Shown here one piece after another: positions 1-64,000 of a stretch of 64,000 nucleotides of DNA. The translations under genes were made by a program, and so were the position numbers. Origin of the DNA: an uncultured Myxococcales bacterium (GTDB lineage: Bacteria; Myxococcota_A; Polyangia; Palsa-1104; JAEUJZ01); contig CAZHYV010000003.1 in the NCBI GenBank assembly GCA_964537055.1, positions 25,445 to 89,444 of the forward strand, given 5' to 3'. A model generated the notes under the pieces. It searched no databases. It worked only from the letters and a program-made list of their open reading frames with translations, and had not been told where the DNA came from. Numbering within the stretch: the stretch's first letter is position 1; every line of letters begins with the position of its first letter.

Positions 1-1037
1 TGGTTCACCTTGATGACCGGTCCGCCATTGAGTTTAGGATGGTGCCTCGGATCATGCTTCTCACTATAATTTGGATGCACCGCGTGTGCCATATCAGCAG
101 AAATGCAAAACGAGCGTGATAGTGCTTGGTAGAAGTCTTCTTTGGCCCCTCCCCAAGCCATAGTAATTCTTTCGAGAAGGGATGGTAATAGCGAGGTTCC
201 CGCCCCACAGGCGCTTTGGCTGCCCACTTCTTCATGATCAAAAAGCGCAATCACAGGAACCATCTCTTGAGTCTGTTTAAGCTTCGCCTGAATGATCGAA
301 CTGAGGGCTGCATGGCACATGGCGAGATTGTCTAACCTTGATGAAAAGATAAATTCTCCTCGTAACCCTGCTAGTGCTGGGGGTGTGACATCATAAAGCA
401 TAAGATCATGGGATAGAATATCCGTTGGGGCGACGTGAAGCTCGCTTGCACAGAAGTCAGCTACCGAGGAAAAGGGCGTTTTTTCGCTTTCAAGAAAGGA
501 ACTTAGGATGGGATTGAGATGCTCCTGCCGATTAAGAAGGAGTCCTCGGTCGTTTACTTCTCGATCTAAGTGAATGGCAAGCTGTGGGACCCGAAGGAGA
601 GCACGATTGATGCGAAGCAAGCGAGTTTGCATACCAACCTTCGTACGCACCAGCACCCGGCCTGCAATCGATAAATCTCGATCAAGCCAAGAGTTGAGCA
701 GTGCGCCTCCATAGGTTTCGACCCCCAGCTGCAGGTACCCTTCTTTGGTATAAAGGCCGTTGGGCTTGATTCGTAGGTTGGGACTGTCAGTATGCGCCCC
801 AATGATACGAAACCCTGGGATCTTTTTCCCCGAAGGAAGTATGAAAGAGAGAAGAGCGCTGTCTCCTCTTGTCAAATAGTAGCAACCGGGACGCAGCTTG
901 CTAAAGTCGTCCTCTTCCTTAAGATGGGTAAAGCCAGCCTGCTCTAGCATGGCGCTGGCGCTTTCTACCGCGTGGTACGGTGTGGGAGAATTTTGAAGAA
1001 AGGTGAGTAACTCCTGACAAAGAGAGCTTGCCTGCAT
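1..1037 (-). CDS. apeB: M18 family (aspartyl) aminopeptidase, 3' end runs off the window
   Basis: Not in ORF track (no stop in window). Manual minus-strand translation from ATG at 1037 gives SPTPYHAVE, GAHTDSPNLRIKP, LGVETYGG, DRDLSIAGRV, SRLDNLAMC, LFDHEEVGS and SADMAHAVHPNY, which are M18 signature motifs. Confidence 0.92.
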   Translation of the reverse strand, partial: MQASSLCQELLTFLQNSPTPYHAVESASAMLEQAGFTHLKEEDDFSKLRPGCYYLTRGDSALLSFILPSGKKIPGFRIIGAHTDSPNLRIKPNGLYTKEGYLQLGVETYGGALLNSWLDRDLSIAGRVLVRTKVGMQTRLLRINRALLRVPQLAIHLDREVNDRGLLLNRQEHLNPILSSFLESEKTPFSSVADFCASELHVAPTDILSHDLMLYDVTPPALAGLRGEFIFSSRLDNLAMCHAALSSIIQAKLKQTQEMVPVIALFDHEEVGSQSACGAGTSLLPSLLERITMAWGGAKEDFYQALSRSFCISADMAHAVHPNYSEKHDPRHHPKLNGGPVIKVN

Positions 1038-1146
1038 CGGGATCCTTTCGAAGGGAGGTATAAGTTAAAAACATCTAAAACATACGATCTGCTTGCTAGA
1101 GCCTCCCTACTATAAATCGAGAACCGAGAAAAGAAAACCAAAATGC

Positions 1147-1179
1147 TTGACAAATCCTTGTCTCATGAGATGGTAGCTT
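1147..1179 (+). promoter_or_regulatory. Possible sigma70-type promoter for the DUF2059 gene
   Basis: TTGACA at 1147-1152 and TG-n-TAGCTT at 1171-1179. Spacing is too long for a canonical -35/-10 pair. A perfect 10-bp palindrome TCTCATGAGA lies at 1161-1170. Confidence 0.3.
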
Positions 1180-1254
1180 GCGCCGGCAGGGGTCCTGTCG
1201 GTCTCTATATACATCCGAGTTGGATGAGGTTTTGATAGAAGGGAGAGGAATTCA

Positions 1255-1755
1255 ATGAAGCTTCGTACAAAATTATTTTCTGGGATTGTCAGCTGTGGGT
1301 TGGTCTTAGGATCTGCTCATAACGTTTTTGGGGCTACGGCATCTGTGATGGAGCCAGCCAGAGTGCTCCCTGCGCCATCAGGCTCGGAGGCTAAACTGCA
1401 AAAAATCAAAAGATTGGTGGATGTTTCCGCAGGCGGAGATGCAATGGCCATGATTCGCAATCAAATTATGCAGCAGCTCAAAAATTCGTTTCCAAAAGCT
1501 CCTCAAGATTATTGGACCAACTTTCAGAAACAGCTAAATCCAAACGAGCTGGTCGCTATGATTCTTCCCCTCTATGAACAAAACTTTTCCGAGGAAGAAA
1601 TCGATGCGATCACAAAGTTTCTTGAAAGCCCCGCTGGCAAAAAGTTTGTGAGTGCCATGCCAAAAATTAACCAAGCCCAAACCAACCTAGGGCGACAGTG
1701 GTACGAGAAACTTGCTAGAAAAGTTCAGGAAGACTTGTCCAAACCAAAGAAGTAG
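1255..1755 (+). CDS. DUF2059 domain-containing secreted protein
   Basis: Signal peptide, then the motif LYEQNFSEEEIDAITKFLESPAGKKFVSAMP typical of DUF2059. Purine-rich RBS (GGGAGAGG) upstream. Confidence 0.8.
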   Translation: MKLRTKLFSGIVSCGLVLGSAHNVFGATASVMEPARVLPAPSGSEAKLQKIKRLVDVSAGGDAMAMIRNQIMQQLKNSFPKAPQDYWTNFQKQLNPNELVAMILPLYEQNFSEEEIDAITKFLESPAGKKFVSAMPKINQAQTNLGRQWYEKLARKVQEDLSKPKK

Positions 1756-1943
1756 ACCTAAGATGAGTGGCTTTGGTGTTTTCTCACGACTCACCAGACG
1801 GCTGTATAAGGACGAGCATCCCACTCAAAGGTAAAACAACTGGGTTCTTGTTCGGAGATGTGTAAAATCGATTGAGCCAACGATTCTAAAGACATAAACC
1901 TTTGTTCCGGAAGCTGAGGATTCAAAGCCCGCGTGCGAGGGTT

Positions 1944-1985
1944 AAAGAAGCAGGAGACGGGATTCGAACCCGCGACGTCCACCTT
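1944..1985. repeat. att-like duplicate of the tRNA-Gly 3' half (42 bp)
   Basis: AAAGAAGCAGGAGACGGGATTCGAACCCGCGACGTCCACCTT matches 2798-2839 exactly and diverges at the anticodon. Confidence 0.9.
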
Positions 1986-2131
1986 CAAGAAGATAGCCGC
2001 CCTCAAGCCCTTAAGAGGATATCTTTTCTTGTTTAAGGAATCGACGGGAAAGTGCCCTGTCTATCAGGTGTTCCATTTACTAGGTAAATGACCCACGACT
2101 AGACCAAATGCTGTCGAAAGGAAAGACTTTA

Positions 2132-2503
2132 TCATGTTTTTTGGAGCGGTAACATTCGGATTCTAGTTTTATATAGATCTAGTACGATAAGAGCTCCCTC
2201 CGAAAGTGAGCTTTTGTGAGTATGAATTATTTTTATTATCAAATCTCCTAATACCGTTGGGCGTACCTCCTCAGACCGAAGTAACAGAACACTAGGTCCT
2301 TTGGCCTGAGTTAAAGCTAACAGCATCCCAAAATCGATATCATGCGTGAAAATAATCATCTGCTCTTTTATAGCCCAATCCATTAGCTCTTTGTCTGGTG
2401 CATTTGGAGGCCCTACGTGATTCCAATGAGCGGAGACAATTTGGTGCTGTGCAAACAGCTTACACCAATCGGGAGATAAATTCATATCAACAAGAATTTT
2501 CAT
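2132..2503 (-). CDS. DUF5615 family PIN-like protein (putative toxin)
   Basis: MKILVDMNLSP, D-x-E-L-x-x-W-A, IIFTHDIDFG and GPSVLLLR motifs. Overlaps the DUF433 gene by ATGA. Confidence 0.88.
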   Translation of the reverse strand: MKILVDMNLSPDWCKLFAQHQIVSAHWNHVGPPNAPDKELMDWAIKEQMIIFTHDIDFGMLLALTQAKGPSVLLLRSEEVRPTVLGDLIIKIIHTHKSSLSEGALIVLDLYKTRIRMLPLQKT

Positions 2504-2757
2504 GCAGCGGTAAGAGGAATATCTGTTTCCTGGGCACGCCAGGCAGCATAATGAAGACAGGCTGAAATATCTTCAGGCTCTAAATAAGGGTAAAGGTCTA
2601 AAATCTCTTCTCGTGTTACTCCGTGGGCCAACAGCCCAAGAATCATACCTACAGTCACACGCATGCCTCGAATACAAGGCTTTCCACCCATCAATTTAGG
2701 ATCAAAGGTAATGCGGAACAAGGGATTCAAGGTCTTTTCTCCTTGGAATTTTAACAT
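2500..2757 (-). CDS. DUF433 domain protein (putative antitoxin)
   Basis: RITFDPKLMGGKPCIRGMRVTVGMILGLLAHG...EILDLYPYLEPEDISACLHYAA is the canonical DUF433 pattern. Confidence 0.92.
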   Translation of the reverse strand: MLKFQGEKTLNPLFRITFDPKLMGGKPCIRGMRVTVGMILGLLAHGVTREEILDLYPYLEPEDISACLHYAAWRAQETDIPLTAA

Positions 2758-2802
2758 TTTTGCTTGAACAAGCTAGAGAAACGAATTTTGCTTTATAAAA
2801 GA

Positions 2803-2874
2803 AGCAGGAGACGGGATTCGAACCCGCGACGTCCACCTTGGCAAGGTGGCACTCTACCACTGAGTTACTCCTGC
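2803..2874 (-). tRNA. tRNA-Gly(GCC)
   Basis: Reverse complement folds as a cloverleaf: GCAGGAG/CTCCTGC acceptor stem, CCACC-TTGCCAA-GGTGG anticodon arm, GGTTCGAATCC T-loop, U discriminator. CCA is not encoded. Confidence 0.97.
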
Positions 2875-2886
2875 AAAACTGATGCT

Positions 2887-2915
2887 ACATTACCTATCGT
2901 TACCGCCGCTGTCAA
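2887..2915 (-). promoter_or_regulatory. sigma70-type promoter of tRNA-Gly
   Basis: On the minus strand: TTGACA (2915-2910), 17-bp spacer, TAATGT (2892-2887), 12 bp before the tRNA 5' end. Confidence 0.7.
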
Positions 2916-3098
2916 AGTTTTTTCTTCCTGACCGCTAAAAAAGTAAAAATTTCGAATTTTTGTTGCGTCCCCACCAAAGTCCCCACGTTTCTTTCCAGTC
3001 TGGTAGCATTTGTCTGCTTTTTTCTCCCGGGAGCCTTCTGCCGTTAAAAAATCTTTCCGCCAAATAAATTATGAACAAACTCCATAAGTGGATACACC

Positions 3099-3560
3099 TC
3101 AAACCCTTGTCATGAATTCAATCACTCTTTCCAGCGATTTGCTCAAATCAATGGCTTCTTGAAGAGAGAAAAGTAAGACTAATTTTTGGCTAGGGCTTGA
3201 GAGTAAGCCACTCTCAAATTGAAGCTCAATTTGGAATGCTTCGGCCATTCCTGGGACGACAGAAACACGAAGCCAATCCCGCTGCTGAGATCCATTCATT
3301 GTGACAAGAGCCCCTACCACTTTCATCTTAGCCAAAGCAAATGCTTGATGAAGCAGGGCAAGGAGGGCTGGAACTTCCTGTGGAAAGAAATAGAAGGTGT
3401 CACTTTGATAAAAAGATGCCGCCTGAAAAGGAGGAGTTACTTCGAAAAGCATCATCTGGATTTGCTCAGGACCCGTGCGTTCTACGCGGAGGGCGAGGTT
3501 ACAAATTTCCTCAGCAGAGGTTTTGCACTGCATTGTGGCAAATATATCTTCTTGATTCAT
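3099..3560 (-). CDS. Hypothetical protein (153 aa)
   Basis: ORF with a strong RBS (AAGGAGGT) just upstream of the ATG. No recognisable family. Confidence 0.6.
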   Translation of the reverse strand: MNQEDIFATMQCKTSAEEICNLALRVERTGPEQIQMMLFEVTPPFQAASFYQSDTFYFFPQEVPALLALLHQAFALAKMKVVGALVTMNGSQQRDWLRVSVVPGMAEAFQIELQFESGLLSSPSQKLVLLFSLQEAIDLSKSLERVIEFMTRV

Positions 3561-4123
3561 ACTTACCTCCTTGAATCACAGCTCTTCTATCAATAAATTC
3601 AATCCCGGCCTGTTGCTAGTATTTCTTGGTTCCAATCTTGACGACTCTAGGGACATTGAGGTGGTTCTTATACCGAGCGCTAAAGGAAAACCTACAGAGA
3701 TGCCAGAAGTATCCTATTTAACTTCTCGCACCTTTAACATTCTTATGGGACGAGCCGGCAATGGTTTACGTATTACCTTGACGAAGGACCAAATTACTTA
3801 TCTTCGATCACAAGATCCTACCTTCGGTAAGCTCCATAACCTAATACCCCCACGCAGTACCCAATCAAGCAATTTCAGATTCCCCATTTCCTTTGAAAAA
3901 GAGAATGCTGTTTGGTGAATCAAGAAACGGTTTTTCGGATCTGAAAACCCCAATCTTGCATTAATGAAATGAGAAAAGCCCACAAATGTGTTTGTTCTAA
4001 TATGCTTTGGACTTGGTTCGTTGGTAGAAACCGGCGCATTTCTTGTTTATATTCAGCCTCTAGTTTGGGTTGTTCCATAAGCAATCGCACGCGAAGGAGG
4101 GCGCAATTTTAAATAGGGAAGCG

Positions 4124-5383
4124 CTACCCTTCATCAACTTCAAAAAGACCCTCTTGTTCTACGGCTCGGATGATTGCCTCATCCTGATCAAGCTGACTGC
4201 TGCTTTGTCCAATCAGCACGACGGAACCAGGGCTTGTGAGCAGGTCACGGGTTGGCAAGATAGGGTCTCCTGCAGTTATTTTAGGAGCAAACCTTCGAAA
4301 AGAAGGAAGACTTTGGATAAGGTCCAGGTTTCTAAACCGACGCAAGCGTCCGGCTTGCCTTGAAATCAGAAATACCTCTCGTGCTTGAGAACGAAGGTTT
4401 GGGATCTGTGGCTGATGCTGAAAGCGAGGGTCCGCTATCGCCGCATCGACCAACATTTCGATTTGGCCCACCCCGCTTACTTCGGCACCCATCAAAGCGC
4501 CCTGTCCTCCATGCGTTCGAAATCCGGCCTCAACAAGGCATGCATCAATTAGTTCCATATGGATGGCGGTGATAAATGGAAAGTTTTTGCCGACGAGTGC
4601 TTGAGATGCAGTCAAAGCAAACTCGGTGGCTTTTCGGGCGTTTGGATCATCAAAAGAGACAGTACTCATCGAATGGTATACAAAGGGTGCACCATTGGCC
4701 GGGTTCTTTTCGTATCTAAAGATGGCTGCGACACGGATTTCGTGGCCGGCAACGACCAAATCTACTACATATTCCCCTCCCTTGAGTCGTTCTTGCAGCA
4801 GAACGAATGTATTGGTCCGTTTAAGCTGGTTGGTCTGTCCTAAGATTTGGTGAAACGCACGGACAAGAGATTCTTCAAATGGCTCTTTACAGAGGAGTAC
4901 ACTATCCGAACCCGTACTCGCCGAAGGCTTCGCAATGACCTCGGAAAGACCTTGTTCTCGGGCCCATGTGATGGCGTCTCTATCATCAACAAAGCGCTCC
5001 TGTTTTGTGGCACGCAATCCAGATTTTCTTAAGTGCTCGGTCTGCGACCATTTGTCATAAAAGATTTCTGGATTCGGCAAGGAAGACGAAAGTAGCCTTT
5101 GCCTGAGCTGCCATGCCAAGGGGACCCCGATTTCAGAGCCCGGCAAAACATCGGTTACCCCATGCGCACGAAGCGTATGGACAAGGTTCTCTAGCTGATC
5201 TGCGTTGTTTGCTGAGGCTGAGAAGTGCGCTTCGTAATCCTTCTCGACGTATGTGCGGGCTAACCTCGTAGGAACATCTTCAGGAGCAATATGGACGCAG
5301 GCAATGCCACGATTACGAAATGCTGGTGCAAGCATCCTGCCAGAAGAGTACCCTGCCACAATTCCTATTTTTTGAGTATTCAT
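4124..5383 (-). CDS. ATP-grasp domain amino-acid ligase-like protein
   Basis: YSSG N-terminal motif, DKW, IAKPSASTGSDSV, LLQERLKGGEYVVD, HxE...E...R. Start placed at 5383 (MNTQK), which overlaps the upstream TGA as ATGA. Confidence 0.85.
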   Translation of the reverse strand: MNTQKIGIVAGYSSGRMLAPAFRNRGIACVHIAPEDVPTRLARTYVEKDYEAHFSASANNADQLENLVHTLRAHGVTDVLPGSEIGVPLAWQLRQRLLSSSLPNPEIFYDKWSQTEHLRKSGLRATKQERFVDDRDAITWAREQGLSEVIAKPSASTGSDSVLLCKEPFEESLVRAFHQILGQTNQLKRTNTFVLLQERLKGGEYVVDLVVAGHEIRVAAIFRYEKNPANGAPFVYHSMSTVSFDDPNARKATEFALTASQALVGKNFPFITAIHMELIDACLVEAGFRTHGGQGALMGAEVSGVGQIEMLVDAAIADPRFQHQPQIPNLRSQAREVFLISRQAGRLRRFRNLDLIQSLPSFRRFAPKITAGDPILPTRDLLTSPGSVVLIGQSSSQLDQDEAIIRAVEQEGLFEVDEG

Positions 5384-6339
5384 TTGATGTCCCCTTTGAT
5401 CCAAAAGTGTTTTGCGAAAAATACGAAATTGGTTCCTACGGTCGCTAATACGATCGCAATTGTGGAACCTACAGAAAAGACAAGCCGGTCATCAAGCAGT
5501 TGCAGAAGCAACATGGTAAGAGGCATAAGCGAGATGATGAGCGCTGCTGAAAGTTCGTCGGTCAGGACTTGTCCTTTTTGTAGGAAATAGACGGGAAGGG
5601 TGACCCCAAAAAGTCCAACGAGCCCAAGGGTCGATGCATGAGCAAAAAGGAGGGAGGCTGCTGCTCTCCCAGTGAATCCTAGGTAGGGAAACCGAATCAC
5701 AAAGGCTGCTACAAGGAGACCCAGCAGTCGGATGCTCATAAAATCACTCGCGCTTAGCCCAACCTTTTGCAACCGATAGTTTGTTTTCCGATTCATTGCC
5801 AAAGAAAACGCACACAAGGCAGATAGACCCATGCCTAAGAGTGAGCGTCCCGTGGGAATAGGACCTAGCGCCGACTTTCCCAGCAAGACGATGGTTATTT
5901 GTAATAGCACACTCCCTGCAATCAAGAGCAGACCTGCCAAGTAAAAAGAACGGACACCTCTTCGAAAAAAGGGGCCTTTTCTAGAAGAGAATCCTGCAAG
6001 CCCGGAAAGAAGAAAGGTGAGCAGGGGCTGGGAGGCATTCGCAATCACTGCATGCGCCCCGGGCTCTAGGTACTTGATGGCGGCATAAAAAGTAAACCAG
6101 GAAAGAGCTGTCCATAGATTTAACAGCAGTACATCCCGTCGGTGAAATGAGACAATTTGAACTAAGGAATGGAGTCGTCGCTGGGCAATGCTAAGTGCAA
6201 AAAAAATAAGCCATGCCACCAAAAAGGTGTAAAAAAGTACAACAATGGGGTCGAGCGATTGGAAGAGGTGGCTTAAATAGACCGCTTTTGAGGAAGATAA
6301 AAGTACATACAAAAAAACGAAAAGTTGTCCCATGTTCAT
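5380..6339 (-). CDS. EamA/DMT family transporter
   Basis: About 10 hydrophobic segments in two repeats, 319 aa, with a DMT-like pattern. ATGA-coupled to both neighbours. Confidence 0.75.
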   Translation of the reverse strand: MNMGQLFVFLYVLLSSSKAVYLSHLFQSLDPIVVLFYTFLVAWLIFFALSIAQRRLHSLVQIVSFHRRDVLLLNLWTALSWFTFYAAIKYLEPGAHAVIANASQPLLTFLLSGLAGFSSRKGPFFRRGVRSFYLAGLLLIAGSVLLQITIVLLGKSALGPIPTGRSLLGMGLSALCAFSLAMNRKTNYRLQKVGLSASDFMSIRLLGLLVAAFVIRFPYLGFTGRAAASLLFAHASTLGLVGLFGVTLPVYFLQKGQVLTDELSAALIISLMPLTMLLLQLLDDRLVFSVGSTIAIVLATVGTNFVFFAKHFWIKGDIK

Positions 6340-7508
6340 CTCTCTTTCTGGATCTCGATCAGCTTGATGCGTAGTTTTCCCTGAAAGCTAGAAAGAGGGG
6401 CTTCGGTCAACTTGGGAAGATCGAGCATTTGCGCTATCGATTGGGTTGGCAACACGGTAGAGGGACGGACGAAATCAAAAACTTGAAGCAACTTAAAAGC
6501 TTCTACCTCCTGGATATGAGGATAGAGGTGAGGATGCTTCAGGTGACGAATCATGTGATCGACCGTTTTTTGGTATTGCCGTGAGCCGGTTGGGATCTTC
6601 CCATCCTCCTCCAAAGAAATGTCCCCATAGTGAAAAGAATCGAATTGAAGATTCAAAAGTCCAAATGCTCGATCACGTTGTAATGCATCTAGATAGGTCT
6701 CCTCGCTGGGAGAACCTTGACTTTGCAGTAAACCTGAATAAATGAACCTACGGACGAGTAAATCCTGGATGGATTGTTTTTTTAATAAGAGCTCTTGTAA
6801 CCGGCCTTGATGTTCTAAGCTGCCATAGCGGGCCAAGAAATAGCTGGAAAATTGCCCAGTGATATCCAAGGGCTCTCCGCGTCCCAAGGATTTGAGAGAA
6901 ATCTTGTAAAGATGATGAAGGGCGATTTCCCGAAGTTCTTGCATGATCGTTCGATCTTTACTTCCCTTCGGCAAGAATGCCATCGGTGAAAGGAATAAAC
7001 CCAAGAGGTGATTGATTGGGTGACGCAACATTCGTCCTGCCTCTTTGGGAAGCAAGGGGGAAGAGAAAGAGGATTCAATAGCATTTTCGAACAGGTGGAG
7101 AGTAAACCGAGCATCCACCAGAGCATGCAAATAAGTTGAGGCCAAAGAAACATGGGTATGTTCTGTTTGGGATAGGCAGGTTTTTAGAGTTTTGTTGATC
7201 ATCGCAAAGAAATCTAACGAGACTCCTAAGACCTTTTGCAGTCGAAGGCAGGACTTGTGGACAGTTTTTTGTAAATTTTCAATGTTCTTTAGAAGGCAAA
7301 CATAGTTTTCCTCATCAGGGGTGAGATATTTCGAAATGCATAGAAGATGCTCTAGGGGAATCGTCTCTGTTCCTGAAATCCAGCGCGCGAATTGGGGTGC
7401 CGTACCACCAATAAGCCGAGCAATCCTACTTCCCGGAATGTTCTGCTTCCGCACTATATGACACAGCCACTGGTTTGGGCTGGGAATGCCTAGCTTGGGT
7501 TTGTCCAT
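6336..7508 (-). CDS. N-terminal XRE-like HTH protein with an unknown helical C-terminal region
   Basis: N-terminal IPGSRIARLIGGTAPQFARWISGTETIPLEHLLCISKYL fits an XRE/Cro HTH. Likely start is ATG 7508 (MDKPK); the ORF track uses TTG 7544. Confidence 0.6.
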   Translation of the reverse strand: MDKPKLGIPSPNQWLCHIVRKQNIPGSRIARLIGGTAPQFARWISGTETIPLEHLLCISKYLTPDEENYVCLLKNIENLQKTVHKSCLRLQKVLGVSLDFFAMINKTLKTCLSQTEHTHVSLASTYLHALVDARFTLHLFENAIESSFSSPLLPKEAGRMLRHPINHLLGLFLSPMAFLPKGSKDRTIMQELREIALHHLYKISLKSLGRGEPLDITGQFSSYFLARYGSLEHQGRLQELLLKKQSIQDLLVRRFIYSGLLQSQGSPSEETYLDALQRDRAFGLLNLQFDSFHYGDISLEEDGKIPTGSRQYQKTVDHMIRHLKHPHLYPHIQEVEAFKLLQVFDFVRPSTVLPTQSIAQMLDLPKLTEAPLSSFQGKLRIKLIEIQKER

Positions 7509-7544
7509 AAGCGGTAAGCATAGTAGAGAGTTGCAAGCAGTCAA

Positions 7545-7560
7545 TTGAGAGGGTTCTCAA
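7545..7560. promoter_or_regulatory. Palindromic operator candidate TTGAGA-N4-TCTCAA
   Basis: Perfect 6+6 inverted repeat 37-52 bp upstream of the likely start of the HTH gene. Confidence 0.35.
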
Positions 7561-7705
7561 GAGGTAAAATTTCAGAGAGCCAGCTTGAGGAACAAGGATA
7601 TGGGTCATTTTGTCCTATTTCTGAGAACGATCCTGCACCTTCAGAGAATAATCGGAGACTTTTTGTGATTCTTCAACAATAATCTTATTTAAGGAGTTTC
7701 TTCAG

Positions 7706-8230
7706 ATGATGGTGATCTTTTCTTGGAAGCGAAAATTGTACCAGAGAGCTACTACACTCGTATCCTTGCTTATCTGCTTTCTCACTTCAGCTCTATCGAT
7801 AGCGTATGCACAAGATTCCAGGCCGCCGCGCGATACGGTGATTGTGATGCAGGCAGGTGCATGTGAACGACGTTGTCCAGTATTCAAACTTATCATTTTT
7901 GGGGATGGCACTGTACTCTTTCAGGGAGAAGCTTTTTTGAAGACCCGAGGGATCAAGAAAACATCGATCCCGCTTGAAAGAGTAAAGCAGCTTGTTGATG
8001 CTTTCCAAGCGGTAGATTATTTCCAGCTGACGGATGACTACGGATACAAAGGCCCGCTTTGTAGACCTTTTCAAGAGGGGGATGGACCTGTCGCTATGAT
8101 CTCGTTTGTGAGTGGTGGAAAAGGAAAGTCTATCAACCATCATCATGACTGCCAGGGAAGTGTGCCCGAGCAATTACGCAAGTTGGAAGATGAGATTGTG
8201 AAGATAGCAAACGCAAAGAAATGGCTTTAA
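7706..8230 (+). CDS. DUF6438 domain-containing secreted protein
   Basis: Signal peptide, then C-x3-C-PVFKLIIFGDGTVLFQG resembling DUF6438. AAGGAG RBS upstream. Confidence 0.7.
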   Translation: MMVIFSWKRKLYQRATTLVSLLICFLTSALSIAYAQDSRPPRDTVIVMQAGACERRCPVFKLIIFGDGTVLFQGEAFLKTRGIKKTSIPLERVKQLVDAFQAVDYFQLTDDYGYKGPLCRPFQEGDGPVAMISFVSGGKGKSINHHHDCQGSVPEQLRKLEDEIVKIANAKKWL

Positions 8231-8344
8231 CACGATTGTTTTTCTGTCGTAAGAACTTACTTATTGGAGTTAGCCTGGTTCAAAGAGGGAAGGGGGCCTC
8301 TCTGGCCACTGAGGATACCGTTGGGAGTTGCCTGAGAATCCCTC

Positions 8345-9154
8345 TTACCCATTGATAATCTCACCACCATTTGGGTGCAAGACTTGCCCTGTAATATACG
8401 ACGCCTCTTCGCTAGCCAAAAACACATAGCATGAAGCAACTTCATAGGGCTGCCCTGGGCGTTTGAGGGGCACATCTGAGCCAAACGTCGCCACCTCCTC
8501 TGCAGGAAACGTAGCGGGAATCAGAGGCGTCCAGATTGGGCCTGGGGCGACTGCATTTACACGGATTCCTCGCTCGGCCAGGGCTTGAGAGAGAGAACGG
8601 GTGAAAGAAACAATGGCTCCTTTGGTTGCTGAGTAATCAATCAAATGGGCGCTTCCTCGGTATGCAGTGACAGAGGTTGTATTTAGGATAACTCCTCCCT
8701 TAGGCATATGCCGTAAAGCTGCCTGGGTTAGGTGGAACATCGAGAATACATTGGTACGGAAGGTCTGTAGCAGTTGCTCTGCACTGATGTCTTCAAGCTT
8801 CTCTTTGACATGCTGCTCTGCCGCATTATTCACCAAAATGTCTAACCTCCCGAATTCGTCAATCGTTGCTTTTACCCATTTTTGACAAACCTTTGCATCT
8901 CCAACATCCCCTGCAAGTAGCAGGCAACGCTGTCCTGCATCTTCCACCCCTTGTTTGGTTTGGTGAGCATCCTTATGCTCATCTAGGTATCCGATCGCAA
9001 CGTCGGCTCCTTCTTTCGCAAAAGCGATAGCGATAGCGCGTCCGATGCCGCTGTCACCCCCAGTAATCAGAGCGACCTTTCCTTTGAGCTTCTTAGAACC
9101 CTTGTATCCCGAAGGAGGTTCACTTTCAGGTTGAGGTTCCATTTTGGTTTGCAA
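8345..9154 (-). CDS. SDR family oxidoreductase (YhdF/YdaD-like); true start uncertain
   Basis: KLKGKVALITGGDSGIGRA, LVNNAA, YSATKGA and NAVAPGPIWTP motifs. Family-like sequence extends upstream of the called TTG start (see findings). Confidence 0.92.
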   Translation of the reverse strand: MQTKMEPQPESEPPSGYKGSKKLKGKVALITGGDSGIGRAIAIAFAKEGADVAIGYLDEHKDAHQTKQGVEDAGQRCLLLAGDVGDAKVCQKWVKATIDEFGRLDILVNNAAEQHVKEKLEDISAEQLLQTFRTNVFSMFHLTQAALRHMPKGGVILNTTSVTAYRGSAHLIDYSATKGAIVSFTRSLSQALAERGIRVNAVAPGPIWTPLIPATFPAEEVATFGSDVPLKRPGQPYEVASCYVFLASEEASYITGQVLHPNGGEIING

Positions 9155-9371
9155 GCCTGGTTGTCGTTTTTGCTTTTGGGGAGGATTGATCTTCTTTTTT
9201 TGGAGTTTTCTTGGTCACCATGTGAAGGTGATAAGTCTTTTTTGGGCAGTGGCAAGCAAAACAAGGCACGCCAAGTGAAATAAGGGTAGGTAGAACATGA
9301 CATGATCAAGGTAAAAAATACCGAGTAAGTACTTGAGACCATGAGTTGTATACGAGAACGAATGGAACTTT

Positions 9372-9983
9372 TTACCCCAAGCGGTCCTCTTTCAGGCGGG
9401 CCATTTCTTGGTCAAACTCTTTTAACATGGTAGACACTTGTTTAAATTCGGGAGTCCCTGCCCGTTTTAGCCAATCATAAAGAATACTCTCGGTGGTAGT
9501 AACAAGGGCTCCCGCCTGTTCGCACAGAGATAAGCCCCATTCATAATCACCCCGATGACGGGCCAACGTAGCGTCATGGGGAATAAACACCGAATATCCT
9601 TGTGCCTGAAGATCGCGGGCTGTTTGGAAGATACAAACATGTGTCTCCAGACCACAAAGAATAACCTGCTTTCTTGCTTGATGGGGTAGTTCTCGGGCCA
9701 GGTTTGGATTGGCCCAAGCAGAAAATTCAATTTTTTCAAGCACTTTGGTAGCTGGTGAAAGCGCATTTCGGATTTCCGGTACCGTTGGTCCCAATCCCTT
9801 GGGGTATTGTTCCGAGACCATCACCGGAATCTGTAGCAAATTCGCCGTCTTTACAAGCGAAACGATCCTCTTTTTGATACAGATGAAGGACTCTGGATGC
9901 ATGGCCTGGCTGAGCCGTTCCTGCACATCTACGCATAGGATCAAAGATTGCTCAGGGATAAGTTTTAAAGAGGGGGTACGCAT
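9372..9983 (-). CDS. Isochorismatase family cysteine hydrolase
   Basis: VDVQERL, SEQYPKGLGPTV, KIEFSA and GLETHVCIFQTA motifs. Confidence 0.9.
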   Translation of the reverse strand: MRTPSLKLIPEQSLILCVDVQERLSQAMHPESFICIKKRIVSLVKTANLLQIPVMVSEQYPKGLGPTVPEIRNALSPATKVLEKIEFSAWANPNLARELPHQARKQVILCGLETHVCIFQTARDLQAQGYSVFIPHDATLARHRGDYEWGLSLCEQAGALVTTTESILYDWLKRAGTPEFKQVSTMLKEFDQEMARLKEDRLG

Positions 9984-10056
9984 AGAAAGACGAAGGCTCC
10001 TTATTTTACCTACGTTTGGCTCATTATACCAAAGAATCAGCTAGCCTCCATCTTGT

Positions 10057-11133
10057 TTAGTACTGATAACCAACCATGACCATACCGCCAAAGTAGTGAT
10101 CCATGGCACTGTGGGCTAGGTGAAAAGCCGCTTGTTCCTCGCTTCTTGTAGAGGCGGGGAGGCTTTGGCCTAATTGGAAAAAGGTTTGAAAGAACTCGTA
10201 AAACCCTGCAAGCCGAAACGTTAAACCCTTCCAAGCGACAATTTCTATGGGAGTGACAGCGACCCGGAATCCATACCCATTGGCAGGCCCATACCCGCCC
10301 CCTTGAAAACGCCCCTCTTCTGAGGAGGTATCGTGAAACGTTTTTTGCATTTCTCCGTAGTGAAATACAGCATGCAGGTTTGTCATCAATACAAACCGTA
10401 GAGAAAGATTCTTTCTTACGTAATAGGGTATTTGGGTGCCAAGCCCAAACGTAATATATTGATACCGTACTTCTGGAAATCCGTGGTCATCCACTCCTAA
10501 AATCGGGGGACCCGATCCTACATCGTAGTATTTTTCCTGTTTTTGAAGGGCAAACCAATGGAATCCGTACTGAAGGCTTGCCAGCAGAGACGGAAGACGT
10601 GGGTTTGCTAAAAAGTTGTACCGATAATACAAGCCTCCTTCAAACCGAACCTCTCTGGTTTCTAAAGATATAGGCGCTTGCCCGCGATAAGCATACGATG
10701 AATCAGGCCAAATAACCCAATCGACAAGGGCAGAGAGTCCCAATCCTTGCAAAGCGTGATGACGATGTCTTGCAAAGGGATACCCTGCTACTTGCAAACG
10801 CAACCCACCTGTGATGGAAGGATCAAAGCGAGAGCAGCGGTTTGGGTCATACCGGTACACTCGCTTGGTTGGGTCATTTATATTCAAGGAGCTGCCCGCA
10901 AAGTTACTACAGGAGAACCGAGGATCCTCTAATTCTTTAAATTCGAAAGCACGTCCGCTGATAAGAAATCCTGCGCTTGCCTCAACAAAGGGAGAGACGA
11001 AACCACTTTCGTTAGGTTCTACAGTGAGCTTGTTTGATTGGGTTAGGTTCTGGTCCTGAACTGCACCCTGGGCGACGAAGATAAGGAGAAATAGACTACC
11101 TAAGATGGGGAAAGTAAAGCTAGCACGTATCAT
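10057..11133 (-). CDS. Putative outer-membrane beta-barrel protein, hypothetical
   Basis: Signal-like N-terminus from Met at 11133, alternating hydrophobic strands and a C-terminal aromatic residue (VGYQY). Confidence 0.55.
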   Translation of the reverse strand: MIRASFTFPILGSLFLLIFVAQGAVQDQNLTQSNKLTVEPNESGFVSPFVEASAGFLISGRAFEFKELEDPRFSCSNFAGSSLNINDPTKRVYRYDPNRCSRFDPSITGGLRLQVAGYPFARHRHHALQGLGLSALVDWVIWPDSSYAYRGQAPISLETREVRFEGGLYYRYNFLANPRLPSLLASLQYGFHWFALQKQEKYYDVGSGPPILGVDDHGFPEVRYQYITFGLGTQIPYYVRKNLSLRFVLMTNLHAVFHYGEMQKTFHDTSSEEGRFQGGGYGPANGYGFRVAVTPIEIVAWKGLTFRLAGFYEFFQTFFQLGQSLPASTRSEEQAAFHLAHSAMDHYFGGMVMVGYQY

Positions 11134-11277
11134 GAGAGGGGCAAAGTAACATGGGCACACAAGGGTATGCAAGAGGGTGTTTACATCACAGGCAGCAGAC
11201 GAAGATGCCTTTAAGCTGGGCAAGAGAAACGAAGCCTTGTAGCTCGTGTTTTCTTTGGGAGAGGTGAAAGAACAAAC

Positions 11278-11700
11278 CTAGAAACAGAGCCCAAATCCAC
11301 TCACGCTGCCTTGGCTGGGTGCCGACTTTTCCCTTTGAGCAGCAGCTGTACCCTCAGCCACCGAATGTACGGTAAAACGAGGACAATTACTTACCGTTTC
11401 GTCACCCCCAAGCGGATTGGTAAGAAGACGGCCTTCAAGGTTTGTATAGCTGTAAATACCTCCAACACCAGAGCCTGAGGGGGATCTTTGCGGTTGAGTT
11501 GCTGAAGGTGCAACAGGTTGTGCTTGAGCATCGACCGAAGCGGGTGTCTCTGGATCGTCTGATGGTACTTCAACAAGCTTATCTAAATCCCAGCGGGGCT
11601 CTGCATAAGGAACCTCGGATTTGGTGTGTTCGACACAACCAATCGTCATCATTGTTCCAATAGCTGCAATCAGAGAAAATTTTGTAAATAAAGTTTTCAT
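11278..11700 (-). CDS. Hypothetical lipoprotein
   Basis: Signal peptide with lipobox-like TIGC and AAGGAG RBS upstream. Confidence 0.6.
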   Translation of the reverse strand: MKTLFTKFSLIAAIGTMMTIGCVEHTKSEVPYAEPRWDLDKLVEVPSDDPETPASVDAQAQPVAPSATQPQRSPSGSGVGGIYSYTNLEGRLLTNPLGGDETVSNCPRFTVHSVAEGTAAAQREKSAPSQGSVSGFGLCF

Positions 11701-11937
11701 AGAGTCTCCTTAAAACTGGTGTTTGATGGCATCCAATACCAAGGTGGCATTGAAAACCTCATCTGCCTACATGTATTATTAGGTGGTTTAATGTAAATGC
11801 AAGAGGGTAAACTTGGTTCGATAAAAATCTGTAAGGAAATCAATAGCTAAGAAGAAAATTTTCCGAAGCCGAGGCCATCCTTTAAGGAGAGGTAGGGCAA
11901 TCCAGTGGAAGCTGCTTATTTGGCATGGAAGCTTTGC

Positions 11938-13413
11938 TCACTTTGGTTTACTTGCACAACGGTTTATATTGAGAGGCTGCCCCTCCTCTTGAACAATGAC
12001 AAATTCGACCCTACGGTTTTGGGCCCGCTGTTCTTCTGTATCGTTTGAAGAAATGGGACAGTGAAATCCAAATCCTTCTGCGGTCAGGCGAGTCTCCTCA
12101 ACCCCTTGGCTAACAAGGTAGGCCTTAACAGCTTGGGCTCGTCTTAGGGACAGGCTTACGTTAGCTGTCTCTGTCCCTACGTTATCTGTATGACCCTCAA
12201 TGCGTATTAGTTTTATCTTGGGGTAATTACGTAAAAGTTCTGCTACCTTATTGAGAAGGGGATAATCCTCAGGTCGAATGGTATCTTGACCAAAAGACAA
12301 AAAGGTTTTTTGGTTGATTTGGATTTTTTGCTCTTTTAACTCAACCAGTGGTACAGGAGGCATAAGTTTGTTCTGTAAAGGCGCTGCAGGAGAAGGAATC
12401 GCCGTCGAAGGTGACCATGCCCAGGAAATTCCAGCGAATGCTCTCACGGTGGGCGCTCCATACCCATGGTTAAGGCCCATTCCTACTCCTGCAAAAAACG
12501 AAAACTGTTTGTGGAGCGCTTTTAATGATAACAGAGCTTCTGCTGGGTTATGGTGGCTATCCCCTAGAGGGGTATGTGCTTTCCCAGAGATTTCCCCCAC
12601 AAGATAAATGGCGTTTGGCCCTTTGTGAAATGCTTCTACCTGGAGGCCGAAGCCATAAAGCAAAGCATGCCCTGTGTGATAGTCCCCGAAGTATTCTTGG
12701 GCAGCAAACAGTCCGCCTAGGTTCATAGCGAGCAGAAAGCGCTTATAACCAAGGTGGAGTGTCAATTTGGCTGAAAATCGGGGGAGAGGAGAACCAGTGT
12801 TAAAAATTGTACCTGTAGGCAGACTCAGGTCTCCAAGCAAACCAACACCGAAAGAGACATTTTTATTTTTCCAAGAGGAAGAAAGGCTGCTATCGAAGAA
12901 AACTCCTTTAATAGAAATGTGAGCGTCTTCGAATCCAGCTAAGGAACGATCCCCAGGAACGTAATCCCATTCATTTTCGATGGTTCCAAATCTTTGGTAA
13001 AGTGTCACCGGAAGAGAAAACCCGAATTGGAGTCGTCTGAACAGAGAAAGTGAGAATGCCATTTGTGCCGAAAGGCGGTGGTCTAGGGCATTGAGCAACG
13101 AATCTTGTGTATTATACTGCCCAACAGGCAGATAGGCATAATGGAAGAAAATTTGAGGTGCTACCTCAAGGTGAGGTCCTACCCTCCCCAAGTCTACGGT
13201 CAGCATTCTCCCTGTCCCAAGGGCAGGGTGAAATAAATTTACATCCACGGCAAACGCAGAAAAAGGAAGCCTTAGCATGTACAGAAAAGAAAACATCCAA
13301 AATAACTGAGAAGCTCTCTTACCTAGGCAAAATGGCCGGAATGTCCTCTTGCCAATTTGGGATTGACGAGAAGGGCCCTTAGAAAAATTACTAATGGCAT
13401 ACATCATGAGCAA
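11938..13413 (-). CDS. OmpA family protein with an N-terminal beta-barrel
   Basis: C-terminal OmpA domain (IRIEGHTDNVG, LSLRRAQAVKAYL, NRRVEF), a Pro-rich linker and a barrel-like N-terminal region. Start uncertain. Confidence 0.85.
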   Translation of the reverse strand: MLMMYAISNFSKGPSRQSQIGKRTFRPFCLGKRASQLFWMFSFLYMLRLPFSAFAVDVNLFHPALGTGRMLTVDLGRVGPHLEVAPQIFFHYAYLPVGQYNTQDSLLNALDHRLSAQMAFSLSLFRRLQFGFSLPVTLYQRFGTIENEWDYVPGDRSLAGFEDAHISIKGVFFDSSLSSSWKNKNVSFGVGLLGDLSLPTGTIFNTGSPLPRFSAKLTLHLGYKRFLLAMNLGGLFAAQEYFGDYHTGHALLYGFGLQVEAFHKGPNAIYLVGEISGKAHTPLGDSHHNPAEALLSLKALHKQFSFFAGVGMGLNHGYGAPTVRAFAGISWAWSPSTAIPSPAAPLQNKLMPPVPLVELKEQKIQINQKTFLSFGQDTIRPEDYPLLNKVAELLRNYPKIKLIRIEGHTDNVGTETANVSLSLRRAQAVKAYLVSQGVEETRLTAEGFGFHCPISSNDTEEQRAQNRRVEFVIVQEEGQPLNINRCASKPK

Positions 13414-13515
13414 ATTCCTTCACAGGTTTTCGTGGTATGCTTACGTAATTGATAGGGATTGTAAAGCAGAAACAGAAATTCTCTTCCTTGCGTCGGAATA
13501 TGCTATAAGCCAAAC

Positions 13516-15981
13516 ATGCATCTATTAAAAATGATGAAAGATTTTTTAACACTTATCCCTTTGGTTGTTCTCTTTTTTACCTGTGAGAAGCCACGGACAG
13601 CGATACATATCCATCTTGAGAATCTCCCTTCTGACGCGAAATCTTTGTACCTGTGTACCGTCGTGAACGGGCAGATAAAGGCAACGATGATAAACTCGTC
13701 TCTCGAAAATTTTACATTGGAGCTTCCTTTGCCCGAGCATTTCTCAGAAACGTTGGACTTCTTCTTTGCCATCGAAGGAGAAGATGGATGCTCAAACACG
13801 ATTGCAGAGCAGCAGATCAAACTAACTGAAGGAATTGGAAAAGCAAGTGTTCCTCTGCACTCTTTGGGGAGTACCCCTGCCTGTCGGCTTGTGGTAGAAA
13901 GGCAAGGGTTAGGAAAGGGCGAAGTGATTGTTACCCCCACTGTAACCAACCCTGTTTGTGGAGGGCAGGTCTACTTCGTCCCTCAAGGGGCACAAGCTAG
14001 CATTGAGGCAAGAACAGGGCCCAATTCACATTTTGCGGGATGGGAAGGTGCCTGCGCAGATAGCTCGACCAGCATCTGCTCTTTAGGAAGGATTGAGAGA
14101 TCTGCCTCGGTGACTGCTCAATTTCATCTGGGAATTTGTACTTCTCCCTCTTTCTGTTGGGAACATCCTCTCCCGCAAGGTCATCCACTCACCTCTGTAT
14201 GGGGACCTCCTAATAAGAATGAAGTTTGGACCGTGGGAAGAAATGGCTTAGTCTTGCGTAAAAACGAAGCGGGATGGGTGTGGATGGATGCTGGGATCAA
14301 GGAAGATCTTGCCTCGATTTCAGGGAGCGATGACACAAATATTTGGGTTGTGGGATCCAGGGGGTTGATTCGCCATTTTAACGGACAAACCTGGGAAGCT
14401 TTGCCAGGCAGTAACGTGACAAACGAATCTTTGCAGGATGTATTTGGGCAATTCCCTGACGTGGTTTGGATGGTAGGGGATAAATCCGCTGTGGTTCGAG
14501 GCACAAAGCTAGACCGAGGTTGGACAGACTGGAAACTGGTCCCACCAAACTTGCTAGCGGCAAAGGATTATAGCCGAATTTTTGGCCTCACGAAAAATGA
14601 AATCTTTGCCACGGATACGACAGGCGAGATCTTTCAGGGAAATGGGCTTGCCTGGGTGATGAATCCCATCGCCACTTGCCCTGGAAAGATACTGGGGCTG
14701 TGGGGTCTGGACCAGTCCGGGATTTCTAAATTGTGGTTGACCGGAGAACAGGGCGCCATCTTCCACGAAACTGGAAAGACCTGTACGCGAGTCGCATCAT
14801 TAGGAGATTCTTCCTTCGTTAGTATTTTTGGGACCTCCGCGGATACAATTTGGGCAGTGGGAGAAAAGGGAACCATTGCTGGGAAGACAGCTGGAACATG
14901 GCAGACGGTAACAAGTCCTGTCAAAACGGCACTTTCCGGAGTTTGGGGTCAAAGCCAACAAGGGTTTTACGCGGTCGGAGACCAAGGCGTGATTCTACAG
15001 AACCAAGGGGGTGCCTGGAAGTATGACGAGGGCACCCAAGACCCTGAGCAAATTTTGCCCAGGGTCTCTTTAAACGCCATTGCTGGATCGGATGAGAAGC
15101 ACCTTCGCATTGTGGGAAATGATGGGTTGATTCTGCATTGGACGGGGATACGATGGCAGATGGAATTGAATCCAGATCCTAACAAGCGTTCTCTCTATGG
15201 TCTTTGGTCGGATGAGAAAGAAGGATTGGCTGTTGGAGATCAAGGGGTGATCCTGCACCGTGAAGAGGGGAAGGGGTGGGAGATAATCGCAAGCCCAAGT
15301 CAAAAGCCTCTTTATGCAATCATTAAGGGAACAAGGGTACAACCGGAAATACCCGTGCTTGATAAAAATGAACATTTTATGACCGCCGGAGAAAAAGATA
15401 CTTATCTTGCCGACAGTCCTCCCAAACCAGCGATTATCTGGAGCAAAAATTTAACTCGAAAGACGGATTGGTCCCAGGTGACTCCCAATAGCTCGCACGA
15501 GCGGTTTTATACTTTGTGGACGGATGGAACTTCTTTTTGTGCAGGCGGAGATACCAGAGCCACCGAGACCAATGTTCTCTGCAGTGGAACGTTTGGCTCA
15601 TCTCCGTTAGCGTTCCAAGACACTCCTGAGAGGCAAACAACTTCGATTTACACTCTTTTTGGGACAGGTCCGTCCGATCTTTGGGCTGCCGGGACGGGGT
15701 ATGTATTTCACCGAAAAGGAGGCAACGGGGGCAGTCCAGCCGATTGGGAGCTGATCAAAACAGCAGCAGGAGAGAAGTACCGAGCTGGGTGTCGCGTTGG
15801 GGATGTAGTTTGGCTTGTCGGAGATCAAGGGATCATCAGGAGGTATGGAATTTCAGGAAAGGTGTGGACTGAAGTCCCAAGCGGAATAACAAGTGATCTC
15901 CACGGCATTTGGTGTAACCAAAAAGGAACGGTCCTTATCGTTGGAGATAAAGGAACCATCTTAAGAAATCGTATTCCCTAA
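13516..15981 (+). CDS. Large secreted/lipoprotein with an InlB-B-like repeat and beta-propeller repeats
   Basis: FAGWEGAC...C...VTAQF motif followed by many W-x-V-G-x-x-G-x-I-x-x-x-x-G-x-x-W repeats. Confidence 0.7.
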   Translation: MHLLKMMKDFLTLIPLVVLFFTCEKPRTAIHIHLENLPSDAKSLYLCTVVNGQIKATMINSSLENFTLELPLPEHFSETLDFFFAIEGEDGCSNTIAEQQIKLTEGIGKASVPLHSLGSTPACRLVVERQGLGKGEVIVTPTVTNPVCGGQVYFVPQGAQASIEARTGPNSHFAGWEGACADSSTSICSLGRIERSASVTAQFHLGICTSPSFCWEHPLPQGHPLTSVWGPPNKNEVWTVGRNGLVLRKNEAGWVWMDAGIKEDLASISGSDDTNIWVVGSRGLIRHFNGQTWEALPGSNVTNESLQDVFGQFPDVVWMVGDKSAVVRGTKLDRGWTDWKLVPPNLLAAKDYSRIFGLTKNEIFATDTTGEIFQGNGLAWVMNPIATCPGKILGLWGLDQSGISKLWLTGEQGAIFHETGKTCTRVASLGDSSFVSIFGTSADTIWAVGEKGTIAGKTAGTWQTVTSPVKTALSGVWGQSQQGFYAVGDQGVILQNQGGAWKYDEGTQDPEQILPRVSLNAIAGSDEKHLRIVGNDGLILHWTGIRWQMELNPDPNKRSLYGLWSDEKEGLAVGDQGVILHREEGKGWEIIASPSQKPLYAIIKGTRVQPEIPVLDKNEHFMTAGEKDTYLADSPPKPAIIWSKNLTRKTDWSQVTPNSSHERFYTLWTDGTSFCAGGDTRATETNVLCSGTFGSSPLAFQDTPERQTTSIYTLFGTGPSDLWAAGTGYVFHRKGGNGGSPADWELIKTAAGEKYRAGCRVGDVVWLVGDQGIIRRYGISGKVWTEVPSGITSDLHGIWCNQKGTVLIVGDKGTILRNRIP

Positions 15982-16006
15982 CATAAAATTCTTCTAAGGT
16001 AACGTT

Positions 16007-16345
16007 ATGGCTTTTTTTCGAACTTTTCTTCTCTTGCTTTTTTCAAATATGCTTATGACCTTTGCTTGGTACGGCCATTTAAAATTCTTTAAAGAACGGC
16101 CTTTATGGTGGGTCATTTTGGTGTCTTGGGGAATTGCTTTTTTTGAGTACTGCTTAGCGGTTCCTGCAAACCGTTTCGCCCACGGGGCATTTAGCGTATT
16201 TCAGCTTAAGATTCTTCAAGAGGCGCTGGCCATAGCCGTCTTTATCGTATTTGCGTGGATCATCATGAAAGAGCCACTCAAATGGAACTACGCTGTAAGC
16301 TTTGGGTGTGTCTTATTAGCGGTCTTTTTTGCGTTCCGGTTTTAA
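16007..16345 (+). CDS. DMT family protein (DUF486-like)
   Basis: SNxxMTFAWYGHLK, SWGIAFFEYCLAVPANR and QLKILQE motifs. Confidence 0.9.
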   Translation: MAFFRTFLLLLFSNMLMTFAWYGHLKFFKERPLWWVILVSWGIAFFEYCLAVPANRFAHGAFSVFQLKILQEALAIAVFIVFAWIIMKEPLKWNYAVSFGCVLLAVFFAFRF

Positions 16346-16351
16346 CACACG

Positions 16352-16726
16352 CTAGAATTTTTCTATCGTATTTTGGTCATAAACCATTGCCCATTTTCCA
16401 AAAATATATCGAAACCAAAAAGAAATACGTAAATGCAAAACAAAAGGTTGTCCCTCTGCATCGGTATTTTGGTAAATAGCCTGGATTGAACCCACCGCAA
16501 GATCGGTGGATTCGATGTTCGAAATTACTTTATACTGAAACGAACCCGTGCTCCCATGAAACCAGGCTTCTTGAATTTTTAAAAAGGCCGGAAGGTTGTC
16601 AATATATCCTTGCGGAAGAAGTGCCCCGATAAATGCATGTTCATCAAGCATCGAAACAAAAGTATCCCACTGTTTTTGTGAAACTGCTTTCAGAAATCGT
16701 TCAAATGCGACTGAAAAAGGCTCCAT
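16352..16726 (-). CDS. NTF2/SnoaL-like fold protein
   Basis: 124 aa with the helix-helix-beta pattern and a C-terminal GKWAMVYDQNT typical of NTF2-like proteins. Confidence 0.6.
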   Translation of the reverse strand: MEPFSVAFERFLKAVSQKQWDTFVSMLDEHAFIGALLPQGYIDNLPAFLKIQEAWFHGSTGSFQYKVISNIESTDLAVGSIQAIYQNTDAEGQPFVLHLRISFWFRYIFGKWAMVYDQNTIEKF

Positions 16727-16837
16727 GCTCTTTCTCCATTTTGGTTAGTAGCTGCCCCTAGCATGAGGTTAAATCCTAAATTCGGGCTTCTGTTTTCGTC
16801 AAGATTACGTTAAAACCTCTCATTAAGAGAAGGTTTT

Positions 16838-17794
16838 ATGCCAGACGGAATCATTATTATTGATAAACCCAAAGGGCCTACCTCCTTTGAAGTTGTGAAG
16901 TGGGTGCGGAAACTTACTTCGATAAAACGGGTTGGACATGCGGGCACCCTAGATCCGATGGCCAGCGGTGTCCTTACCGTTTGTGTGGGGGAGGCAACTA
17001 AGCTTGTCCCATATTTTATGGATTCCGAGAAAGAGTATGAAGCAACGATCTATCTTGGAATAACGACCGATACAGACGATGCGGCACCTGAGGCAAAAGT
17101 TCTTAGTAGGGCCCCTGTTGAAAAAGTCACGGCTCTGCCTTTTGAAAAGATCCGAACAGAATTGCAAAGTTTTGTGGGTTGGTATGAACAACGTCCTCCT
17201 GCATTTTCAGCGCTTAAGGTTGACGGAAAGAGGCTTTACGAGGAGGCTCGTTCTGCAAGGACCGAAGAAGAAAAAGAGGCATTGTCACAGCATGTATTAT
17301 TGAAACAGAGGCGCGTATGGATCCAATCGATAAAAATCATGGAATTGTCTCTTCCCGAAATAAAAGTGCATATCACTTGTGGGAAAGGCACCTATATCCG
17401 ATCGGTTGCACGTGATCTAGGTGAAAAGCTAAGGGTAGGGGCGCATCTTAAGGAACTACGTAGGACGAGGGTGGGACCTTTTACAACAGACCAAGCCATT
17501 CCTTATCAATGTAAAATTCCTCCATCGGAAGGTCACCTAACCCTTCTGCCTTTGGCACGGGCGGTTTCTCATCTTCCTAAGATTGTGGTTCCCCTTGCCG
17601 CTGTCAAAAAGATCCAAAATGGGTCAAAGACGGGTGTTAAGTTGATGCGTGAACAGTTTCAAAAGATGTTTGAATCTGCGGAAAAAAACGAGCAGCCGAT
17701 TGCACTTTTCAACGAAAAAGATGATCTTCTTGCAATTTTGGTGTATGAAGAGAATTCATGGAAAATTGGCAGAGGATTTTATCGTTCTTATTGA
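16838..17794 (+). CDS. truB: tRNA pseudouridine(55) synthase
   Basis: IDKPKGPTS, GHAGTLDPMASGVL, PPAFSALKVDGKRLY and CGKGTYIRS motifs. Confidence 0.97.
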   Translation: MPDGIIIIDKPKGPTSFEVVKWVRKLTSIKRVGHAGTLDPMASGVLTVCVGEATKLVPYFMDSEKEYEATIYLGITTDTDDAAPEAKVLSRAPVEKVTALPFEKIRTELQSFVGWYEQRPPAFSALKVDGKRLYEEARSARTEEEKEALSQHVLLKQRRVWIQSIKIMELSLPEIKVHITCGKGTYIRSVARDLGEKLRVGAHLKELRRTRVGPFTTDQAIPYQCKIPPSEGHLTLLPLARAVSHLPKIVVPLAAVKKIQNGSKTGVKLMREQFQKMFESAEKNEQPIALFNEKDDLLAILVYEENSWKIGRGFYRSY

Positions 17795-17868
17795 CATCTA
17801 CTGATTCCTTTGCAAAAACTAATACGTAAATAAAAAGAACGAACAGAACGAACAGGAGTTTGATTCAA

Positions 17869-18138
17869 ATGAGTTTAGCGACACAACGCAAACAGGACGT
17901 TGTTAAAAAATATGCAAAACATGAAACAGATACAGGATCGGCAGAAGTACAGGTAGCCCTTCTTAGCGAAAGAATTGCTTATCTTACTGAGCATCTAAAG
18001 TCTCATGGAAAAGATCACGGATCCCGTCGAGGGTTACTCAAATTGGTAGGACAAAGGCGGCGGATGCTAGATTATTTACAGCAAAAAAGCGACAACCGCT
18101 ATCGGTCTCTGATTTCAAGTTTAGGACTGCGAAAGTAA
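17869..18138 (+). CDS. rpsO: 30S ribosomal protein S15
   Basis: [34 protein letters not shown]. Start placed at the ATG after an AGGAG RBS. Confidence 0.98.
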
Positions 18139-18507
18139 CCTGCTTGGTCCGTTTCTGAATTTTCTCACAACCCTCATCCTCTGAGAAGAATACTTCTCTT
18201 TGGCATTGAACTATGCGATTCGGATCTCCTCTTAAAACCAAGCAAACGCCAACCAAGTGGATGGATTGATTTCATGGTTGAGGAGATTTATTATGAAAGC
18301 GGATCGGTTTCCATAATCGTTCCTCCTGATTGGTTTTATACATTGTAATGCTTAGATGAAGGTAGAAATTAGAGAAGAGAAGCGGAGACCTGAGAGCTTT
18401 ACCTCCAGATTAGGTGAAGATGGCGCATGGAATCTATCTGTGTGCAAGTCCAAACAAGTTTGCCTTCTTGTCACCCTTTCTCTGGAATTATCAAAATAGG
18501 AGTTTTT

Positions 18508-20700
18508 ATGTATACAAAAGAATCTATACTTCTCGGTGGCAAAGAGCTATCCATTGAAGTAGGAAAAATGGCCAAACAGGCCGATGGTGCCGTTGTGGTC
18601 CGCTACGGAGATACGATGGTGCTATGCACCGCCGTTGCGTCGAAAACCGCTCGGGAAGGAATCGATTTTCTCCCTTTAAGCGTAGAATACGTAGAGAAAA
18701 TGTTTGCTGGGGGCAAGATTCCTGGTGGTTATTTTAAACGGGAAGGACGCCCTGCCGAGGCAGAAATTTTGGTTTCGCGTCTCATCGATAGGCCTTGCCG
18801 GCCCCTGTTTCCAAAAGGCTTTAGGTTTGAATCCCAAATCATTGCCATGCCTTTGTCTTTCGATAAAGAAAATCCAACCGATGTTCTTGCCATGGTAGGT
18901 GCTTCTTGTGCACTCCACATCTCTAATATTCCATGGGATGGGCCTTTTGCTGGAGTCCGGGTGGGTCGAGTCAATGGATCATGGTTAATCAATCCAACGT
19001 TTGCGCAGCGAGCGGAATCTACTGTAGATTTGGTGGTTGCCGCCAGCCGGGATGCCATCGTCATGGTGGAAGGGGGTGCGGACGAAATCCCAGAGGAAGA
19101 GCTGATTGAAGGTCTGTTCTTCGCTCACCAGGAAGCCCAGTCCATTATTGACCTCATCGAAAAGCTCCGTTCTGCCGTAGGAAAACCCAAAAGGGAATTT
19201 TCTGTGCCTGGAGTGGATGAGGCGTTAAAGCAGCAGGTTGTTGCTCTTGCGAAAGATCGCTTCCGCGAAGCCATAAGCATTAGTGAAAAGAAAAAGAGGC
19301 ATACCCAGGAAGCCTTGGTTGAGCAAGAAACGATGAAGCAGTTGTGTGGGACCCCAGAATCGGCATTTTTTGGCCGTGATAAAGAAGTGACTGAGGTTCT
19401 TCGCAGCGTCCATAAAAAGGTTGTACGCAACATGATCTTGGACGAACAGATCCGCATTGATGGACGAAAAACGACCGAGATTCGTCCGATTACCTGCGAA
19501 GCAGGGCTTCTGCCTCGGGTTCACGGATCGGCATTATTCACGCGGGGTGAGACGCAATCCTTGGCCACAGTAACGCTAGGAACCTCTGAAGATGCACAGC
19601 AAATCGAATCGATGATGGGCACCGTTACTAAGAGATATACACTTCATTACAATTTCCCACCCTTTTGTACCGGGGAAGCAAAGCCTTTACGGGGGCAATC
19701 TAGGCGGGAAGTGGGCCATGGGCATCTTGCCGAGAGGGCTTTGGCTCGGGTCATTCCCAAAGATGGCGAGTTCCCCTACACGGTTCGCGTCGTTTCTGAG
19801 ATTTTCGAAAGCAATGGCAGCTCTTCGATGGCAAGTGTTTGCGGAGGAAGCTTAGCTTTGATGGATGCAGGGGTTCCTATTCGTGGCCCGGTCAGCGGTG
19901 TCGCCATGGGCCTTATCTATGAGAAAGAGCAGGATGGCAAAGAGAGAGTGGCCATCCTTAGCGATATTTTGGGTGACGAGGATCATCTAGGTGATATGGA
20001 TTTTAAAATCTGTGGAACCCAAGCTGGAATTACAGCCGTACAAATGGACATTAAAATCCAAGGGTTAAGCAAAGATCTGTTAAAGCGGGCACTGTTCCAA
20101 GCCAAAGAAGGTCGTCTCTATATCCTTGAAAAAATGAACCAGACCTTGTCCATGCCAAGAAGCGAAATGTCTTCTTATGCCCCAAGGATTTATACCCTCA
20201 CTGTCAAGCCTGATCGCATCCGCGACATCATTGGTCCTGGCGGAAAAACCATCCGGGCGATCATTGAACAGACCGGCGTTGCCATTGAGGTGCAGGACGA
20301 TGGAACCGTTTCCATTGCCTCTTCGGACGGAGTTTCTGCCCAAAAGGCCATCAACATCGTTCAAGGCCTGACTGCAAGCCCAGAGTTAGGGCAGATTTAT
20401 CCCGGGGTCGTAAAGCGCATTGTTGACTTTGGTGCGTTTGTCGAAATTCTCCCAGGTACCGATGGTTTGGTACACATTAGCGAGCTTTCAAGCGAGCGTG
20501 TAAACCAGGTATCAGACATCCTTAAAGAGGGTGATGAGGTGATGGTCAAGGTAATTGCGATTGATAGAATGGGTAAAATTCGTCTATCTCGCAAAGAAGC
20601 AATAGCTGGATCAGTTTCTTCGAGAGAGAAGGGAGAATCCGCCTCTGAAACAGAAGGCGAACCTGCTACTGAAATGGTAGAAGAGCCTTCCTCGAATTAA
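18508..20700 (+). CDS. pnp: Polyribonucleotide nucleotidyltransferase
   Basis: [48 protein letters not shown], then KH and S1 domains. Start placed at the ATG after AGGAG. Confidence 0.98.
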
Positions 20701-20729
20701 ATACCTTCTTGAAAATCCTTAGGAAACCC

Positions 20730-21194
20730 ATGCAACCCTCTCCCGTGACCATCTCTTGCAGGCGTCTTCATGAAGGTGCAAACATTCCCTCGTACCAATC
20801 TGACCAGGCGGCAGGGCTTGACCTTACCGCCTGCCCCAGTGGGGAGGCCTCGTTCCCTATTCGAATTGCCCCTATGCAAAGGGTACTTGTGCCGACTGGG
20901 ATTGCAATCTCTCTCCCCAGGGGCTATGAAGCACAGGTTCGCCCACGTTCGGGTTGGGCCCTCCGTGATGGGATGACTGTGCTGAATAGCCCTGGAACGG
21001 TTGATAGTGACTACCGAGGAGAAATACAGGTTATTTTAATCAACCTGGGTCAGAAAGAAGTCTGCGTCTACCCCGGAGACCGGATTGCCCAGCTGGTCAT
21101 TGCACCTGTCTGTACAGCACAGTTTGTTGAAGCTCAGGTCCTCGATGATACCAACCGGGGTTCTTCAGGATTTGGTCATACGGGCGGATTTTAA
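20730..21194 (+). CDS. dut: dUTP diphosphatase
   Basis: AAGLDL, RPRSG, SPGTVDSDYRGEI, RIAQLV and RGSSGFGHTG motifs. Confidence 0.97.
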   Translation: MQPSPVTISCRRLHEGANIPSYQSDQAAGLDLTACPSGEASFPIRIAPMQRVLVPTGIAISLPRGYEAQVRPRSGWALRDGMTVLNSPGTVDSDYRGEIQVILINLGQKEVCVYPGDRIAQLVIAPVCTAQFVEAQVLDDTNRGSSGFGHTGGF

Positions 21195-21215
21195 GCTACC
21201 CCTAGAGCATTCCAC

Positions 21216-22370
21216 CTACTTAAGGCCTTGTTCGTTTTCGAATTCTTTGTAGAAGCGGATGAGCTTTTCCATCGAGAAATAGAATTGGTTTTGCTGTGTC
21301 CCTGTAGGAGGACCAACGAAGGCCTGACGGATCTGGTTTTTATCATCCAAAATAAGAATAAGAGGCGGGCCTGGATGGTTTAAAAAGAATGTTTCTGCCA
21401 TCATCACACGTCCTGGACCCTTTTTTGCAGGTTGGTTTACTGTCTGCATAGAGGTTTGTAACCAGCTTTTCGCCTCCTCATCTAGAGAGAAGGCAAGTAC
21501 CTTGAGATAAGAAGACGTCTTGGGAACTCGCTGTAACAGGGAGGAGGCAAAAAGATGCTGAAGTTTTTTTTCTGCAATCCAAAGGTTGAGCTCAGGACCT
21601 TTTAGAAAGGTGGCCAGCTTTTTAGAAATTTCACTCTGGCTTATATCTGTCCGGCCTTCAAGAAATCGACGAATTCCATCAAGAAATAGAGTTTGCCTTT
21701 GCGAAGTGAAAGGGTAGACAAGGGCTTGTCTTACTACGAGATCTCGATCGATGGCAAGCAACAGAGGCCGTTCAGAGGAGGCGTACAAGGTACGGCACAA
21801 GTCGTCCCCATTGGGAGAATTTTCGTTTACATGGTTTTTGAACACACTGCTGGAAAAAAGGTTTTCTTTGACCTTTTGCTGAAAGCTGGTCCGCGTTCGT
21901 GATTGGGAGAGTGCAACTACTTTTAAGTGAGACTTTTGGTTCACGGTTGACAGAAAGTCTCGAAGTTGGCGAGCCTCCTTTATACAAAGTTCACATTCGG
22001 CTGCCCAAAGGTACAGAATCAGCAGTCTAGTCGAAGGATAAGCCCGAAAATACGATTGTAGAATCGGTAGCTGTTTCGGCAAAGGAGCGTAGGCTAAAGA
22101 GGGAGAGGTAATCATAATATCTTGGAGCGAGCTCTCAAGCAAAAAGCTTGCCTCCTCTTCCCGCGGCGCTGGTTGAAAATTCAGCTGACAAGATCCCTCA
22201 AACACAAAGGTATTTCCATTGGTAGGCTTTTGGCTGGAAGAAGCGTTGCTAGGATCTTTTGGAGCTTTGGCCTTATCAGCCTGCGGCTGCGCCCAAGGAT
22301 CATCCAAGCATGAAGAGACCAAAAGGAAAAAACAGAATAGAAGAATTTTTTTGAAACTATCTTTATACAT
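21216..22370 (-). CDS. Secreted redoxin/thioredoxin-fold protein
   Basis: Signal/lipoprotein-like N-terminus, LYLWAAECELCIKE (CxxC) and a second redoxin-like segment without cysteines. Confidence 0.55.
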   Translation of the reverse strand: MYKDSFKKILLFCFFLLVSSCLDDPWAQPQADKAKAPKDPSNASSSQKPTNGNTFVFEGSCQLNFQPAPREEEASFLLESSLQDIMITSPSLAYAPLPKQLPILQSYFRAYPSTRLLILYLWAAECELCIKEARQLRDFLSTVNQKSHLKVVALSQSRTRTSFQQKVKENLFSSSVFKNHVNENSPNGDDLCRTLYASSERPLLLAIDRDLVVRQALVYPFTSQRQTLFLDGIRRFLEGRTDISQSEISKKLATFLKGPELNLWIAEKKLQHLFASSLLQRVPKTSSYLKVLAFSLDEEAKSWLQTSMQTVNQPAKKGPGRVMMAETFFLNHPGPPLILILDDKNQIRQAFVGPPTGTQQNQFYFSMEKLIRFYKEFENEQGLK

Positions 22371-22554
22371 CGTCTCCTCCTTCATCGTCTGCTCTCATAG
22401 TCTGTGGGGTTACTGTAGACTCTTCCTCTACGATCCGGTAGGAACCCTCAAGCCAGTGATTCAGATCGATGAGTTGGCATCGACTGGAGCAAAAAGGAAA
22501 AGACCGGACAGTATTTTCAACGGAATGATGGCAAATAGGGCACAAAGGTTTCAT
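22363..22554 (-). CDS. yacG: DNA gyrase inhibitor YacG
   Basis: CPIC...FPFCSSRCQLIDLNHWLEGSYRI zinc-finger signature. Confidence 0.93.
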   Translation of the reverse strand: MKPLCPICHHSVENTVRSFPFCSSRCQLIDLNHWLEGSYRIVEEESTVTPQTMRADDEGGDDV

Positions 22555-22725
22555 AAGAACGATGAGAGAAGCTTATCTGAACTTTTGTTTTCTTGGAAGA
22601 GACTTTCTATTAGGGCGGGGAAACTAGGGTTTATGTGTGCAAAAAATACACAATAACTCTCAATACCCTCGGAATCTTCGAAAAATCGTTGTTCTCTCAA
22701 AGAAAGTTGGTATCTTGGCATAAGC

Positions 22726-23340
22726 ATGTTTACGAAAATTTATCACCTCCTTCAAATGGGGGGTCTCCCTCTCATTCTTATGATCCTAGGTTCTGTATTA
22801 ACCCTTGCCGTTGTCATAGAGCGGACGATTTATTTATGGCAATTTTCCTCGAGGGCACAAAAGTTGTTTGACCAGGTCAAACAATTTATCCAAGAAAGGA
22901 AGATAGAGGCGGCAGAAACCATCTGTTTGCAGTCCATCCACCCAGTGGCAAAAGTATTTTTGGAGGGACTAAAAAGGAAGGCAGAAGGGAAGATAGCGGC
23001 CATTCCTTCCTCGGTAGATAGAGAACGTCAACGTGTAAGTCTCAAGCTACGAAAACCTTTATGGATTTTAGGAACGGTGGGTGCGACAACCCCATTTGTT
23101 GGACTTTTTGGAACCGTCGTGGGGATTATGTCTTCGTTCCGCGCCTTAAGTACGGCAAAAAAGGCTGGGTTTGAAGTAGTAGGCCCTGGTATCACTGAAG
23201 CCTTGGTCTCAACTGCAGTAGGGATTGGAGTTGCGATCGCAGCGCTGATTGGCTTTAATTATTTTCAAACACGAATTGGCCGGATAAATACTGAGATCAA
23301 ATTAATGACAGAGGAATTCGTTGAGGAGATTTCTCTATAA
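22726..23340 (+). CDS. MotA/TolQ/ExbB proton channel family protein
   Basis: LGTVGATTPFVGLFGTVVGIM and GITEALVSTAVG transmembrane motifs. Confidence 0.93.
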   Translation: MFTKIYHLLQMGGLPLILMILGSVLTLAVVIERTIYLWQFSSRAQKLFDQVKQFIQERKIEAAETICLQSIHPVAKVFLEGLKRKAEGKIAAIPSSVDRERQRVSLKLRKPLWILGTVGATTPFVGLFGTVVGIMSSFRALSTAKKAGFEVVGPGITEALVSTAVGIGVAIAALIGFNYFQTRIGRINTEIKLMTEEFVEEISL

Positions 23341-23476
23341 AGAAACGATGCTCCTCTTAATCGATATTATATAACTATTTATGTAAAAAGGAATCTGAAT
23401 AGAGAATGAGATAAGAAGCTGTGTCATAATAAAACGGCTATATACCAATGGAAGTGCATTATAATAGAGAGGCTGC

Positions 23477-23947
23477 ATGGCAATAGGAACGATGCCTGGA
23501 TCTCAGGAAAATGAGACTGAGGAACAGGGGTTATTTAGTGAGATCAATATCACACCGCTCACCGATATCTTTTTGGTGCTTTTGATCATCTTTATGGTGA
23601 CATCAACTGTGATTGTAGATATGGCAAGCGGTACTGATGGAAATGGCGTTAAAGTCCAAGTAGCTCAGAGAGATGGGCAAAGTTCTCCTAATAAAGATAA
23701 GATCATTTCAGTGGAGCTTGATCCAAGCGGTCATTTGACGCTAGATGGAGAAAAAATGACACCTTCACAGCTCACCGATGCCTTACAAGTAAGAAAACAG
23801 CAAAACCCTGAGGTCAAAATGATCATTAAGCCTAGCGATGCAACTCCATACCGCTATGTGCTTGGTATGATTGGTCTTGCCCAAAAGACAGGGATCCCTT
23901 TCTCCATCTCTGGAAATCGTCCAATTCAGCCTCAAGCAAAACCTTAA
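23477..23947 (+). CDS. ExbD/TolR family protein
   Basis: SEINITPLTDIFLVLLIIFMV motif. Confidence 0.92.
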   Translation: MAIGTMPGSQENETEEQGLFSEINITPLTDIFLVLLIIFMVTSTVIVDMASGTDGNGVKVQVAQRDGQSSPNKDKIISVELDPSGHLTLDGEKMTPSQLTDALQVRKQQNPEVKMIIKPSDATPYRYVLGMIGLAQKTGIPFSISGNRPIQPQAKP

Positions 23948-24022
23948 AGAGGAACAAAGGAGAAACGCTCCGAGTAAAAATTTTAAGCAGGATTTATGGA
24001 TTGTAAGACCGAGTCAAATGCA

Positions 24023-24051
24023 TTGACACCAAGAGTTTTGCCAGGTAGGCT
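24023..24051 (+). promoter_or_regulatory. sigma70-type promoter upstream of lolD-bamA
   Basis: TTGACA, 17-bp spacer, TAGGCT, 11 bp before the lolD ATG. Confidence 0.55.
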
Positions 24052-24062
24052 AATGAGCTGAA

Positions 24063-24767
24063 ATGAGTGGCGCACGCATACAAGTTCAAGATCTACACAA
24101 ATCCTTCCCCATTGGTGGGCAAACAATTGAAATTTTAAAGGGAATTGATCTTACCATTGAACCGGGAGAAATGGTTGCAGTCTTAGGAAGCTCAGGGGCG
24201 GGAAAATCAACTCTTCTTCACTTGATCGGTACACTCGACCTCCCAACCTCAGGTCATATTTCGATTGATGGTGTGGATGTAACCAAGCTCAACCAAGCGC
24301 AGTTGGCTCAGTTTCGAAACCAAACAATCGGGTTTGTGTTCCAATTTCATCACTTGCTCCCTGAATTTACCGCTCTTGAAAATGTGATGCTTCCTGCTCT
24401 TATTGCTGGGAAAAAACAAAGTGTATCCTTGAATGAAGCGTCGGTTCTTCTAGAGCGTGTTGGACTATCAAAACGGATGATTCACCGCCCTGGAGAATTA
24501 TCTGGTGGAGAACAGCAACGGGTGGCACTGGCAAGAGCTCTTATGATGAAGCCACGCTTTTTGCTTGCGGATGAGCCCACGGGAAATCTAGATACGAAAA
24601 TCGGTGAAACGATCCATCAATTGATGGTCGATCTCAACCAGGAATATGGAATGACGATGGTAGTCGTCACCCACAATGAAAATATGGCCGCACGGATGCC
24701 TCGTTGTCTTCGGATGAAAGATGGCACCATTGAAGAGGACCGTAAGAGCAACATGGAGACAAAATAG
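24063..24767 (+). CDS. lolD: Lipoprotein-releasing ABC transporter ATP-binding subunit
   Basis: [38 protein letters not shown] and ADEPTGNLD motifs. Confidence 0.9.
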
Positions 24768-24771
24768 CGAT

Positions 24772-27342
24772 ATGCACAAACCTTCTTTCCCTTGGAAATT
24801 TATGAGAAGCGGATTCTTTGTCATCCTAAGCCTTTGCTGTATGCTCGCAATCCCTCAGCTGGGAAGAACTGAAGAGACAATAATAAACCCAGATGAAGGA
24901 AAGATCATCCGATCGATTCAGTTCAGAGGAAATACGCGCGTCGAGGATACTTCAATGAAAATTCGCCTTTCCTCCTCCAAAAATGAGGAGATCGGCCATT
25001 TCATCTCTGAAGTTGGGTCTCCTCTCAATCAAAAAACAGTCCATGACGATCTTCAGACGTTGTGGGATATGAATTCGTTTGATGACATCCGAGCCGAGGT
25101 TGTAAATACCCCGGATGGCAAAGTGGATCTGATCTATGTGGTGAAGGAAAAGCCTTGGGTAGGTAGGGTCAAGTTCGAGGGAAATAAAGAATTAAAAACT
25201 GAGGATTTAGAAAAAGAAATCGACGTGAAGACAGGGGTGCCTTACCAAGCGAAAGAGATTAAGGAAAAGGCAGAGAGAATTAAGCAAATGTATAGGGAGC
25301 AGCGTTACCCTATAGCTGAGGCGAACGCTGAAGTGACCCCGGGCAAAGACAATACAGTAAACATTACGTTCAAAATCCAGGAACACGCGAAAATTCAGCT
25401 GCGTCAAATGCGATTCACAGGGAATCGGGTATTCTCTGATGAAAAAATTCACGAGGCGTTAAAGTATGTTCGTGAAGACTATCGGTGGTCTGATTTTGTT
25501 GATATGTTACGAGGACGATCGCCATCGGGAATTTTCGATGAGTCAGCACTCGAGCGGGACTTGTTCGAGAATCTGCGTACCTTTTATCTCAACAATGGCT
25601 ATGCCGAGGTCAAATTTGGGAAACCATACCTTTGGATCTCGCCAGATAAACGGTTTGGTTATGTCACGTTGCCGATTGAGGCTGGCGATTTGTACAAGCT
25701 GGGCTCCTTCGACATTCAGTTTGACGGACCTTCTCCTTTCTCTAAGGAAAAGCTTTTGCCCAAAGAAGTATGGGAAACTATCAATAAAAAGGTGGGCGAG
25801 ACATACAACCGTGAATTATTTAACAAACCTTTTGAAAAAATCATGCTGACATACAAAAACAATGGTTATGCATTTGCCACTGTTTCAGAAAAGGCTGAAT
25901 CCGATCCAGTGACCAAAAAGGTTGCCTTCTCCTTCATGATCAAGCCCGGGAAGAAAGTTTACATCGGCAAAATCCAGATCATGGGGAATAACAAAACTCG
26001 TGATCGAGTCATTCGCAGAGAATTAAAAATTGCCGAAGGAGATTTGTATCACCAAGAGTATATTAACGAATCAGAGAAATTACTTCAGAGACTTGCCTTT
26101 TTTCAGAGTGTAAAAATTACGGTCAAGAACAGCCAAAATTTTGATGATCGGGTTGATCTGATTATCGAAGTTGCCGAAATGCCTACCGGCATGATCAATT
26201 TTGGACTTGGTTTTTCGACCGTCCAGTACTTGATTTTACAAGCTCAACTTCAGCAGAGGAACTTCTTTGGGTATGGAGGTACCCTAGAGCTCTATGCGAT
26301 GGTTGCTCCTTTTGGAGAGCTTAAATACCAAACCTACAATCTCAGATACATAGACCCTCGATTTTTAGACACTCGTTTTACTTTTAGTGCTTCGCTGTAC
26401 CGGTCTCTCCAGTACTTTCCAAATGCTACCTTCCTAAAAACGATCATGGGGGGAAGTATTGGGTTTGGCTACCTGTTTACCGACACCTTACAATTAAATC
26501 TTTCCTATAAGCTTGATTGGAACGATGTAAGCGCCCTAGGTCCAGACCTTCGCGGTACCAGCCTCGCTCCTCTTCTTTACCGAACAGCGTTTACTTCTGC
26601 GGTTCGTTTAGATTTTACCTATAACAACGTCAATGACAACGCAATCCCTGAGAGGGGACTGACGAGACCTTTAGGAATGCGCCACACCCTAAACCTAGAG
26701 CTGGCCGATCAGTACCTTGGTTCACAAATTAACTACTTCAAGATGGAGGGAGCTTTACGCTTTTACCGCCCGATCTGGGGGCCGTTTAACTTCCGCTTTA
26801 TCGTAGGCGCAGGTTTCATCGTATCGCGAAAGCAGGCGGGTAAGCCCGAAGGCGTACCTATCTCAGAGAGGTTCTATAATTTCCAGGGAGTTCCTTTCGA
26901 AAATCGTGGATTCCCCATTTATTCACTAGGCCCTCGTTTTGCTTTGGCTGGGCAGGATCCACTCGCGGGTCCTCAGTACATTTCTGTGGGAGCAAACTAT
27001 TATCTTCGTGCCACAGCCGAGCTTGAATTTAAGCTGCTCCCCGAGAAGTACAACATGTTTGATTTTCGTGGGGTGGTCTTCCTTGACGTGGGCAACGGAT
27101 ACAATACAGAAGATTCTTACTGTAGGGAGGGTGATGGGGCACCAGGTGTATTCAGCCCTTGTCAGAAATATCCTACACTACAAAACCTCCGCTACTCGGC
27201 CGGCTTTGGAATTCGTTGGATGAGAAGTCCTCTTGGGGCGCCACTGCGTTTTGAGTTTGGATTCCCACTCAACCGAGTTCTGGACCAAGGCTTTAAAGAG
27301 CAGCCGTTCTTCTTTACGTTTGGTATGGGAACTTCCTTCTAA
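24772..27342 (+). CDS. bamA: Outer membrane protein assembly factor BamA
   Basis: POTRA repeats (GNNKTRDRVIRRE), a barrel domain with GIRWMRSPLGAPLRFEFG and a terminal Phe. Confidence 0.95.
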   Translation: MHKPSFPWKFMRSGFFVILSLCCMLAIPQLGRTEETIINPDEGKIIRSIQFRGNTRVEDTSMKIRLSSSKNEEIGHFISEVGSPLNQKTVHDDLQTLWDMNSFDDIRAEVVNTPDGKVDLIYVVKEKPWVGRVKFEGNKELKTEDLEKEIDVKTGVPYQAKEIKEKAERIKQMYREQRYPIAEANAEVTPGKDNTVNITFKIQEHAKIQLRQMRFTGNRVFSDEKIHEALKYVREDYRWSDFVDMLRGRSPSGIFDESALERDLFENLRTFYLNNGYAEVKFGKPYLWISPDKRFGYVTLPIEAGDLYKLGSFDIQFDGPSPFSKEKLLPKEVWETINKKVGETYNRELFNKPFEKIMLTYKNNGYAFATVSEKAESDPVTKKVAFSFMIKPGKKVYIGKIQIMGNNKTRDRVIRRELKIAEGDLYHQEYINESEKLLQRLAFFQSVKITVKNSQNFDDRVDLIIEVAEMPTGMINFGLGFSTVQYLILQAQLQQRNFFGYGGTLELYAMVAPFGELKYQTYNLRYIDPRFLDTRFTFSASLYRSLQYFPNATFLKTIMGGSIGFGYLFTDTLQLNLSYKLDWNDVSALGPDLRGTSLAPLLYRTAFTSAVRLDFTYNNVNDNAIPERGLTRPLGMRHTLNLELADQYLGSQINYFKMEGALRFYRPIWGPFNFRFIVGAGFIVSRKQAGKPEGVPISERFYNFQGVPFENRGFPIYSLGPRFALAGQDPLAGPQYISVGANYYLRATAELEFKLLPEKYNMFDFRGVVFLDVGNGYNTEDSYCREGDGAPGVFSPCQKYPTLQNLRYSAGFGIRWMRSPLGAPLRFEFGFPLNRVLDQGFKEQPFFFTFGMGTSF

Positions 27343-27595
27343 GAAGCTAGGTTCACATTGGTTTTTGGATGGCTCCTCCATAAAAGACAGCCAATGGAGT
27401 CGTAAAAGAATAAGAAAAATGAAAAAGAGGATTGACAGTTTTGCAAAAATAGAAAAGATTTTATCGGTTCTGCGTTTCGAGGGAAACTCCCTCATTTCGT
27501 CAGAGCGATAAAAAGAACTCTTGAAAAAAGAGTTGAATTCATTGAAAATAATCTTTAGGCTTATTTATACATTATCGAAAAAGGAGACTTAACAC

Positions 27596-28021
27596 ATGCA
27601 TTTAGTTAACGCGATTTGGACCTTTCTTCTAGGGGTGCTTGCTGCTAGCGGCGCTATTATTGCTAGAAAACCTGATGCAAAACAATTGATTGATAAGCTA
27701 GCTCCCTACCAAGGATGGATGGGTCTTGTGTCCGGAATTTGGGGAATTTGGGCCACCATTAACACCATTCTCAATATGAGACTTCTAGGTCTGGGTATCA
27801 TGGCAGCAATCTTCTGGGTTCTCCTATTAGCAGATTCGCTTCTAAATATTGCCCTAGGATCGATTTTAGGTACGGCTCTTGCAAAAACCTATGTAAAAGA
27901 TCCTAAAGCCCAAGAAAAAATGGATCAGCTATATAATAAGCTATCTCCATTCCGCAATACACTTGGCTTTGCTGGTATTGCTCTTGCTATCGTTACCATC
28001 ATCTTTAACTTCCTCTGGTAG
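27596..28021 (+). CDS. Hypothetical membrane protein
   Basis: Four hydrophobic segments and AAGGAG RBS. Confidence 0.75.
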   Translation: MHLVNAIWTFLLGVLAASGAIIARKPDAKQLIDKLAPYQGWMGLVSGIWGIWATINTILNMRLLGLGIMAAIFWVLLLADSLLNIALGSILGTALAKTYVKDPKAQEKMDQLYNKLSPFRNTLGFAGIALAIVTIIFNFLW

Positions 28022-28050
28022 TTTCTTCTCGTAAATATTTTCTCTATTTA

Positions 28051-28107
28051 TACATCAAACATATTGAAGCAGTCCTCTAAAGATATTGCTTCAATATGTT
28101 TGATGTA
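28051..28107. repeat. Perfect 21-bp inverted repeat with a 15-nt loop
   Basis: TACATCAAACATATTGAAGCA (28051-28071) and its exact reverse complement (28087-28107). Confidence 0.9.
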
Positions 28108-28316
28108 CTTGTATAGCTAGAAACGCATGTAGGCTTTTCCTAAACCGAAACATTTGTCAGGATTCAGAGCTAGGAAAAATCTTAAAAATGTGGCAAACTT
28201 AGTTTGACTTTCCAAACTCTTACTTGTTTCACAACATACACTTGTATGAGGGTGGCCTGCAATCAAGGTGAAGTATGTCCATCCTTATCGAGTGAGTTCA
28301 TTGAGGATTCGAATCT

Positions 28317-29483
28317 ATGTTTGATCTCCGTTTTAGCGAAGAACAAGAAGCCCTAATCAAAACTGCCCGAGACTTTGCCAAAGAAAAAATTCTTCCTGTG
28401 GCCTCCATGCTAGACGAAAAAGAACAATTTCCCATCGAGCTGCTTAAGCAAGCATGGGAAATTGGCCTGATGAACTGCGAGGTCCCCGAAGCCTATGGCG
28501 GGGTGGGACTCTCTTGTTTGTCACATTCACTCGTGATTGAAGAAATTGGATATGCTTGCCTGGGGACATGCACCTCGATGATTATCAACGATTTGGCGGC
28601 GCTTCCCATCATCCTGGCGGGGAACGAGGACCAAAAGAAGAAATACCTAGGTTGGCTGAGCAAAGAGCCGATTTTTGCAGCCTACTGCTGTTCTGAGCCG
28701 GATGCAGGTTCTGACGTAGCTGGAATGACCACGCATTACAAAAAAGACGGAGATGGCTACGTATTAACTGGACAAAAACGCTGGATTAGCAACGGGGGGC
28801 ACGCTAGCTTCTACACAGTGTTTGCGACCTCAGATCCAAAGGCGGAAAAAGATCTAAAAGCCCGTAATAAGAAAATCGCTTGCTTTATCGTTGACCGGGA
28901 CCTCAAAGGGGTAAAGGTGGGCAAGAAAGAGCACAAGCTAGGTCAACGTGCGTCAGAGACGGTCGATGTCATTTTTGAAGAGGTACGGCTTCCCAAGGAG
29001 GCTCTTTTAGGACAAGAAGGGGAGGGCTTTAAAATTGCGATGAAGACTTTCGATCGCTCCCGTCCTTGGATGGCTGCGGGGGCGTCTGGCCTGATGAGAC
29101 GAGCTATCGATGAAAGCCGGGCCTATGCACTGGAGAGAAAGACCTTTGGGGTTCCCATTGCCGACCATCAGGCGGTCCAATTTATGCTGGCGGACATGGC
29201 GGTCGATTACGAAGCCACCCGGCTTTTATGCCATAAAGCCGCTTGGAACGTGGACCGGGGAATGCTCGATTCCATTGTCTCGAGCATCGCCAAATGTTTT
29301 GGTGCGGATGCCGCCATGAAGGTAGCGACCGATGCGGTTCAAATCTTTGGCGGCTATGGCTACACTCGAGAATACCCCGTCGAAAAGCTAATGCGCGATG
29401 CCAAGCTCCTCCAAATTTACGAAGGCACCTCCCAGATCCAGCGGATGGTGATTGCAAGAAACCTCCTCAGCGGCCGCGGATAG
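28317..29483 (+). CDS. Acyl-CoA dehydrogenase
   Basis: [33 protein letters not shown] and [11 protein letters not shown] motifs. Confidence 0.96.
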
Positions 29484-29643
29484 GGAAAGCTGCGCCGAAA
29501 AATCAATTCGGTCCCCTCCTGACTGTCGAGATAGAATCGGCTTAGTTCCCTCCTGGCTATCCATATAAAATCCAACCTGATTGGCCTTATCAACCTCTTA
29601 AATTTCCGATAGTAAGATTCCGTAGGTGTAGTATAGTGGCTCT

Positions 29644-32541
29644 GTGGAATCTCTTTATCTCATTGATGCAGCAAACCTCTTGTTTCGAGCTTACCATGCG
29701 CTTCCTCCGATGATGACCTCAAAAGGAGAGCCCACTGGGGCCGTATTTGGATTTCTCAACATGATGATCCGAATCGAAGAGCAGTACCATCCAAGCCACA
29801 TTGCTGTGGTATTTGATGCTGGTGGAAAATCAGCCCGAACCGAGCTTTATGCAGAGTATAAATCGCACCGTCCCCCATGCCCTGATGATCTGTTGCCCCA
29901 GTTTGCGAGAGCAAAGCAGCTTATGCAAGCGATGGGGTATCAGGTTCTCAATGGAGTCACAGGAGAAGCGGACGATGTGATTGCCACACTGGCAAGGCAG
30001 GCAGAGCATCGTGGGATGAACGTAGTGATTGTCTCGTCCGATAAAGATTTGATGCAGCTTTGCGGTCAAAACATTGTGCTTTTAGATACGATGAAGAACA
30101 ACGGCGTTGGGATGACCTACGGCCCGAAAGAGGTAGAAGAAAAGTTTGGGGTGCCTCCTAGCCAATTGGGTGAGGTCCTAGCGCTTATGGGGGATTCAAG
30201 CGATAATATCCCTGGTGTGCCAGGCATTGGGCCTAAGACCGCTTCCCAACTGATCCAAACCTATGGCTCGATCGACAATGTCCTTGCTCATCTGGAGGAG
30301 ATTCATATTCGAGGTGCAGAAAAGATTAAGGCTTCGCTAAGGGACCATTCTGCACAGCTTTCCCTCTCCCGAAAATTGGTAACCCTGCATACAGAGATGG
30401 ATTTGGGAATTGAAGTGGAGGAGTTGATCAAAAAAGCGTACCATGCTGATGAGTTCAAAAAGATTCTTCAGGAATTAGAATTTAAAAAATTCCTGCATAA
30501 ATATTTTAAAGCAGATGCAAGCTCGATCTCAGATACAAGCGCAGACGCCAACGCCCGAGGGACGTATGCTCTACCCCTCGATCTATTATCTCCTCCTAAA
30601 AGAGAACAACAACCATTACCCGAAAGCTCTTTCCCTGCAGAAACTACGGGGCAGGGAGGCAAAGAGGTGCTTCTCATTAAACCTGCACAGGTCATCCTGA
30701 CCAAAGAGGAGCTTGCTTTGTGGGCAAAAGAAGTTCTTTCTTTTCGCACCGTCTCTTTAGGGATTTCTCTTCCGCTTATGGGAAGCTCTCGTGAGCTTTC
30801 GGCTCGCACGGCTGATGTTTGCGGGATTGCACTATTTGCTGAAGCTAATGATGCAAAGACCTTCGCAGATTTGCCAGATTCAGATTTGCCAAACCCCATT
30901 TATCTTCCTATGGGGCACTTGTATTTGGGTTCTCCTTCCCAATGGACAAAGGAGGACCTCGTTTCTTGCTTGGGTCCTCTTTTTCGAAGTGCAGACATCC
31001 GGAAGTCTGTCTACGGGACCAAAGACACTTATCTGATCTTAGAAAAGTTAGGTTTTCAGCTGGAAGGTGTCGCCACTGATCCGGCGCTGTGCTCTTATAT
31101 TCTCGATGCAGCACGGAAGCACGACCTGTCCTCTCTTTGCGAGACATATCTCCAAAATGACGGGGTTGTTCCTAAAAGCCGTGACGAACTTTGCCGCCAG
31201 CAAAAGCGAGCCATTGCGATTGAGTCCATCGAGATTGAAGAAGTGGCAAAAGTTGCTGGATATGAGGCACAAGCCATTCTAAAATTGGGCTTTTTCCTCC
31301 GTTCACTTCTTCCCTTGGATGGACAAAAACTTTTGGATGAAATCGAGCTACCCCTTGGCCGTGTGCTTGCAAAGATCGAAAAGCACGGTATCTCTCTGGA
31401 TACCAGCGTATTATCTACCCTCTCTACAAAATTGGGCGAGCAACTGGCCTCTATTGAGGAAGAAGTCACCCAAGAGGCAGGGTATGCGGTCAACATAAAT
31501 TCGCCCAAGCAACTTCAAGAGCTTTTGTTCGAGAAGCTAGGTCTTCCAGGAACCAAAAAGACCAAAACCGGGTTCTCTACGGATGCTGAAGTCTTAGAGT
31601 CCTTGGCCGCGGAAAACCCGATTGCCCGGAAAATTCATACCCACCGCACGCTGTCGAAATTGAAGAACACCTACTTAGATCAGTTGCCCCAGCTTTTGGA
31701 CCCCAAAACAGGTCGGCTTCATACAAGCTATCATCAGGTGGTGGCAGCGACAGGGCGGTTGTCATCGACAGAGCCAAATTTGCAGAACATCCCCATTCGT
31801 ACCGATTTAGGTCTAGAGATTAGGAAAGCCTTTGTGGCACCGGAAGGGAGCGTGCTCATATCAGCGGACTATTCCCAGATTGAACTTCGGGTGCTGGCTC
31901 ATTTGTCGCAGGATCCGCTGTTGCTTCAAAGTTTTTTGGCGAAAGAAGACGTTCACGAGCGGACAGCCAAAGAGATGTTTGGACCGGTTGAAGGAGCTCG
32001 TCCGGAAATGCGCCGCGTTGCAAAAATGATTAACTATGGAATTATTTATGGACTTACCGATTTTGGTTTGGCGACTCGTCTATCGATTCCCAAAGGGGTG
32101 GCAAAACAATACATCAACGAATATTTTTCGCGGTACCAAAGAGTCGCTACTTTTATGGATGCGCTGGTGACTAAAGCCAGAAGGGAAGGGGGGGCAAGAA
32201 CGATTTTTGGTAGATACCGTCCTCTGCCAGAATTACTTTCGAGCAATTATCAAATTCGTGCCTATGCCGAGCGGATGGCAAAAAATACACCGCTCCAAGG
32301 AACGGCTGCCGATATTTTAAAAATTGCTATGATTCAAGTGCAAGAGGCGTTAGAGAACCATCCTGAGCTTGCGGCAAAGATGTTGCTTACCGTGCACGAT
32401 GAGCTTGTTTTTGAGGTGCCTCAAGCAACCAGTGAGAGAACGATGGAGCTTGTGAGAGGACTTATGGAAAAGGCCTGTACTTTATCAGTGCCGCTTGAGG
32501 TTCACGTGGCCTCTGGTGCAAATTGGGCGAAGTGCAAATAA
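29644..32541 (+). CDS. polA: DNA polymerase I
   Basis: 5'-3' exonuclease (EADDVIATL, GDSSDNIPGVPGIGPKTA) and polymerase motifs (TGRLSS, DYSQIELR, AKMINYGIIYG, LTVHDEL). Confidence 0.97.
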   Translation: MESLYLIDAANLLFRAYHALPPMMTSKGEPTGAVFGFLNMMIRIEEQYHPSHIAVVFDAGGKSARTELYAEYKSHRPPCPDDLLPQFARAKQLMQAMGYQVLNGVTGEADDVIATLARQAEHRGMNVVIVSSDKDLMQLCGQNIVLLDTMKNNGVGMTYGPKEVEEKFGVPPSQLGEVLALMGDSSDNIPGVPGIGPKTASQLIQTYGSIDNVLAHLEEIHIRGAEKIKASLRDHSAQLSLSRKLVTLHTEMDLGIEVEELIKKAYHADEFKKILQELEFKKFLHKYFKADASSISDTSADANARGTYALPLDLLSPPKREQQPLPESSFPAETTGQGGKEVLLIKPAQVILTKEELALWAKEVLSFRTVSLGISLPLMGSSRELSARTADVCGIALFAEANDAKTFADLPDSDLPNPIYLPMGHLYLGSPSQWTKEDLVSCLGPLFRSADIRKSVYGTKDTYLILEKLGFQLEGVATDPALCSYILDAARKHDLSSLCETYLQNDGVVPKSRDELCRQQKRAIAIESIEIEEVAKVAGYEAQAILKLGFFLRSLLPLDGQKLLDEIELPLGRVLAKIEKHGISLDTSVLSTLSTKLGEQLASIEEEVTQEAGYAVNINSPKQLQELLFEKLGLPGTKKTKTGFSTDAEVLESLAAENPIARKIHTHRTLSKLKNTYLDQLPQLLDPKTGRLHTSYHQVVAATGRLSSTEPNLQNIPIRTDLGLEIRKAFVAPEGSVLISADYSQIELRVLAHLSQDPLLLQSFLAKEDVHERTAKEMFGPVEGARPEMRRVAKMINYGIIYGLTDFGLATRLSIPKGVAKQYINEYFSRYQRVATFMDALVTKARREGGARTIFGRYRPLPELLSSNYQIRAYAERMAKNTPLQGTAADILKIAMIQVQEALENHPELAAKMLLTVHDELVFEVPQATSERTMELVRGLMEKACTLSVPLEVHVASGANWAKCK

Positions 32542-32616
32542 AGACTTGCCTGCTCCTCTTGAAAGAATCCCGAAATGAATTCTTGAACAAATGTGTACTT
32601 TTGTTAGGATGCCGCC

Positions 32617-34224
32617 ATGTTGTGGACGGGATGTGATAAGCGCCTGAGTTTTTTACGAAAAATCTTTGGCTTTTTTACCTTGGTTCTGCTTGTTGGCGTT
32701 TTTGGATGCAAACCGGAATCTTCTTTGCAGTGTGGTGGTTTTCCTCTCCCAGATGGGGATGTGGATGCAATAGAGTTATGTACTCAATCTTCCTTCAAAG
32801 AGCAGTGTTGCGCTTTGGCGATGCTTTACAAGACTAGCATGGGTGGTTCGATTTTATATAGCAACAGTTGGCTGAAGTCGAAAGAGATCTGTCAATGGAA
32901 TGGGGTGAGCTGTGATGCTTCCCAAACTCAGATTACCAAACTCACTTTGTTTTTAGATCATGGAGAAAGGATACCCAAGGGATTTTTTCAAGCATTCCCT
33001 TCTTTAGAGGAACTGCTCTTAGAAAATCCGCAGCTTACCATCCTGGAGGATTCCACATTTGCGGGGCTAACTTCTTTAAAGAGACTCAAACTGCATCTGC
33101 CTAGGCTTTCCACCTTACCTAAAAAGATATTTCAGGGACTTTCTTCTCTAAAGCTTCTTGACCTATCAGACAATGGGTTTGAAGAGCTTCCTCCTTCTCT
33201 CCTTTTGGGACTTCCTCTTGAAGAGCTCTCGCTTTACCAAAATCGTCTCCGCAGTTTGCCCGAGGGCTTCCTCTTGAGACAAAGAGTACTAACTCAGGTG
33301 ATCCTTAGTAAAAATTTCCTCTCCAGTCTGCCTGTAGGGTTTTTGCAGGATCTTGTCTCTCTGAATACGCTGGATTTGTCCTTCAATCAACTAGAGTTTT
33401 CCCAAAATGATACCTTTTCCCATACGAAAGAGCTTGAGCGCTTATTCCTGGCAAATAATCAAGTACAACGTCTTCCCTCAGGTTTGTTTCGAGCATTGGG
33501 AAATTTAAAAATCCTTGATCTTTCGCATAATCCTCTTGAGATGATTGAGGAAGGTTCCTTTTTAGGGCTCTATCAACTCAAATCAATGGATCTTTCTCGC
33601 TGTAATTTTTTCCTAGGCATTCCCGCGACCTCCTTTTGGGGTCTTCAGCAGGAGGGAGCTCCTTCTCCGTTAGAAGTCCTTTCTCTGGCAGAAAGTCACC
33701 TTCCTATGCTGTCTCCCAATTTGTTTCTGGGGCTCTCTTCTCTCATGAACCTCGACCTTTCTCAGAACGAGCTTTGGCAGCTATCTTCTAGAGCTTTTTG
33801 GGGTCTACGAGCATTAAAGCAGCTCTCCTTAAGGCAAAACCACCTTGCGTTCTTATCGAGAGACGTGTTTGCCGATTTAATTAATCTCGAGAGGCTTGAT
33901 CTAACAGAAAACCAGATTGTGGATTTACCAAGCAATACATTTTTGCTCCTTCGCTCGCTAAAAAGCCTTAACCTGAGAAAAAACAATATTGATACGTTAC
34001 CTTTTGGGGTCTTTGAGGGCCTTTCTGTGCTTGAGGAGCTTACACTTGATAAAAATAAGCTCACCGGTCTAATGAATGCGGTCCATCCTCAGGCTTTTGA
34101 GCCTTTATTGAAATTAAGTTTTTTATCTATGGAGGAGAATCCTTGGTCTAGTACTTTCAGATTACCCCTATCTCTGTGCCTAAAGCCCTCCTTGCATATC
34201 CAACCGAGCTCGTTGTGCGAGTGA
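32617..34224 (+). CDS. Leucine-rich repeat lipoprotein
   Basis: Lipobox-like VFGC, a CQWNGVSC cap, many LxxLxLxxNxLxxLPxxxF repeats and a terminal NPW. Confidence 0.88.
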   Translation: MLWTGCDKRLSFLRKIFGFFTLVLLVGVFGCKPESSLQCGGFPLPDGDVDAIELCTQSSFKEQCCALAMLYKTSMGGSILYSNSWLKSKEICQWNGVSCDASQTQITKLTLFLDHGERIPKGFFQAFPSLEELLLENPQLTILEDSTFAGLTSLKRLKLHLPRLSTLPKKIFQGLSSLKLLDLSDNGFEELPPSLLLGLPLEELSLYQNRLRSLPEGFLLRQRVLTQVILSKNFLSSLPVGFLQDLVSLNTLDLSFNQLEFSQNDTFSHTKELERLFLANNQVQRLPSGLFRALGNLKILDLSHNPLEMIEEGSFLGLYQLKSMDLSRCNFFLGIPATSFWGLQQEGAPSPLEVLSLAESHLPMLSPNLFLGLSSLMNLDLSQNELWQLSSRAFWGLRALKQLSLRQNHLAFLSRDVFADLINLERLDLTENQIVDLPSNTFLLLRSLKSLNLRKNNIDTLPFGVFEGLSVLEELTLDKNKLTGLMNAVHPQAFEPLLKLSFLSMEENPWSSTFRLPLSLCLKPSLHIQPSSLCE

Positions 34225-34330
34225 CGTCAATACCGCTTGCATACCTTCAGTTCTCAAGCTATAACATGTAACTTCTGTGCGCTTGGCACACTCAAAAGAA
34301 GAAGAAAAGTCCTAATCTAGGAGGTTAAAT

Positions 34331-34774
34331 ATGAAGAAAAACATTTTATTAGCACTATTGTTGGGAACGTGGGGAATCCTGGGATGTCAACCTAGTGCCG
34401 ATCCCGCAGAGGCTGTGGATTGCAACCTGGCGGCGAACAAAGCTCTCCCTGTGTGTGAAGTAGATCCTTTGGCCAGAACGAGTCAAATTGACCGAAATTT
34501 TGATAATTATCTTTCGATTACCCTCCAAAGGCCGTTAAAGCAGGATGAGATTTTGTCAGCAAAACTTGTTCAGGGTCCGAATGAAGTAGAAATCATCTTC
34601 TTGATAGATCGAGCTGACCCAACATCGCTCAATGCTCGTGTTCTCAAATCAAAACTAGAGGGCTTTGATGCAGCAGCTACCTCTGTGTCTTTGGTACTAA
34701 CCTATGAGAAGGTGAATAGTTCAGAGAGCGCTCAATGGTCGCTCCCGCTTACTCTCATCCCAGTAAGAGCTTAG
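34331..34774 (+). CDS. Hypothetical lipoprotein
   Basis: MKKNILL...ILGC lipobox and GGAGG RBS. Confidence 0.75.
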   Translation: MKKNILLALLLGTWGILGCQPSADPAEAVDCNLAANKALPVCEVDPLARTSQIDRNFDNYLSITLQRPLKQDEILSAKLVQGPNEVEIIFLIDRADPTSLNARVLKSKLEGFDAAATSVSLVLTYEKVNSSESAQWSLPLTLIPVRA

Positions 34775-34814
34775 GGCAGAGGCAAACCCCGTAAGGTCTA
34801 CGAGGTTCTTTGCG

Positions 34815-35465
34815 CTACAGGGTTTTTTGCATCGTCGCTTGATAGGCTTTTGCCACGGATTCTCTTTGGCCTACAAGCTCAAACCAACGCTGAAGATGCG
34901 GAAATTGTTCGATGGTTTGATCGAGTTTCTTATAGACTGCGATCCACGGCCAGCAGGCGATATCTGCAATCGAATAGGCAGAGGCAATATACTCGTTCAG
35001 CTTTACCTGTTGGTCGAGTACCTTAAACAGGCGAGTTACCTCATTAAAGTATCGCTCAATCGCGTACGGAATTTTTTCTTTTGCGTAAAAGCGAAAGTGA
35101 AAATATTGACCCGCCATGGGACCAAGTCCGCTTACTTGCCACATTAGCCATTTTTCTACCTCATACCGATAGTGGAGGTCACGGGGATAAAATTTCCCTG
35201 TTTTTTCGGCAAGGTATTTTAGGATTGCCCCGGATTCAAAAAGCGACAGGGGTCCCCCTGGCGCCTGGTGATCCACAAGAGCAGGAATTTTGTTATTTGG
35301 GCTGATAGCCATAAATTCTGGCGAGAGTTGCTCCCCATTACTAATATCGATTGGAATGGCCCGATAGGGGAGCTTGCACTCCTCTAACATGAGGGCAATT
35401 TTGGCTCCATTAGGAGTTGACCAGTAATAAAAATCCATCGGAGCTATTGTTTTTTGGGGTTCCAT
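34815..35465 (-). CDS. yfcG: Glutathione S-transferase family, YfcG-like disulfide oxidoreductase
   Basis: WSTPNGAKIALMLEE, ISPNNKIPAL, FESGAIL and WQVSGLGPMAGQ motifs. Start is 35465 or 35438. Confidence 0.88.
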   Translation of the reverse strand: MEPQKTIAPMDFYYWSTPNGAKIALMLEECKLPYRAIPIDISNGEQLSPEFMAISPNNKIPALVDHQAPGGPLSLFESGAILKYLAEKTGKFYPRDLHYRYEVEKWLMWQVSGLGPMAGQYFHFRFYAKEKIPYAIERYFNEVTRLFKVLDQQVKLNEYIASAYSIADIACWPWIAVYKKLDQTIEQFPHLQRWFELVGQRESVAKAYQATMQKTL

Positions 35466-35520
35466 CTTTTGGGATTCCACGAGTTCCTCATTTCCTGGAG
35501 CACGTACTTTGTTTCCTGGA

Positions 35521-36237
35521 TCATATACTTTTTTGGGAGACGACAATAAAAAAACCACCAAGGCGGCGTAACCCAGGAACGTCGGCGGCGTGAGTTTCTA
35601 AAAAACGAAACATAGGTCCCACTACAGGCCACCTATGGATTTGTGAAAAAGGGGTAAAAATCCGGACGCCCCGACACGTTTTTATGTCCATTGAGCTTGG
35701 CAGATAAGAACGAATCTCTTCCAGCGTATCATACCGAGTATAGACAGACTCATCGTGAGTTTGATCAGAGATGGCGGTTGGCTTCTTGAGTTTTTTAATA
35801 AGACCCCGAAGCGAGTAGGGGTTGTAGAATTCGGTAATGAGCCACCCCCCTGGTTTTAGGACGCGCACAAGCTCTTCCATAGCTGTTTGGATGGGATTTA
35901 CGTGAGCAAGCACTTTAAATGAACATACGATATCGAAACTTTCGCTCGCAAAGGGAACCGACAAAGCATTGGCTTGTACGACCTGTAAGTTTCGCTCTTT
36001 GGCTTTCCTTAGCATCCCGTGAGAAAGATCAAACCCAACAGCATGCGCTGCTTTTTCTTTCAGGGAGCGTAGAATAAGACCAGTTCCACAACCTGCTTCT
36101 AGCACTCGCATGTGAGGCTGCAGATACTTAGAGACGAGGCTTACTTCCAGATGATCGATCAGTGCATGATACCCATCGTGACGTTCTCGCTCGTACGTTT
36201 TTGAAAATTCGTCGTAATAACTTTGATTGTCTTTCAT
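35521..36237 (-). CDS. Class I SAM-dependent methyltransferase
   Basis: VLEAGCGTG, GFDLSHGML, ALSVPFASESFD and RVLKPGG motifs. Confidence 0.92.
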   Translation of the reverse strand: MKDNQSYYDEFSKTYERERHDGYHALIDHLEVSLVSKYLQPHMRVLEAGCGTGLILRSLKEKAAHAVGFDLSHGMLRKAKERNLQVVQANALSVPFASESFDIVCSFKVLAHVNPIQTAMEELVRVLKPGGWLITEFYNPYSLRGLIKKLKKPTAISDQTHDESVYTRYDTLEEIRSYLPSSMDIKTCRGVRIFTPFSQIHRWPVVGPMFRFLETHAADVPGLRRLGGFFIVVSQKSI

Positions 36238-36266
36238 AATATCGACACTACGCTTGTCTTCACCCT

Positions 36267-37190
36267 TTAGGAAGGACGTCGGTAGGCAGACGGCTTGTAG
36301 AGATTTGCCTGCCGCTTCTGTTTTCCCTCTAACAGGGATCGTTTTGATTCCTCGATAAACGCTTCCAGGGTCATTGTAGGTTTATAAGTGGCTACTCCGA
36401 TAGAGACTGTAATTTTCATCTCGATCTGTTCCCGAAGCGTAAAAGAAGTGCGCTCGATGCGTTTCTGTAAATTTTCTGCAAGATCAGATGCTTTTTTTGC
36501 TTGTGTGTTCGGGAGATAAATGAGGAAACCATCGTCCCAATCAGCCATAATATCTGTAGAACGCACCCGTTCACTAAGATACTTTGCCACTTTTTGAAAA
36601 AAGGCCTGAAGCTCTAGGGATTGTAGCTGCTGACATATCTCCTCAAATCGGTCAATCTTCACCTGTAAGAGAGATAGAGAGCAGAGGGAAACAAAAGAAG
36701 CATCTTTTTTCCGTCTATTCAAAAGTTTGCGATATTTTTCAATCTCCCATTCTAGCAGATGCTTCAGGTAGCTTGATTGATAGATACCAGTAAGCATATT
36801 TTTTTGAGTGAACCTATAGAGCTCTGTCGAGATTTTTGATGGCTTGAGTTTCTCGGTGCCGAACTCAAAAGCAAACCTGCCTATCTGGGTCATTTCCTTA
36901 TTCTCGGGAGATTGTTTTTGTGTGATGATCCCGTGGACTCGTGTACCCGTATGGCTTGCTAAATCTTCCCAAGAGAAATAGCCATGTCGAAATAAGATCT
37001 GAAAGGTGGGCTTTTTGATGGAAGGCTCTGCTTTTGGAAAGGTCTCTTCAGGCAAATGTCCGATACGAACCCCTTGGGTGGATACTTCATAGTGACAAGC
37101 ATTTCTAGATAGAGTGGGATCGGCTGAGTGAGAAACAATTAAAAATGAATTTACCGAGTCTTCGTCAGGATTGTCGATAAGAATTTGCAT
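36267..37190 (-). CDS. FHA-like plus degenerate GGDEF domain protein
   Basis: NMLTGIYQ, KIDRF, RSTD I-site, ADWDDGF in place of ARYGGEEF, and ITVSIGVATY. Confidence 0.72.
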   Translation of the reverse strand: MQILIDNPDEDSVNSFLIVSHSADPTLSRNACHYEVSTQGVRIGHLPEETFPKAEPSIKKPTFQILFRHGYFSWEDLASHTGTRVHGIITQKQSPENKEMTQIGRFAFEFGTEKLKPSKISTELYRFTQKNMLTGIYQSSYLKHLLEWEIEKYRKLLNRRKKDASFVSLCSLSLLQVKIDRFEEICQQLQSLELQAFFQKVAKYLSERVRSTDIMADWDDGFLIYLPNTQAKKASDLAENLQKRIERTSFTLREQIEMKITVSIGVATYKPTMTLEAFIEESKRSLLEGKQKRQANLYKPSAYRRPS

Positions 37191-37403
37191 GGGCTAAGGC
37201 TTCAATAACATATTGTCGAGAATAGGCAAGCGAAAATCTATGCATCTTTAAGAAATTCCTTTTTTGTTAATTTCTTCATAGTTCGTTCCCGCCATATTTG
37301 GTCTACTCGCTTCTTTTATTGTTCCGTTCACTTCCCTTCATAGAAGTTCTTTTCTTTCCTGTAAAGATTTGACTTCCTTCTCATTTTCTATGAGAAACAA
37401 CGT

Positions 37404-38213
37404 ATGGAACATAAAATCACCCACGAACGAATTACACTTAAGGTACAAGATGGACTTCCTTCTCAACCCATGGGAGCTTATCTCGCCTATCCCTCTGAAA
37501 AAGGCCATTACCCAGGAATCTTGTTATTTATGGAGGTATTTGGGATTAACAGCCATATCCAAGATGTAGCAAACCGGATTGCCAGACAAGGGTATGTGGT
37601 GCTTGCTCCAGATTATTTTCACCGAGTCGCCCCAGGGATCGAGCTTACCTATGATCAAAAGGGCCTCGATGTAGGACTTCCTCTGATTGGGAAATTAAAA
37701 CGAAATGAACTGGCTGCTGACGTGCAGGCGTCGATTTCCTACCTTCGCAGCCGGCATGACACTACGCCTCGGTTAGGATCTATTGGGTTTTGTATCGGAG
37801 GCCACGTTGCTTATTTTGCGGCAACCCAATTCGATATTGCAGCGACGGCCTCTTTTTATGGGGGTGGACTTGCCGTGCCAGGGATGCTAGGAGAAGCCCA
37901 GCCGACCATGGATTTGGCCGAGGGAATTGCCAAACACCATGGGAAAATCTGCTGCTTTTTTGGGGGGCAGGACACGCACATTCCCAAGGAACACCGTGAG
38001 CAGATTGAACATGCTTTAAAAAAGGCGCACGTCCGCCACGAAGTGATTGTGTATCCCGAGGCCAACCACGGATTTTTCTGCGATCAACGAGCGGCGTTTC
38101 ACGAGGCTTCTCGGAATGATGCGTGGAATCGAGTCTTGAGGCTGTTTCAAGATGAACTAAAACGGGATGGGAGACAGACCTCTCAACCTGCGGCTGAGAA
38201 GGCTTATAGCTAA
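37404..38213 (+). CDS. Dienelactone hydrolase family protein
   Basis: EVFGIN, GFCIGG nucleophile motif and YPEANHGF. Confidence 0.93.
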   Translation: MEHKITHERITLKVQDGLPSQPMGAYLAYPSEKGHYPGILLFMEVFGINSHIQDVANRIARQGYVVLAPDYFHRVAPGIELTYDQKGLDVGLPLIGKLKRNELAADVQASISYLRSRHDTTPRLGSIGFCIGGHVAYFAATQFDIAATASFYGGGLAVPGMLGEAQPTMDLAEGIAKHHGKICCFFGGQDTHIPKEHREQIEHALKKAHVRHEVIVYPEANHGFFCDQRAAFHEASRNDAWNRVLRLFQDELKRDGRQTSQPAAEKAYS

Positions 38214-38309
38214 GAGAGAGCCTGACAAGCATCCACAAAGCCTTTATCATGTAAGAGAGATGAAGGATGCTGCAGTAGGGTCACGCGGTAGATTTCCAGG
38301 GAAAATGCT

Positions 38310-38822
38310 TTAGTCTTTCTCCATAATCTCAATTTTTGTGATCTTTGTTCCTGGCGCTCTGGTACGGCTTGGATCGCGTTCAGGGATGGAAAGAACCACA
38401 TTCATCCCTTGGCTTACTTTCCCAAAGACACTATGGCAACCATCCAGATGGGGGGTTGCCACATGTGTGATAAAGAACTGGCTCCCATTTGTGTTGGGTC
38501 CTGCATTGGCCATAGACAAAATTCCTGGGCCGGTGTGGCGGAGGGAGGGGTGAAACTCATCTTCAAACTCGTACCCGGGTCCTCCCGCACCTGTGCCCGT
38601 GGGGTCTCCCCCTTGTGCCATAAAACCACGGATCACGCGATGAAATGTCACATTGTCATAAAACCCATCTTTTGCGAGGAACACAAAGTTGTTTACCGTT
38701 TTTGGTGCTTTGTCAGCAAAAAGTTCGATTTCAAAATTGCCAACCTCGGTGTGAAAGAGGGCGGTATACTTTTTTTTAGAATCAATACTCATCGGAGGTG
38801 ATTTGGGGTATTTTTTGCTCAT
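38310..38822 (-). CDS. Cyclophilin-type peptidyl-prolyl isomerase
   Basis: [31 protein letters not shown] and HSVFG motifs. Confidence 0.96.
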
Positions 38823-38907
38823 CTGGGTATTCCTTTTTTAATGAAAGAGGAATGACTATACCGAAGGATTGGTTTTGTTGCTAGGGGGAAAGAAAACAGA
38901 AGCATAT

Positions 38908-39312
38908 TTATGAAGGAAGGGTAGGCTTCCATTTATGCCAAAGGGGTGGGCCTAAGATAAGAATACCGATCATGATCGCAAGGATCACACTCATGAGAAC
39001 AGCGGCCGCGGCGACATCCTTTCCTGTTTTTGCAAGCGGATGGATCTGAGGGGATGCAAGATCAATCCCAGCCTCAATGGCGGTATTAATGAGTTCTGTG
39101 CCTAGGACAAGACCAATCGCAAGCAAGATGATGCCCCACTCAAGAGGTTTTAGCCGTACATAAACCCCAAGACCCACAATACATAAGGTGATCACAAGAT
39201 GAATGCGTAGATTGATTTGAGTTGTGAGCGCGTACTTAAATCCCGAAAAGGCATACCGAAAAGAATCAATGCGGGTTCGGGATCGGAACGAAGAAGGGGA
39301 AGGGCCATCCAT
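38908..39312 (-). CDS. dgkA: Diacylglycerol/undecaprenol kinase family protein
   Basis: ELINTAIEAGID and AKTGKDVAAAAV motifs. Confidence 0.9.
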   Translation of the reverse strand: MDGPSPSSFRSRTRIDSFRYAFSGFKYALTTQINLRIHLVITLCIVGLGVYVRLKPLEWGIILLAIGLVLGTELINTAIEAGIDLASPQIHPLAKTGKDVAAAAVLMSVILAIMIGILILGPPLWHKWKPTLPS

Positions 39313-39650
39313 AGATGTTCTTTATACGATAGCAGTAAAAGATAGGGAAGACGTATAGGTCTTTGCATCCTAGCAAAGAGTCTTAGGCAGGCACGCAACC
39401 GGCATCATAGAGGGCTGCATACATTCTGTATCTTGTTGATTTCTCTTTGAAAACCGGGAACTTTGAAAATCCTTAATTTATGAAGTTGATCTTCGTTAAA
39501 ATCTACGTTAATCCCATAACCATCCATTAGATCGCAGTGGAGATCTTTTCACCCACTCTGTTAGAGAAGCAAAGGAGCACAGAATCAGCTCTGCTCTTCC
39601 TTGTTTTTCTTTAAGTAGGTTTTATATTAATACCGTTCAAAGGAGTCCGC

Positions 39651-42125
39651 ATGTTCACCGATACTCGAGACGAGTCACTATTGGCAGCTTCTACCGCACA
39701 GGATCAATCAGAAGATCCATTCATGAATGGAAGTGATTCCGATTATGTTCCCACAACCATGCGAGTTCGAAAACGAAACGGTACCTATGAACCTGTGGAC
39801 GTGAACAAAATTGTGCGCGCCGTGGGCAGATGTTGCGTTGGTCTAAAAGATGTAGATGCCTTGCGGGTTGCCACAAAAACGATTAGCGGTCTTTACGATG
39901 GTGCCACCACGCAAGAGCTTGATCGGTTGTCGATCCAGACAGCAGCAGCGCTCATCGTTGAAGAGACTGAGTATTCCCGGCTAGCTGCACGGCTGCTAAG
40001 CACTTACATTTACAAAGAAGTTGCAAATCAAGAGATTCACTCGTTTTCTCAATCGATCCAGGCAGGGATGCAGCACGGATTGATAGCGCCACGGTTGGCT
40101 TCCTTTGTTAGTAAAAATAGCCGGAAACTGAATGATGTTGTGGATCAGACAAGAGACCAGCTCTTTGAATATTTTGGTCTTCGCACTGTGTACGACCGGT
40201 ACTTGCTCCGCCATCCTCAAACCCGACAGGTCATTGAAACCCCACAGCATTTTTTCTTGCGTATCGCCTGTGCTCTTTCAGATAACGTGAAGACGGCCAT
40301 TGCGCTATACGAGCTCTTTTCTTCGCTTGAATACCTTCCTAGTTCTCCTACCCTGTTTAACTCTGGCACAAGGCACGAACAGCTGTCGTCCTGCTTCCTG
40401 CTAGATTCCCCTACCGATGACCTGACCAGCATCTATCAGAAGTACACCGATGTAGCCATGCTGTCGAAGTTTTCTGGAGGAATTGGAATTGGGTACCATC
40501 GTGTCCGATCGGAGGGATCACTGATAGCATCGACCAACGGGTACTCAAGTGGAATTGTTCCCTGGTTAAAGACGCTCGATTCTTCGGTGTCCGCAGTCAA
40601 CCAAGGCGGACGGCGGAAAGGCGCCTGTTGTGTTTATCTAGAGACGTGGCACGCAGACATCGAAAGCTTCTTAGAGCTTAGAGACAATACAGGAGACGAA
40701 GCACGGAGAACGCATAACCTAAACTTGGCAAACTGGGTGCCGGATTTATTCATGAGGAGGGTTGAAAAGGACCAGGATTGGTCTTTGTTTGATCCAAAGA
40801 CGGTGCCTATGTTACCAGACCTTTATGGAAAAGCCTTCGAAGATGCCTATGTCCAAGCGGAACAGCAGGGTCTAGCAGTAAAAACCATGAAGGCCCGTGA
40901 GCTTTATGCTCGAATCATGAAAACATTAGCGCAGACAGGCAACGGGTGGATGACATTTAAAGATGCCTCCAACCTGAAATGCAACCAGACAGCAAAGCCT
41001 GAGAATGTGGTCCACCTTTCGAACCTGTGTACTGAGATTATTGAGGTCACCTCCGATAAAGAGACCGCAGTTTGTAACCTGGGGTCTCTTAACCTCAGCA
41101 GATACCTCAGTCAGGGGACGTTTGACTTTAAGAAGTTGGCACACAACGTGGATTTGGCCATTCGTCAACTGGATCGTGTCATTGACCTGAACTTTTACCC
41201 GATTCCCCAGGCAGCCGCTTCTAACCAAAGATGGCGGCCTGTGGGTCTAGGCTTAATGGGGCTCCAGGATGTATTCTTCCAATTGAGGCTTCCTTTTGAC
41301 GCGCCTGAAGCAAGAGCATTATCGAAGAAAATTCAGGAAGAAATCTACTATGCTGCACTATCGACCTCAGCTGCTTTGGCCGAAGAGCAGGGCGCCCATC
41401 CTTCTTTTGCAGAAACACGGGCCGCGCAAGGAGAGCTTCAGTTTGACGCTTGGGGTGTCGTGCCCGAAGATACCAAACGTTGGGATGCATTGCGTGACCG
41501 AATCAAAAAGCATGGGCTGCGCAATTCGCTAATGCTTGCCATTGCACCGACAGCGACCATTGCCTCGATCGCAGGCTGTTACGAGTGTATCGAACCACAG
41601 GTTTCAAACCTGTTTAAACGAGAAACCCTTTCGGGCGAGTTTTTGCAGGTCAACCGGTACCTCGTTGCAGACTTAAAGAAGTTGGGTCTTTGGAACGAGG
41701 CGACCAGGCTCGCACTCAAAAACCTATCAGGTTCTGTTCAGGCGATGAAAGAGCTGCCCGAGGACCTGCGAGCCATTTATCGCACCGCATGGGAAATCCC
41801 GATGCGATCGCTGATTGATATGGCGGCCGATCGAGGAGCCTTCCTGGATCAAAGCCAGTCGCTGAACCTATTTATGGAAAGCCCCAGCATTGGGGCCTTA
41901 TCTTCCATGTATTTCTATGCTTGGCAAAAGGGCCTTAAGACCACATATTATCTCCGCTCGCGTCCAGCAACGGAAATTGCTAAGACGACAGCATCCGCGC
42001 CTGCCTTGGCCTCGGTAGCCCCATCGATAGGACCGGGAACGCAAACTTCGGCAGCGGAGTTTAGTCCCGCAGATGCAATTGCGTGCTCGCTAGAAAACCC
42101 CGAAAGTTGCGAGGCCTGCCAATAA
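39651..42125 (+). CDS. nrdA: Ribonucleoside-diphosphate reductase alpha subunit (class I, ATP cone)
   Basis: VRKRNG ATP cone, QLSSCF, SNLCTEI, APTAT, KTTYYLR and C-terminal CEAC. Confidence 0.96.
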   Translation: MFTDTRDESLLAASTAQDQSEDPFMNGSDSDYVPTTMRVRKRNGTYEPVDVNKIVRAVGRCCVGLKDVDALRVATKTISGLYDGATTQELDRLSIQTAAALIVEETEYSRLAARLLSTYIYKEVANQEIHSFSQSIQAGMQHGLIAPRLASFVSKNSRKLNDVVDQTRDQLFEYFGLRTVYDRYLLRHPQTRQVIETPQHFFLRIACALSDNVKTAIALYELFSSLEYLPSSPTLFNSGTRHEQLSSCFLLDSPTDDLTSIYQKYTDVAMLSKFSGGIGIGYHRVRSEGSLIASTNGYSSGIVPWLKTLDSSVSAVNQGGRRKGACCVYLETWHADIESFLELRDNTGDEARRTHNLNLANWVPDLFMRRVEKDQDWSLFDPKTVPMLPDLYGKAFEDAYVQAEQQGLAVKTMKARELYARIMKTLAQTGNGWMTFKDASNLKCNQTAKPENVVHLSNLCTEIIEVTSDKETAVCNLGSLNLSRYLSQGTFDFKKLAHNVDLAIRQLDRVIDLNFYPIPQAAASNQRWRPVGLGLMGLQDVFFQLRLPFDAPEARALSKKIQEEIYYAALSTSAALAEEQGAHPSFAETRAAQGELQFDAWGVVPEDTKRWDALRDRIKKHGLRNSLMLAIAPTATIASIAGCYECIEPQVSNLFKRETLSGEFLQVNRYLVADLKKLGLWNEATRLALKNLSGSVQAMKELPEDLRAIYRTAWEIPMRSLIDMAADRGAFLDQSQSLNLFMESPSIGALSSMYFYAWQKGLKTTYYLRSRPATEIAKTTASAPALASVAPSIGPGTQTSAAEFSPADAIACSLENPESCEACQ

Positions 42126-42248
42126 TGTTCTTTAGCGGCCACGTTTCATGGTAGGATGCTTGCAAAGAAGGAAAACGCAGACTGCGTGGTACGAAAAGAG
42201 GGCTCGTATTGCGCGGAATTCATCCTCATTTTTGTAAGGCAAAGAAGA

Positions 42249-43286
42249 ATGTTTCCTAAATACGCCCTCCCAAGTGAGTACGAAGCCATGCTGCTAGATC
42301 CTGGTTTAAAGCTGACATTACGGCCTATGGGCTATCCCCTCTTTTACGAGATGTACCGAGATGCCATCAAAAATACATGGACGGTGGAAGAGGTCGATTT
42401 TTCAACAGACCTTTTGGATCTGAAAAATAAGATGACCCCTGCGGATCGCCACCTGATCCATCGGCTGGTCGCCTTTTTTGCTACTGGGGATACCATTGTC
42501 GCTAATAACCTCGTGCTCAACTTATATAAGCACATTAATGCTCCGGAAGCGCGGATGTATTTGTCCCGCCAACTGTACGAAGAGGCGCTACACATCCAGT
42601 TCTATCTAACGCTGCTAGATAGCTATCTGCCCGACCCTGAAGATCGAGAAAAAGCCTTTGCTGCGGTGGATAACATTCCTTCGATTCGCACCAAGGCCCA
42701 ATTTTGCCTCAAATGGATGGACTCGATCCATCAACTTGAGTCGTTGAAAACAGCTGCTGATCGTCGCCAATTTGTACTAAATCTTATTTGCTTTGCTGCC
42801 TGTATCGAGGGTTTGTTCTTCTTTGCCGCGTTTGCATATGTGTATTTCCTCCGTTCTCGTGGACTCCTTCATGGGCTTGCCACTGGGACCAACTGGGTCT
42901 TTCGCGACGAGAGCATGCACATGAGTTTTGCGTTCCAGGTGGTACAGATTGTTCGCCAGGAAGAGCCCGGTCTGTTTGATGCCCAGATGGCACAAGACAT
43001 CACCAAGATGATTGAAGAAGCGGTTGAGTGCGAGACCCAGTTTGCGCACGACCTGCTCAGCCAAGGTGTGGTGGGGCTTTCTACAAAGGATATGAGGCAA
43101 TACCTAGGTTTTATCGCTGACCAGCGTCTGACCATGCTGGGTCTTCCTAAACGGTACAACGTCAAGAACCCGTTCCCCTTTATGGAGCTACAGGACGTCC
43201 GTGAGCTGACCAACTTCTTCGAGAGACGCGTCTCAGCCTACCAGGTTGGGGTGCAGGGAGAAGTGGATTTAAACGCAGCGTTTTAG
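42249..43286 (+). CDS. nrdB: Ribonucleotide reductase beta subunit
   Basis: EEALHIQFY (radical Tyr retained), IEGLFF, RDESMH and NFFERRV. Start is 42249 or 42288. Confidence 0.95.
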   Translation: MFPKYALPSEYEAMLLDPGLKLTLRPMGYPLFYEMYRDAIKNTWTVEEVDFSTDLLDLKNKMTPADRHLIHRLVAFFATGDTIVANNLVLNLYKHINAPEARMYLSRQLYEEALHIQFYLTLLDSYLPDPEDREKAFAAVDNIPSIRTKAQFCLKWMDSIHQLESLKTAADRRQFVLNLICFAACIEGLFFFAAFAYVYFLRSRGLLHGLATGTNWVFRDESMHMSFAFQVVQIVRQEEPGLFDAQMAQDITKMIEEAVECETQFAHDLLSQGVVGLSTKDMRQYLGFIADQRLTMLGLPKRYNVKNPFPFMELQDVRELTNFFERRVSAYQVGVQGEVDLNAAF

Positions 43287-43720
43287 GGAGGCAAGAGCGA
43301 AGTTAGATGGGGCTACTCTGCATAGTTCAATAGATAACCGCCAAACCATTTGGATGGGGTAGTTTCTGATAGAAGCATTAGGTCTCTAAGAAGCGTCTTG
43401 CCCTTCAAATAGGTCTAAAAGGTCTTTAGGGAGTAGATCAAAAAAACTCTCTAGAATAACTCCTTCCCCTTTTGCTATATCTAGGTGCCGTGGCTTTACC
43501 ACCAAAAGCTTAGACAAGAAATGGTCTTCAGGTATGGGAACTTCTTTTCTCATAAGGATAGGCACACAAGAATCTACTAAAATAGGAATATGGGAGCAAG
43601 GAGAATTCTATTTCTACAATTCCACGTTTAGGATGTCACGCCATCATAGAAAATGTGGAGATAGGTACATTAGACCGCATTCTTTGAATGCATTCATTGG
43701 TCACATCCGTGCTTATTTTT

Positions 43721-44242
43721 TTATAAGTTGATCCCCTCAAGTGCTAACAATTTCTTCTTCGTATCAATTCCCCCATAGGCAGAGAACCCTCCAATTTTTC
43801 CACCAGAGGCAAAAACCCGATGGCACGGAATAAGAATTGGGTAGGGGTTCTTCCCAAGGGCTTGTCCCACGGCGCGTGAAGCGAGCGGAGAACCAGCTTC
43901 CCTAGCAAGCTCGCCATAGCTAATTGTTGTTCCAAAAGGAATGTTTCTTGCGGCAAGCAGCACCCTCTGGTGAAAAGCGGGCAGAGCAGACAAAACAAGT
44001 GGGACCTTAAAGAAGTCGTGCGGCTTCCCTTGAAAATAACGTGTAAGTTCGTCGAGGTAGGATTGAATGCGAGGAAAAGGCCTTGCAGGTTGTGCCGTTG
44101 GATGCAGGAATGAAAGCTCGGTCAGGGTGGCCTCGCGGCTCTCCAAAGGGAGGTGGATCCGCAAGAGAGCCTGCTCGGTAAATACAACCCCCATGCACCC
44201 AAGGGGTGTGTCGACATCGGTTAGATAGACCTGGTTTTCCAT
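43721..44242 (-). CDS. ogt: Methylated-DNA--protein-cysteine methyltransferase
   Basis: SYGELA, RAVGQALGKNP and IPCHRV active-site motif. Confidence 0.95.
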   Translation of the reverse strand: MENQVYLTDVDTPLGCMGVVFTEQALLRIHLPLESREATLTELSFLHPTAQPARPFPRIQSYLDELTRYFQGKPHDFFKVPLVLSALPAFHQRVLLAARNIPFGTTISYGELAREAGSPLASRAVGQALGKNPYPILIPCHRVFASGGKIGGFSAYGGIDTKKKLLALEGINL

Positions 44243-44430
44243 GATGCCCTTACTGTACAAAAGATTGATTCTTCGGCAAGCAATTTTCGAACCACATTCA
44301 AGCTCATCTGGCATGCATAACATATCTAATCGCCTCCATAGTACATCTGACTGTATGCACTTTTCCTTCAACCTCTACCTCAACGTTCATTTTCCTTGCA
44401 CATCCCCAAGGAGTCATTTACAAAGAAGCT

Positions 44431-44790
44431 ATGTCCGAAATCAAAACATACCAAGGGTCCTGCCACTGCGGCAAAGTAAGCTATGAAGTAACCACAGATT
44501 TCAGCCAGGTGATTTCCTGCAATTGCTCTATCTGCACAAAGAAGGGATATATGCTCACTTTTGTGCCTAAGGCGAAATTTCAACTTCTCTCCGGAAAGTC
44601 AGACCTCTCTGATTATCAGTTTGGAAGCAAACGGATTCACCATCAGTTCTGCTCCCACTGCGGTGTTTCTCCGTTTGGAAGAGGAACTTCTCCTCAAGGG
44701 GAGGAAACATTTGCGGTCAACCTTCGATGTGTAGAGGGGGTTGATCTTTCGAAACTGACCGTTACTCCTTTTGATGGGAAGAGTCTGTAA
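44431..44790 (+). CDS. GFA family (CENP-V-like) Zn protein
   Basis: GSCHCG, CNCSIC and HQFCSHCG motifs. Confidence 0.93.
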   Translation: MSEIKTYQGSCHCGKVSYEVTTDFSQVISCNCSICTKKGYMLTFVPKAKFQLLSGKSDLSDYQFGSKRIHHQFCSHCGVSPFGRGTSPQGEETFAVNLRCVEGVDLSKLTVTPFDGKSL

Positions 44791-44935
44791 ACATAAAAAA
44801 GCTTTTTTACCTATCCCCTAAGTCCTCGCGATCCTTTTCGCTCTCATCCCTTCCGCCATTGTTAGGATTGAAATCTCTTTAGTTCTGCAACTTAAAAATC
44901 CATAACCCTCTTTGGGATTGCCCTTTGGTATACCC

Positions 44936-44963
44936 TTGACACCTAATAGATCGAATCTATGTT
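44936..44963 (+). promoter_or_regulatory. Possible sigma70-type promoter for the 58-aa gene
   Basis: TTGACA, 16-bp spacer, TATGTT. Confidence 0.35.
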
Positions 44964-45019
44964 GGCTACTATAGAGAGGTTGGTGTTAGCTGCCATAGGT
45001 AGGTAGAAAGGAGAGGTTT

Positions 45020-45196
45020 ATGCCGCGTGGAGATAAATCAAAATATACAGAAAAACAAAAACGTCAGGCCGAACATATTGAAGAAGGGTACGAAGAAAAA
45101 GGGGTCCCTAAAAAGACTGCTGAGAGAATTGCCTGGGCTACGGTGAATAAAACTTCGGGAGGTGGGCGAAAATCAAGATCTGAGATTAAAACCTAA
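45020..45196 (+). CDS. Small protein (58 aa), ChaB-like / 'plasmid stabilization protein' family
   Basis: Below the ORF-track length cutoff. Translates as MPRGDKSKYTEKQKRQAEHIEEGYEEKGVPKKTAERIAWATVNKTSGGGRKSRSEIKT, with AGGAGAGG RBS. Motif KQKRQAEHIEEGYE...AWATVNK is recalled from this family. Confidence 0.85.
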   Translation: MPRGDKSKYTEKQKRQAEHIEEGYEEKGVPKKTAERIAWATVNKTSGGGRKSRSEIKT

Positions 45197-45356
45197 GGAT
45201 AGAGCAAGAAAACCAGAACCAGCGCCCGAGCTTAGCCGATATCCTCCACAAACATATAGAAGAAACTCCATTGATTGCTTTCATTGGAATCGCATGATAT
45301 AGCTAAAATGCAGTTTAACCCCTATTCATATAAATTAAATATTCTGGAGATTCATT

Positions 45357-45653
45357 ATGTATAAACCATTCATTCGCCTAATCCTATCAGTCCTCCTTCC
45401 TTTTTCTTTCGTAGCTTGTGATCCTATTACGGGTGAGGTTATTGACGGAGTTCCTGACCCCTTTGCAATTACGTCAGCCTCGCTGAAGAATGCCCAAGTT
45501 CAAGCATGTGCCCAAGGTCTAGGAACAAGCGCAAACTCAGTTGCTGAAACAGGAATGGCCGTAGGAGAGCATTACGTGATTTGGGTGATAGATTCTTCTG
45601 GCCAAAGAAATCTTTTTGACGCAACCGCAAGCTCAGAGAATCCAAAGGTTTAA
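45357..45653 (+). CDS. Hypothetical lipoprotein
   Basis: FVAC lipobox and GGAG RBS. Confidence 0.6.
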   Translation: MYKPFIRLILSVLLPFSFVACDPITGEVIDGVPDPFAITSASLKNAQVQACAQGLGTSANSVAETGMAVGEHYVIWVIDSSGQRNLFDATASSENPKV

Positions 45654-45667
45654 GCGAACATTCCTCT

Positions 45668-46195
45668 ATGCAACTAGGTTACAAATCAAAAATTTGGGTA
45701 CTTTTGCTTGCTGCTGTAATCATTTTGGTAAGCGGATATTATGTTTACTTAAGACAGCGCGTCTTTGCTGGAATGTCAATGGATAGTGACACCTATGCCT
45801 ATTTTTGGTTTGCGCCCTCATGGGTAAAGAATGTTCCCAAGCCATACATGGTCGGTTCAGCGGCAGTTTACATCAAAGGATACGATGGTGGCCCACCTGG
45901 AATTTATGAGGTTAACTATTCCTCTCGTCAGGTACCGGCCAAAATTCCATTTCAGCTCGAAGAATATTTACAAAACCTTGGGCTTTCCCAATGCAGGGGA
46001 AAAGGCTGTTCAGAAACCAGCCCCTCCGAGTATCGAGCAACTTGGCTGTCTCGTGAAGGACAGGATATTCGAGAAAGAGTCGAAGTTCTCATTCAACCGA
46101 ATAAGAACGGAATTTCATTCGTACGAGTTCGTAGGGTTTGGTGTCTACCCTCATACTACGCTTGTGGAATGGGTTTTTATGGGTTAGATTCTTGA
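45668..46195 (+). CDS. Hypothetical membrane-anchored protein
   Basis: Single N-terminal hydrophobic helix; 14 bp downstream of the previous gene. Confidence 0.6.
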   Translation: MQLGYKSKIWVLLLAAVIILVSGYYVYLRQRVFAGMSMDSDTYAYFWFAPSWVKNVPKPYMVGSAAVYIKGYDGGPPGIYEVNYSSRQVPAKIPFQLEEYLQNLGLSQCRGKGCSETSPSEYRATWLSREGQDIRERVEVLIQPNKNGISFVRVRRVWCLPSYYACGMGFYGLDS

Positions 46196-46262
46196 ATGAA
46201 GAGCGAATAGGAAAGCCTGCGTCCAAGAGGATAAAGTTCTTCCTATTTATATGAAAAAGAGA

Positions 46263-46336
<74 letters not shown>

Positions 46337-46461
46337 AAGAGAGTACTAGTTAACCTGATCTGGGTATAGTCGTCAAGTTTGTTTTTGTGTCTGATTTAAA
46401 TTCGATATCATTTCTTTCGTACGAGTGATGACCGATCGGGTTACCTAGGAGACACAGGAAG

Positions 46462-47079
46462 TCATAAATGCGAAGCGACCACCTGTTGAATTTGGAGACG
46501 GACTTGCTCGAGCGGCAAGGAGCCATCCAGCACCACCACCGACTCTTGTTCTCTTTTTAGATAATCGATGCCAGAACGATAAAGAGAAGCAACCTTCTCA
46601 AGGAATGCCTCAGCCTCATACAGCTCACGAGCGGAGTTCCGAAGCTTTCTTCGCTGTGCCGCAACTTCGGTAGGTACATCTAGAAAAATCATCAGATCCG
46701 GCGAGTAAACTCCCTCATTGGCTGAAAGGATGAATGCTTGGGGGACGCCTGAGGCTTGTTGGTAGGCTAACGAAGAAAGCAAATATCGGTCACAAACCAC
46801 ATGCGTGCCACGTCTTAATTGAGGAAGTACCTCGTTCTCAAGGTGATCGTGACGATCTGCAGCAAAAAGAAGCGCCATGGATTCTTTTGGGGGAGTTTTG
46901 CTTTGTCCCTTTAAGAACGTCCGGATGAATTGGCCGATTTCACCCTGGGAGGGCTCGGCAGTTCGATAGACGGGCATTTGGCGAGATTGAAACCATTCCA
47001 CCAAGTATTGTGATTGGCTGGTGGTTCCAGCACCATCTAATCCCTCAAGTACAATCAATTTCCCTGGAAGCCGCTCCAT
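46462..47079 (-). CDS. tmk: Thymidylate kinase
   Basis: LEGLDGAGTTSQ, LLFAADR and CDRYLLSSLAYQ motifs. Confidence 0.95.
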   Translation of the reverse strand: MERLPGKLIVLEGLDGAGTTSQSQYLVEWFQSRQMPVYRTAEPSQGEIGQFIRTFLKGQSKTPPKESMALLFAADRHDHLENEVLPQLRRGTHVVCDRYLLSSLAYQQASGVPQAFILSANEGVYSPDLMIFLDVPTEVAAQRRKLRNSARELYEAEAFLEKVASLYRSGIDYLKREQESVVVLDGSLPLEQVRLQIQQVVASHL

Positions 47080-47257
47080 GCTAAAAAGAATGCCCAACGT
47101 TCGAAAGAGCGTCAAGAAAATCAGAGAGACATTTTTATCTTAGAGAAAGGTACTGGCCAGACAATCTTGCGACCCCACGTCAAGAAGAGTTGACAGAAAA
47201 GCAGGGTTGCTGCAAATTTCTACATTCAACATTGATCATTGTTTGGAGGAACCACTT

Positions 47258-47446
47258 ATGGGTCGTGGAGATAGTCGTAGTACGTTAAAGATGAAACGTC
47301 GTAAGGCACAAACCAGCATGAAAGAGCGGATTGCTCGGCGGAAGGAAGACAAACAAGCTCAACCAAAAGCGAAAACAACCGCTTCTACAGTAGCAGCAAA
47401 GCCTTCTGCTACGGGCGCAAAGGTTCGTAAGAAACCTACCGCCTAA
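47258..47446 (+). CDS. Small, highly basic hypothetical protein (62 aa)
   Basis: GGAGG RBS before the ATG at 47258; TTGACA upstream; Lys/Arg-rich sequence MGRGDSRSTLKMKRRK... Confidence 0.65.
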   Translation: MGRGDSRSTLKMKRRKAQTSMKERIARRKEDKQAQPKAKTTASTVAAKPSATGAKVRKKPTA

Positions 47447-47549
47447 AGCGAAAGTCCTCTGAGAAAGCCCTAGGTACCCATCTTGTCTTGGCAAAGGCTG
47501 ACCTAAGAGCAGACTTTTCTTCTTCTCCCACTTTTAAAGGGAAACCTTG

Positions 47550-49079
47550 ATGAAGAAATATATCGTAGCGATTGATCAGGGTACCACAGGAACCACGGTA
47601 CTTATCCTGGACAAAACCATGCAAATTTGTGGCCGAGGATATGCCGAGGTGCCACAACACTTCCCTAAGCCAGGCTGGGTAGAGCAAGCGGGAGAGAACA
47701 TTTGGAACTCTGTGCTAAAGGCGCTAGGGCAAGCATTGTCCCAAGCTGCCTGCGATCCTTTCCACATCGCAGCCATCGGACTTACCAACCAACGCGAAAC
47801 GGTTTTGTGCTTTGACCGCAAGGGCGTTCCTCTGCACCCTGCGATTGTTTGGCAGGATCGCAGGACGGCAGAGGATTGCGAGCGTTTGCGAAGGGAAGGG
47901 CATGAACCTTCTCTTCAAAAGCAGACCGGCCTTTTGCTTGATCCCTATTTCTCTGCCACTAAAATGGCGTGGCTTTTGCAAACGTTTCCAAGCCTTCGCA
48001 AAAAGGTGGAAGCAGGAGAGGCGCTTTTTGGAACGGTCGATGCCTTTTTAATGTATCGCCTAAGCGGAACTAAGTCCTACGTGAGTGATGTTACCAATGC
48101 TTCAAGGACTTTGCTGTTTGATCTAGACACGCTCTCGTTTTCAGAGAAGTTATGCTCCCTGTTTGGTGTCCCCCTATATGCTTTACCGTCTATCGTACCC
48201 TCACAGGGAATTTGTGCCAAAACGATGTCTGTCCCAGGCATCCCAGATGGCATCCCGATTGCTGCAGTTTTAGGTGATCAGCAAGCGGCACTATTCGGAC
48301 AGGGATGCCTTTCTGAGGGACAAGCCAAATGCACCTATGGAACAGGCGCCTTCCTTCTCCTAAATACAGGAGAACGGAGGGTGCATTCCTCTTCTCGTCT
48401 TTTGGGAACAGTTGCCTGGCAGAGAGAACAGAGCTCTTCGAGGATGACTCAAGCGGAAACGGCTTATGCGAAGACGGTTGATAAAAGGGTGGCCTATGCC
48501 CTCGAGGGAAGTGCCTTTGTAGCGGGTTCCTTCATCCAATGGTTACGGGATGGACTTGGATTGATCCAAGCCTCGGGGGAGATCGAATCTCTTGCCGCTT
48601 CGGTGCCTGATTCAGGGGGAGTTACAGTGGTTCCCGCACTTACCGGCCTAGGGGCTCCGTATTGGCAACCTGAGGCTCGGGGCCTATGTTGGGGGATGAC
48701 TCGAGGAACAACCCGGGGTCATATTGCCAGGGCGTCATTAGAGGGAATTGCGCTACAAATTTGCGATTTGGTAGAAGCCATGGAAAAAGATACGGGAGTG
48801 TCGCTGCAAAGCCTTCGCGTTGATGGGGGAATGGCAAAAAATGATTTGTTCCTCCAAATTCAAGCAGACTTGCTCCATTGTGAAATCATCCGCTCAAGAC
48901 AGATTGAAGCTACTGCACTAGGGGTAGGTTTTTTGGCAGGGATTGAGGTGGAAATGATAAGCGAAGAATTTCCCCAAACGCAGCTTCACGAAGACAGGCG
49001 GTTTATGCCAAGCCTTTCTAATGCGGAGCGGAAATCGCTAAAACATCGCTGGAAAGAGGCTGTGGCACGAAGCTATTGA
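47550..49079 (+). CDS. glpK: Glycerol kinase
   Basis: AIDQGTT, TNQRET, WQDRRT, LDPYFSATK, GDQQAALFGQ, KCTYGTG and GLGAPYW motifs. Confidence 0.96.
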   Translation: MKKYIVAIDQGTTGTTVLILDKTMQICGRGYAEVPQHFPKPGWVEQAGENIWNSVLKALGQALSQAACDPFHIAAIGLTNQRETVLCFDRKGVPLHPAIVWQDRRTAEDCERLRREGHEPSLQKQTGLLLDPYFSATKMAWLLQTFPSLRKKVEAGEALFGTVDAFLMYRLSGTKSYVSDVTNASRTLLFDLDTLSFSEKLCSLFGVPLYALPSIVPSQGICAKTMSVPGIPDGIPIAAVLGDQQAALFGQGCLSEGQAKCTYGTGAFLLLNTGERRVHSSSRLLGTVAWQREQSSSRMTQAETAYAKTVDKRVAYALEGSAFVAGSFIQWLRDGLGLIQASGEIESLAASVPDSGGVTVVPALTGLGAPYWQPEARGLCWGMTRGTTRGHIARASLEGIALQICDLVEAMEKDTGVSLQSLRVDGGMAKNDLFLQIQADLLHCEIIRSRQIEATALGVGFLAGIEVEMISEEFPQTQLHEDRRFMPSLSNAERKSLKHRWKEAVARSY

Positions 49080-49254
49080 TTGTATAAGTCTGGATAGCTA
49101 TAGCTTTGATGCCAAGGTGGACAACGGCTAACGTAAGCCCATATTTTGGCCCTAACCCTTGTGACCCTTGTACTTCTTGATAGACCTTTCCGTAGAGCTT
49201 GAGTTATATCAAAGTCGTTAAACTTATTCATATCTATTCCTGAAAGGACTCCTT

Positions 49255-49845
49255 ATGAAAAAAATATTATGGATAGCTGCAATCCTCACCTCTGGATTGG
49301 CCTCTTGTTCATCTTCTACAAAAAATACCATTTCAGAAGATATAAACCATTCCTTGCTGGAAGAACGTGTTGGAATTGAAGTGCAGGTACGACGCTATAA
49401 AGATTTATTGGTGGGGAATCCTGCTTTAAATATACCTTCTATTGATGTGTGTGAGGGGAGGAGTCATTTAGATTGTCAAATCTATTATACCCAAAAGCTT
49501 GAAGGTAATCAGGATGATGAAGAGGTAACAAAACATAACGCTTTAGCATGTGCTGTTCGAAAGAGAATAGAAGGTTTGGAACTTGCACTTCAAATATCTC
49601 TATCTGCCGAAGATGATGGGGTGCGACAATTGAAAAGAGGCCCCAGTATAGCGAATGTACTTATTTTGCAACAGCTCCAGGTCTCGCGAAAACAAATGGA
49701 GGGCCTACAGGGGTTAATTCGCTACCATGCAAACCAGGGTAAATATGTCCAAGGAGAATCTTCTCAAGGAGACTCTGTCGATGAAAGCCAGATAGCAGCA
49801 GCGGAAGTGAAAGATGAATCTAAGTCCGAAGATAGCTCCTCTTAA
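49255..49845 (+). CDS. Hypothetical lipoprotein
   Basis: LASC lipobox and AAGGA RBS. Confidence 0.7.
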   Translation: MKKILWIAAILTSGLASCSSSTKNTISEDINHSLLEERVGIEVQVRRYKDLLVGNPALNIPSIDVCEGRSHLDCQIYYTQKLEGNQDDEEVTKHNALACAVRKRIEGLELALQISLSAEDDGVRQLKRGPSIANVLILQQLQVSRKQMEGLQGLIRYHANQGKYVQGESSQGDSVDESQIAAAEVKDESKSEDSSS

Positions 49846-51119
49846 GCTGTTTGCTCAGAAAATGATTTACCCCGCGAAATACGAGCGCCTAACTTTGTTA
49901 GTTTCGCCTCCATTCGCTCGTACCCTCGGTCCAAATGATCAATCCCCTCGACCGTAGTAGCCCCTTTCGCTGAAAGCCCAGCAAGAACCAGACTGGCCGA
50001 GGCCCGCAAATCCGTGCCTTTTACCTGTGCTTTCGTGAAGTGTTCGATGCCTTGGATGGTTGCTACGCGTCCATTGAGGTTGATACGGGCTCCCATCTTC
50101 TGTAGCTCAAGCGCATGCATAAAACGGTTTTCAAAAATGGTTTCGTGGACTGTAGACTCTCCCTGGGCCAGGCAAGCGAGCGTCAAAAATTGGGCCTGCA
50201 AATCTGTTGGGAAGCCGGGGTAAGGTTCGGTTTTGATATGAAGTGGGTTCAAACGACGAGGGCACCGAATGAAAACAGACGTTTCTGAAACCTCGATCGT
50301 GGCGCCTGCTTGTTTTAAAAGGTTTAAGGCAGATTCCATATGGAAGGGATTGCAATTTGTGATGTTGACCTCTCCTTGGGTTAAACAGGCGGCCACCAAA
50401 AAGGTACCTGCTTCGATTCGATCTGGCATCACCGTGTACTCGATGGGGAAAAGTTCATCTGCCCCTTCAATATAAATCGTCGAAGTTCCTTCTCCTTCGA
50501 TCCGGGCACCCATGAGGCGCAATGCCTTGGCAAGGTCTTCTACCTCAGGCTCTTTGGCAGCGTTTTTGAGTACGGTGGTTCCCTTGGCCAAGGTGGCTGC
50601 CATGAGAAGATTCTCTGTCCCCGTGACAGTGGGCATGTCCAGGTGAATGGACGCCCCATGAAGCCGACGGGCCTTCGCAACAATGCAGCCCTGTTCCATC
50701 GTAATGTTAGCACCCATGGAAGCAAGGCCACGTAGGTGCTGGTCAACGGGGCGAGCTCCAATGGCATCGCCTCCGGGAAGAGCCAACCGTACGCGTCCAT
50801 ACCGAGCCACCAAGGGGCCTAGCAGCAGAATCGAAGCCCGAATGGCTTTCACCAAATCTGACGTCGCTTCAAAATGCTGAAGATGGTTTGTGGTTAGACG
50901 TAGGGTGTGCTGTTCATCAGAAAAAATGCTATTGGCCCCCAAGGTATGAAACAAGTTTGTGAGTGTAGCAATATCATCAAGCGCGGGGACATTCCTAAAT
51001 GTGCAGGTGGCTGTCGTTAGCAGCGAAGAGCAAAGCAAAGGGAGTGCGGCATTTTTTGCACCCGAGATGGCAACCTCGCCACGAAGAGGCGTAATTCCTT
51101 CAACAATCATTTGATCCAT
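49842..51119 (-). CDS. murA: UDP-N-acetylglucosamine 1-carboxyvinyltransferase
   Basis: [34 protein letters not shown] (Asp in place of the fosfomycin-target Cys), PGFPTDLQ and DLRASA. Confidence 0.97.
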
Positions 51120-51231
51120 AGATGGATATAAGATGTATCAGTCCTTGCGGGATCTCGCAACTTCCTCGAAGAGAAATCTTTCTCAGTCGCTGAAATTATC
51201 ATTTTTCAAGGATTAGGTTGAGTTAGAATGG

Positions 51232-51858
51232 TTAGGTATTTTTTACCAGTGTAATAACTCGCTGGGGATAGACTGCCGCTTCGGTTTCTGTCTTTTGTGC
51301 CATGCCCATGGCCCGTGTAAGAACAAACTCAACCGCGCGTACTCGCTCTTGCATCGAGGGTGTATGAATGGGCAGGTAAGGGACCCCAAACTGCTCCAAA
51401 AACAACTTTACCATGCCGTCTGTACGCACGACCGATTCCCAATCAACCCCAGCACGAACTCCATCTTCTTTCAGCAGGATTGGATGAGGACGGATGAAGA
51501 AGACAACCCCCTGGCAGACCCACTCCATATATTTGCGGAATTCTTCCCCTCCATCATGGTACATGATGTCTTTGAGCATGGTAGTGTAGTCTCCCGCGTA
51601 GGCAAGATTATCAAACGCTCGATCAGACACAAACCCTTTCTCCTGCAGACGCTCGGTTGCGATTTGGCGCTGGAACACACGTTTTTGGTACTCGGCCACT
51701 TGGTCCATATCTGTGCGAAGGGTATCGAAATTGGTTTCCAGCTCTGCCAGAACGCTGCGGGCGACCTCGGTAATCATAGGCAGGCCGTAATGACGGCTGA
51801 CCCAACGAGCCATGGTTGTTTTTCCAGTTGCGTGCGATCCCACAAAATAAATGCGCAT
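51232..51858 (-). CDS. AAA_28 / NadR-like P-loop kinase-fold protein
   Basis: GSHATGKTT Walker A, EVAR and VSDRAFDNLAY motifs. Confidence 0.75.
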   Translation of the reverse strand: MRIYFVGSHATGKTTMARWVSRHYGLPMITEVARSVLAELETNFDTLRTDMDQVAEYQKRVFQRQIATERLQEKGFVSDRAFDNLAYAGDYTTMLKDIMYHDGGEEFRKYMEWVCQGVVFFIRPHPILLKEDGVRAGVDWESVVRTDGMVKLFLEQFGVPYLPIHTPSMQERVRAVEFVLTRAMGMAQKTETEAAVYPQRVITLVKNT

Positions 51859-51985
51859 GGGTAGGAACTAGCCATAGCTTGGGCTTTGCTGTCAAGTTGG
51901 AACGAAAAAAGTTTCTTCTGTGACAATGAATATTTCAGAAAATACAAATCCTTGCTATAGAGGGGATCCGACATAAAGGATCATT

Positions 51986-52861
51986 ATGAGCATAGGCGCA
52001 GCATTTTTGGTAACAGTCCTGATTCCTCCGGGAGACCATCATGATTTAGGAAGGAGGTATCTCCTGGCTCCTGATGGGACGACCTTGGGAAATAGTGCGG
52101 AGGCAGATATTTTACTTCGGCTGGATTCATCAACTCCTTGCCATGTGCGGTTGAGGCAAGAGGACGACTCTTGGTACCTTGTAGATTTGGCAGAATTTAG
52201 TGGGGCTTATATCAATGGGCTCATTGTCCAAAATAGTCAGATTTTCGACGGAGATATCTTACAAATTGGTTCCCTGGGTTTCGAATTTTGTTCAGGAACT
52301 GGTATCAAAATAGGTTACTTTGAACAAATCGAGCACCTCTTACAGGAGGATTTTCTCACGCGTGCTTATAATCGAAGTTTTTCGATGAATCTTCTTCAAC
52401 TTGAGGTAAGTCGATACAATCGATGGCTGACGGATGAAAAAGATCCCTTCTCTCCAAGGAGGCCCAACCCGATTTCACTCATTTTTATAGATACAGATAA
52501 CTTTGGAATGATTAACAAAAAGTATGGGCATGCTGTAGGGGATGGCGTGTTACGAGAAATGGTACGTCGTGTCAAACTAGGTCTTCGACCTACAGACATT
52601 ATTGCTCGATACGGAGGTGAAGAATTTGTGGTTGTTCTTTTGGATACACCCTTAGATTATGCAAAAGAGACAGCGGAAGAAATTCGACAATCTATTGCAA
52701 ATACACCTTTTCTTGTGGATGAGCAACGGGCAGTTGAGATGACCGTTTCCTGCGGAGTTTCTGAATTGGAAGCAGGCATGGATGCAAATGCCCTGGTCCA
52801 ATCTGCCGACGCAAAAATGAGATTAGCAAAGAATCAGGGAAAAAACCGGATTGTTGTTTGA
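51986..52861 (+). CDS. FHA-GGDEF diguanylate cyclase
   Basis: N-terminal FHA-like region, DFLTRAYNR, NKKYGHAVGD, RPTD I-site and intact ARYGGEEF. Confidence 0.92.
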   Translation: MSIGAAFLVTVLIPPGDHHDLGRRYLLAPDGTTLGNSAEADILLRLDSSTPCHVRLRQEDDSWYLVDLAEFSGAYINGLIVQNSQIFDGDILQIGSLGFEFCSGTGIKIGYFEQIEHLLQEDFLTRAYNRSFSMNLLQLEVSRYNRWLTDEKDPFSPRRPNPISLIFIDTDNFGMINKKYGHAVGDGVLREMVRRVKLGLRPTDIIARYGGEEFVVVLLDTPLDYAKETAEEIRQSIANTPFLVDEQRAVEMTVSCGVSELEAGMDANALVQSADAKMRLAKNQGKNRIVV

Positions 52862-52913
52862 TTATTCTTAACGAAGGTCTTATCAGGATAAATAGAGAAA
52901 AGAGGCAGATTTT

Positions 52914-53906
52914 ATGCAAATCAATGGCTGGCGAGCCCCAGATTACAACCATATTGACCTAACTCAGCAGATTGCCCAGCAGTTTTCAAGGCCTGAGGGA
53001 GGTTCCATTGATCAATCGTTTCATTATATCGACCCTTATGGGGCCTCAGAGTGGTATTCTATTTGTCGTCAGTCTCATTATCTATCCATGTTTGACAATC
53101 TACCGGTTGATTGGCCTGACTGGCTGGCAAAAATTGTACTGCATCATATAAAGCAAACCTCTTTCCACCCAGGCAAGGTAGATGTCGTTGGCTTGGGGGT
53201 GGGGGATGGGCAGAAAGAAACGCTGGTCTGTAGTGGACTTTACCGAGCCAGCGCATGGCAGCGGTTACGATGTTTTTTGGTTGATCTGAGTCCTGCCTTG
53301 TTAACCGAAGCCCATACTCACTTTGTTGATACATTTACAGATAAGAGGAATGTAGAGTCAAAATGGATTTTGGGAGATTTTCATCAACTTCCCAAATACA
53401 AAGAATTGTTTGCTGATCCAGTCGATGCCCATGTAATACGAATTGCTACCATGTTTGGGGAAACCCTGGCCAATCTACGGAATGAGAGAGATTTTATTCA
53501 ACATAGCTTAAAAGCGTTTAAACCGGGCGACTTGCTTATTGTCGATGTGGCTTTAGGATTTGCGCCTCACGATCGTCCTGATCTTATCCAGAAAGCAGAT
53601 CCCTTTTTCCAATCAACGACAGTGAAAGATTGGATGATTCGAAGCTTAAAACGGAATCGTCCTGGCGTTCGAGAGATTCAACTTGAGATGCTGGTGAAGC
53701 ACGGCCTCTCTGCATTTCCAAATGCATATACGATTGAGATTCAGGCAACGGCTGATCAAAGATCCGTGTTTTCCCTTTTACAGCAGCACCGTTACGTTGC
53801 AGACGATTTTGTAAAAACTTTTATGTCATTAGGATGGAGACCTTTGGAAGGTAGACAATATGGCTATCTGAAGCGACAGCTCATTTATATTTTTGCGAAA
53901 AAATAA
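52914..53906 (+). CDS. EgtD-like (Methyltransf_33 fold) SAM-dependent methyltransferase, paralogue 1
   Basis: GLGVGDGQKE, CFLVDLS, GDF, FGETLAN and PGDLLIVDV motifs. Confidence 0.7.
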   Translation: MQINGWRAPDYNHIDLTQQIAQQFSRPEGGSIDQSFHYIDPYGASEWYSICRQSHYLSMFDNLPVDWPDWLAKIVLHHIKQTSFHPGKVDVVGLGVGDGQKETLVCSGLYRASAWQRLRCFLVDLSPALLTEAHTHFVDTFTDKRNVESKWILGDFHQLPKYKELFADPVDAHVIRIATMFGETLANLRNERDFIQHSLKAFKPGDLLIVDVALGFAPHDRPDLIQKADPFFQSTTVKDWMIRSLKRNRPGVREIQLEMLVKHGLSAFPNAYTIEIQATADQRSVFSLLQQHRYVADDFVKTFMSLGWRPLEGRQYGYLKRQLIYIFAKK

Positions 53907-53927
53907 ACTCGTCTAAAAAGGAAAGGA

Positions 53928-54923
53928 ATGGCCATGCAAATCAAAACGTTACAAGATCCAAATTACGACTACAAACAATTGCTCGAAAAAGGAAAACAGC
54001 AATGTTCTAACCCAAAAGGGGGAATTGTAGAGCAATCCTTTTTTTATCTTGATCCCCTAAGTGCAAAAGCATGGAGTGGGATATCACACCGGTCAAAGTA
54101 CATATCGACGTTTGATAATCTTACCTTGGATTGGCCGGAATGGATCACACAGACCATTTTGCAGCAAATTCAAACTTCGGGGTTTGACCCAAACAAAGTA
54201 GACGTGATTGGCTTAGGGATGGGAGATGGCTATAAAGAATTGTTATTATCACGAGGATTGGACAGAACAAACCAATTTCATCAGCTCCGCTGTTTTTTGC
54301 TAGATCTGAGCCCTGAACTTGTCAAAGAGTCTCAGAAGAGCTTTGAGAAAGAGTTCGCCGGAAGGCCTCACGTCCAAGCCATTGGATACCTGGGGGATTT
54401 CCACCATTTATCCGAGTATAAAGATATCTTCTATCGCCCTGAAGATCAAAATATACTACGGGTTGGCACAATGTTTGGAACCTTAGTTTCGCTAAGGACA
54501 GAAAAGCAATTTATCGAAGAATGTTCAAAGGCATTTAAACCAAAAGATCTGTTGCTGATTGATGTATCCCTAGGGTTTGCCCCCCACGACCGCCCGGATT
54601 TGATTCAAGAAAAGGACCCTTTCTTTCAGGGACAAAGCAGCATCGAATGGATTGGGGAAGTATTCCGGCGCTATCATAATCCTTCAGCAGACATACGGTT
54701 TGACTTTTCTGTGAAGCAAGGTGAGTCTATCTTTCCAAACACCTATACTTTGGAAATTCAGGCAATCACTGAGGAACAAACGAAATTTTCTTTATTCCAA
54801 AGGCACCGATACAGTGCTAAGGAGTTTATAGAAACATTTGCAGAGTTAGGTTGGAAGCCGCTCCAAGGGAGGCAGTATGGTTATGACAACCGGCAGCTCA
54901 TCTATATTTTTGCAAAGGACTAA
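53928..54923 (+). CDS. EgtD-like SAM-dependent methyltransferase, paralogue 2
   Basis: GLGMGDGYKE, CFLLDLS, GDF and DLLLIDV; collinear with paralogue 1. Confidence 0.7.
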   Translation: MAMQIKTLQDPNYDYKQLLEKGKQQCSNPKGGIVEQSFFYLDPLSAKAWSGISHRSKYISTFDNLTLDWPEWITQTILQQIQTSGFDPNKVDVIGLGMGDGYKELLLSRGLDRTNQFHQLRCFLLDLSPELVKESQKSFEKEFAGRPHVQAIGYLGDFHHLSEYKDIFYRPEDQNILRVGTMFGTLVSLRTEKQFIEECSKAFKPKDLLLIDVSLGFAPHDRPDLIQEKDPFFQGQSSIEWIGEVFRRYHNPSADIRFDFSVKQGESIFPNTYTLEIQAITEEQTKFSLFQRHRYSAKEFIETFAELGWKPLQGRQYGYDNRQLIYIFAKD

Positions 54924-54949
54924 AGCTTACGAAAGGGAGTTACAAAGAT

Positions 54950-55939
54950 ATGCAAGCAAATGGCTGGCGAGCCCCAGATTATAATCAGCTGCTTCTGACT
55001 CGGGATATCAAACACCAGTTTTCTGCACCCAAAGGAGGAGCGATTGACGTAGCTTGCTTTTTTGTAGATCCCTATGGAGCTGCAGATTGGTGTTCTGCTG
55101 CCCAAGAAGATAGATATCTCTCTACGTTTGAGGTGCCTCCTGATTGGATTTTTTGGATTGCAGGGCTTATCTCTCGCCATCTCAAAGATACCTATTTTCT
55201 TCAAGACCAAATTGATGTCATTGGGCTAGGTGCGGGAGATGGCCGCAAAGAGACCGCTTTGTGTGATGGGCTTTTACAGACAAACGTTTTTCAAAAATTG
55301 CGATGCTTCTTTGTCGATATTAGTCCTACTTTGGCAATAGAGTCCCATGGACATTTCGTTCAATACTTCGGAGAGAGTCCTCTGGTGGAATCGAATTGGA
55401 TCTTAGGAAACTTTTTCCATCTCCCTCGGTACACCAATTTATTTTACAATCCAGATGATGTAAATCGGCTGCGAGTCGGATGTGTGCTAGGAGGAATCTT
55501 TGGGGTCATTCTTCATGAGGTGGGTCTTATTGAACAGAGTCTACGGGCATTTAAAACAGGAGACCTTGTCATTGTAGATGTCTGCCTAGGATTTGCGCCT
55601 CCCGATCAGAAAGAATTAATTCAAAAGCAAGACCCTTCGTTTAATACAACTCATGGGCTCAAATGGATTGCGGGCGTGATCCGAAGAAACCGTCCCGACT
55701 TGTCTAGTTTGCGATTTCAGTATGAAGTAAAACGGGGGCTTTCTACCATACCAGACACGTATACGATTGAAACCCTGGCAACCATTGATGAACAAGCGGT
55801 CTTTTCTGTATACCGCAAACACCGGTATTCCAAAGAGGGACTGCTTGGAACTTTTGCGAAATTAGGGTGGCGTCTTTTAGAGAGCAAGCACTACGGACGA
55901 GACGACCGTCAGCTGATTTCTGTGTTTGTTAAAGAATAG
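54950..55939 (+). CDS. EgtD-like SAM-dependent methyltransferase, paralogue 3
   Basis: GLGAGDGRKE, CFFVDIS, GNF and GDLVIVDV; collinear with paralogues 1 and 2. Confidence 0.7.
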   Translation: MQANGWRAPDYNQLLLTRDIKHQFSAPKGGAIDVACFFVDPYGAADWCSAAQEDRYLSTFEVPPDWIFWIAGLISRHLKDTYFLQDQIDVIGLGAGDGRKETALCDGLLQTNVFQKLRCFFVDISPTLAIESHGHFVQYFGESPLVESNWILGNFFHLPRYTNLFYNPDDVNRLRVGCVLGGIFGVILHEVGLIEQSLRAFKTGDLVIVDVCLGFAPPDQKELIQKQDPSFNTTHGLKWIAGVIRRNRPDLSSLRFQYEVKRGLSTIPDTYTIETLATIDEQAVFSVYRKHRYSKEGLLGTFAKLGWRLLESKHYGRDDRQLISVFVKE

Positions 55940-55955
55940 TAGCTGTTGTTCTGAC

Positions 55956-56795
55956 CTAAAAGTACCAGATGGCCCCAAGATTCAGCTGTCCTCCTAGACG
56001 GGCGTTTGCATAGTTCCAGCCCAGATCGTCTCCTTTATTAATCAAACCTTCCATGAGAAATTGACCTTCTGCATGCAGTACCAGATGAGGAAGTGGTTTC
56101 AGGCGAAATTCTGCACCCACTCCTAAATAGGCTCCCAGCGAAAATAGATGATAACTACTTACCTGCTCAGAAGGAGGGGCCTGAGAAAGAACCCGTATAT
56201 TGATTTGAGGAAATAACATCGAAAATTGAGGCCCTATGCTAAGATAAGGCATAATGAACAAAGGGCTTGGAATGGTGTTTGGCAGAGGGCGAAGGTAAAT
56301 CCTGAGGATTGCCGTCAGATTCATTTCTTGGAGAAGATTTCCATTACTATCATACTCGCTGGTAGCTAGATAACCAAGCCCAAATCCCACACTGAACCTT
56401 GGATGGGCACGCAGCATCATATTTCCCTGGAACCCTCCCTGGTAGTAATGGTTCGCTAGGTAAGCACCAATGTAACCAGGGCTTACGTACTGGATACCCC
56501 TTGCTGGGATCAAGGTAAGGCCTGCCCCAACCTGGAAGCGAAAAGGAGCTTGCTTCAGTTGTTCTGCTTGTGATTGTTCTGCGGGAGGGCTTGTAATTCC
56601 AGCAGGTGCAGATGGCTCCTGTAGAGTTGAAAGCTTCTCAGAAGAAGAAGATCTGGGAGAAGGAGCAAAGCTTGGCACGGAAACGGGAGTTTGTGGTTTT
56701 GGCAAAGAGCGAGGAGAGCGTTTAATTCCTAGGGCCGGATCAACGAAACAAAAAGTAGCTATGATTGCAAGAGAGAACAATTTCGTATTCGTCAT
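55956..56795 (-). CDS. Putative outer-membrane beta-barrel protein
   Basis: Signal peptide, Pro/Ser-rich linker, amphipathic strands and terminal GAIWYF. Confidence 0.6.
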   Translation of the reverse strand: MTNTKLFSLAIIATFCFVDPALGIKRSPRSLPKPQTPVSVPSFAPSPRSSSSEKLSTLQEPSAPAGITSPPAEQSQAEQLKQAPFRFQVGAGLTLIPARGIQYVSPGYIGAYLANHYYQGGFQGNMMLRAHPRFSVGFGLGYLATSEYDSNGNLLQEMNLTAILRIYLRPLPNTIPSPLFIMPYLSIGPQFSMLFPQINIRVLSQAPPSEQVSSYHLFSLGAYLGVGAEFRLKPLPHLVLHAEGQFLMEGLINKGDDLGWNYANARLGGQLNLGAIWYF

Positions 56796-56993
56796 TGTGG
56801 TGAGAATATATAACCAGTTATCATTACAATACAAGCAGAGGATGTCTTAAAAGATTCTCTCTGCAAAATGAAGAGGTTTATCTGATCATGATGACGGTTC
56901 TTTACAAACCCTGCGAGCGAGTCGTTGTTAGATCCTCACTTCAAGAAAGTAAGGAAAATTGCTCTTTCCTCTTTATTTTTGCAAACTAACCCG

Positions 56994-57401
56994 ATGAAAA
57001 CAAAAAACTTCCTCTTTGTTAGTTTACTTACAGCTTCCACGTTTCTTTCTTTTTCTGCTTTAGGAGAAGACACAAAAGAACCTCCACCACCTGCACCGTC
57101 TACCGAAATGCGGACGGTTGTACCAAAAATGACACCATTCTGTACGTCGATGAAGGCGGTTGCTAAGCGTTGTGGAACCAAAGAAAACGAATTTATTTGG
57201 GAAGATTCAGATGATAGTGCATGTCCTACGGCTTTAGAAGGGGTGACCGCAATCAATGCAAAAGCGGTTGCTGCAGCCACTTCGCAGATAGCCCGATGCG
57301 AAAAGGTAAAGGATTGCAAAAAGGCGGTAGCGTGTGCAGATAAACCCTTTAAGGCCCTTGGGAAGATCGTACAAGAGCACGAAGCCAAGAATAAAAAGTA
57401 A
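56994..57401 (+). CDS. Hypothetical secreted Cys-rich protein
   Basis: MKTKNFLF signal peptide followed by a small domain with six Cys. Confidence 0.65.
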   Translation: MKTKNFLFVSLLTASTFLSFSALGEDTKEPPPPAPSTEMRTVVPKMTPFCTSMKAVAKRCGTKENEFIWEDSDDSACPTALEGVTAINAKAVAAATSQIARCEKVKDCKKAVACADKPFKALGKIVQEHEAKNKK

Positions 57402-57423
57402 AGAGCTTCCCTTTCATGAAGGC

Positions 57424-57446
57424 GCCTTCCTCTGCGAAGGCTTCTT
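57424..57446 (+). terminator. Possible intrinsic terminator
   Basis: GCCTTC-6nt-GAAGGC followed by TTCTT, between convergent genes. Confidence 0.35.
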
Positions 57447-57540
57447 GCTAGATATCTCCTTCTTGCCGGATATTTCCTTCTTACGTATCTAGTTCATCCT
57501 TCATTTCGTATAAAATACTTCAAGCTGAAGTCTTTTTAGG

Positions 57541-58566
57541 TTAGCAGACTGTCTGAAGACGTTTTTCTATTAATGCAGGCGTAATGAACACAGTCTGCCC
57601 TTTTAGCTCCGGAGCCTCAAACATAATGTCATGGCATACCTCCTCCAAAAGAGCTCGAAGGCCTCTAGCGCCAATATGTTTTTGCAAAGCATGACGGGCA
57701 AGGCTGCGTAGTGCTTCATCCTCAAATTGAAGATGAACTCCGTCTAGCTCAAGAAGAGCTTGATACTCACGGATCAAAGAATCTGGGGGCTCGATCAGAA
57801 TCTCTACCAGCTGGTCCTCTGTAAGTGGATCAAGTTGAACTCGATTCGGGAACCTCCCGAGGAATTCTGGGAGAAGCCCATATTCTTGGAGCTCCTTAAT
57901 TTCAATGGACTTCCCTCGGATGGGAGACTGGTTCCCAAATCCTGGAGGGACGCGAGTAGACGCTTGTTTTAGATTCCCAAACGTGCCTGCTGCGACAAAG
58001 AGGATGTCACTGGTATCCAGTTGGATTAGCTCCTGTTTGGTCCATTGCTGTGTTAAATTGGTGGGAACCAACACTTCTCTCCCCTCTAGTAGCTTGAGCA
58101 GGGCTTGTTGGACTCCTTCGCCACCAATATCCCGAAATCCAGTCATCTGGACTCCTTGCGACCGGCTTGCAATTTTATCAATTTCATCGATGAAAATAAT
58201 ACCACGTTGTGCTTCTTCAAGGGAGTGATGGGCCTTATGCAAAAGCTCGGCTACCATTACCTCGACATCTTTTCCATGATAACCGGCCTGGGTGTAGTCA
58301 GTCGCATCCGTGATGCAAAAGGGGACTTGCAAAAACTCGGCAAGCTTTTGGGCAAGGTAGGTTTTCCCACAACCCGTAGGGCCCATTAAGAGCAGGTTTG
58401 CCTTTTTGATCAACTTACGTTTTGTCTTAGGAAGCCCACATCGTTTTAAATGGTTATAGGCAGCAATCGCTAAGGCTCGTTTGGCCTGAGACTGACCAAT
58501 GATATACTCGTTTAAGTAAGAGAAAATCTCCCTTGGGGTGGGAAGCCGTCGTTCCATCGGGAGCAT
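57541..58566 (-). CDS. clpX: ClpX-like AAA+ unfoldase lacking the N-terminal zinc-binding domain
   Basis: IIGQSQAKRAL, KANLLLMGPTGCGKT, IIFIDEIDK, GEGVQQALLKLLEG, GLLPEFLGR and GARGLR. Start about 58566-58584, since the longer ORF overlaps the PBP gene. Confidence 0.85.
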   Translation of the reverse strand: MLPMERRLPTPREIFSYLNEYIIGQSQAKRALAIAAYNHLKRCGLPKTKRKLIKKANLLLMGPTGCGKTYLAQKLAEFLQVPFCITDATDYTQAGYHGKDVEVMVAELLHKAHHSLEEAQRGIIFIDEIDKIASRSQGVQMTGFRDIGGEGVQQALLKLLEGREVLVPTNLTQQWTKQELIQLDTSDILFVAAGTFGNLKQASTRVPPGFGNQSPIRGKSIEIKELQEYGLLPEFLGRFPNRVQLDPLTEDQLVEILIEPPDSLIREYQALLELDGVHLQFEDEALRSLARHALQKHIGARGLRALLEEVCHDIMFEAPELKGQTVFITPALIEKRLQTVC

Positions 58567-58690
58567 TCTGGGGGGTGATCTCATAGAAGCTACTGTACTT
58601 AAGACGTCTTTACTTTGCAAACCCCCTTCGCTTGGAGAGAAGACCCACAGCTTGATTTTTCCGCCTGCTTTTGGTACGTAGGTAGAAACT

Positions 58691-61120
58691 ATGGCTGCCT
58701 TGAAATCCCGCAATTCGATCAAATCCAAATCAAGACGCAGATCAAAACGTCCCCTTCTTGTCAGAATCTTAGGATGGAGCATGGGGATCGCCTTTTTGGG
58801 AGGGATTTCAGTCGTTCTCGGTCTGGCTGGTTTGTTCTATTATTATATTTCTGATCCGGCACTTCCAAAAATCGACCGAGTCGAAGATTATCGTTCCACC
58901 GCAAAGGTAACGACCCGAATTCTTGATAGAAATGGCCAGCTTATTGGAGAGCTATTCGAAGAGCGGAGAACGGTCGTTCCTTTTAAAGAAATTCCTCCGT
59001 CTCTTCTGCATGCAATTGTGGATGCTGAGGATGCACAATTCTTTGTGCATAAAGGTTTGAATTATTGGGGAATTTTGCGGGCCATCTTAAACAACCTTCG
59101 ACCTGGGGCCCATTGGCAGGGAGCCTCTAGCCTGACCCAGCAACTCGTCAAAAATTATATTTTGCGAAATAGCGAGAAAACGCTAAGGCGAAAATTCCAG
59201 GAAATGTATTTGGCCATTCGGCTCGAGCAAAAATTGCAAAAAAATGACATCCTCTGGATTTACTTAAATCAAATCTCCTTTGGTCACCAACGGTTTGGGG
59301 TGGAAGAAGCGGCGCAGTACTACTTTGGAAAGCCGGTACGTGAACTCAACCTTGCTGAATCGGCGGTGATTGCCAGCCTTCCGAAGGCGCCCGAAGATTT
59401 TTCCAGGCGCCTCGAACGGCTACAGGATCGGAAGCGCTATGTGCTTTCACAAATGGTTCGATACGGACACGCATCCGAAAAAGAGGCCAAACAAGCGGCA
59501 GAGATGCCGATTGAGTTTGTGAAAGAGAATGATCCCTCTTCTCTGGCACCCGAGTTTATCGATGAGGTCGAGGCGCAGCTATTAAAAAGGTACAGCCGCG
59601 CAGAGATACCCTATTTAGGGATGACGATCCGAACAACCTGTGATCTCAATCTACAAAAAGTAGCTCGCGACGCCTTAGAGCACGGGCTTCAAAAGATGGA
59701 CGAGCGAAATCATTACCGAGAGAAAATCCGTCATCTTGAAGGAAGAGCGCTTACCAGCTTCTTAAAGAATCTGACGGAAGAATATCCCGAGGGTCCTAAG
59801 CTAAATCGGGTGCTCGAAGGGGTGATCAAGCAGTTGCTCGATGGCGATGGAGAATCTGGTGCAGGCGCGGTGATTGATTTTGGAAAAACCACAGGGTGGC
59901 TTCCTCTCCCTAAGACCAAAAGTCGATATAATCCTAAGATGCTCCTACCTAGCCAGAGGTTTGCCCTAGGCGACGTAGTTCGAGTTCGGGTGATTGATGA
60001 GGGGAAAGAAGGCCTTATTTTAGCGCTCGAGCAAGGGCCCCAAGGGGCCGTGGTGGTGATTGATCCGCAGACGAGGCATGTGCTTGCCATGGTAGGGGGC
60101 TATGAGTACCGCCGAAAGCAGTACAACCGAGCGATTCGTGCCCTGCGTCAGCCTGGCTCAGCGTTTAAGCCAGTCTTGTATGCAGCCGCCTTTCAGAGCA
60201 AGGAGTATACGCCAGCCAGCTTGCTTGATGATTCGCCACAAATCTTCGAGCGTCCCAATGCACCTCCTTGGATCCCTCGAAACGCCGAAGAAGGAGAGTA
60301 CCTAGGGCCTGTGCGTTTGCGTGTGGCCTTAGCAAAATCTCTCAATACCATCGCTGCACAGCTGATTTACGCGCTAGGGCCCGAGACGGTCATCCGCATG
60401 GGACACCTTTTGGGCATTGAATCTAGATTGGAAAAGATCTCTTCCAGTGGAGAGGTAACCCCCGAAGACAATTTAACATTGGCTCTAGGGACTTCGGAGG
60501 TGAACTTATTAGAATTAACGAATACCTATTCTACCTTTGCTGCCTTAGGAAGAAAGGCTTCTCCTCTTTTTATCATCCAGGTGGGGGATGAACCTCCCGC
60601 TCGGGCAGAGATGGAGCAGGCTATTTCCCCAGAACTTGCATTTCAGATGAACTCCCTTTTGCAAAGCGTCGTAGAAGAAGGAACCGCACGTTCGATTAAA
60701 GATAAATTCAAGCGACCTGTCTCGGGAAAGACGGGGACGACCAATACAGTCAAGGATGCATGGTTTTTGGGGTATACTCCTGAAATTGTGACAGGGGTGT
60801 GGATCGGCTTTGATCAAGCCAGGCCCTTGGGCCGTAAGGAATCGGGTGCAAAGTCTGCGCTTCCCATTTGGGCAGAGGTCATGCAGACGGCTCTCCGGGG
60901 GAGACCCATCCAAATGTATGCTCCTCCGCCCGGTGTTATCACGGTCAAGATTGACCCTAAAACAGGCAAAGTGGCCCCTCCTGGAGGACCCTCCATAGAA
61001 GAGGTATTTTTATCGGGAACAGAGCCTGTAGAACAAGCTTCTCCCGTAGAGATATCTGGGGGAGATTCAGGGTCATTTACAGACTCCAAATATACAAAAC
61101 CTACTTTTGATTCAGAGTAG
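58691..61120 (+). CDS. mrcA: Class A penicillin-binding protein 1A
   Basis: Transglycosylase motifs (EDAQF, GASSLTQQ, RKFQE) and transpeptidase motifs (SAFK, SLN, KTG). Confidence 0.95.
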   Translation: MAALKSRNSIKSKSRRRSKRPLLVRILGWSMGIAFLGGISVVLGLAGLFYYYISDPALPKIDRVEDYRSTAKVTTRILDRNGQLIGELFEERRTVVPFKEIPPSLLHAIVDAEDAQFFVHKGLNYWGILRAILNNLRPGAHWQGASSLTQQLVKNYILRNSEKTLRRKFQEMYLAIRLEQKLQKNDILWIYLNQISFGHQRFGVEEAAQYYFGKPVRELNLAESAVIASLPKAPEDFSRRLERLQDRKRYVLSQMVRYGHASEKEAKQAAEMPIEFVKENDPSSLAPEFIDEVEAQLLKRYSRAEIPYLGMTIRTTCDLNLQKVARDALEHGLQKMDERNHYREKIRHLEGRALTSFLKNLTEEYPEGPKLNRVLEGVIKQLLDGDGESGAGAVIDFGKTTGWLPLPKTKSRYNPKMLLPSQRFALGDVVRVRVIDEGKEGLILALEQGPQGAVVVIDPQTRHVLAMVGGYEYRRKQYNRAIRALRQPGSAFKPVLYAAAFQSKEYTPASLLDDSPQIFERPNAPPWIPRNAEEGEYLGPVRLRVALAKSLNTIAAQLIYALGPETVIRMGHLLGIESRLEKISSSGEVTPEDNLTLALGTSEVNLLELTNTYSTFAALGRKASPLFIIQVGDEPPARAEMEQAISPELAFQMNSLLQSVVEEGTARSIKDKFKRPVSGKTGTTNTVKDAWFLGYTPEIVTGVWIGFDQARPLGRKESGAKSALPIWAEVMQTALRGRPIQMYAPPPGVITVKIDPKTGKVAPPGGPSIEEVFLSGTEPVEQASPVEISGGDSGSFTDSKYTKPTFDSE

Positions 61121-61172
61121 GGTAGTTTAGACGAGGTCCGCCCAGGTAAAAAGCAAGGCCTCTCTTAGAGAA

Positions 61173-62174
61173 TTACTCTTGGACTTGGTTAAGATCAACC
61201 CCGCCCCATTCGACCACCGTAAATCCTTTGCGGACAAAGGGAGAAAGCTTCTGGGGACGAACGGCGGTTGGTTTCTCAAGTCTTTGCATAACCATAAATA
61301 CGCGTAGCAAAGAATCAGGCTTAGGTTGAATTTGGAGAGGTGCTGTTTTGGTATATTCTTCCCCGATGAATTGCACCAAATTGTAAGAATTTCTCTCCAT
61401 TTTTGGATACCAGTAGACGATAAACTCGTTTGCTTCCTTGTCACTTAGGCCCATTTGCGCTAAAGTTTTTTGCAAAAACTGTTTACTCTCTCGCCCAGGC
61501 ACGACAAAACCATACGAAAGATCAAGCTTTATAGGTGGATCTGCAATTCCTTCCCAAAATAACGAGCTGTATTCTCGTCGGTCCTCTAGGTTGAGCAGGC
61601 TGCCATCTGGAGAAGCAATAACTCGCCATCCGTGGATTGCCGGATTATACGTCGGATAATGAGCAATGAGGGTCCCTTTATAATGAAGCTGGACCAAAAC
61701 TTCTTGCTGTTTTTCAGGATATAGGTAAATCACTGGTTTTTTAGAGACCAAAGGTCTTTGGGTAGGTTTAGGAGGCTCTGACTTCGAGGACCCGGGTTTA
61801 GGTGATACCGTAAATTCACAGCTTTTGACAACCCCATGGTATTTTTTTAGAGTAGATTCTACTTTCTTCATAAAGGCTTCCTTGCTTGATTCTTGCGTGC
61901 GAAAGGCAACACAGTACTCTTTACACACGGGTTGGAGCTCTTCCAACCTTTGAACTTGCTGCTCACGCAATGTGATAAGGGCTTGCTTTAGCTCTTTTTC
62001 AGAATAGAAGCCGATTGTACAATAATTTCCTTCTACGGGGAGCGGACTTTTTTCCGCCGGGGGTGGAATATATACTTGAGTTGCCATGGTAGGGTTAGGA
62101 GTTACTAGAGAAAAAAGGGCTGTAAATAGAATGGCTATCTGAAATAACAGAAATGATATGTTTGGTAGCTTCAT
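61173..62174 (-). CDS. Secreted conserved hypothetical protein with a KPVIYLYP-type C-terminal domain
   Basis: Signal peptide from Met at 62174; KKPVIYLYPE, LFWEG, EFIVYW, P(K)PDSLLRVF and VVEWGG motifs of a widespread uncharacterised family. Confidence 0.8.
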   Translation of the reverse strand: MKLPNISFLLFQIAILFTALFSLVTPNPTMATQVYIPPPAEKSPLPVEGNYCTIGFYSEKELKQALITLREQQVQRLEELQPVCKEYCVAFRTQESSKEAFMKKVESTLKKYHGVVKSCEFTVSPKPGSSKSEPPKPTQRPLVSKKPVIYLYPEKQQEVLVQLHYKGTLIAHYPTYNPAIHGWRVIASPDGSLLNLEDRREYSSLFWEGIADPPIKLDLSYGFVVPGRESKQFLQKTLAQMGLSDKEANEFIVYWYPKMERNSYNLVQFIGEEYTKTAPLQIQPKPDSLLRVFMVMQRLEKPTAVRPQKLSPFVRKGFTVVEWGGVDLNQVQE

Positions 62175-62370
62175 AGAAAGATCCTCCTTTTTGGATGCAG
62201 TACAATAACTGGACGCAGTATAACACGTTAGAATGCGGTGCAATGCAAGTTTCGCCTTCGATGTCTTAAGGACAAGGTATCCTAAGAACCATCCTTATCG
62301 ACGGTCATAGAAAACCGCTTGCTAAGCAACCCAATCTATGGTATCGAAGGATGAAATTAAAACCTGCGAG

Positions 62371-62399
62371 AAGTGGGTCGCAAGACTCACTTTTTTTTT
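62371..62399 (+). promoter_or_regulatory. rimP leader hairpin / attenuator-like terminator
   Basis: AAGTGGGTC-GCAA-GACTCACTT stem with a GNRA tetraloop followed by a T run, directly upstream of rimP-nusA. Matches the position and form of the known rimP leader. Confidence 0.75.
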
Positions 62400-62432
62400 A
62401 TACATACTAGGCTAAAGGGACCACTCCATCTC

Positions 62433-62933
62433 ATGAATACGGGACATCTTAAGAAGTTAGAAGAGCTTATCCAACCTGCCGTAGAAGGGCAGAGTTACGA
62501 GCTCGTCGATCTTCTGTGGAAACGAGAATATGGACGTTGGGTATTCCAAATTACAATTGATAGAAAAGCAGGCGAGGGTTTTATTTCTCACCAAGATTGC
62601 GCGAACGTATCCAGAGAAGTTTCAGTTTTGCTGGATCTTCACGGAGAGATGCTTCCAGATGATTATAGCCTCGAAGTGAGTTCCCCAGGCCCAAAACGAC
62701 CTTTAAAGAAGAGCGCAGATTTTCTGAGATTTGTAGGCCACACTGCCAAGATCCGGATGAAGGAATATGCAGCTAAGGTAGACACGGCTACGGCAAATCC
62801 ACGAAGAAATTTTACAGGGACTATCCAAGCAATCGAGAAAGATGTTGTCACGCTAAAGCTAGAAAATCAAACAGAGGTTAAACTGTCCTTGAATGAAATA
62901 GAGAAAGCCCATCTTTTGGAGCAGGACGAGTAG
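62433..62933 (+). CDS. rimP: Ribosome maturation factor RimP
   Basis: [11 protein letters not shown] and [14 protein letters not shown] motifs; lies upstream of nusA. Confidence 0.95.
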
Positions 62934-62956
62934 AATTGGCAGCAAAGGAAGAAACG

Positions 62957-64000
62957 ATGGAATCAAATCTTTCCGCAGTATTAGAACAAGTAGGAAAAGA
63001 CAAAGGGATCAATACAAAGGTTCTTTTGCAAGCGCTTGAACAGGCGATTTTGGCAGCTGCCAAAAAAGTTTTTGGAATGCACCGGATGATGGAGGCACAA
63101 TTTAACGAAAATACAGGTCAGGTCGATCTGTTTTTGGTGTGCATCGTTCAAGATCATGTAGAAGTGCCTGGGAGAGATATCTTAAAAGCAGACGCAGAAC
63201 GTCACGGACTGACTGCAGAGCTAGGAGATGAGCTTTTATTCCAAATTTTTTACTCAGACTCTGATAAGGAAAAGGCTCTTGACCAAGAGCGTCGTTATGG
63301 AAAATTAATCGATCTACAAGATACGATCAAGCGGTTTGGTCGTATTGCTGCACAGACGGCAAAACAGGTGATCATTCAGAAGTTGCGCGATGCTGAACGG
63401 GATAATATTTTTCAGGAATATAAAGATCGTAAAGGCGAATTAATCACAGGGATTGCACGACGTTTTGAACGAGGAAATATTATTGTTGATCTGGGGAAAA
63501 CAGAAGGCATCCTTCCTGTTCGAGAACAGGTGAATCAGGAAAATTTCCGTGTAGGCGATCGCATTCAGGCATACGTCCTTGAGATTGATCGAGAAGCACG
63601 AGGCCCTCAAATTATCCTCTCGCGAGCGAACAAGGGCCTTTTAGAGAAAATATTTGAGCAGGAAGTCGCTGAGATGCAAGAAGGAATCATTCGCATCGTG
63701 GCCTCTGCTCGAGAAGCAGGGTCAAGAAGCAAAATCGCTGTAGCTTCTCAGGACCGAGATGTAGACCCGGTAGGAGCCTGCGTAGGGATTGGGGGGTCTC
63801 GGGTCAAGGCCATTATTCAAGAGCTTCGCGGAGAAAAAATAGATATCATTCCCTATAGCGATGACCCTGCTCGATTTGTTTGTAACGCAATTGCCCCCGC
63901 TGAAGTAACAAGAGTCGTTATTGATGCTGAAAATCATACGATTGAACTTATTGTTCCGGATGATAAATTAAGCCTTGCGATCGGAAGAAGGGGACAAAAC
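62957..64000 (+). CDS. nusA: Transcription termination/antitermination factor NusA, partial
   Basis: Not in ORF track (runs off the window). [17 protein letters not shown]1 domain, [30 protein letters not shown] and [11 protein letters not shown]. Confidence 0.96.

Follow-up and report, generated by a model that had tools for sequence, protein, structure and literature searches.

EgtD is the histidine N-alpha-trimethyltransferase of ergothioneine biosynthesis. Degenerate GGDEF proteins of the PopA and PelD type keep their I-site and act as c-di-GMP receptors. In Bdellovibrio bacteriovorus, the FHA-GGDEF cyclase DgcB (Bd0742) is switched on by its own phosphorylated N-terminal tail (PMC6733907). 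The locus described here joins a gene for a DgcB-like protein to three genes for EgtD-like proteins.

The window, by which we mean the whole 64,000-nucleotide stretch of DNA analysed, comes from an uncultured freshwater bacterium. The FHA-GGDEF gene (51986-52861, forward strand, 291 aa) is followed on the same strand by MT1 (52914-53906, 330 aa), MT2 (53928-54923, 331 aa) and MT3 (54950-55939, 329 aa). The gaps of 52, 21 and 26 bp are exactly those reported in an earlier note on this DNA, which had been made from the sequence alone and which described three collinear reading frames behind an intact FHA-GGDEF gene. MT2 and MT3 are 50% and 48% identical to MT1, and the mutual identity of the three proteins is 48-50%. 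Each of the four genes is preceded by its own Shine-Dalgarno sequence. That of the cyclase gene, AAAGGA, is located 7 nt 5' of the ATG, at the end of the intergenic region (51859-51985, forward strand) common to this gene and a divergent AAA_28 gene. No match to the sigma-70 consensus was found in this region, in which the operon promoter presumably lies. The gaps between the four genes contain no terminator-like sites, and a convergent outer-membrane beta-barrel gene begins 16 bp past MT3, so that the operon ends there. Judged by its layout, the array is a four-gene operon-like unit.

The triple array is not an assembly artefact, because it is found in independent contigs and its copies share almost no similarity at the DNA level. 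A Logan contig of independent origin matches with 100% identity over 8,425 bp, and contigs from a second sample span the MT2/MT3 junction and the junction of MT3 with the downstream sequence. Three tandem copies occur in the window genome and in one close relative. The neighborhood of the array consists of housekeeping genes (MurA, ClpX, PBP1), no GC anomaly is seen at the array, and no transporter gene adjoins it.

The first protein of the array consists of an FHA-fold N-terminal domain (Pfam E 4.6e-8, 33.8 bits with a cut-off of 20.7), a linker and a GGDEF domain (E 4.7e-34), in which the GGEEF motif is intact and the RxxD I-site reads RPTD. Its sole full-length match in the PDB is DgcB (6hbz; E 3e-23, residues 9-290), which has the same domain order, GGEEF motif and RxxD I-site. 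The protein is thus apparently an active diguanylate cyclase of the DgcB type. Both motifs are present in 13 of 14 examined members of its clade.

The resemblance to DgcB does not extend to the part of the molecule that would recognize a phosphorylated tail. R61, K72, S75, R76, T96 and N97 of DgcB are all replaced, by N36, D47, T50, P51, F71 and S72, respectively, and the DgcB tail of about 31 residues carrying the phospho-acceptor Thr is absent. The earlier note regarded the cyclase as phospho-Thr-sensing. This is not plausible because the FHA domain lacks the phospho-Thr pocket residues that DgcB and generic FHA-GGDEF proteins keep. These residues (G-R, S-R-x-H, T-N) are missing in all 14 clade members examined, for eight of which the linkage to a methyltransferase gene was verified, and in none of the 11 generic FHA-GGDEF controls. 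The N-terminus is about 21 residues long in the clade, compared to 34-64 residues in the controls. Loss of the pocket and of the tail is, in this comparison, specific to the methyltransferase-linked clade. The remodelled pocket is only weakly conserved within the clade: 10 of 14 members have Asn in place of R61, 8 of 14 have Pro in place of R76, and the other positions vary. Simple decay fits this pattern no worse than a new specific ligand site does.

The three proteins downstream of the cyclase have no match in Pfam, NCBIfam or the PDB sequences, even at E<=10, and the Methyltransf_33 HMM, which the earlier note had put forward as a check, fails to detect any of them. The EgtD fold claimed by that note therefore finds no support in the sequence databases, but it is confirmed by structure prediction and profile-profile comparison, which are the sole basis of the label. 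The AlphaFold (AF2) model of MT1 has a pLDDT of 95.9 and a pTM of 0.93. The best 15 Foldseek matches to this model are all EgtD, with E values of 4e-17 to 4e-15 and TM scores of 0.61-0.67, and the folds that follow have TM scores below 0.5. Alignment to the EgtD family by hhalign gives 94.9%, rising to 98.9% (E 2e-16, full length) when a bridging Methyltransf_33 sequence is added; PF10017 is reached from MT1-3 only via distant relatives. MT1-3 are SAM-binding, methyltransferase-like proteins with the EgtD fold and belong to a rare family that is unannotated and sister to Methyltransf_33.

Comparison with EgtD itself (Methyltransf_33, PF10017; PDB 4pim, 4uy6, 7scf) reveals the same two-domain fold (E 4e-17, TM about 0.65) at a sequence identity of about 14%; a beta-hairpin (EgtD residues 259-277) is missing from the MT1 model. 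The SAM core is the same, and MT1, MT2 and MT3 all contain the GLGxGDGxKE and (V/L)D(L/I)S motifs, as had been noticed earlier. Both the family consensus and MT1 retain the residues that hold the C-alpha, carboxylate and alpha-amino groups of the substrate in EgtD (Tyr39, Tyr56, Thr163 and Asn166), together with the SAM-holding residues. Among 139 family members, the equivalents of Y39, T163 and N166 are conserved in 134, 131 and 119, and the SAM-ribose Asp in 133; the Tyr56 equivalent is Tyr in 81 and Phe in 13. The side-chain end of the pocket is different. Glu282, which binds imidazole in EgtD, is replaced by F, A, G, L or W across the family and by Leu, Phe and Tyr in MT1, MT2 and MT3, at a position that, like the rest of the C-terminal half of the pocket (Tyr206, Ser284), is mapped with moderate or low confidence. 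The suggested comparison of the histidine pockets thus gives a divided answer: the residues that bind the backbone are retained, but the Glu that binds imidazole has become hydrophobic. From this combination we infer that MT1-3 are not histidine methyltransferases.

That these proteins are nevertheless diverged EgtD enzymes making hercynine, with egtB elsewhere in the genome, is hardly credible. EgtD is the closest fold, and the NCBI name 'L-histidine N(alpha)-methyltransferase' is attached to some distant relatives fused to a helix-turn-helix (HTH) domain. However, apart from the changed Glu282 position, PF10017 and NCBIfam give no match at any threshold, and no gene with the EgtB-type domains (FGE-sulfatase, DinB_2) is present among the roughly 40 larger reading frames of the window that were scanned, which agrees with the earlier statement that ergothioneine genes are missing. 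Family genes are never found with egt genes; they are linked to the cyclase, as in every informative stand-alone locus, or are HTH-fused.

Unlike EgtD, the gene is triplicated in the window, with two copies that look eroded. Only MT1 retains the acceptor pocket at the mapped positions. It keeps all confidently mapped pocket residues (Y38, W47, Y56, T184 and N187, corresponding to the N-terminal half of EgtD) and the SAM core (G95, G97, E102, D124, D155). In MT2 the SAM core is intact, but the G-x-T-x-x-N loop has a one-residue deletion, Ser replaces Asn at the equivalent of the alpha-amino-group binder N166, and 9 of 45 conserved columns deviate from the family consensus. MT3, the most diverged copy, also has an intact SAM core and is changed at four conserved positions of the pocket (Q34V, Y38F, T184I and N187V), with 12 of 45 columns off consensus; it may be non-catalytic or retargeted. 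The paralogues do differ in their substrate-side residues, as claimed, but the proposed functional diversification is only half right, as MT1 keeps its mapped pocket and the changes in MT2, and above all in MT3, look like erosion and not like retuning.

The linkage of the methyltransferase genes to the cyclase gene is real, and the synteny comparison called for in the earlier note bears it out. A stand-alone homologue and a cyclase-clade partner occur together in all 10 informative loci, which are short metagenomic contigs from six samples, none of them from a cultured organism. Starting from the methyltransferase, all 8 loci whose flank could be read (the window, L002, L004, L005, L006, L007, L045 and L047) have an adjoining partner on the same strand, and starting from the partner, a methyltransferase is found in 2 of 2 (L048 and L049). 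The conserved module is a cyclase with one to three EgtD-like copies. Its gene order is reversed once, in L047, and the remaining neighbors differ from locus to locus, leaving the pair as the sole conserved unit. The partner cyclases are merely 33-58% identical, so the association is old. The constant presence of an EgtD-like gene is a further difference from DgcB, and pairing of such a gene with DgcB or any other FHA-GGDEF gene was not found in the literature searched.

By combining these observations, it is possible to propose how the module might work. In the reading that we favor, and to which we assign an even chance of being right, a non-histidine N-methylating enzyme works with the cyclase and most likely supplies its input. 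The methyltransferases would methylate the amino nitrogen of an amino-acid-like compound other than histidine, probably a hydrophobic or aromatic one, and would have no part in ergothioneine synthesis. The cyclase and the methyltransferase would then act together, the activating input coming most likely from the methyltransferase, either as its methylated product or by direct docking on the remodelled FHA domain. This input would replace the role that the phosphorylated tail has in DgcB. MT2 and MT3 would be regulatory or retargeted copies. If this is true, the c-di-GMP output reports SAM and amino-acid methylation status. Information could flow from the methyltransferase to the cyclase or from c-di-GMP to the methyltransferase, or the genes could be merely co-expressed.

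The EgtD-like domain does not need a cyclase, since the majority of the family consists of HTH fusions, near which no cyclase is found. In a set of 185,579 reference genomes the family is practically missing. Its majority form, found in wastewater and soil metagenomes, is a protein of about 500 residues in which an N-terminal DNA-binding XRE-HTH domain precedes an EgtD-like domain in which the same pocket and SAM residues are conserved. These relatives are 25-31% identical to MT1, and a profile of the paralogues matches them with E values as low as 1e-62. A POT/MFS transporter gene lies immediately downstream in 24 of 31 of their loci, and serine recombinase genes often adjoin them. In L048 and L049 the module has an MFS_1 transporter gene immediately upstream, which in L049 shares 8 bp with the cyclase gene. 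The transporters in both groups of loci point to a small-molecule theme.

The fusions lend themselves to a different interpretation: the EgtD-like proteins might be sensors, that is, regulatory subunits that bind SAM/SAH and/or an amino acid without catalysis and control the GGDEF domain through an FHA-like docking domain, so that an input domain fused to an XRE-HTH in most relatives is here encoded separately. Of the best 150 family representatives, 90 are XRE-HTH fusions, a classic layout of input and output; MT2 and MT3 lack pocket residues and still have the SAM site, as expected of pseudo-enzymes; and an FHA domain without its phospho-Thr pocket needs another kind of partner. On the other hand, the full SAM site and residues relevant to catalysis are kept family-wide, including the amine-positioning Asn166 equivalent (119/139), and the conserved adjoining transporters suggest that a metabolite is made or moved. 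Catalytic enzymes fused to transcription factors are also well known (BirA, PutA, Ada), and such a fusion is compatible with catalysis. On balance, we consider a purely sensory role rather unlikely.

The serine recombinases beside the fusions, the baseplate, Mu Gp45-like and Tox-REase-2 genes around L048, and weak precomputed Cas10-Cmr2_palm2 matches on some partners might together hint at a defence or conflict system on mobile DNA, in which infection would prompt a GGDEF/Cas10-palm-like protein to make a nucleotide signal, with the methyltransferases as effectors or modifiers. This is very improbable. None of the four proteins has a significant PADLOC match, the window locus has the housekeeping surroundings and even GC content described above, and GGEEF with RxxD is the signature of ordinary c-di-GMP synthases.

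A second module is positioned 15 kb away on the reverse strand. The gene at 36267-37190 encodes a degenerate paralogue of the cyclase (Pfam GGDEF E 2e-16). It is a full-length member of the same FHA-GGDEF clade, matched at positions 10-289 by a local HMM of the partner family (E 1.3e-48), and is 26% identical to the product of 51986-52861. Located 29 bp downstream on the same strand (35521-36237) is the gene for a class-I SAM methyltransferase (Methyltransf_11, Pfam E 1.3e-25), which has no specific NCBIfam equivalog. Its PDB matches are generic small-molecule methyltransferases, and it is unrelated to the EgtD-like family.

Two unrelated methyltransferase families thus adjoin members of one cyclase clade, as might be expected if the EgtD-like enzymes methylated a protein amine, such as a side chain or the N-terminal alpha-amino group of the cyclase. 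Methylation would be a covalent switch in place of phosphorylation, either read by the FHA-GGDEF protein or imposed on it. In DgcB the switch is a modification of the protein's own N-terminal tail (PMC6733907); in the linked clade the N-terminus is short and different, and the FHA pocket is de-cationised. Retention of the carboxylate-binding Tyr56 equivalent in most family members (Tyr in 81, Phe in 13 of 139), however, points to a free amino acid and away from a peptide N-terminus, and an HTH-fused majority beside transporters fits poorly with a dedicated protein substrate, making this mechanism quite improbable.

It is also unlikely, if somewhat less so, that the genes are only co-expressed: a methylated amino-acid derivative, for example a secondary metabolite or a compatible solute of the betaine type, would be made and the cyclase merely co-regulated, or c-di-GMP would act downstream, for example on a transporter. 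EgtD-type chemistry leads to betaines, MFS and POT transporters recur beside both clades, and an interaction surface or c-di-GMP-binding motif remains hypothetical. Yet the pair alone is conserved across 10 loci with unrelated neighbors and survives a swap of gene order, the loss of the phospho-Thr pocket and tail is confined to the linked clade, and the second clade member in the window again adjoins a SAM methyltransferase gene.

In this second member the catalytic motif ARYGGEEF is destroyed, reading ADWDDGF, and the metal and substrate motifs upstream of it are gone as well, but the RxxD I-site is kept (RSTD). As GGEEF is lost and the I-site retained, the product of 36267-37190 is a candidate receptor for c-di-GMP and not a candidate cyclase. 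It resembles the PopA/PelD type in both respects and differs from it in having an FHA-like N-terminal domain and in adjoining a SAM methyltransferase gene. The latter gene overlaps by 41 bp with a gene for a GST-fold glutathione-dependent disulfide oxidoreductase (34815-35561).

The window cyclase (51986-52861, + strand), a 291-aa protein with FHA (Pfam E 4.6e-8, above the cut-off) and GGDEF (E 4.7e-34) domains, is followed on the same strand by three methyltransferase-like genes. MT1 (52914-53906, +; 330 aa) begins 52 bp after the cyclase gene, MT2 (53928-54923, +; 331 aa) 21 bp after MT1, and MT3 (54950-55939, +; 329 aa) 26 bp after MT2. The coordinates and spacings of these four ORFs are exactly those reported in the earlier note, and the SAM-binding motifs GLGxGDGxKE and (V/L)D(L/I)S, which it had described, are indeed common to all three MT proteins. 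The pairwise identity of MT1-3 is 48-50%. Each of the four genes is preceded by a Shine-Dalgarno sequence, no terminator-like hairpin was found in the three intergenic gaps of the array, and a convergent outer-membrane beta-barrel gene starts 16 bp past MT3. The three-copy array is genuine, because an independent Logan contig is 100% identical to the array region across 8,425 bp, the junctions between the MT copies are bridged by contigs of a second sample, and the similarity among MT1-3 at the DNA level is almost nil, leaving little to mislead an assembler.

The earlier note assigned MT1-3 the fold of EgtD, the histidine N-alpha-trimethyltransferase, and proposed a search against the Methyltransf_33 model (PF10017) as a check. 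This check fails, as MT1-3 match neither PF10017 nor any other model in Pfam, nor NCBIfam, nor PDB sequences, even at E<=10. A few distant relatives of the HTH-fused form (XRE-HTH plus EgtD-like domain) reach PF10017 at 33-43 bits, its gathering score being 23 bits, over the N-terminal 180 of the 304 model positions, which correspond to the Rossmann half. When 5.8 billion proteins were searched with MT1 by word seeding, the window's own proteins came back and nothing else; a 48-sequence profile run against 5.8 billion proteins retrieved at least nine. An exhaustive search with a profile, covering 1.84 billion cluster representatives, gave 518 matches at E<=1e-3, 92 of them at E<=1e-30. These 518 family representatives stand for clusters at 50% identity and are metagenomic almost throughout; an N-terminal XRE-type HTH, scored by a local HMM, is present in 90 of the best 150. 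One homologous protein, P0010 (746 aa), contains two tandem EgtD-like stretches in a single polypeptide, in effect a fusion of what the arrays encode as neighbouring genes.

The fold itself is borne out. The family profile finds EgtD in the PDB weakly (E 8.6e-4). The AlphaFold (AF2) model of MT1 has a pLDDT of 95.9 and a pTM of 0.93, and EgtD accounts for all of its best 15 Foldseek matches (E 4e-17 to 4e-15, TM 0.61-0.67), generic class-I methyltransferases having a TM below 0.5. With hhalign, the family aligns to EgtD locally over MT1 residues 6-212 (94.9%), and over the full length (98.9%, E 2e-16) when a genuine Methyltransf_33 member encoded by a Verrucomicrobiia MAG is added as a bridge sequence. 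AF2, Foldseek and the full-length alignment thus agree on the two-domain architecture of EgtD, consisting of a Rossmann SAM domain and a substrate-binding domain. As there is no match in the HMM libraries, yet structure and hhalign agree on EgtD, MT1-3 are, on the modelled fold, an EgtD-fold sister family outside the current HMM libraries. With a pocket that reads as that of an N-methyltransferase for amino acids other than histidine, such a family would extend betaine-type chemistry in bacteria beyond what is known.

The substrate-pocket residues of EgtD were taken from PMC8593015, and the EgtD sequence used for mapping was validated against 4pim and 4uy5. By the criteria of the GxGxG motif I, an acidic residue after beta-2 and the D/N of motif III, the SAM residues G95, G97, D124 and D/N155 are found in MT1-3 and in 96% or more of the family members; the SAM core is intact in all three proteins, and the SAM-ribose Asp is kept in 133 of 139 outside members. 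In the confidently mapped half of the pocket, EgtD residues correspond to those of MT1 as follows: Y39 to Y38, F47 to W47, Y56 to Y56, G161 to G182, T163 to T184 and N166 to N187. The backbone-binding equivalents of Y39, Y56, T163 and N166 are all present in MT1; the mapping of Y206 and S284 is unreliable. Among the 139 outside members, the equivalent of Y39 is conserved in 134, that of T163 in 131 and that of N166 in 119, and the Y56 equivalent is Tyr in 81 and Phe in 13.

The three copies depart from the family to different extents. MT1 differs at 7 of 45 conserved columns, with no mapped pocket residue among them. MT2 differs at 9, including N187S, by which the N166 equivalent is lost, and a one-residue loop deletion. 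MT3 differs at 12, including Q34V, Y38F, T184I and N187V, so that the equivalents of Tyr39 and of the pocket Thr and Asn are lost. At the level of aligned residues, the acceptor pocket is eroded in MT2 and MT3 in a graded fashion. The EgtD-like proteins could be non-catalytic sensor subunits, a doubtful possibility that nevertheless deserves attention; the eroded pockets of MT2 and MT3 speak for it, and the backbone-binding residues conserved across the family, the N166 equivalent included, speak against it.

In EgtD, Glu282 makes a hydrogen bond to the imidazole and is the basis of histidine specificity. The position aligned with it, a mapping of moderate confidence anchored on the R293-Y294 and G307 motifs, is Leu in MT1, Phe in MT2 and Tyr in MT3, and F, A, G, L or W across the family. 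The global bridge alignment is usable for Glu282 and Ser284 and not usable for Tyr206. A histidine-specific role of MT1-3 was rejected, since at this moderate confidence the Glu282 position is hydrophobic and in no copy acidic. The pocket reads as that of a putative N-methyltransferase for an amino-acid-like, non-histidine substrate. No EgtB-type protein (FGE-sulfatase, DinB_2) was found among the approximately 40 larger ORFs of the window that were scanned, in keeping with the earlier statement that egtB is missing from the window, and none was found in the related loci. Although MT1-3 share with EgtD the fold and the SAM residues, and MT1 also the mapped backbone residues, they are without a PF10017 match, the histidine-specific Glu or egt neighbours, and it is hardly conceivable that these proteins are canonical EgtD.

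The FHA domain of the window cyclase scores 33.8 bits against a Pfam cut-off of 20.7 and aligns with the FHA domains of DgcB and GarA. DgcB, the FHA-GGDEF cyclase of Bdellovibrio bacteriovorus (6hbz), is the sole full-length relative of the window cyclase in the PDB (E 3e-23), and the two share the FHA-linker-GGDEF order, the GGEEF motif and the RxxD I-site. GGEEF and RxxD are kept in 13 of the 14 members of the cyclase clade, the FHA-GGDEF proteins related to the window cyclase, from which cyclase activity and product inhibition would be expected.

The ligand cleft is different. In DgcB, residues R61, K72, S75, R76, H78, T96 and N97 of the FHA cleft bind the protein's own phosphorylated N-terminal tail (PMC6733907). 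The same positions in the window cyclase are occupied by N36, D47, T50, P51, H53, F71 and S72, and the G-R position reads LGNS, not LGRRY, in the DgcB alignment. In a joint alignment, the G-R, S-R-x-H and T-N residues are missing in all 14 clade members, whereas each of the 11 generic FHA-GGDEF controls has them. N-terminal to the reference FHA column, clade members have about 21 residues, compared with 41 in DgcB and 34-64 in the generic controls; the window cyclase begins nearly at the first FHA strand and has no phospho-acceptor tail. With both the pThr pocket and the phospho-tail missing, its earlier description as a phospho-Thr-sensing cyclase is not borne out. The altered cleft is conserved in part only (among the 14 members, the R61 position is Asn in 10 and the R76 position Pro in 8), and for this reason two readings of the aligned residues stand: the cleft may be a new ligand site, or it may have simply decayed. 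The clade represents a natural experiment on the FHA domain, in which DgcB-like proteins lost pThr recognition where they are tied to a methyltransferase. The module resembles a DgcB-type cyclase joined to an EgtD-type enzyme, each half lacking features that define its namesake.

Loci for comparison were contigs encoding the closest outside homologues of MT1-3 with a readable flank. In seven such metagenomic contigs (L002, L004, L005, L006, L007, L045 and L047), a cyclase-clade gene adjoins a methyltransferase-like gene on the same strand, the gene order being reversed in L047. The reverse search started from the cyclase side, with the pair of closest orthologues on the longest contigs (L048 and L049), and in both a methyltransferase-like gene follows the cyclase. 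The synteny with an FHA-GGDEF gene, on which the earlier idea of a signalling-linked module depended, holds in all 10 informative loci, the window's included, which derive from six samples. The gene pair is solid, conserved and previously unannotated, and its lineage is unsampled. The remaining neighbours vary by locus, with MurA and ClpX in the window and YchF, FG-GAP, GrpE-DnaJ, MFS or baseplate genes elsewhere; mere co-expression with a betaine or secondary-metabolite pathway, to be considered beside this varied setting, is rather unlikely. A defence system is very improbable, as PADLOC-DB 2.0 gave no significant match, the sole match being MT2 at E 0.0065 (13.6 bits).

Three of these contigs have features of their own. 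The cyclase gene L002:289-732, partner of the closest outside homologue (P0003), lacks an internal segment covering the GGDEF core (residues ~142-230 of the window cyclase) and may be a pseudogene or an assembly error. In L048 (1-7900 and 10085-10843), an MFS-cyclase-methyltransferase unit lies between Baseplate_J, a 932-aa Tox-REase-2 protein and a Phage_Mu_Gp45-like gene, a setting that looks like a contractile-injection-system or prophage-like neighbourhood. The contig L003 (SRR1027651, 1-1780) bears three tandem EgtD-like copies in a second organism, namely a cut copy, P0004 and another cut copy. As the first fragment matches MT1 best and the third matches MT3 best, the gene was probably triplicated before the two organisms diverged.

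The HTH-fused relatives are set apart in a midpoint-rooted NJ tree, in which the cyclase-linked clade is not cleanly monophyletic. Their loci (L010-L039) are contigs of JGI wastewater and soil metagenomes. No cyclase was found near the HTH-fused form in 31 JGI loci; a POT/MFS transporter lies directly downstream of the HTH-fused gene in 24 of the 31, and a large serine recombinase upstream in 13. This arrangement suggests a mobile cassette of regulator/enzyme and transporter. A single conserved transporter for both clades was rejected because the flanking MFS genes have no detectable BLAST homology to each other. The JGI scan yielded chiefly the HTH-fused form and no further cyclase-linked loci. 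A contig scan of 185,579 species-representative genomes with the three-paralogue alignment found nothing, and a 10-sequence alignment found in the same genomes a single distant Verrucomicrobiia Methyltransf_33 protein; the cassette is therefore absent from these species representatives at the sensitivity used.

A second module is found 15 kb upstream of the array. It contains a full-length paralogue of the cyclase clade (36267-37190, - strand; local HMM E 1.3e-48), in which GGEEF is destroyed and RxxD kept. A class-I SAM methyltransferase gene (Methyltransf_11; 35521-36237, -), unrelated to MT1-3, lies 29 bp downstream and overlaps by 41 bp the gene of a GST-fold GSH-dependent disulfide oxidoreductase (34815-35561, -). 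No specific assignment was found for the Methyltransf_11 protein, and comparison with NCBIfam and the PDB does not support a glycine/sarcosine N-methyltransferase.

The identity of the parts, the conservation of their pairing, the pThr pocket lost from the paired clade, the non-histidine pocket and the graded erosion of MT2 and MT3 are established; how the module works is inferred. In the favoured account, the substrate that the MT proteins N-methylate would be a compound of amino-acid type, hydrophobic or aromatic. The input of the cyclase would come from the methyltransferase, either through the methylated product or through docking of the enzyme on the FHA-like domain, and would stand in for the phospho-tail of DgcB. 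In its most specific form, which is unlikely to be correct, the proposal is that the FHA cleft, devoid of the cationic pThr residues, has been re-purposed to read an N-methylated (quaternary-ammonium) ligand. This ligand, a product of the EgtD-like enzyme, would be either the betaine of a free amino acid or a methylated peptide. A DgcB-type cyclase would thereby be switched by methylation in place of phosphorylation; the triplicate would comprise one catalytic and two regulatory or retargeted copies, and the degenerate GGDEF protein with its Methyltransf_11 partner would be a second, receptor-type version of this scheme. Protein methylation of the cyclase, another alternative, is quite improbable.

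Both halves of the module belong to well-studied superfamilies, and the combination is undescribed in the literature searched: in full-text searches, no paper was found to connect EgtD-like proteins to GGDEF or FHA-GGDEF genes. Should the input come from the methyltransferase or from its product, the module would represent a new route for SAM and amino-acid information into c-di-GMP signalling and a re-use of the FHA fold to bind a non-phospho ligand. Four small soluble proteins would suffice for a direct test.

The host belongs to a diderm lineage that has been sampled very sparsely: the window encodes BamA, OmpA and TolQ, and at 90% identity its ClpX, its RNR large subunit and an ABC ATPase each remain singletons in a set of 15 billion proteins. 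Four large ORFs (4124-5404, 6336-7544, 10057-11223 and 13516-15981; 388-821 aa) match nothing in Pfam at E<=1e-5. The gene at 32617-34224 (+) encodes a 535-aa protein made nearly entirely of leucine-rich repeats (LRR_8, E 8e-60); proteins rich in such repeats are more typical of host-associated or predatory bacteria. In the ClpX orthologue (57541-58782, -), ClpX models match from residue 77 on and the N-terminal zinc finger is not reported. As this ORF overlaps the divergent PBP1 ORF call (58691-61120), the true start of ClpX is probably further downstream.
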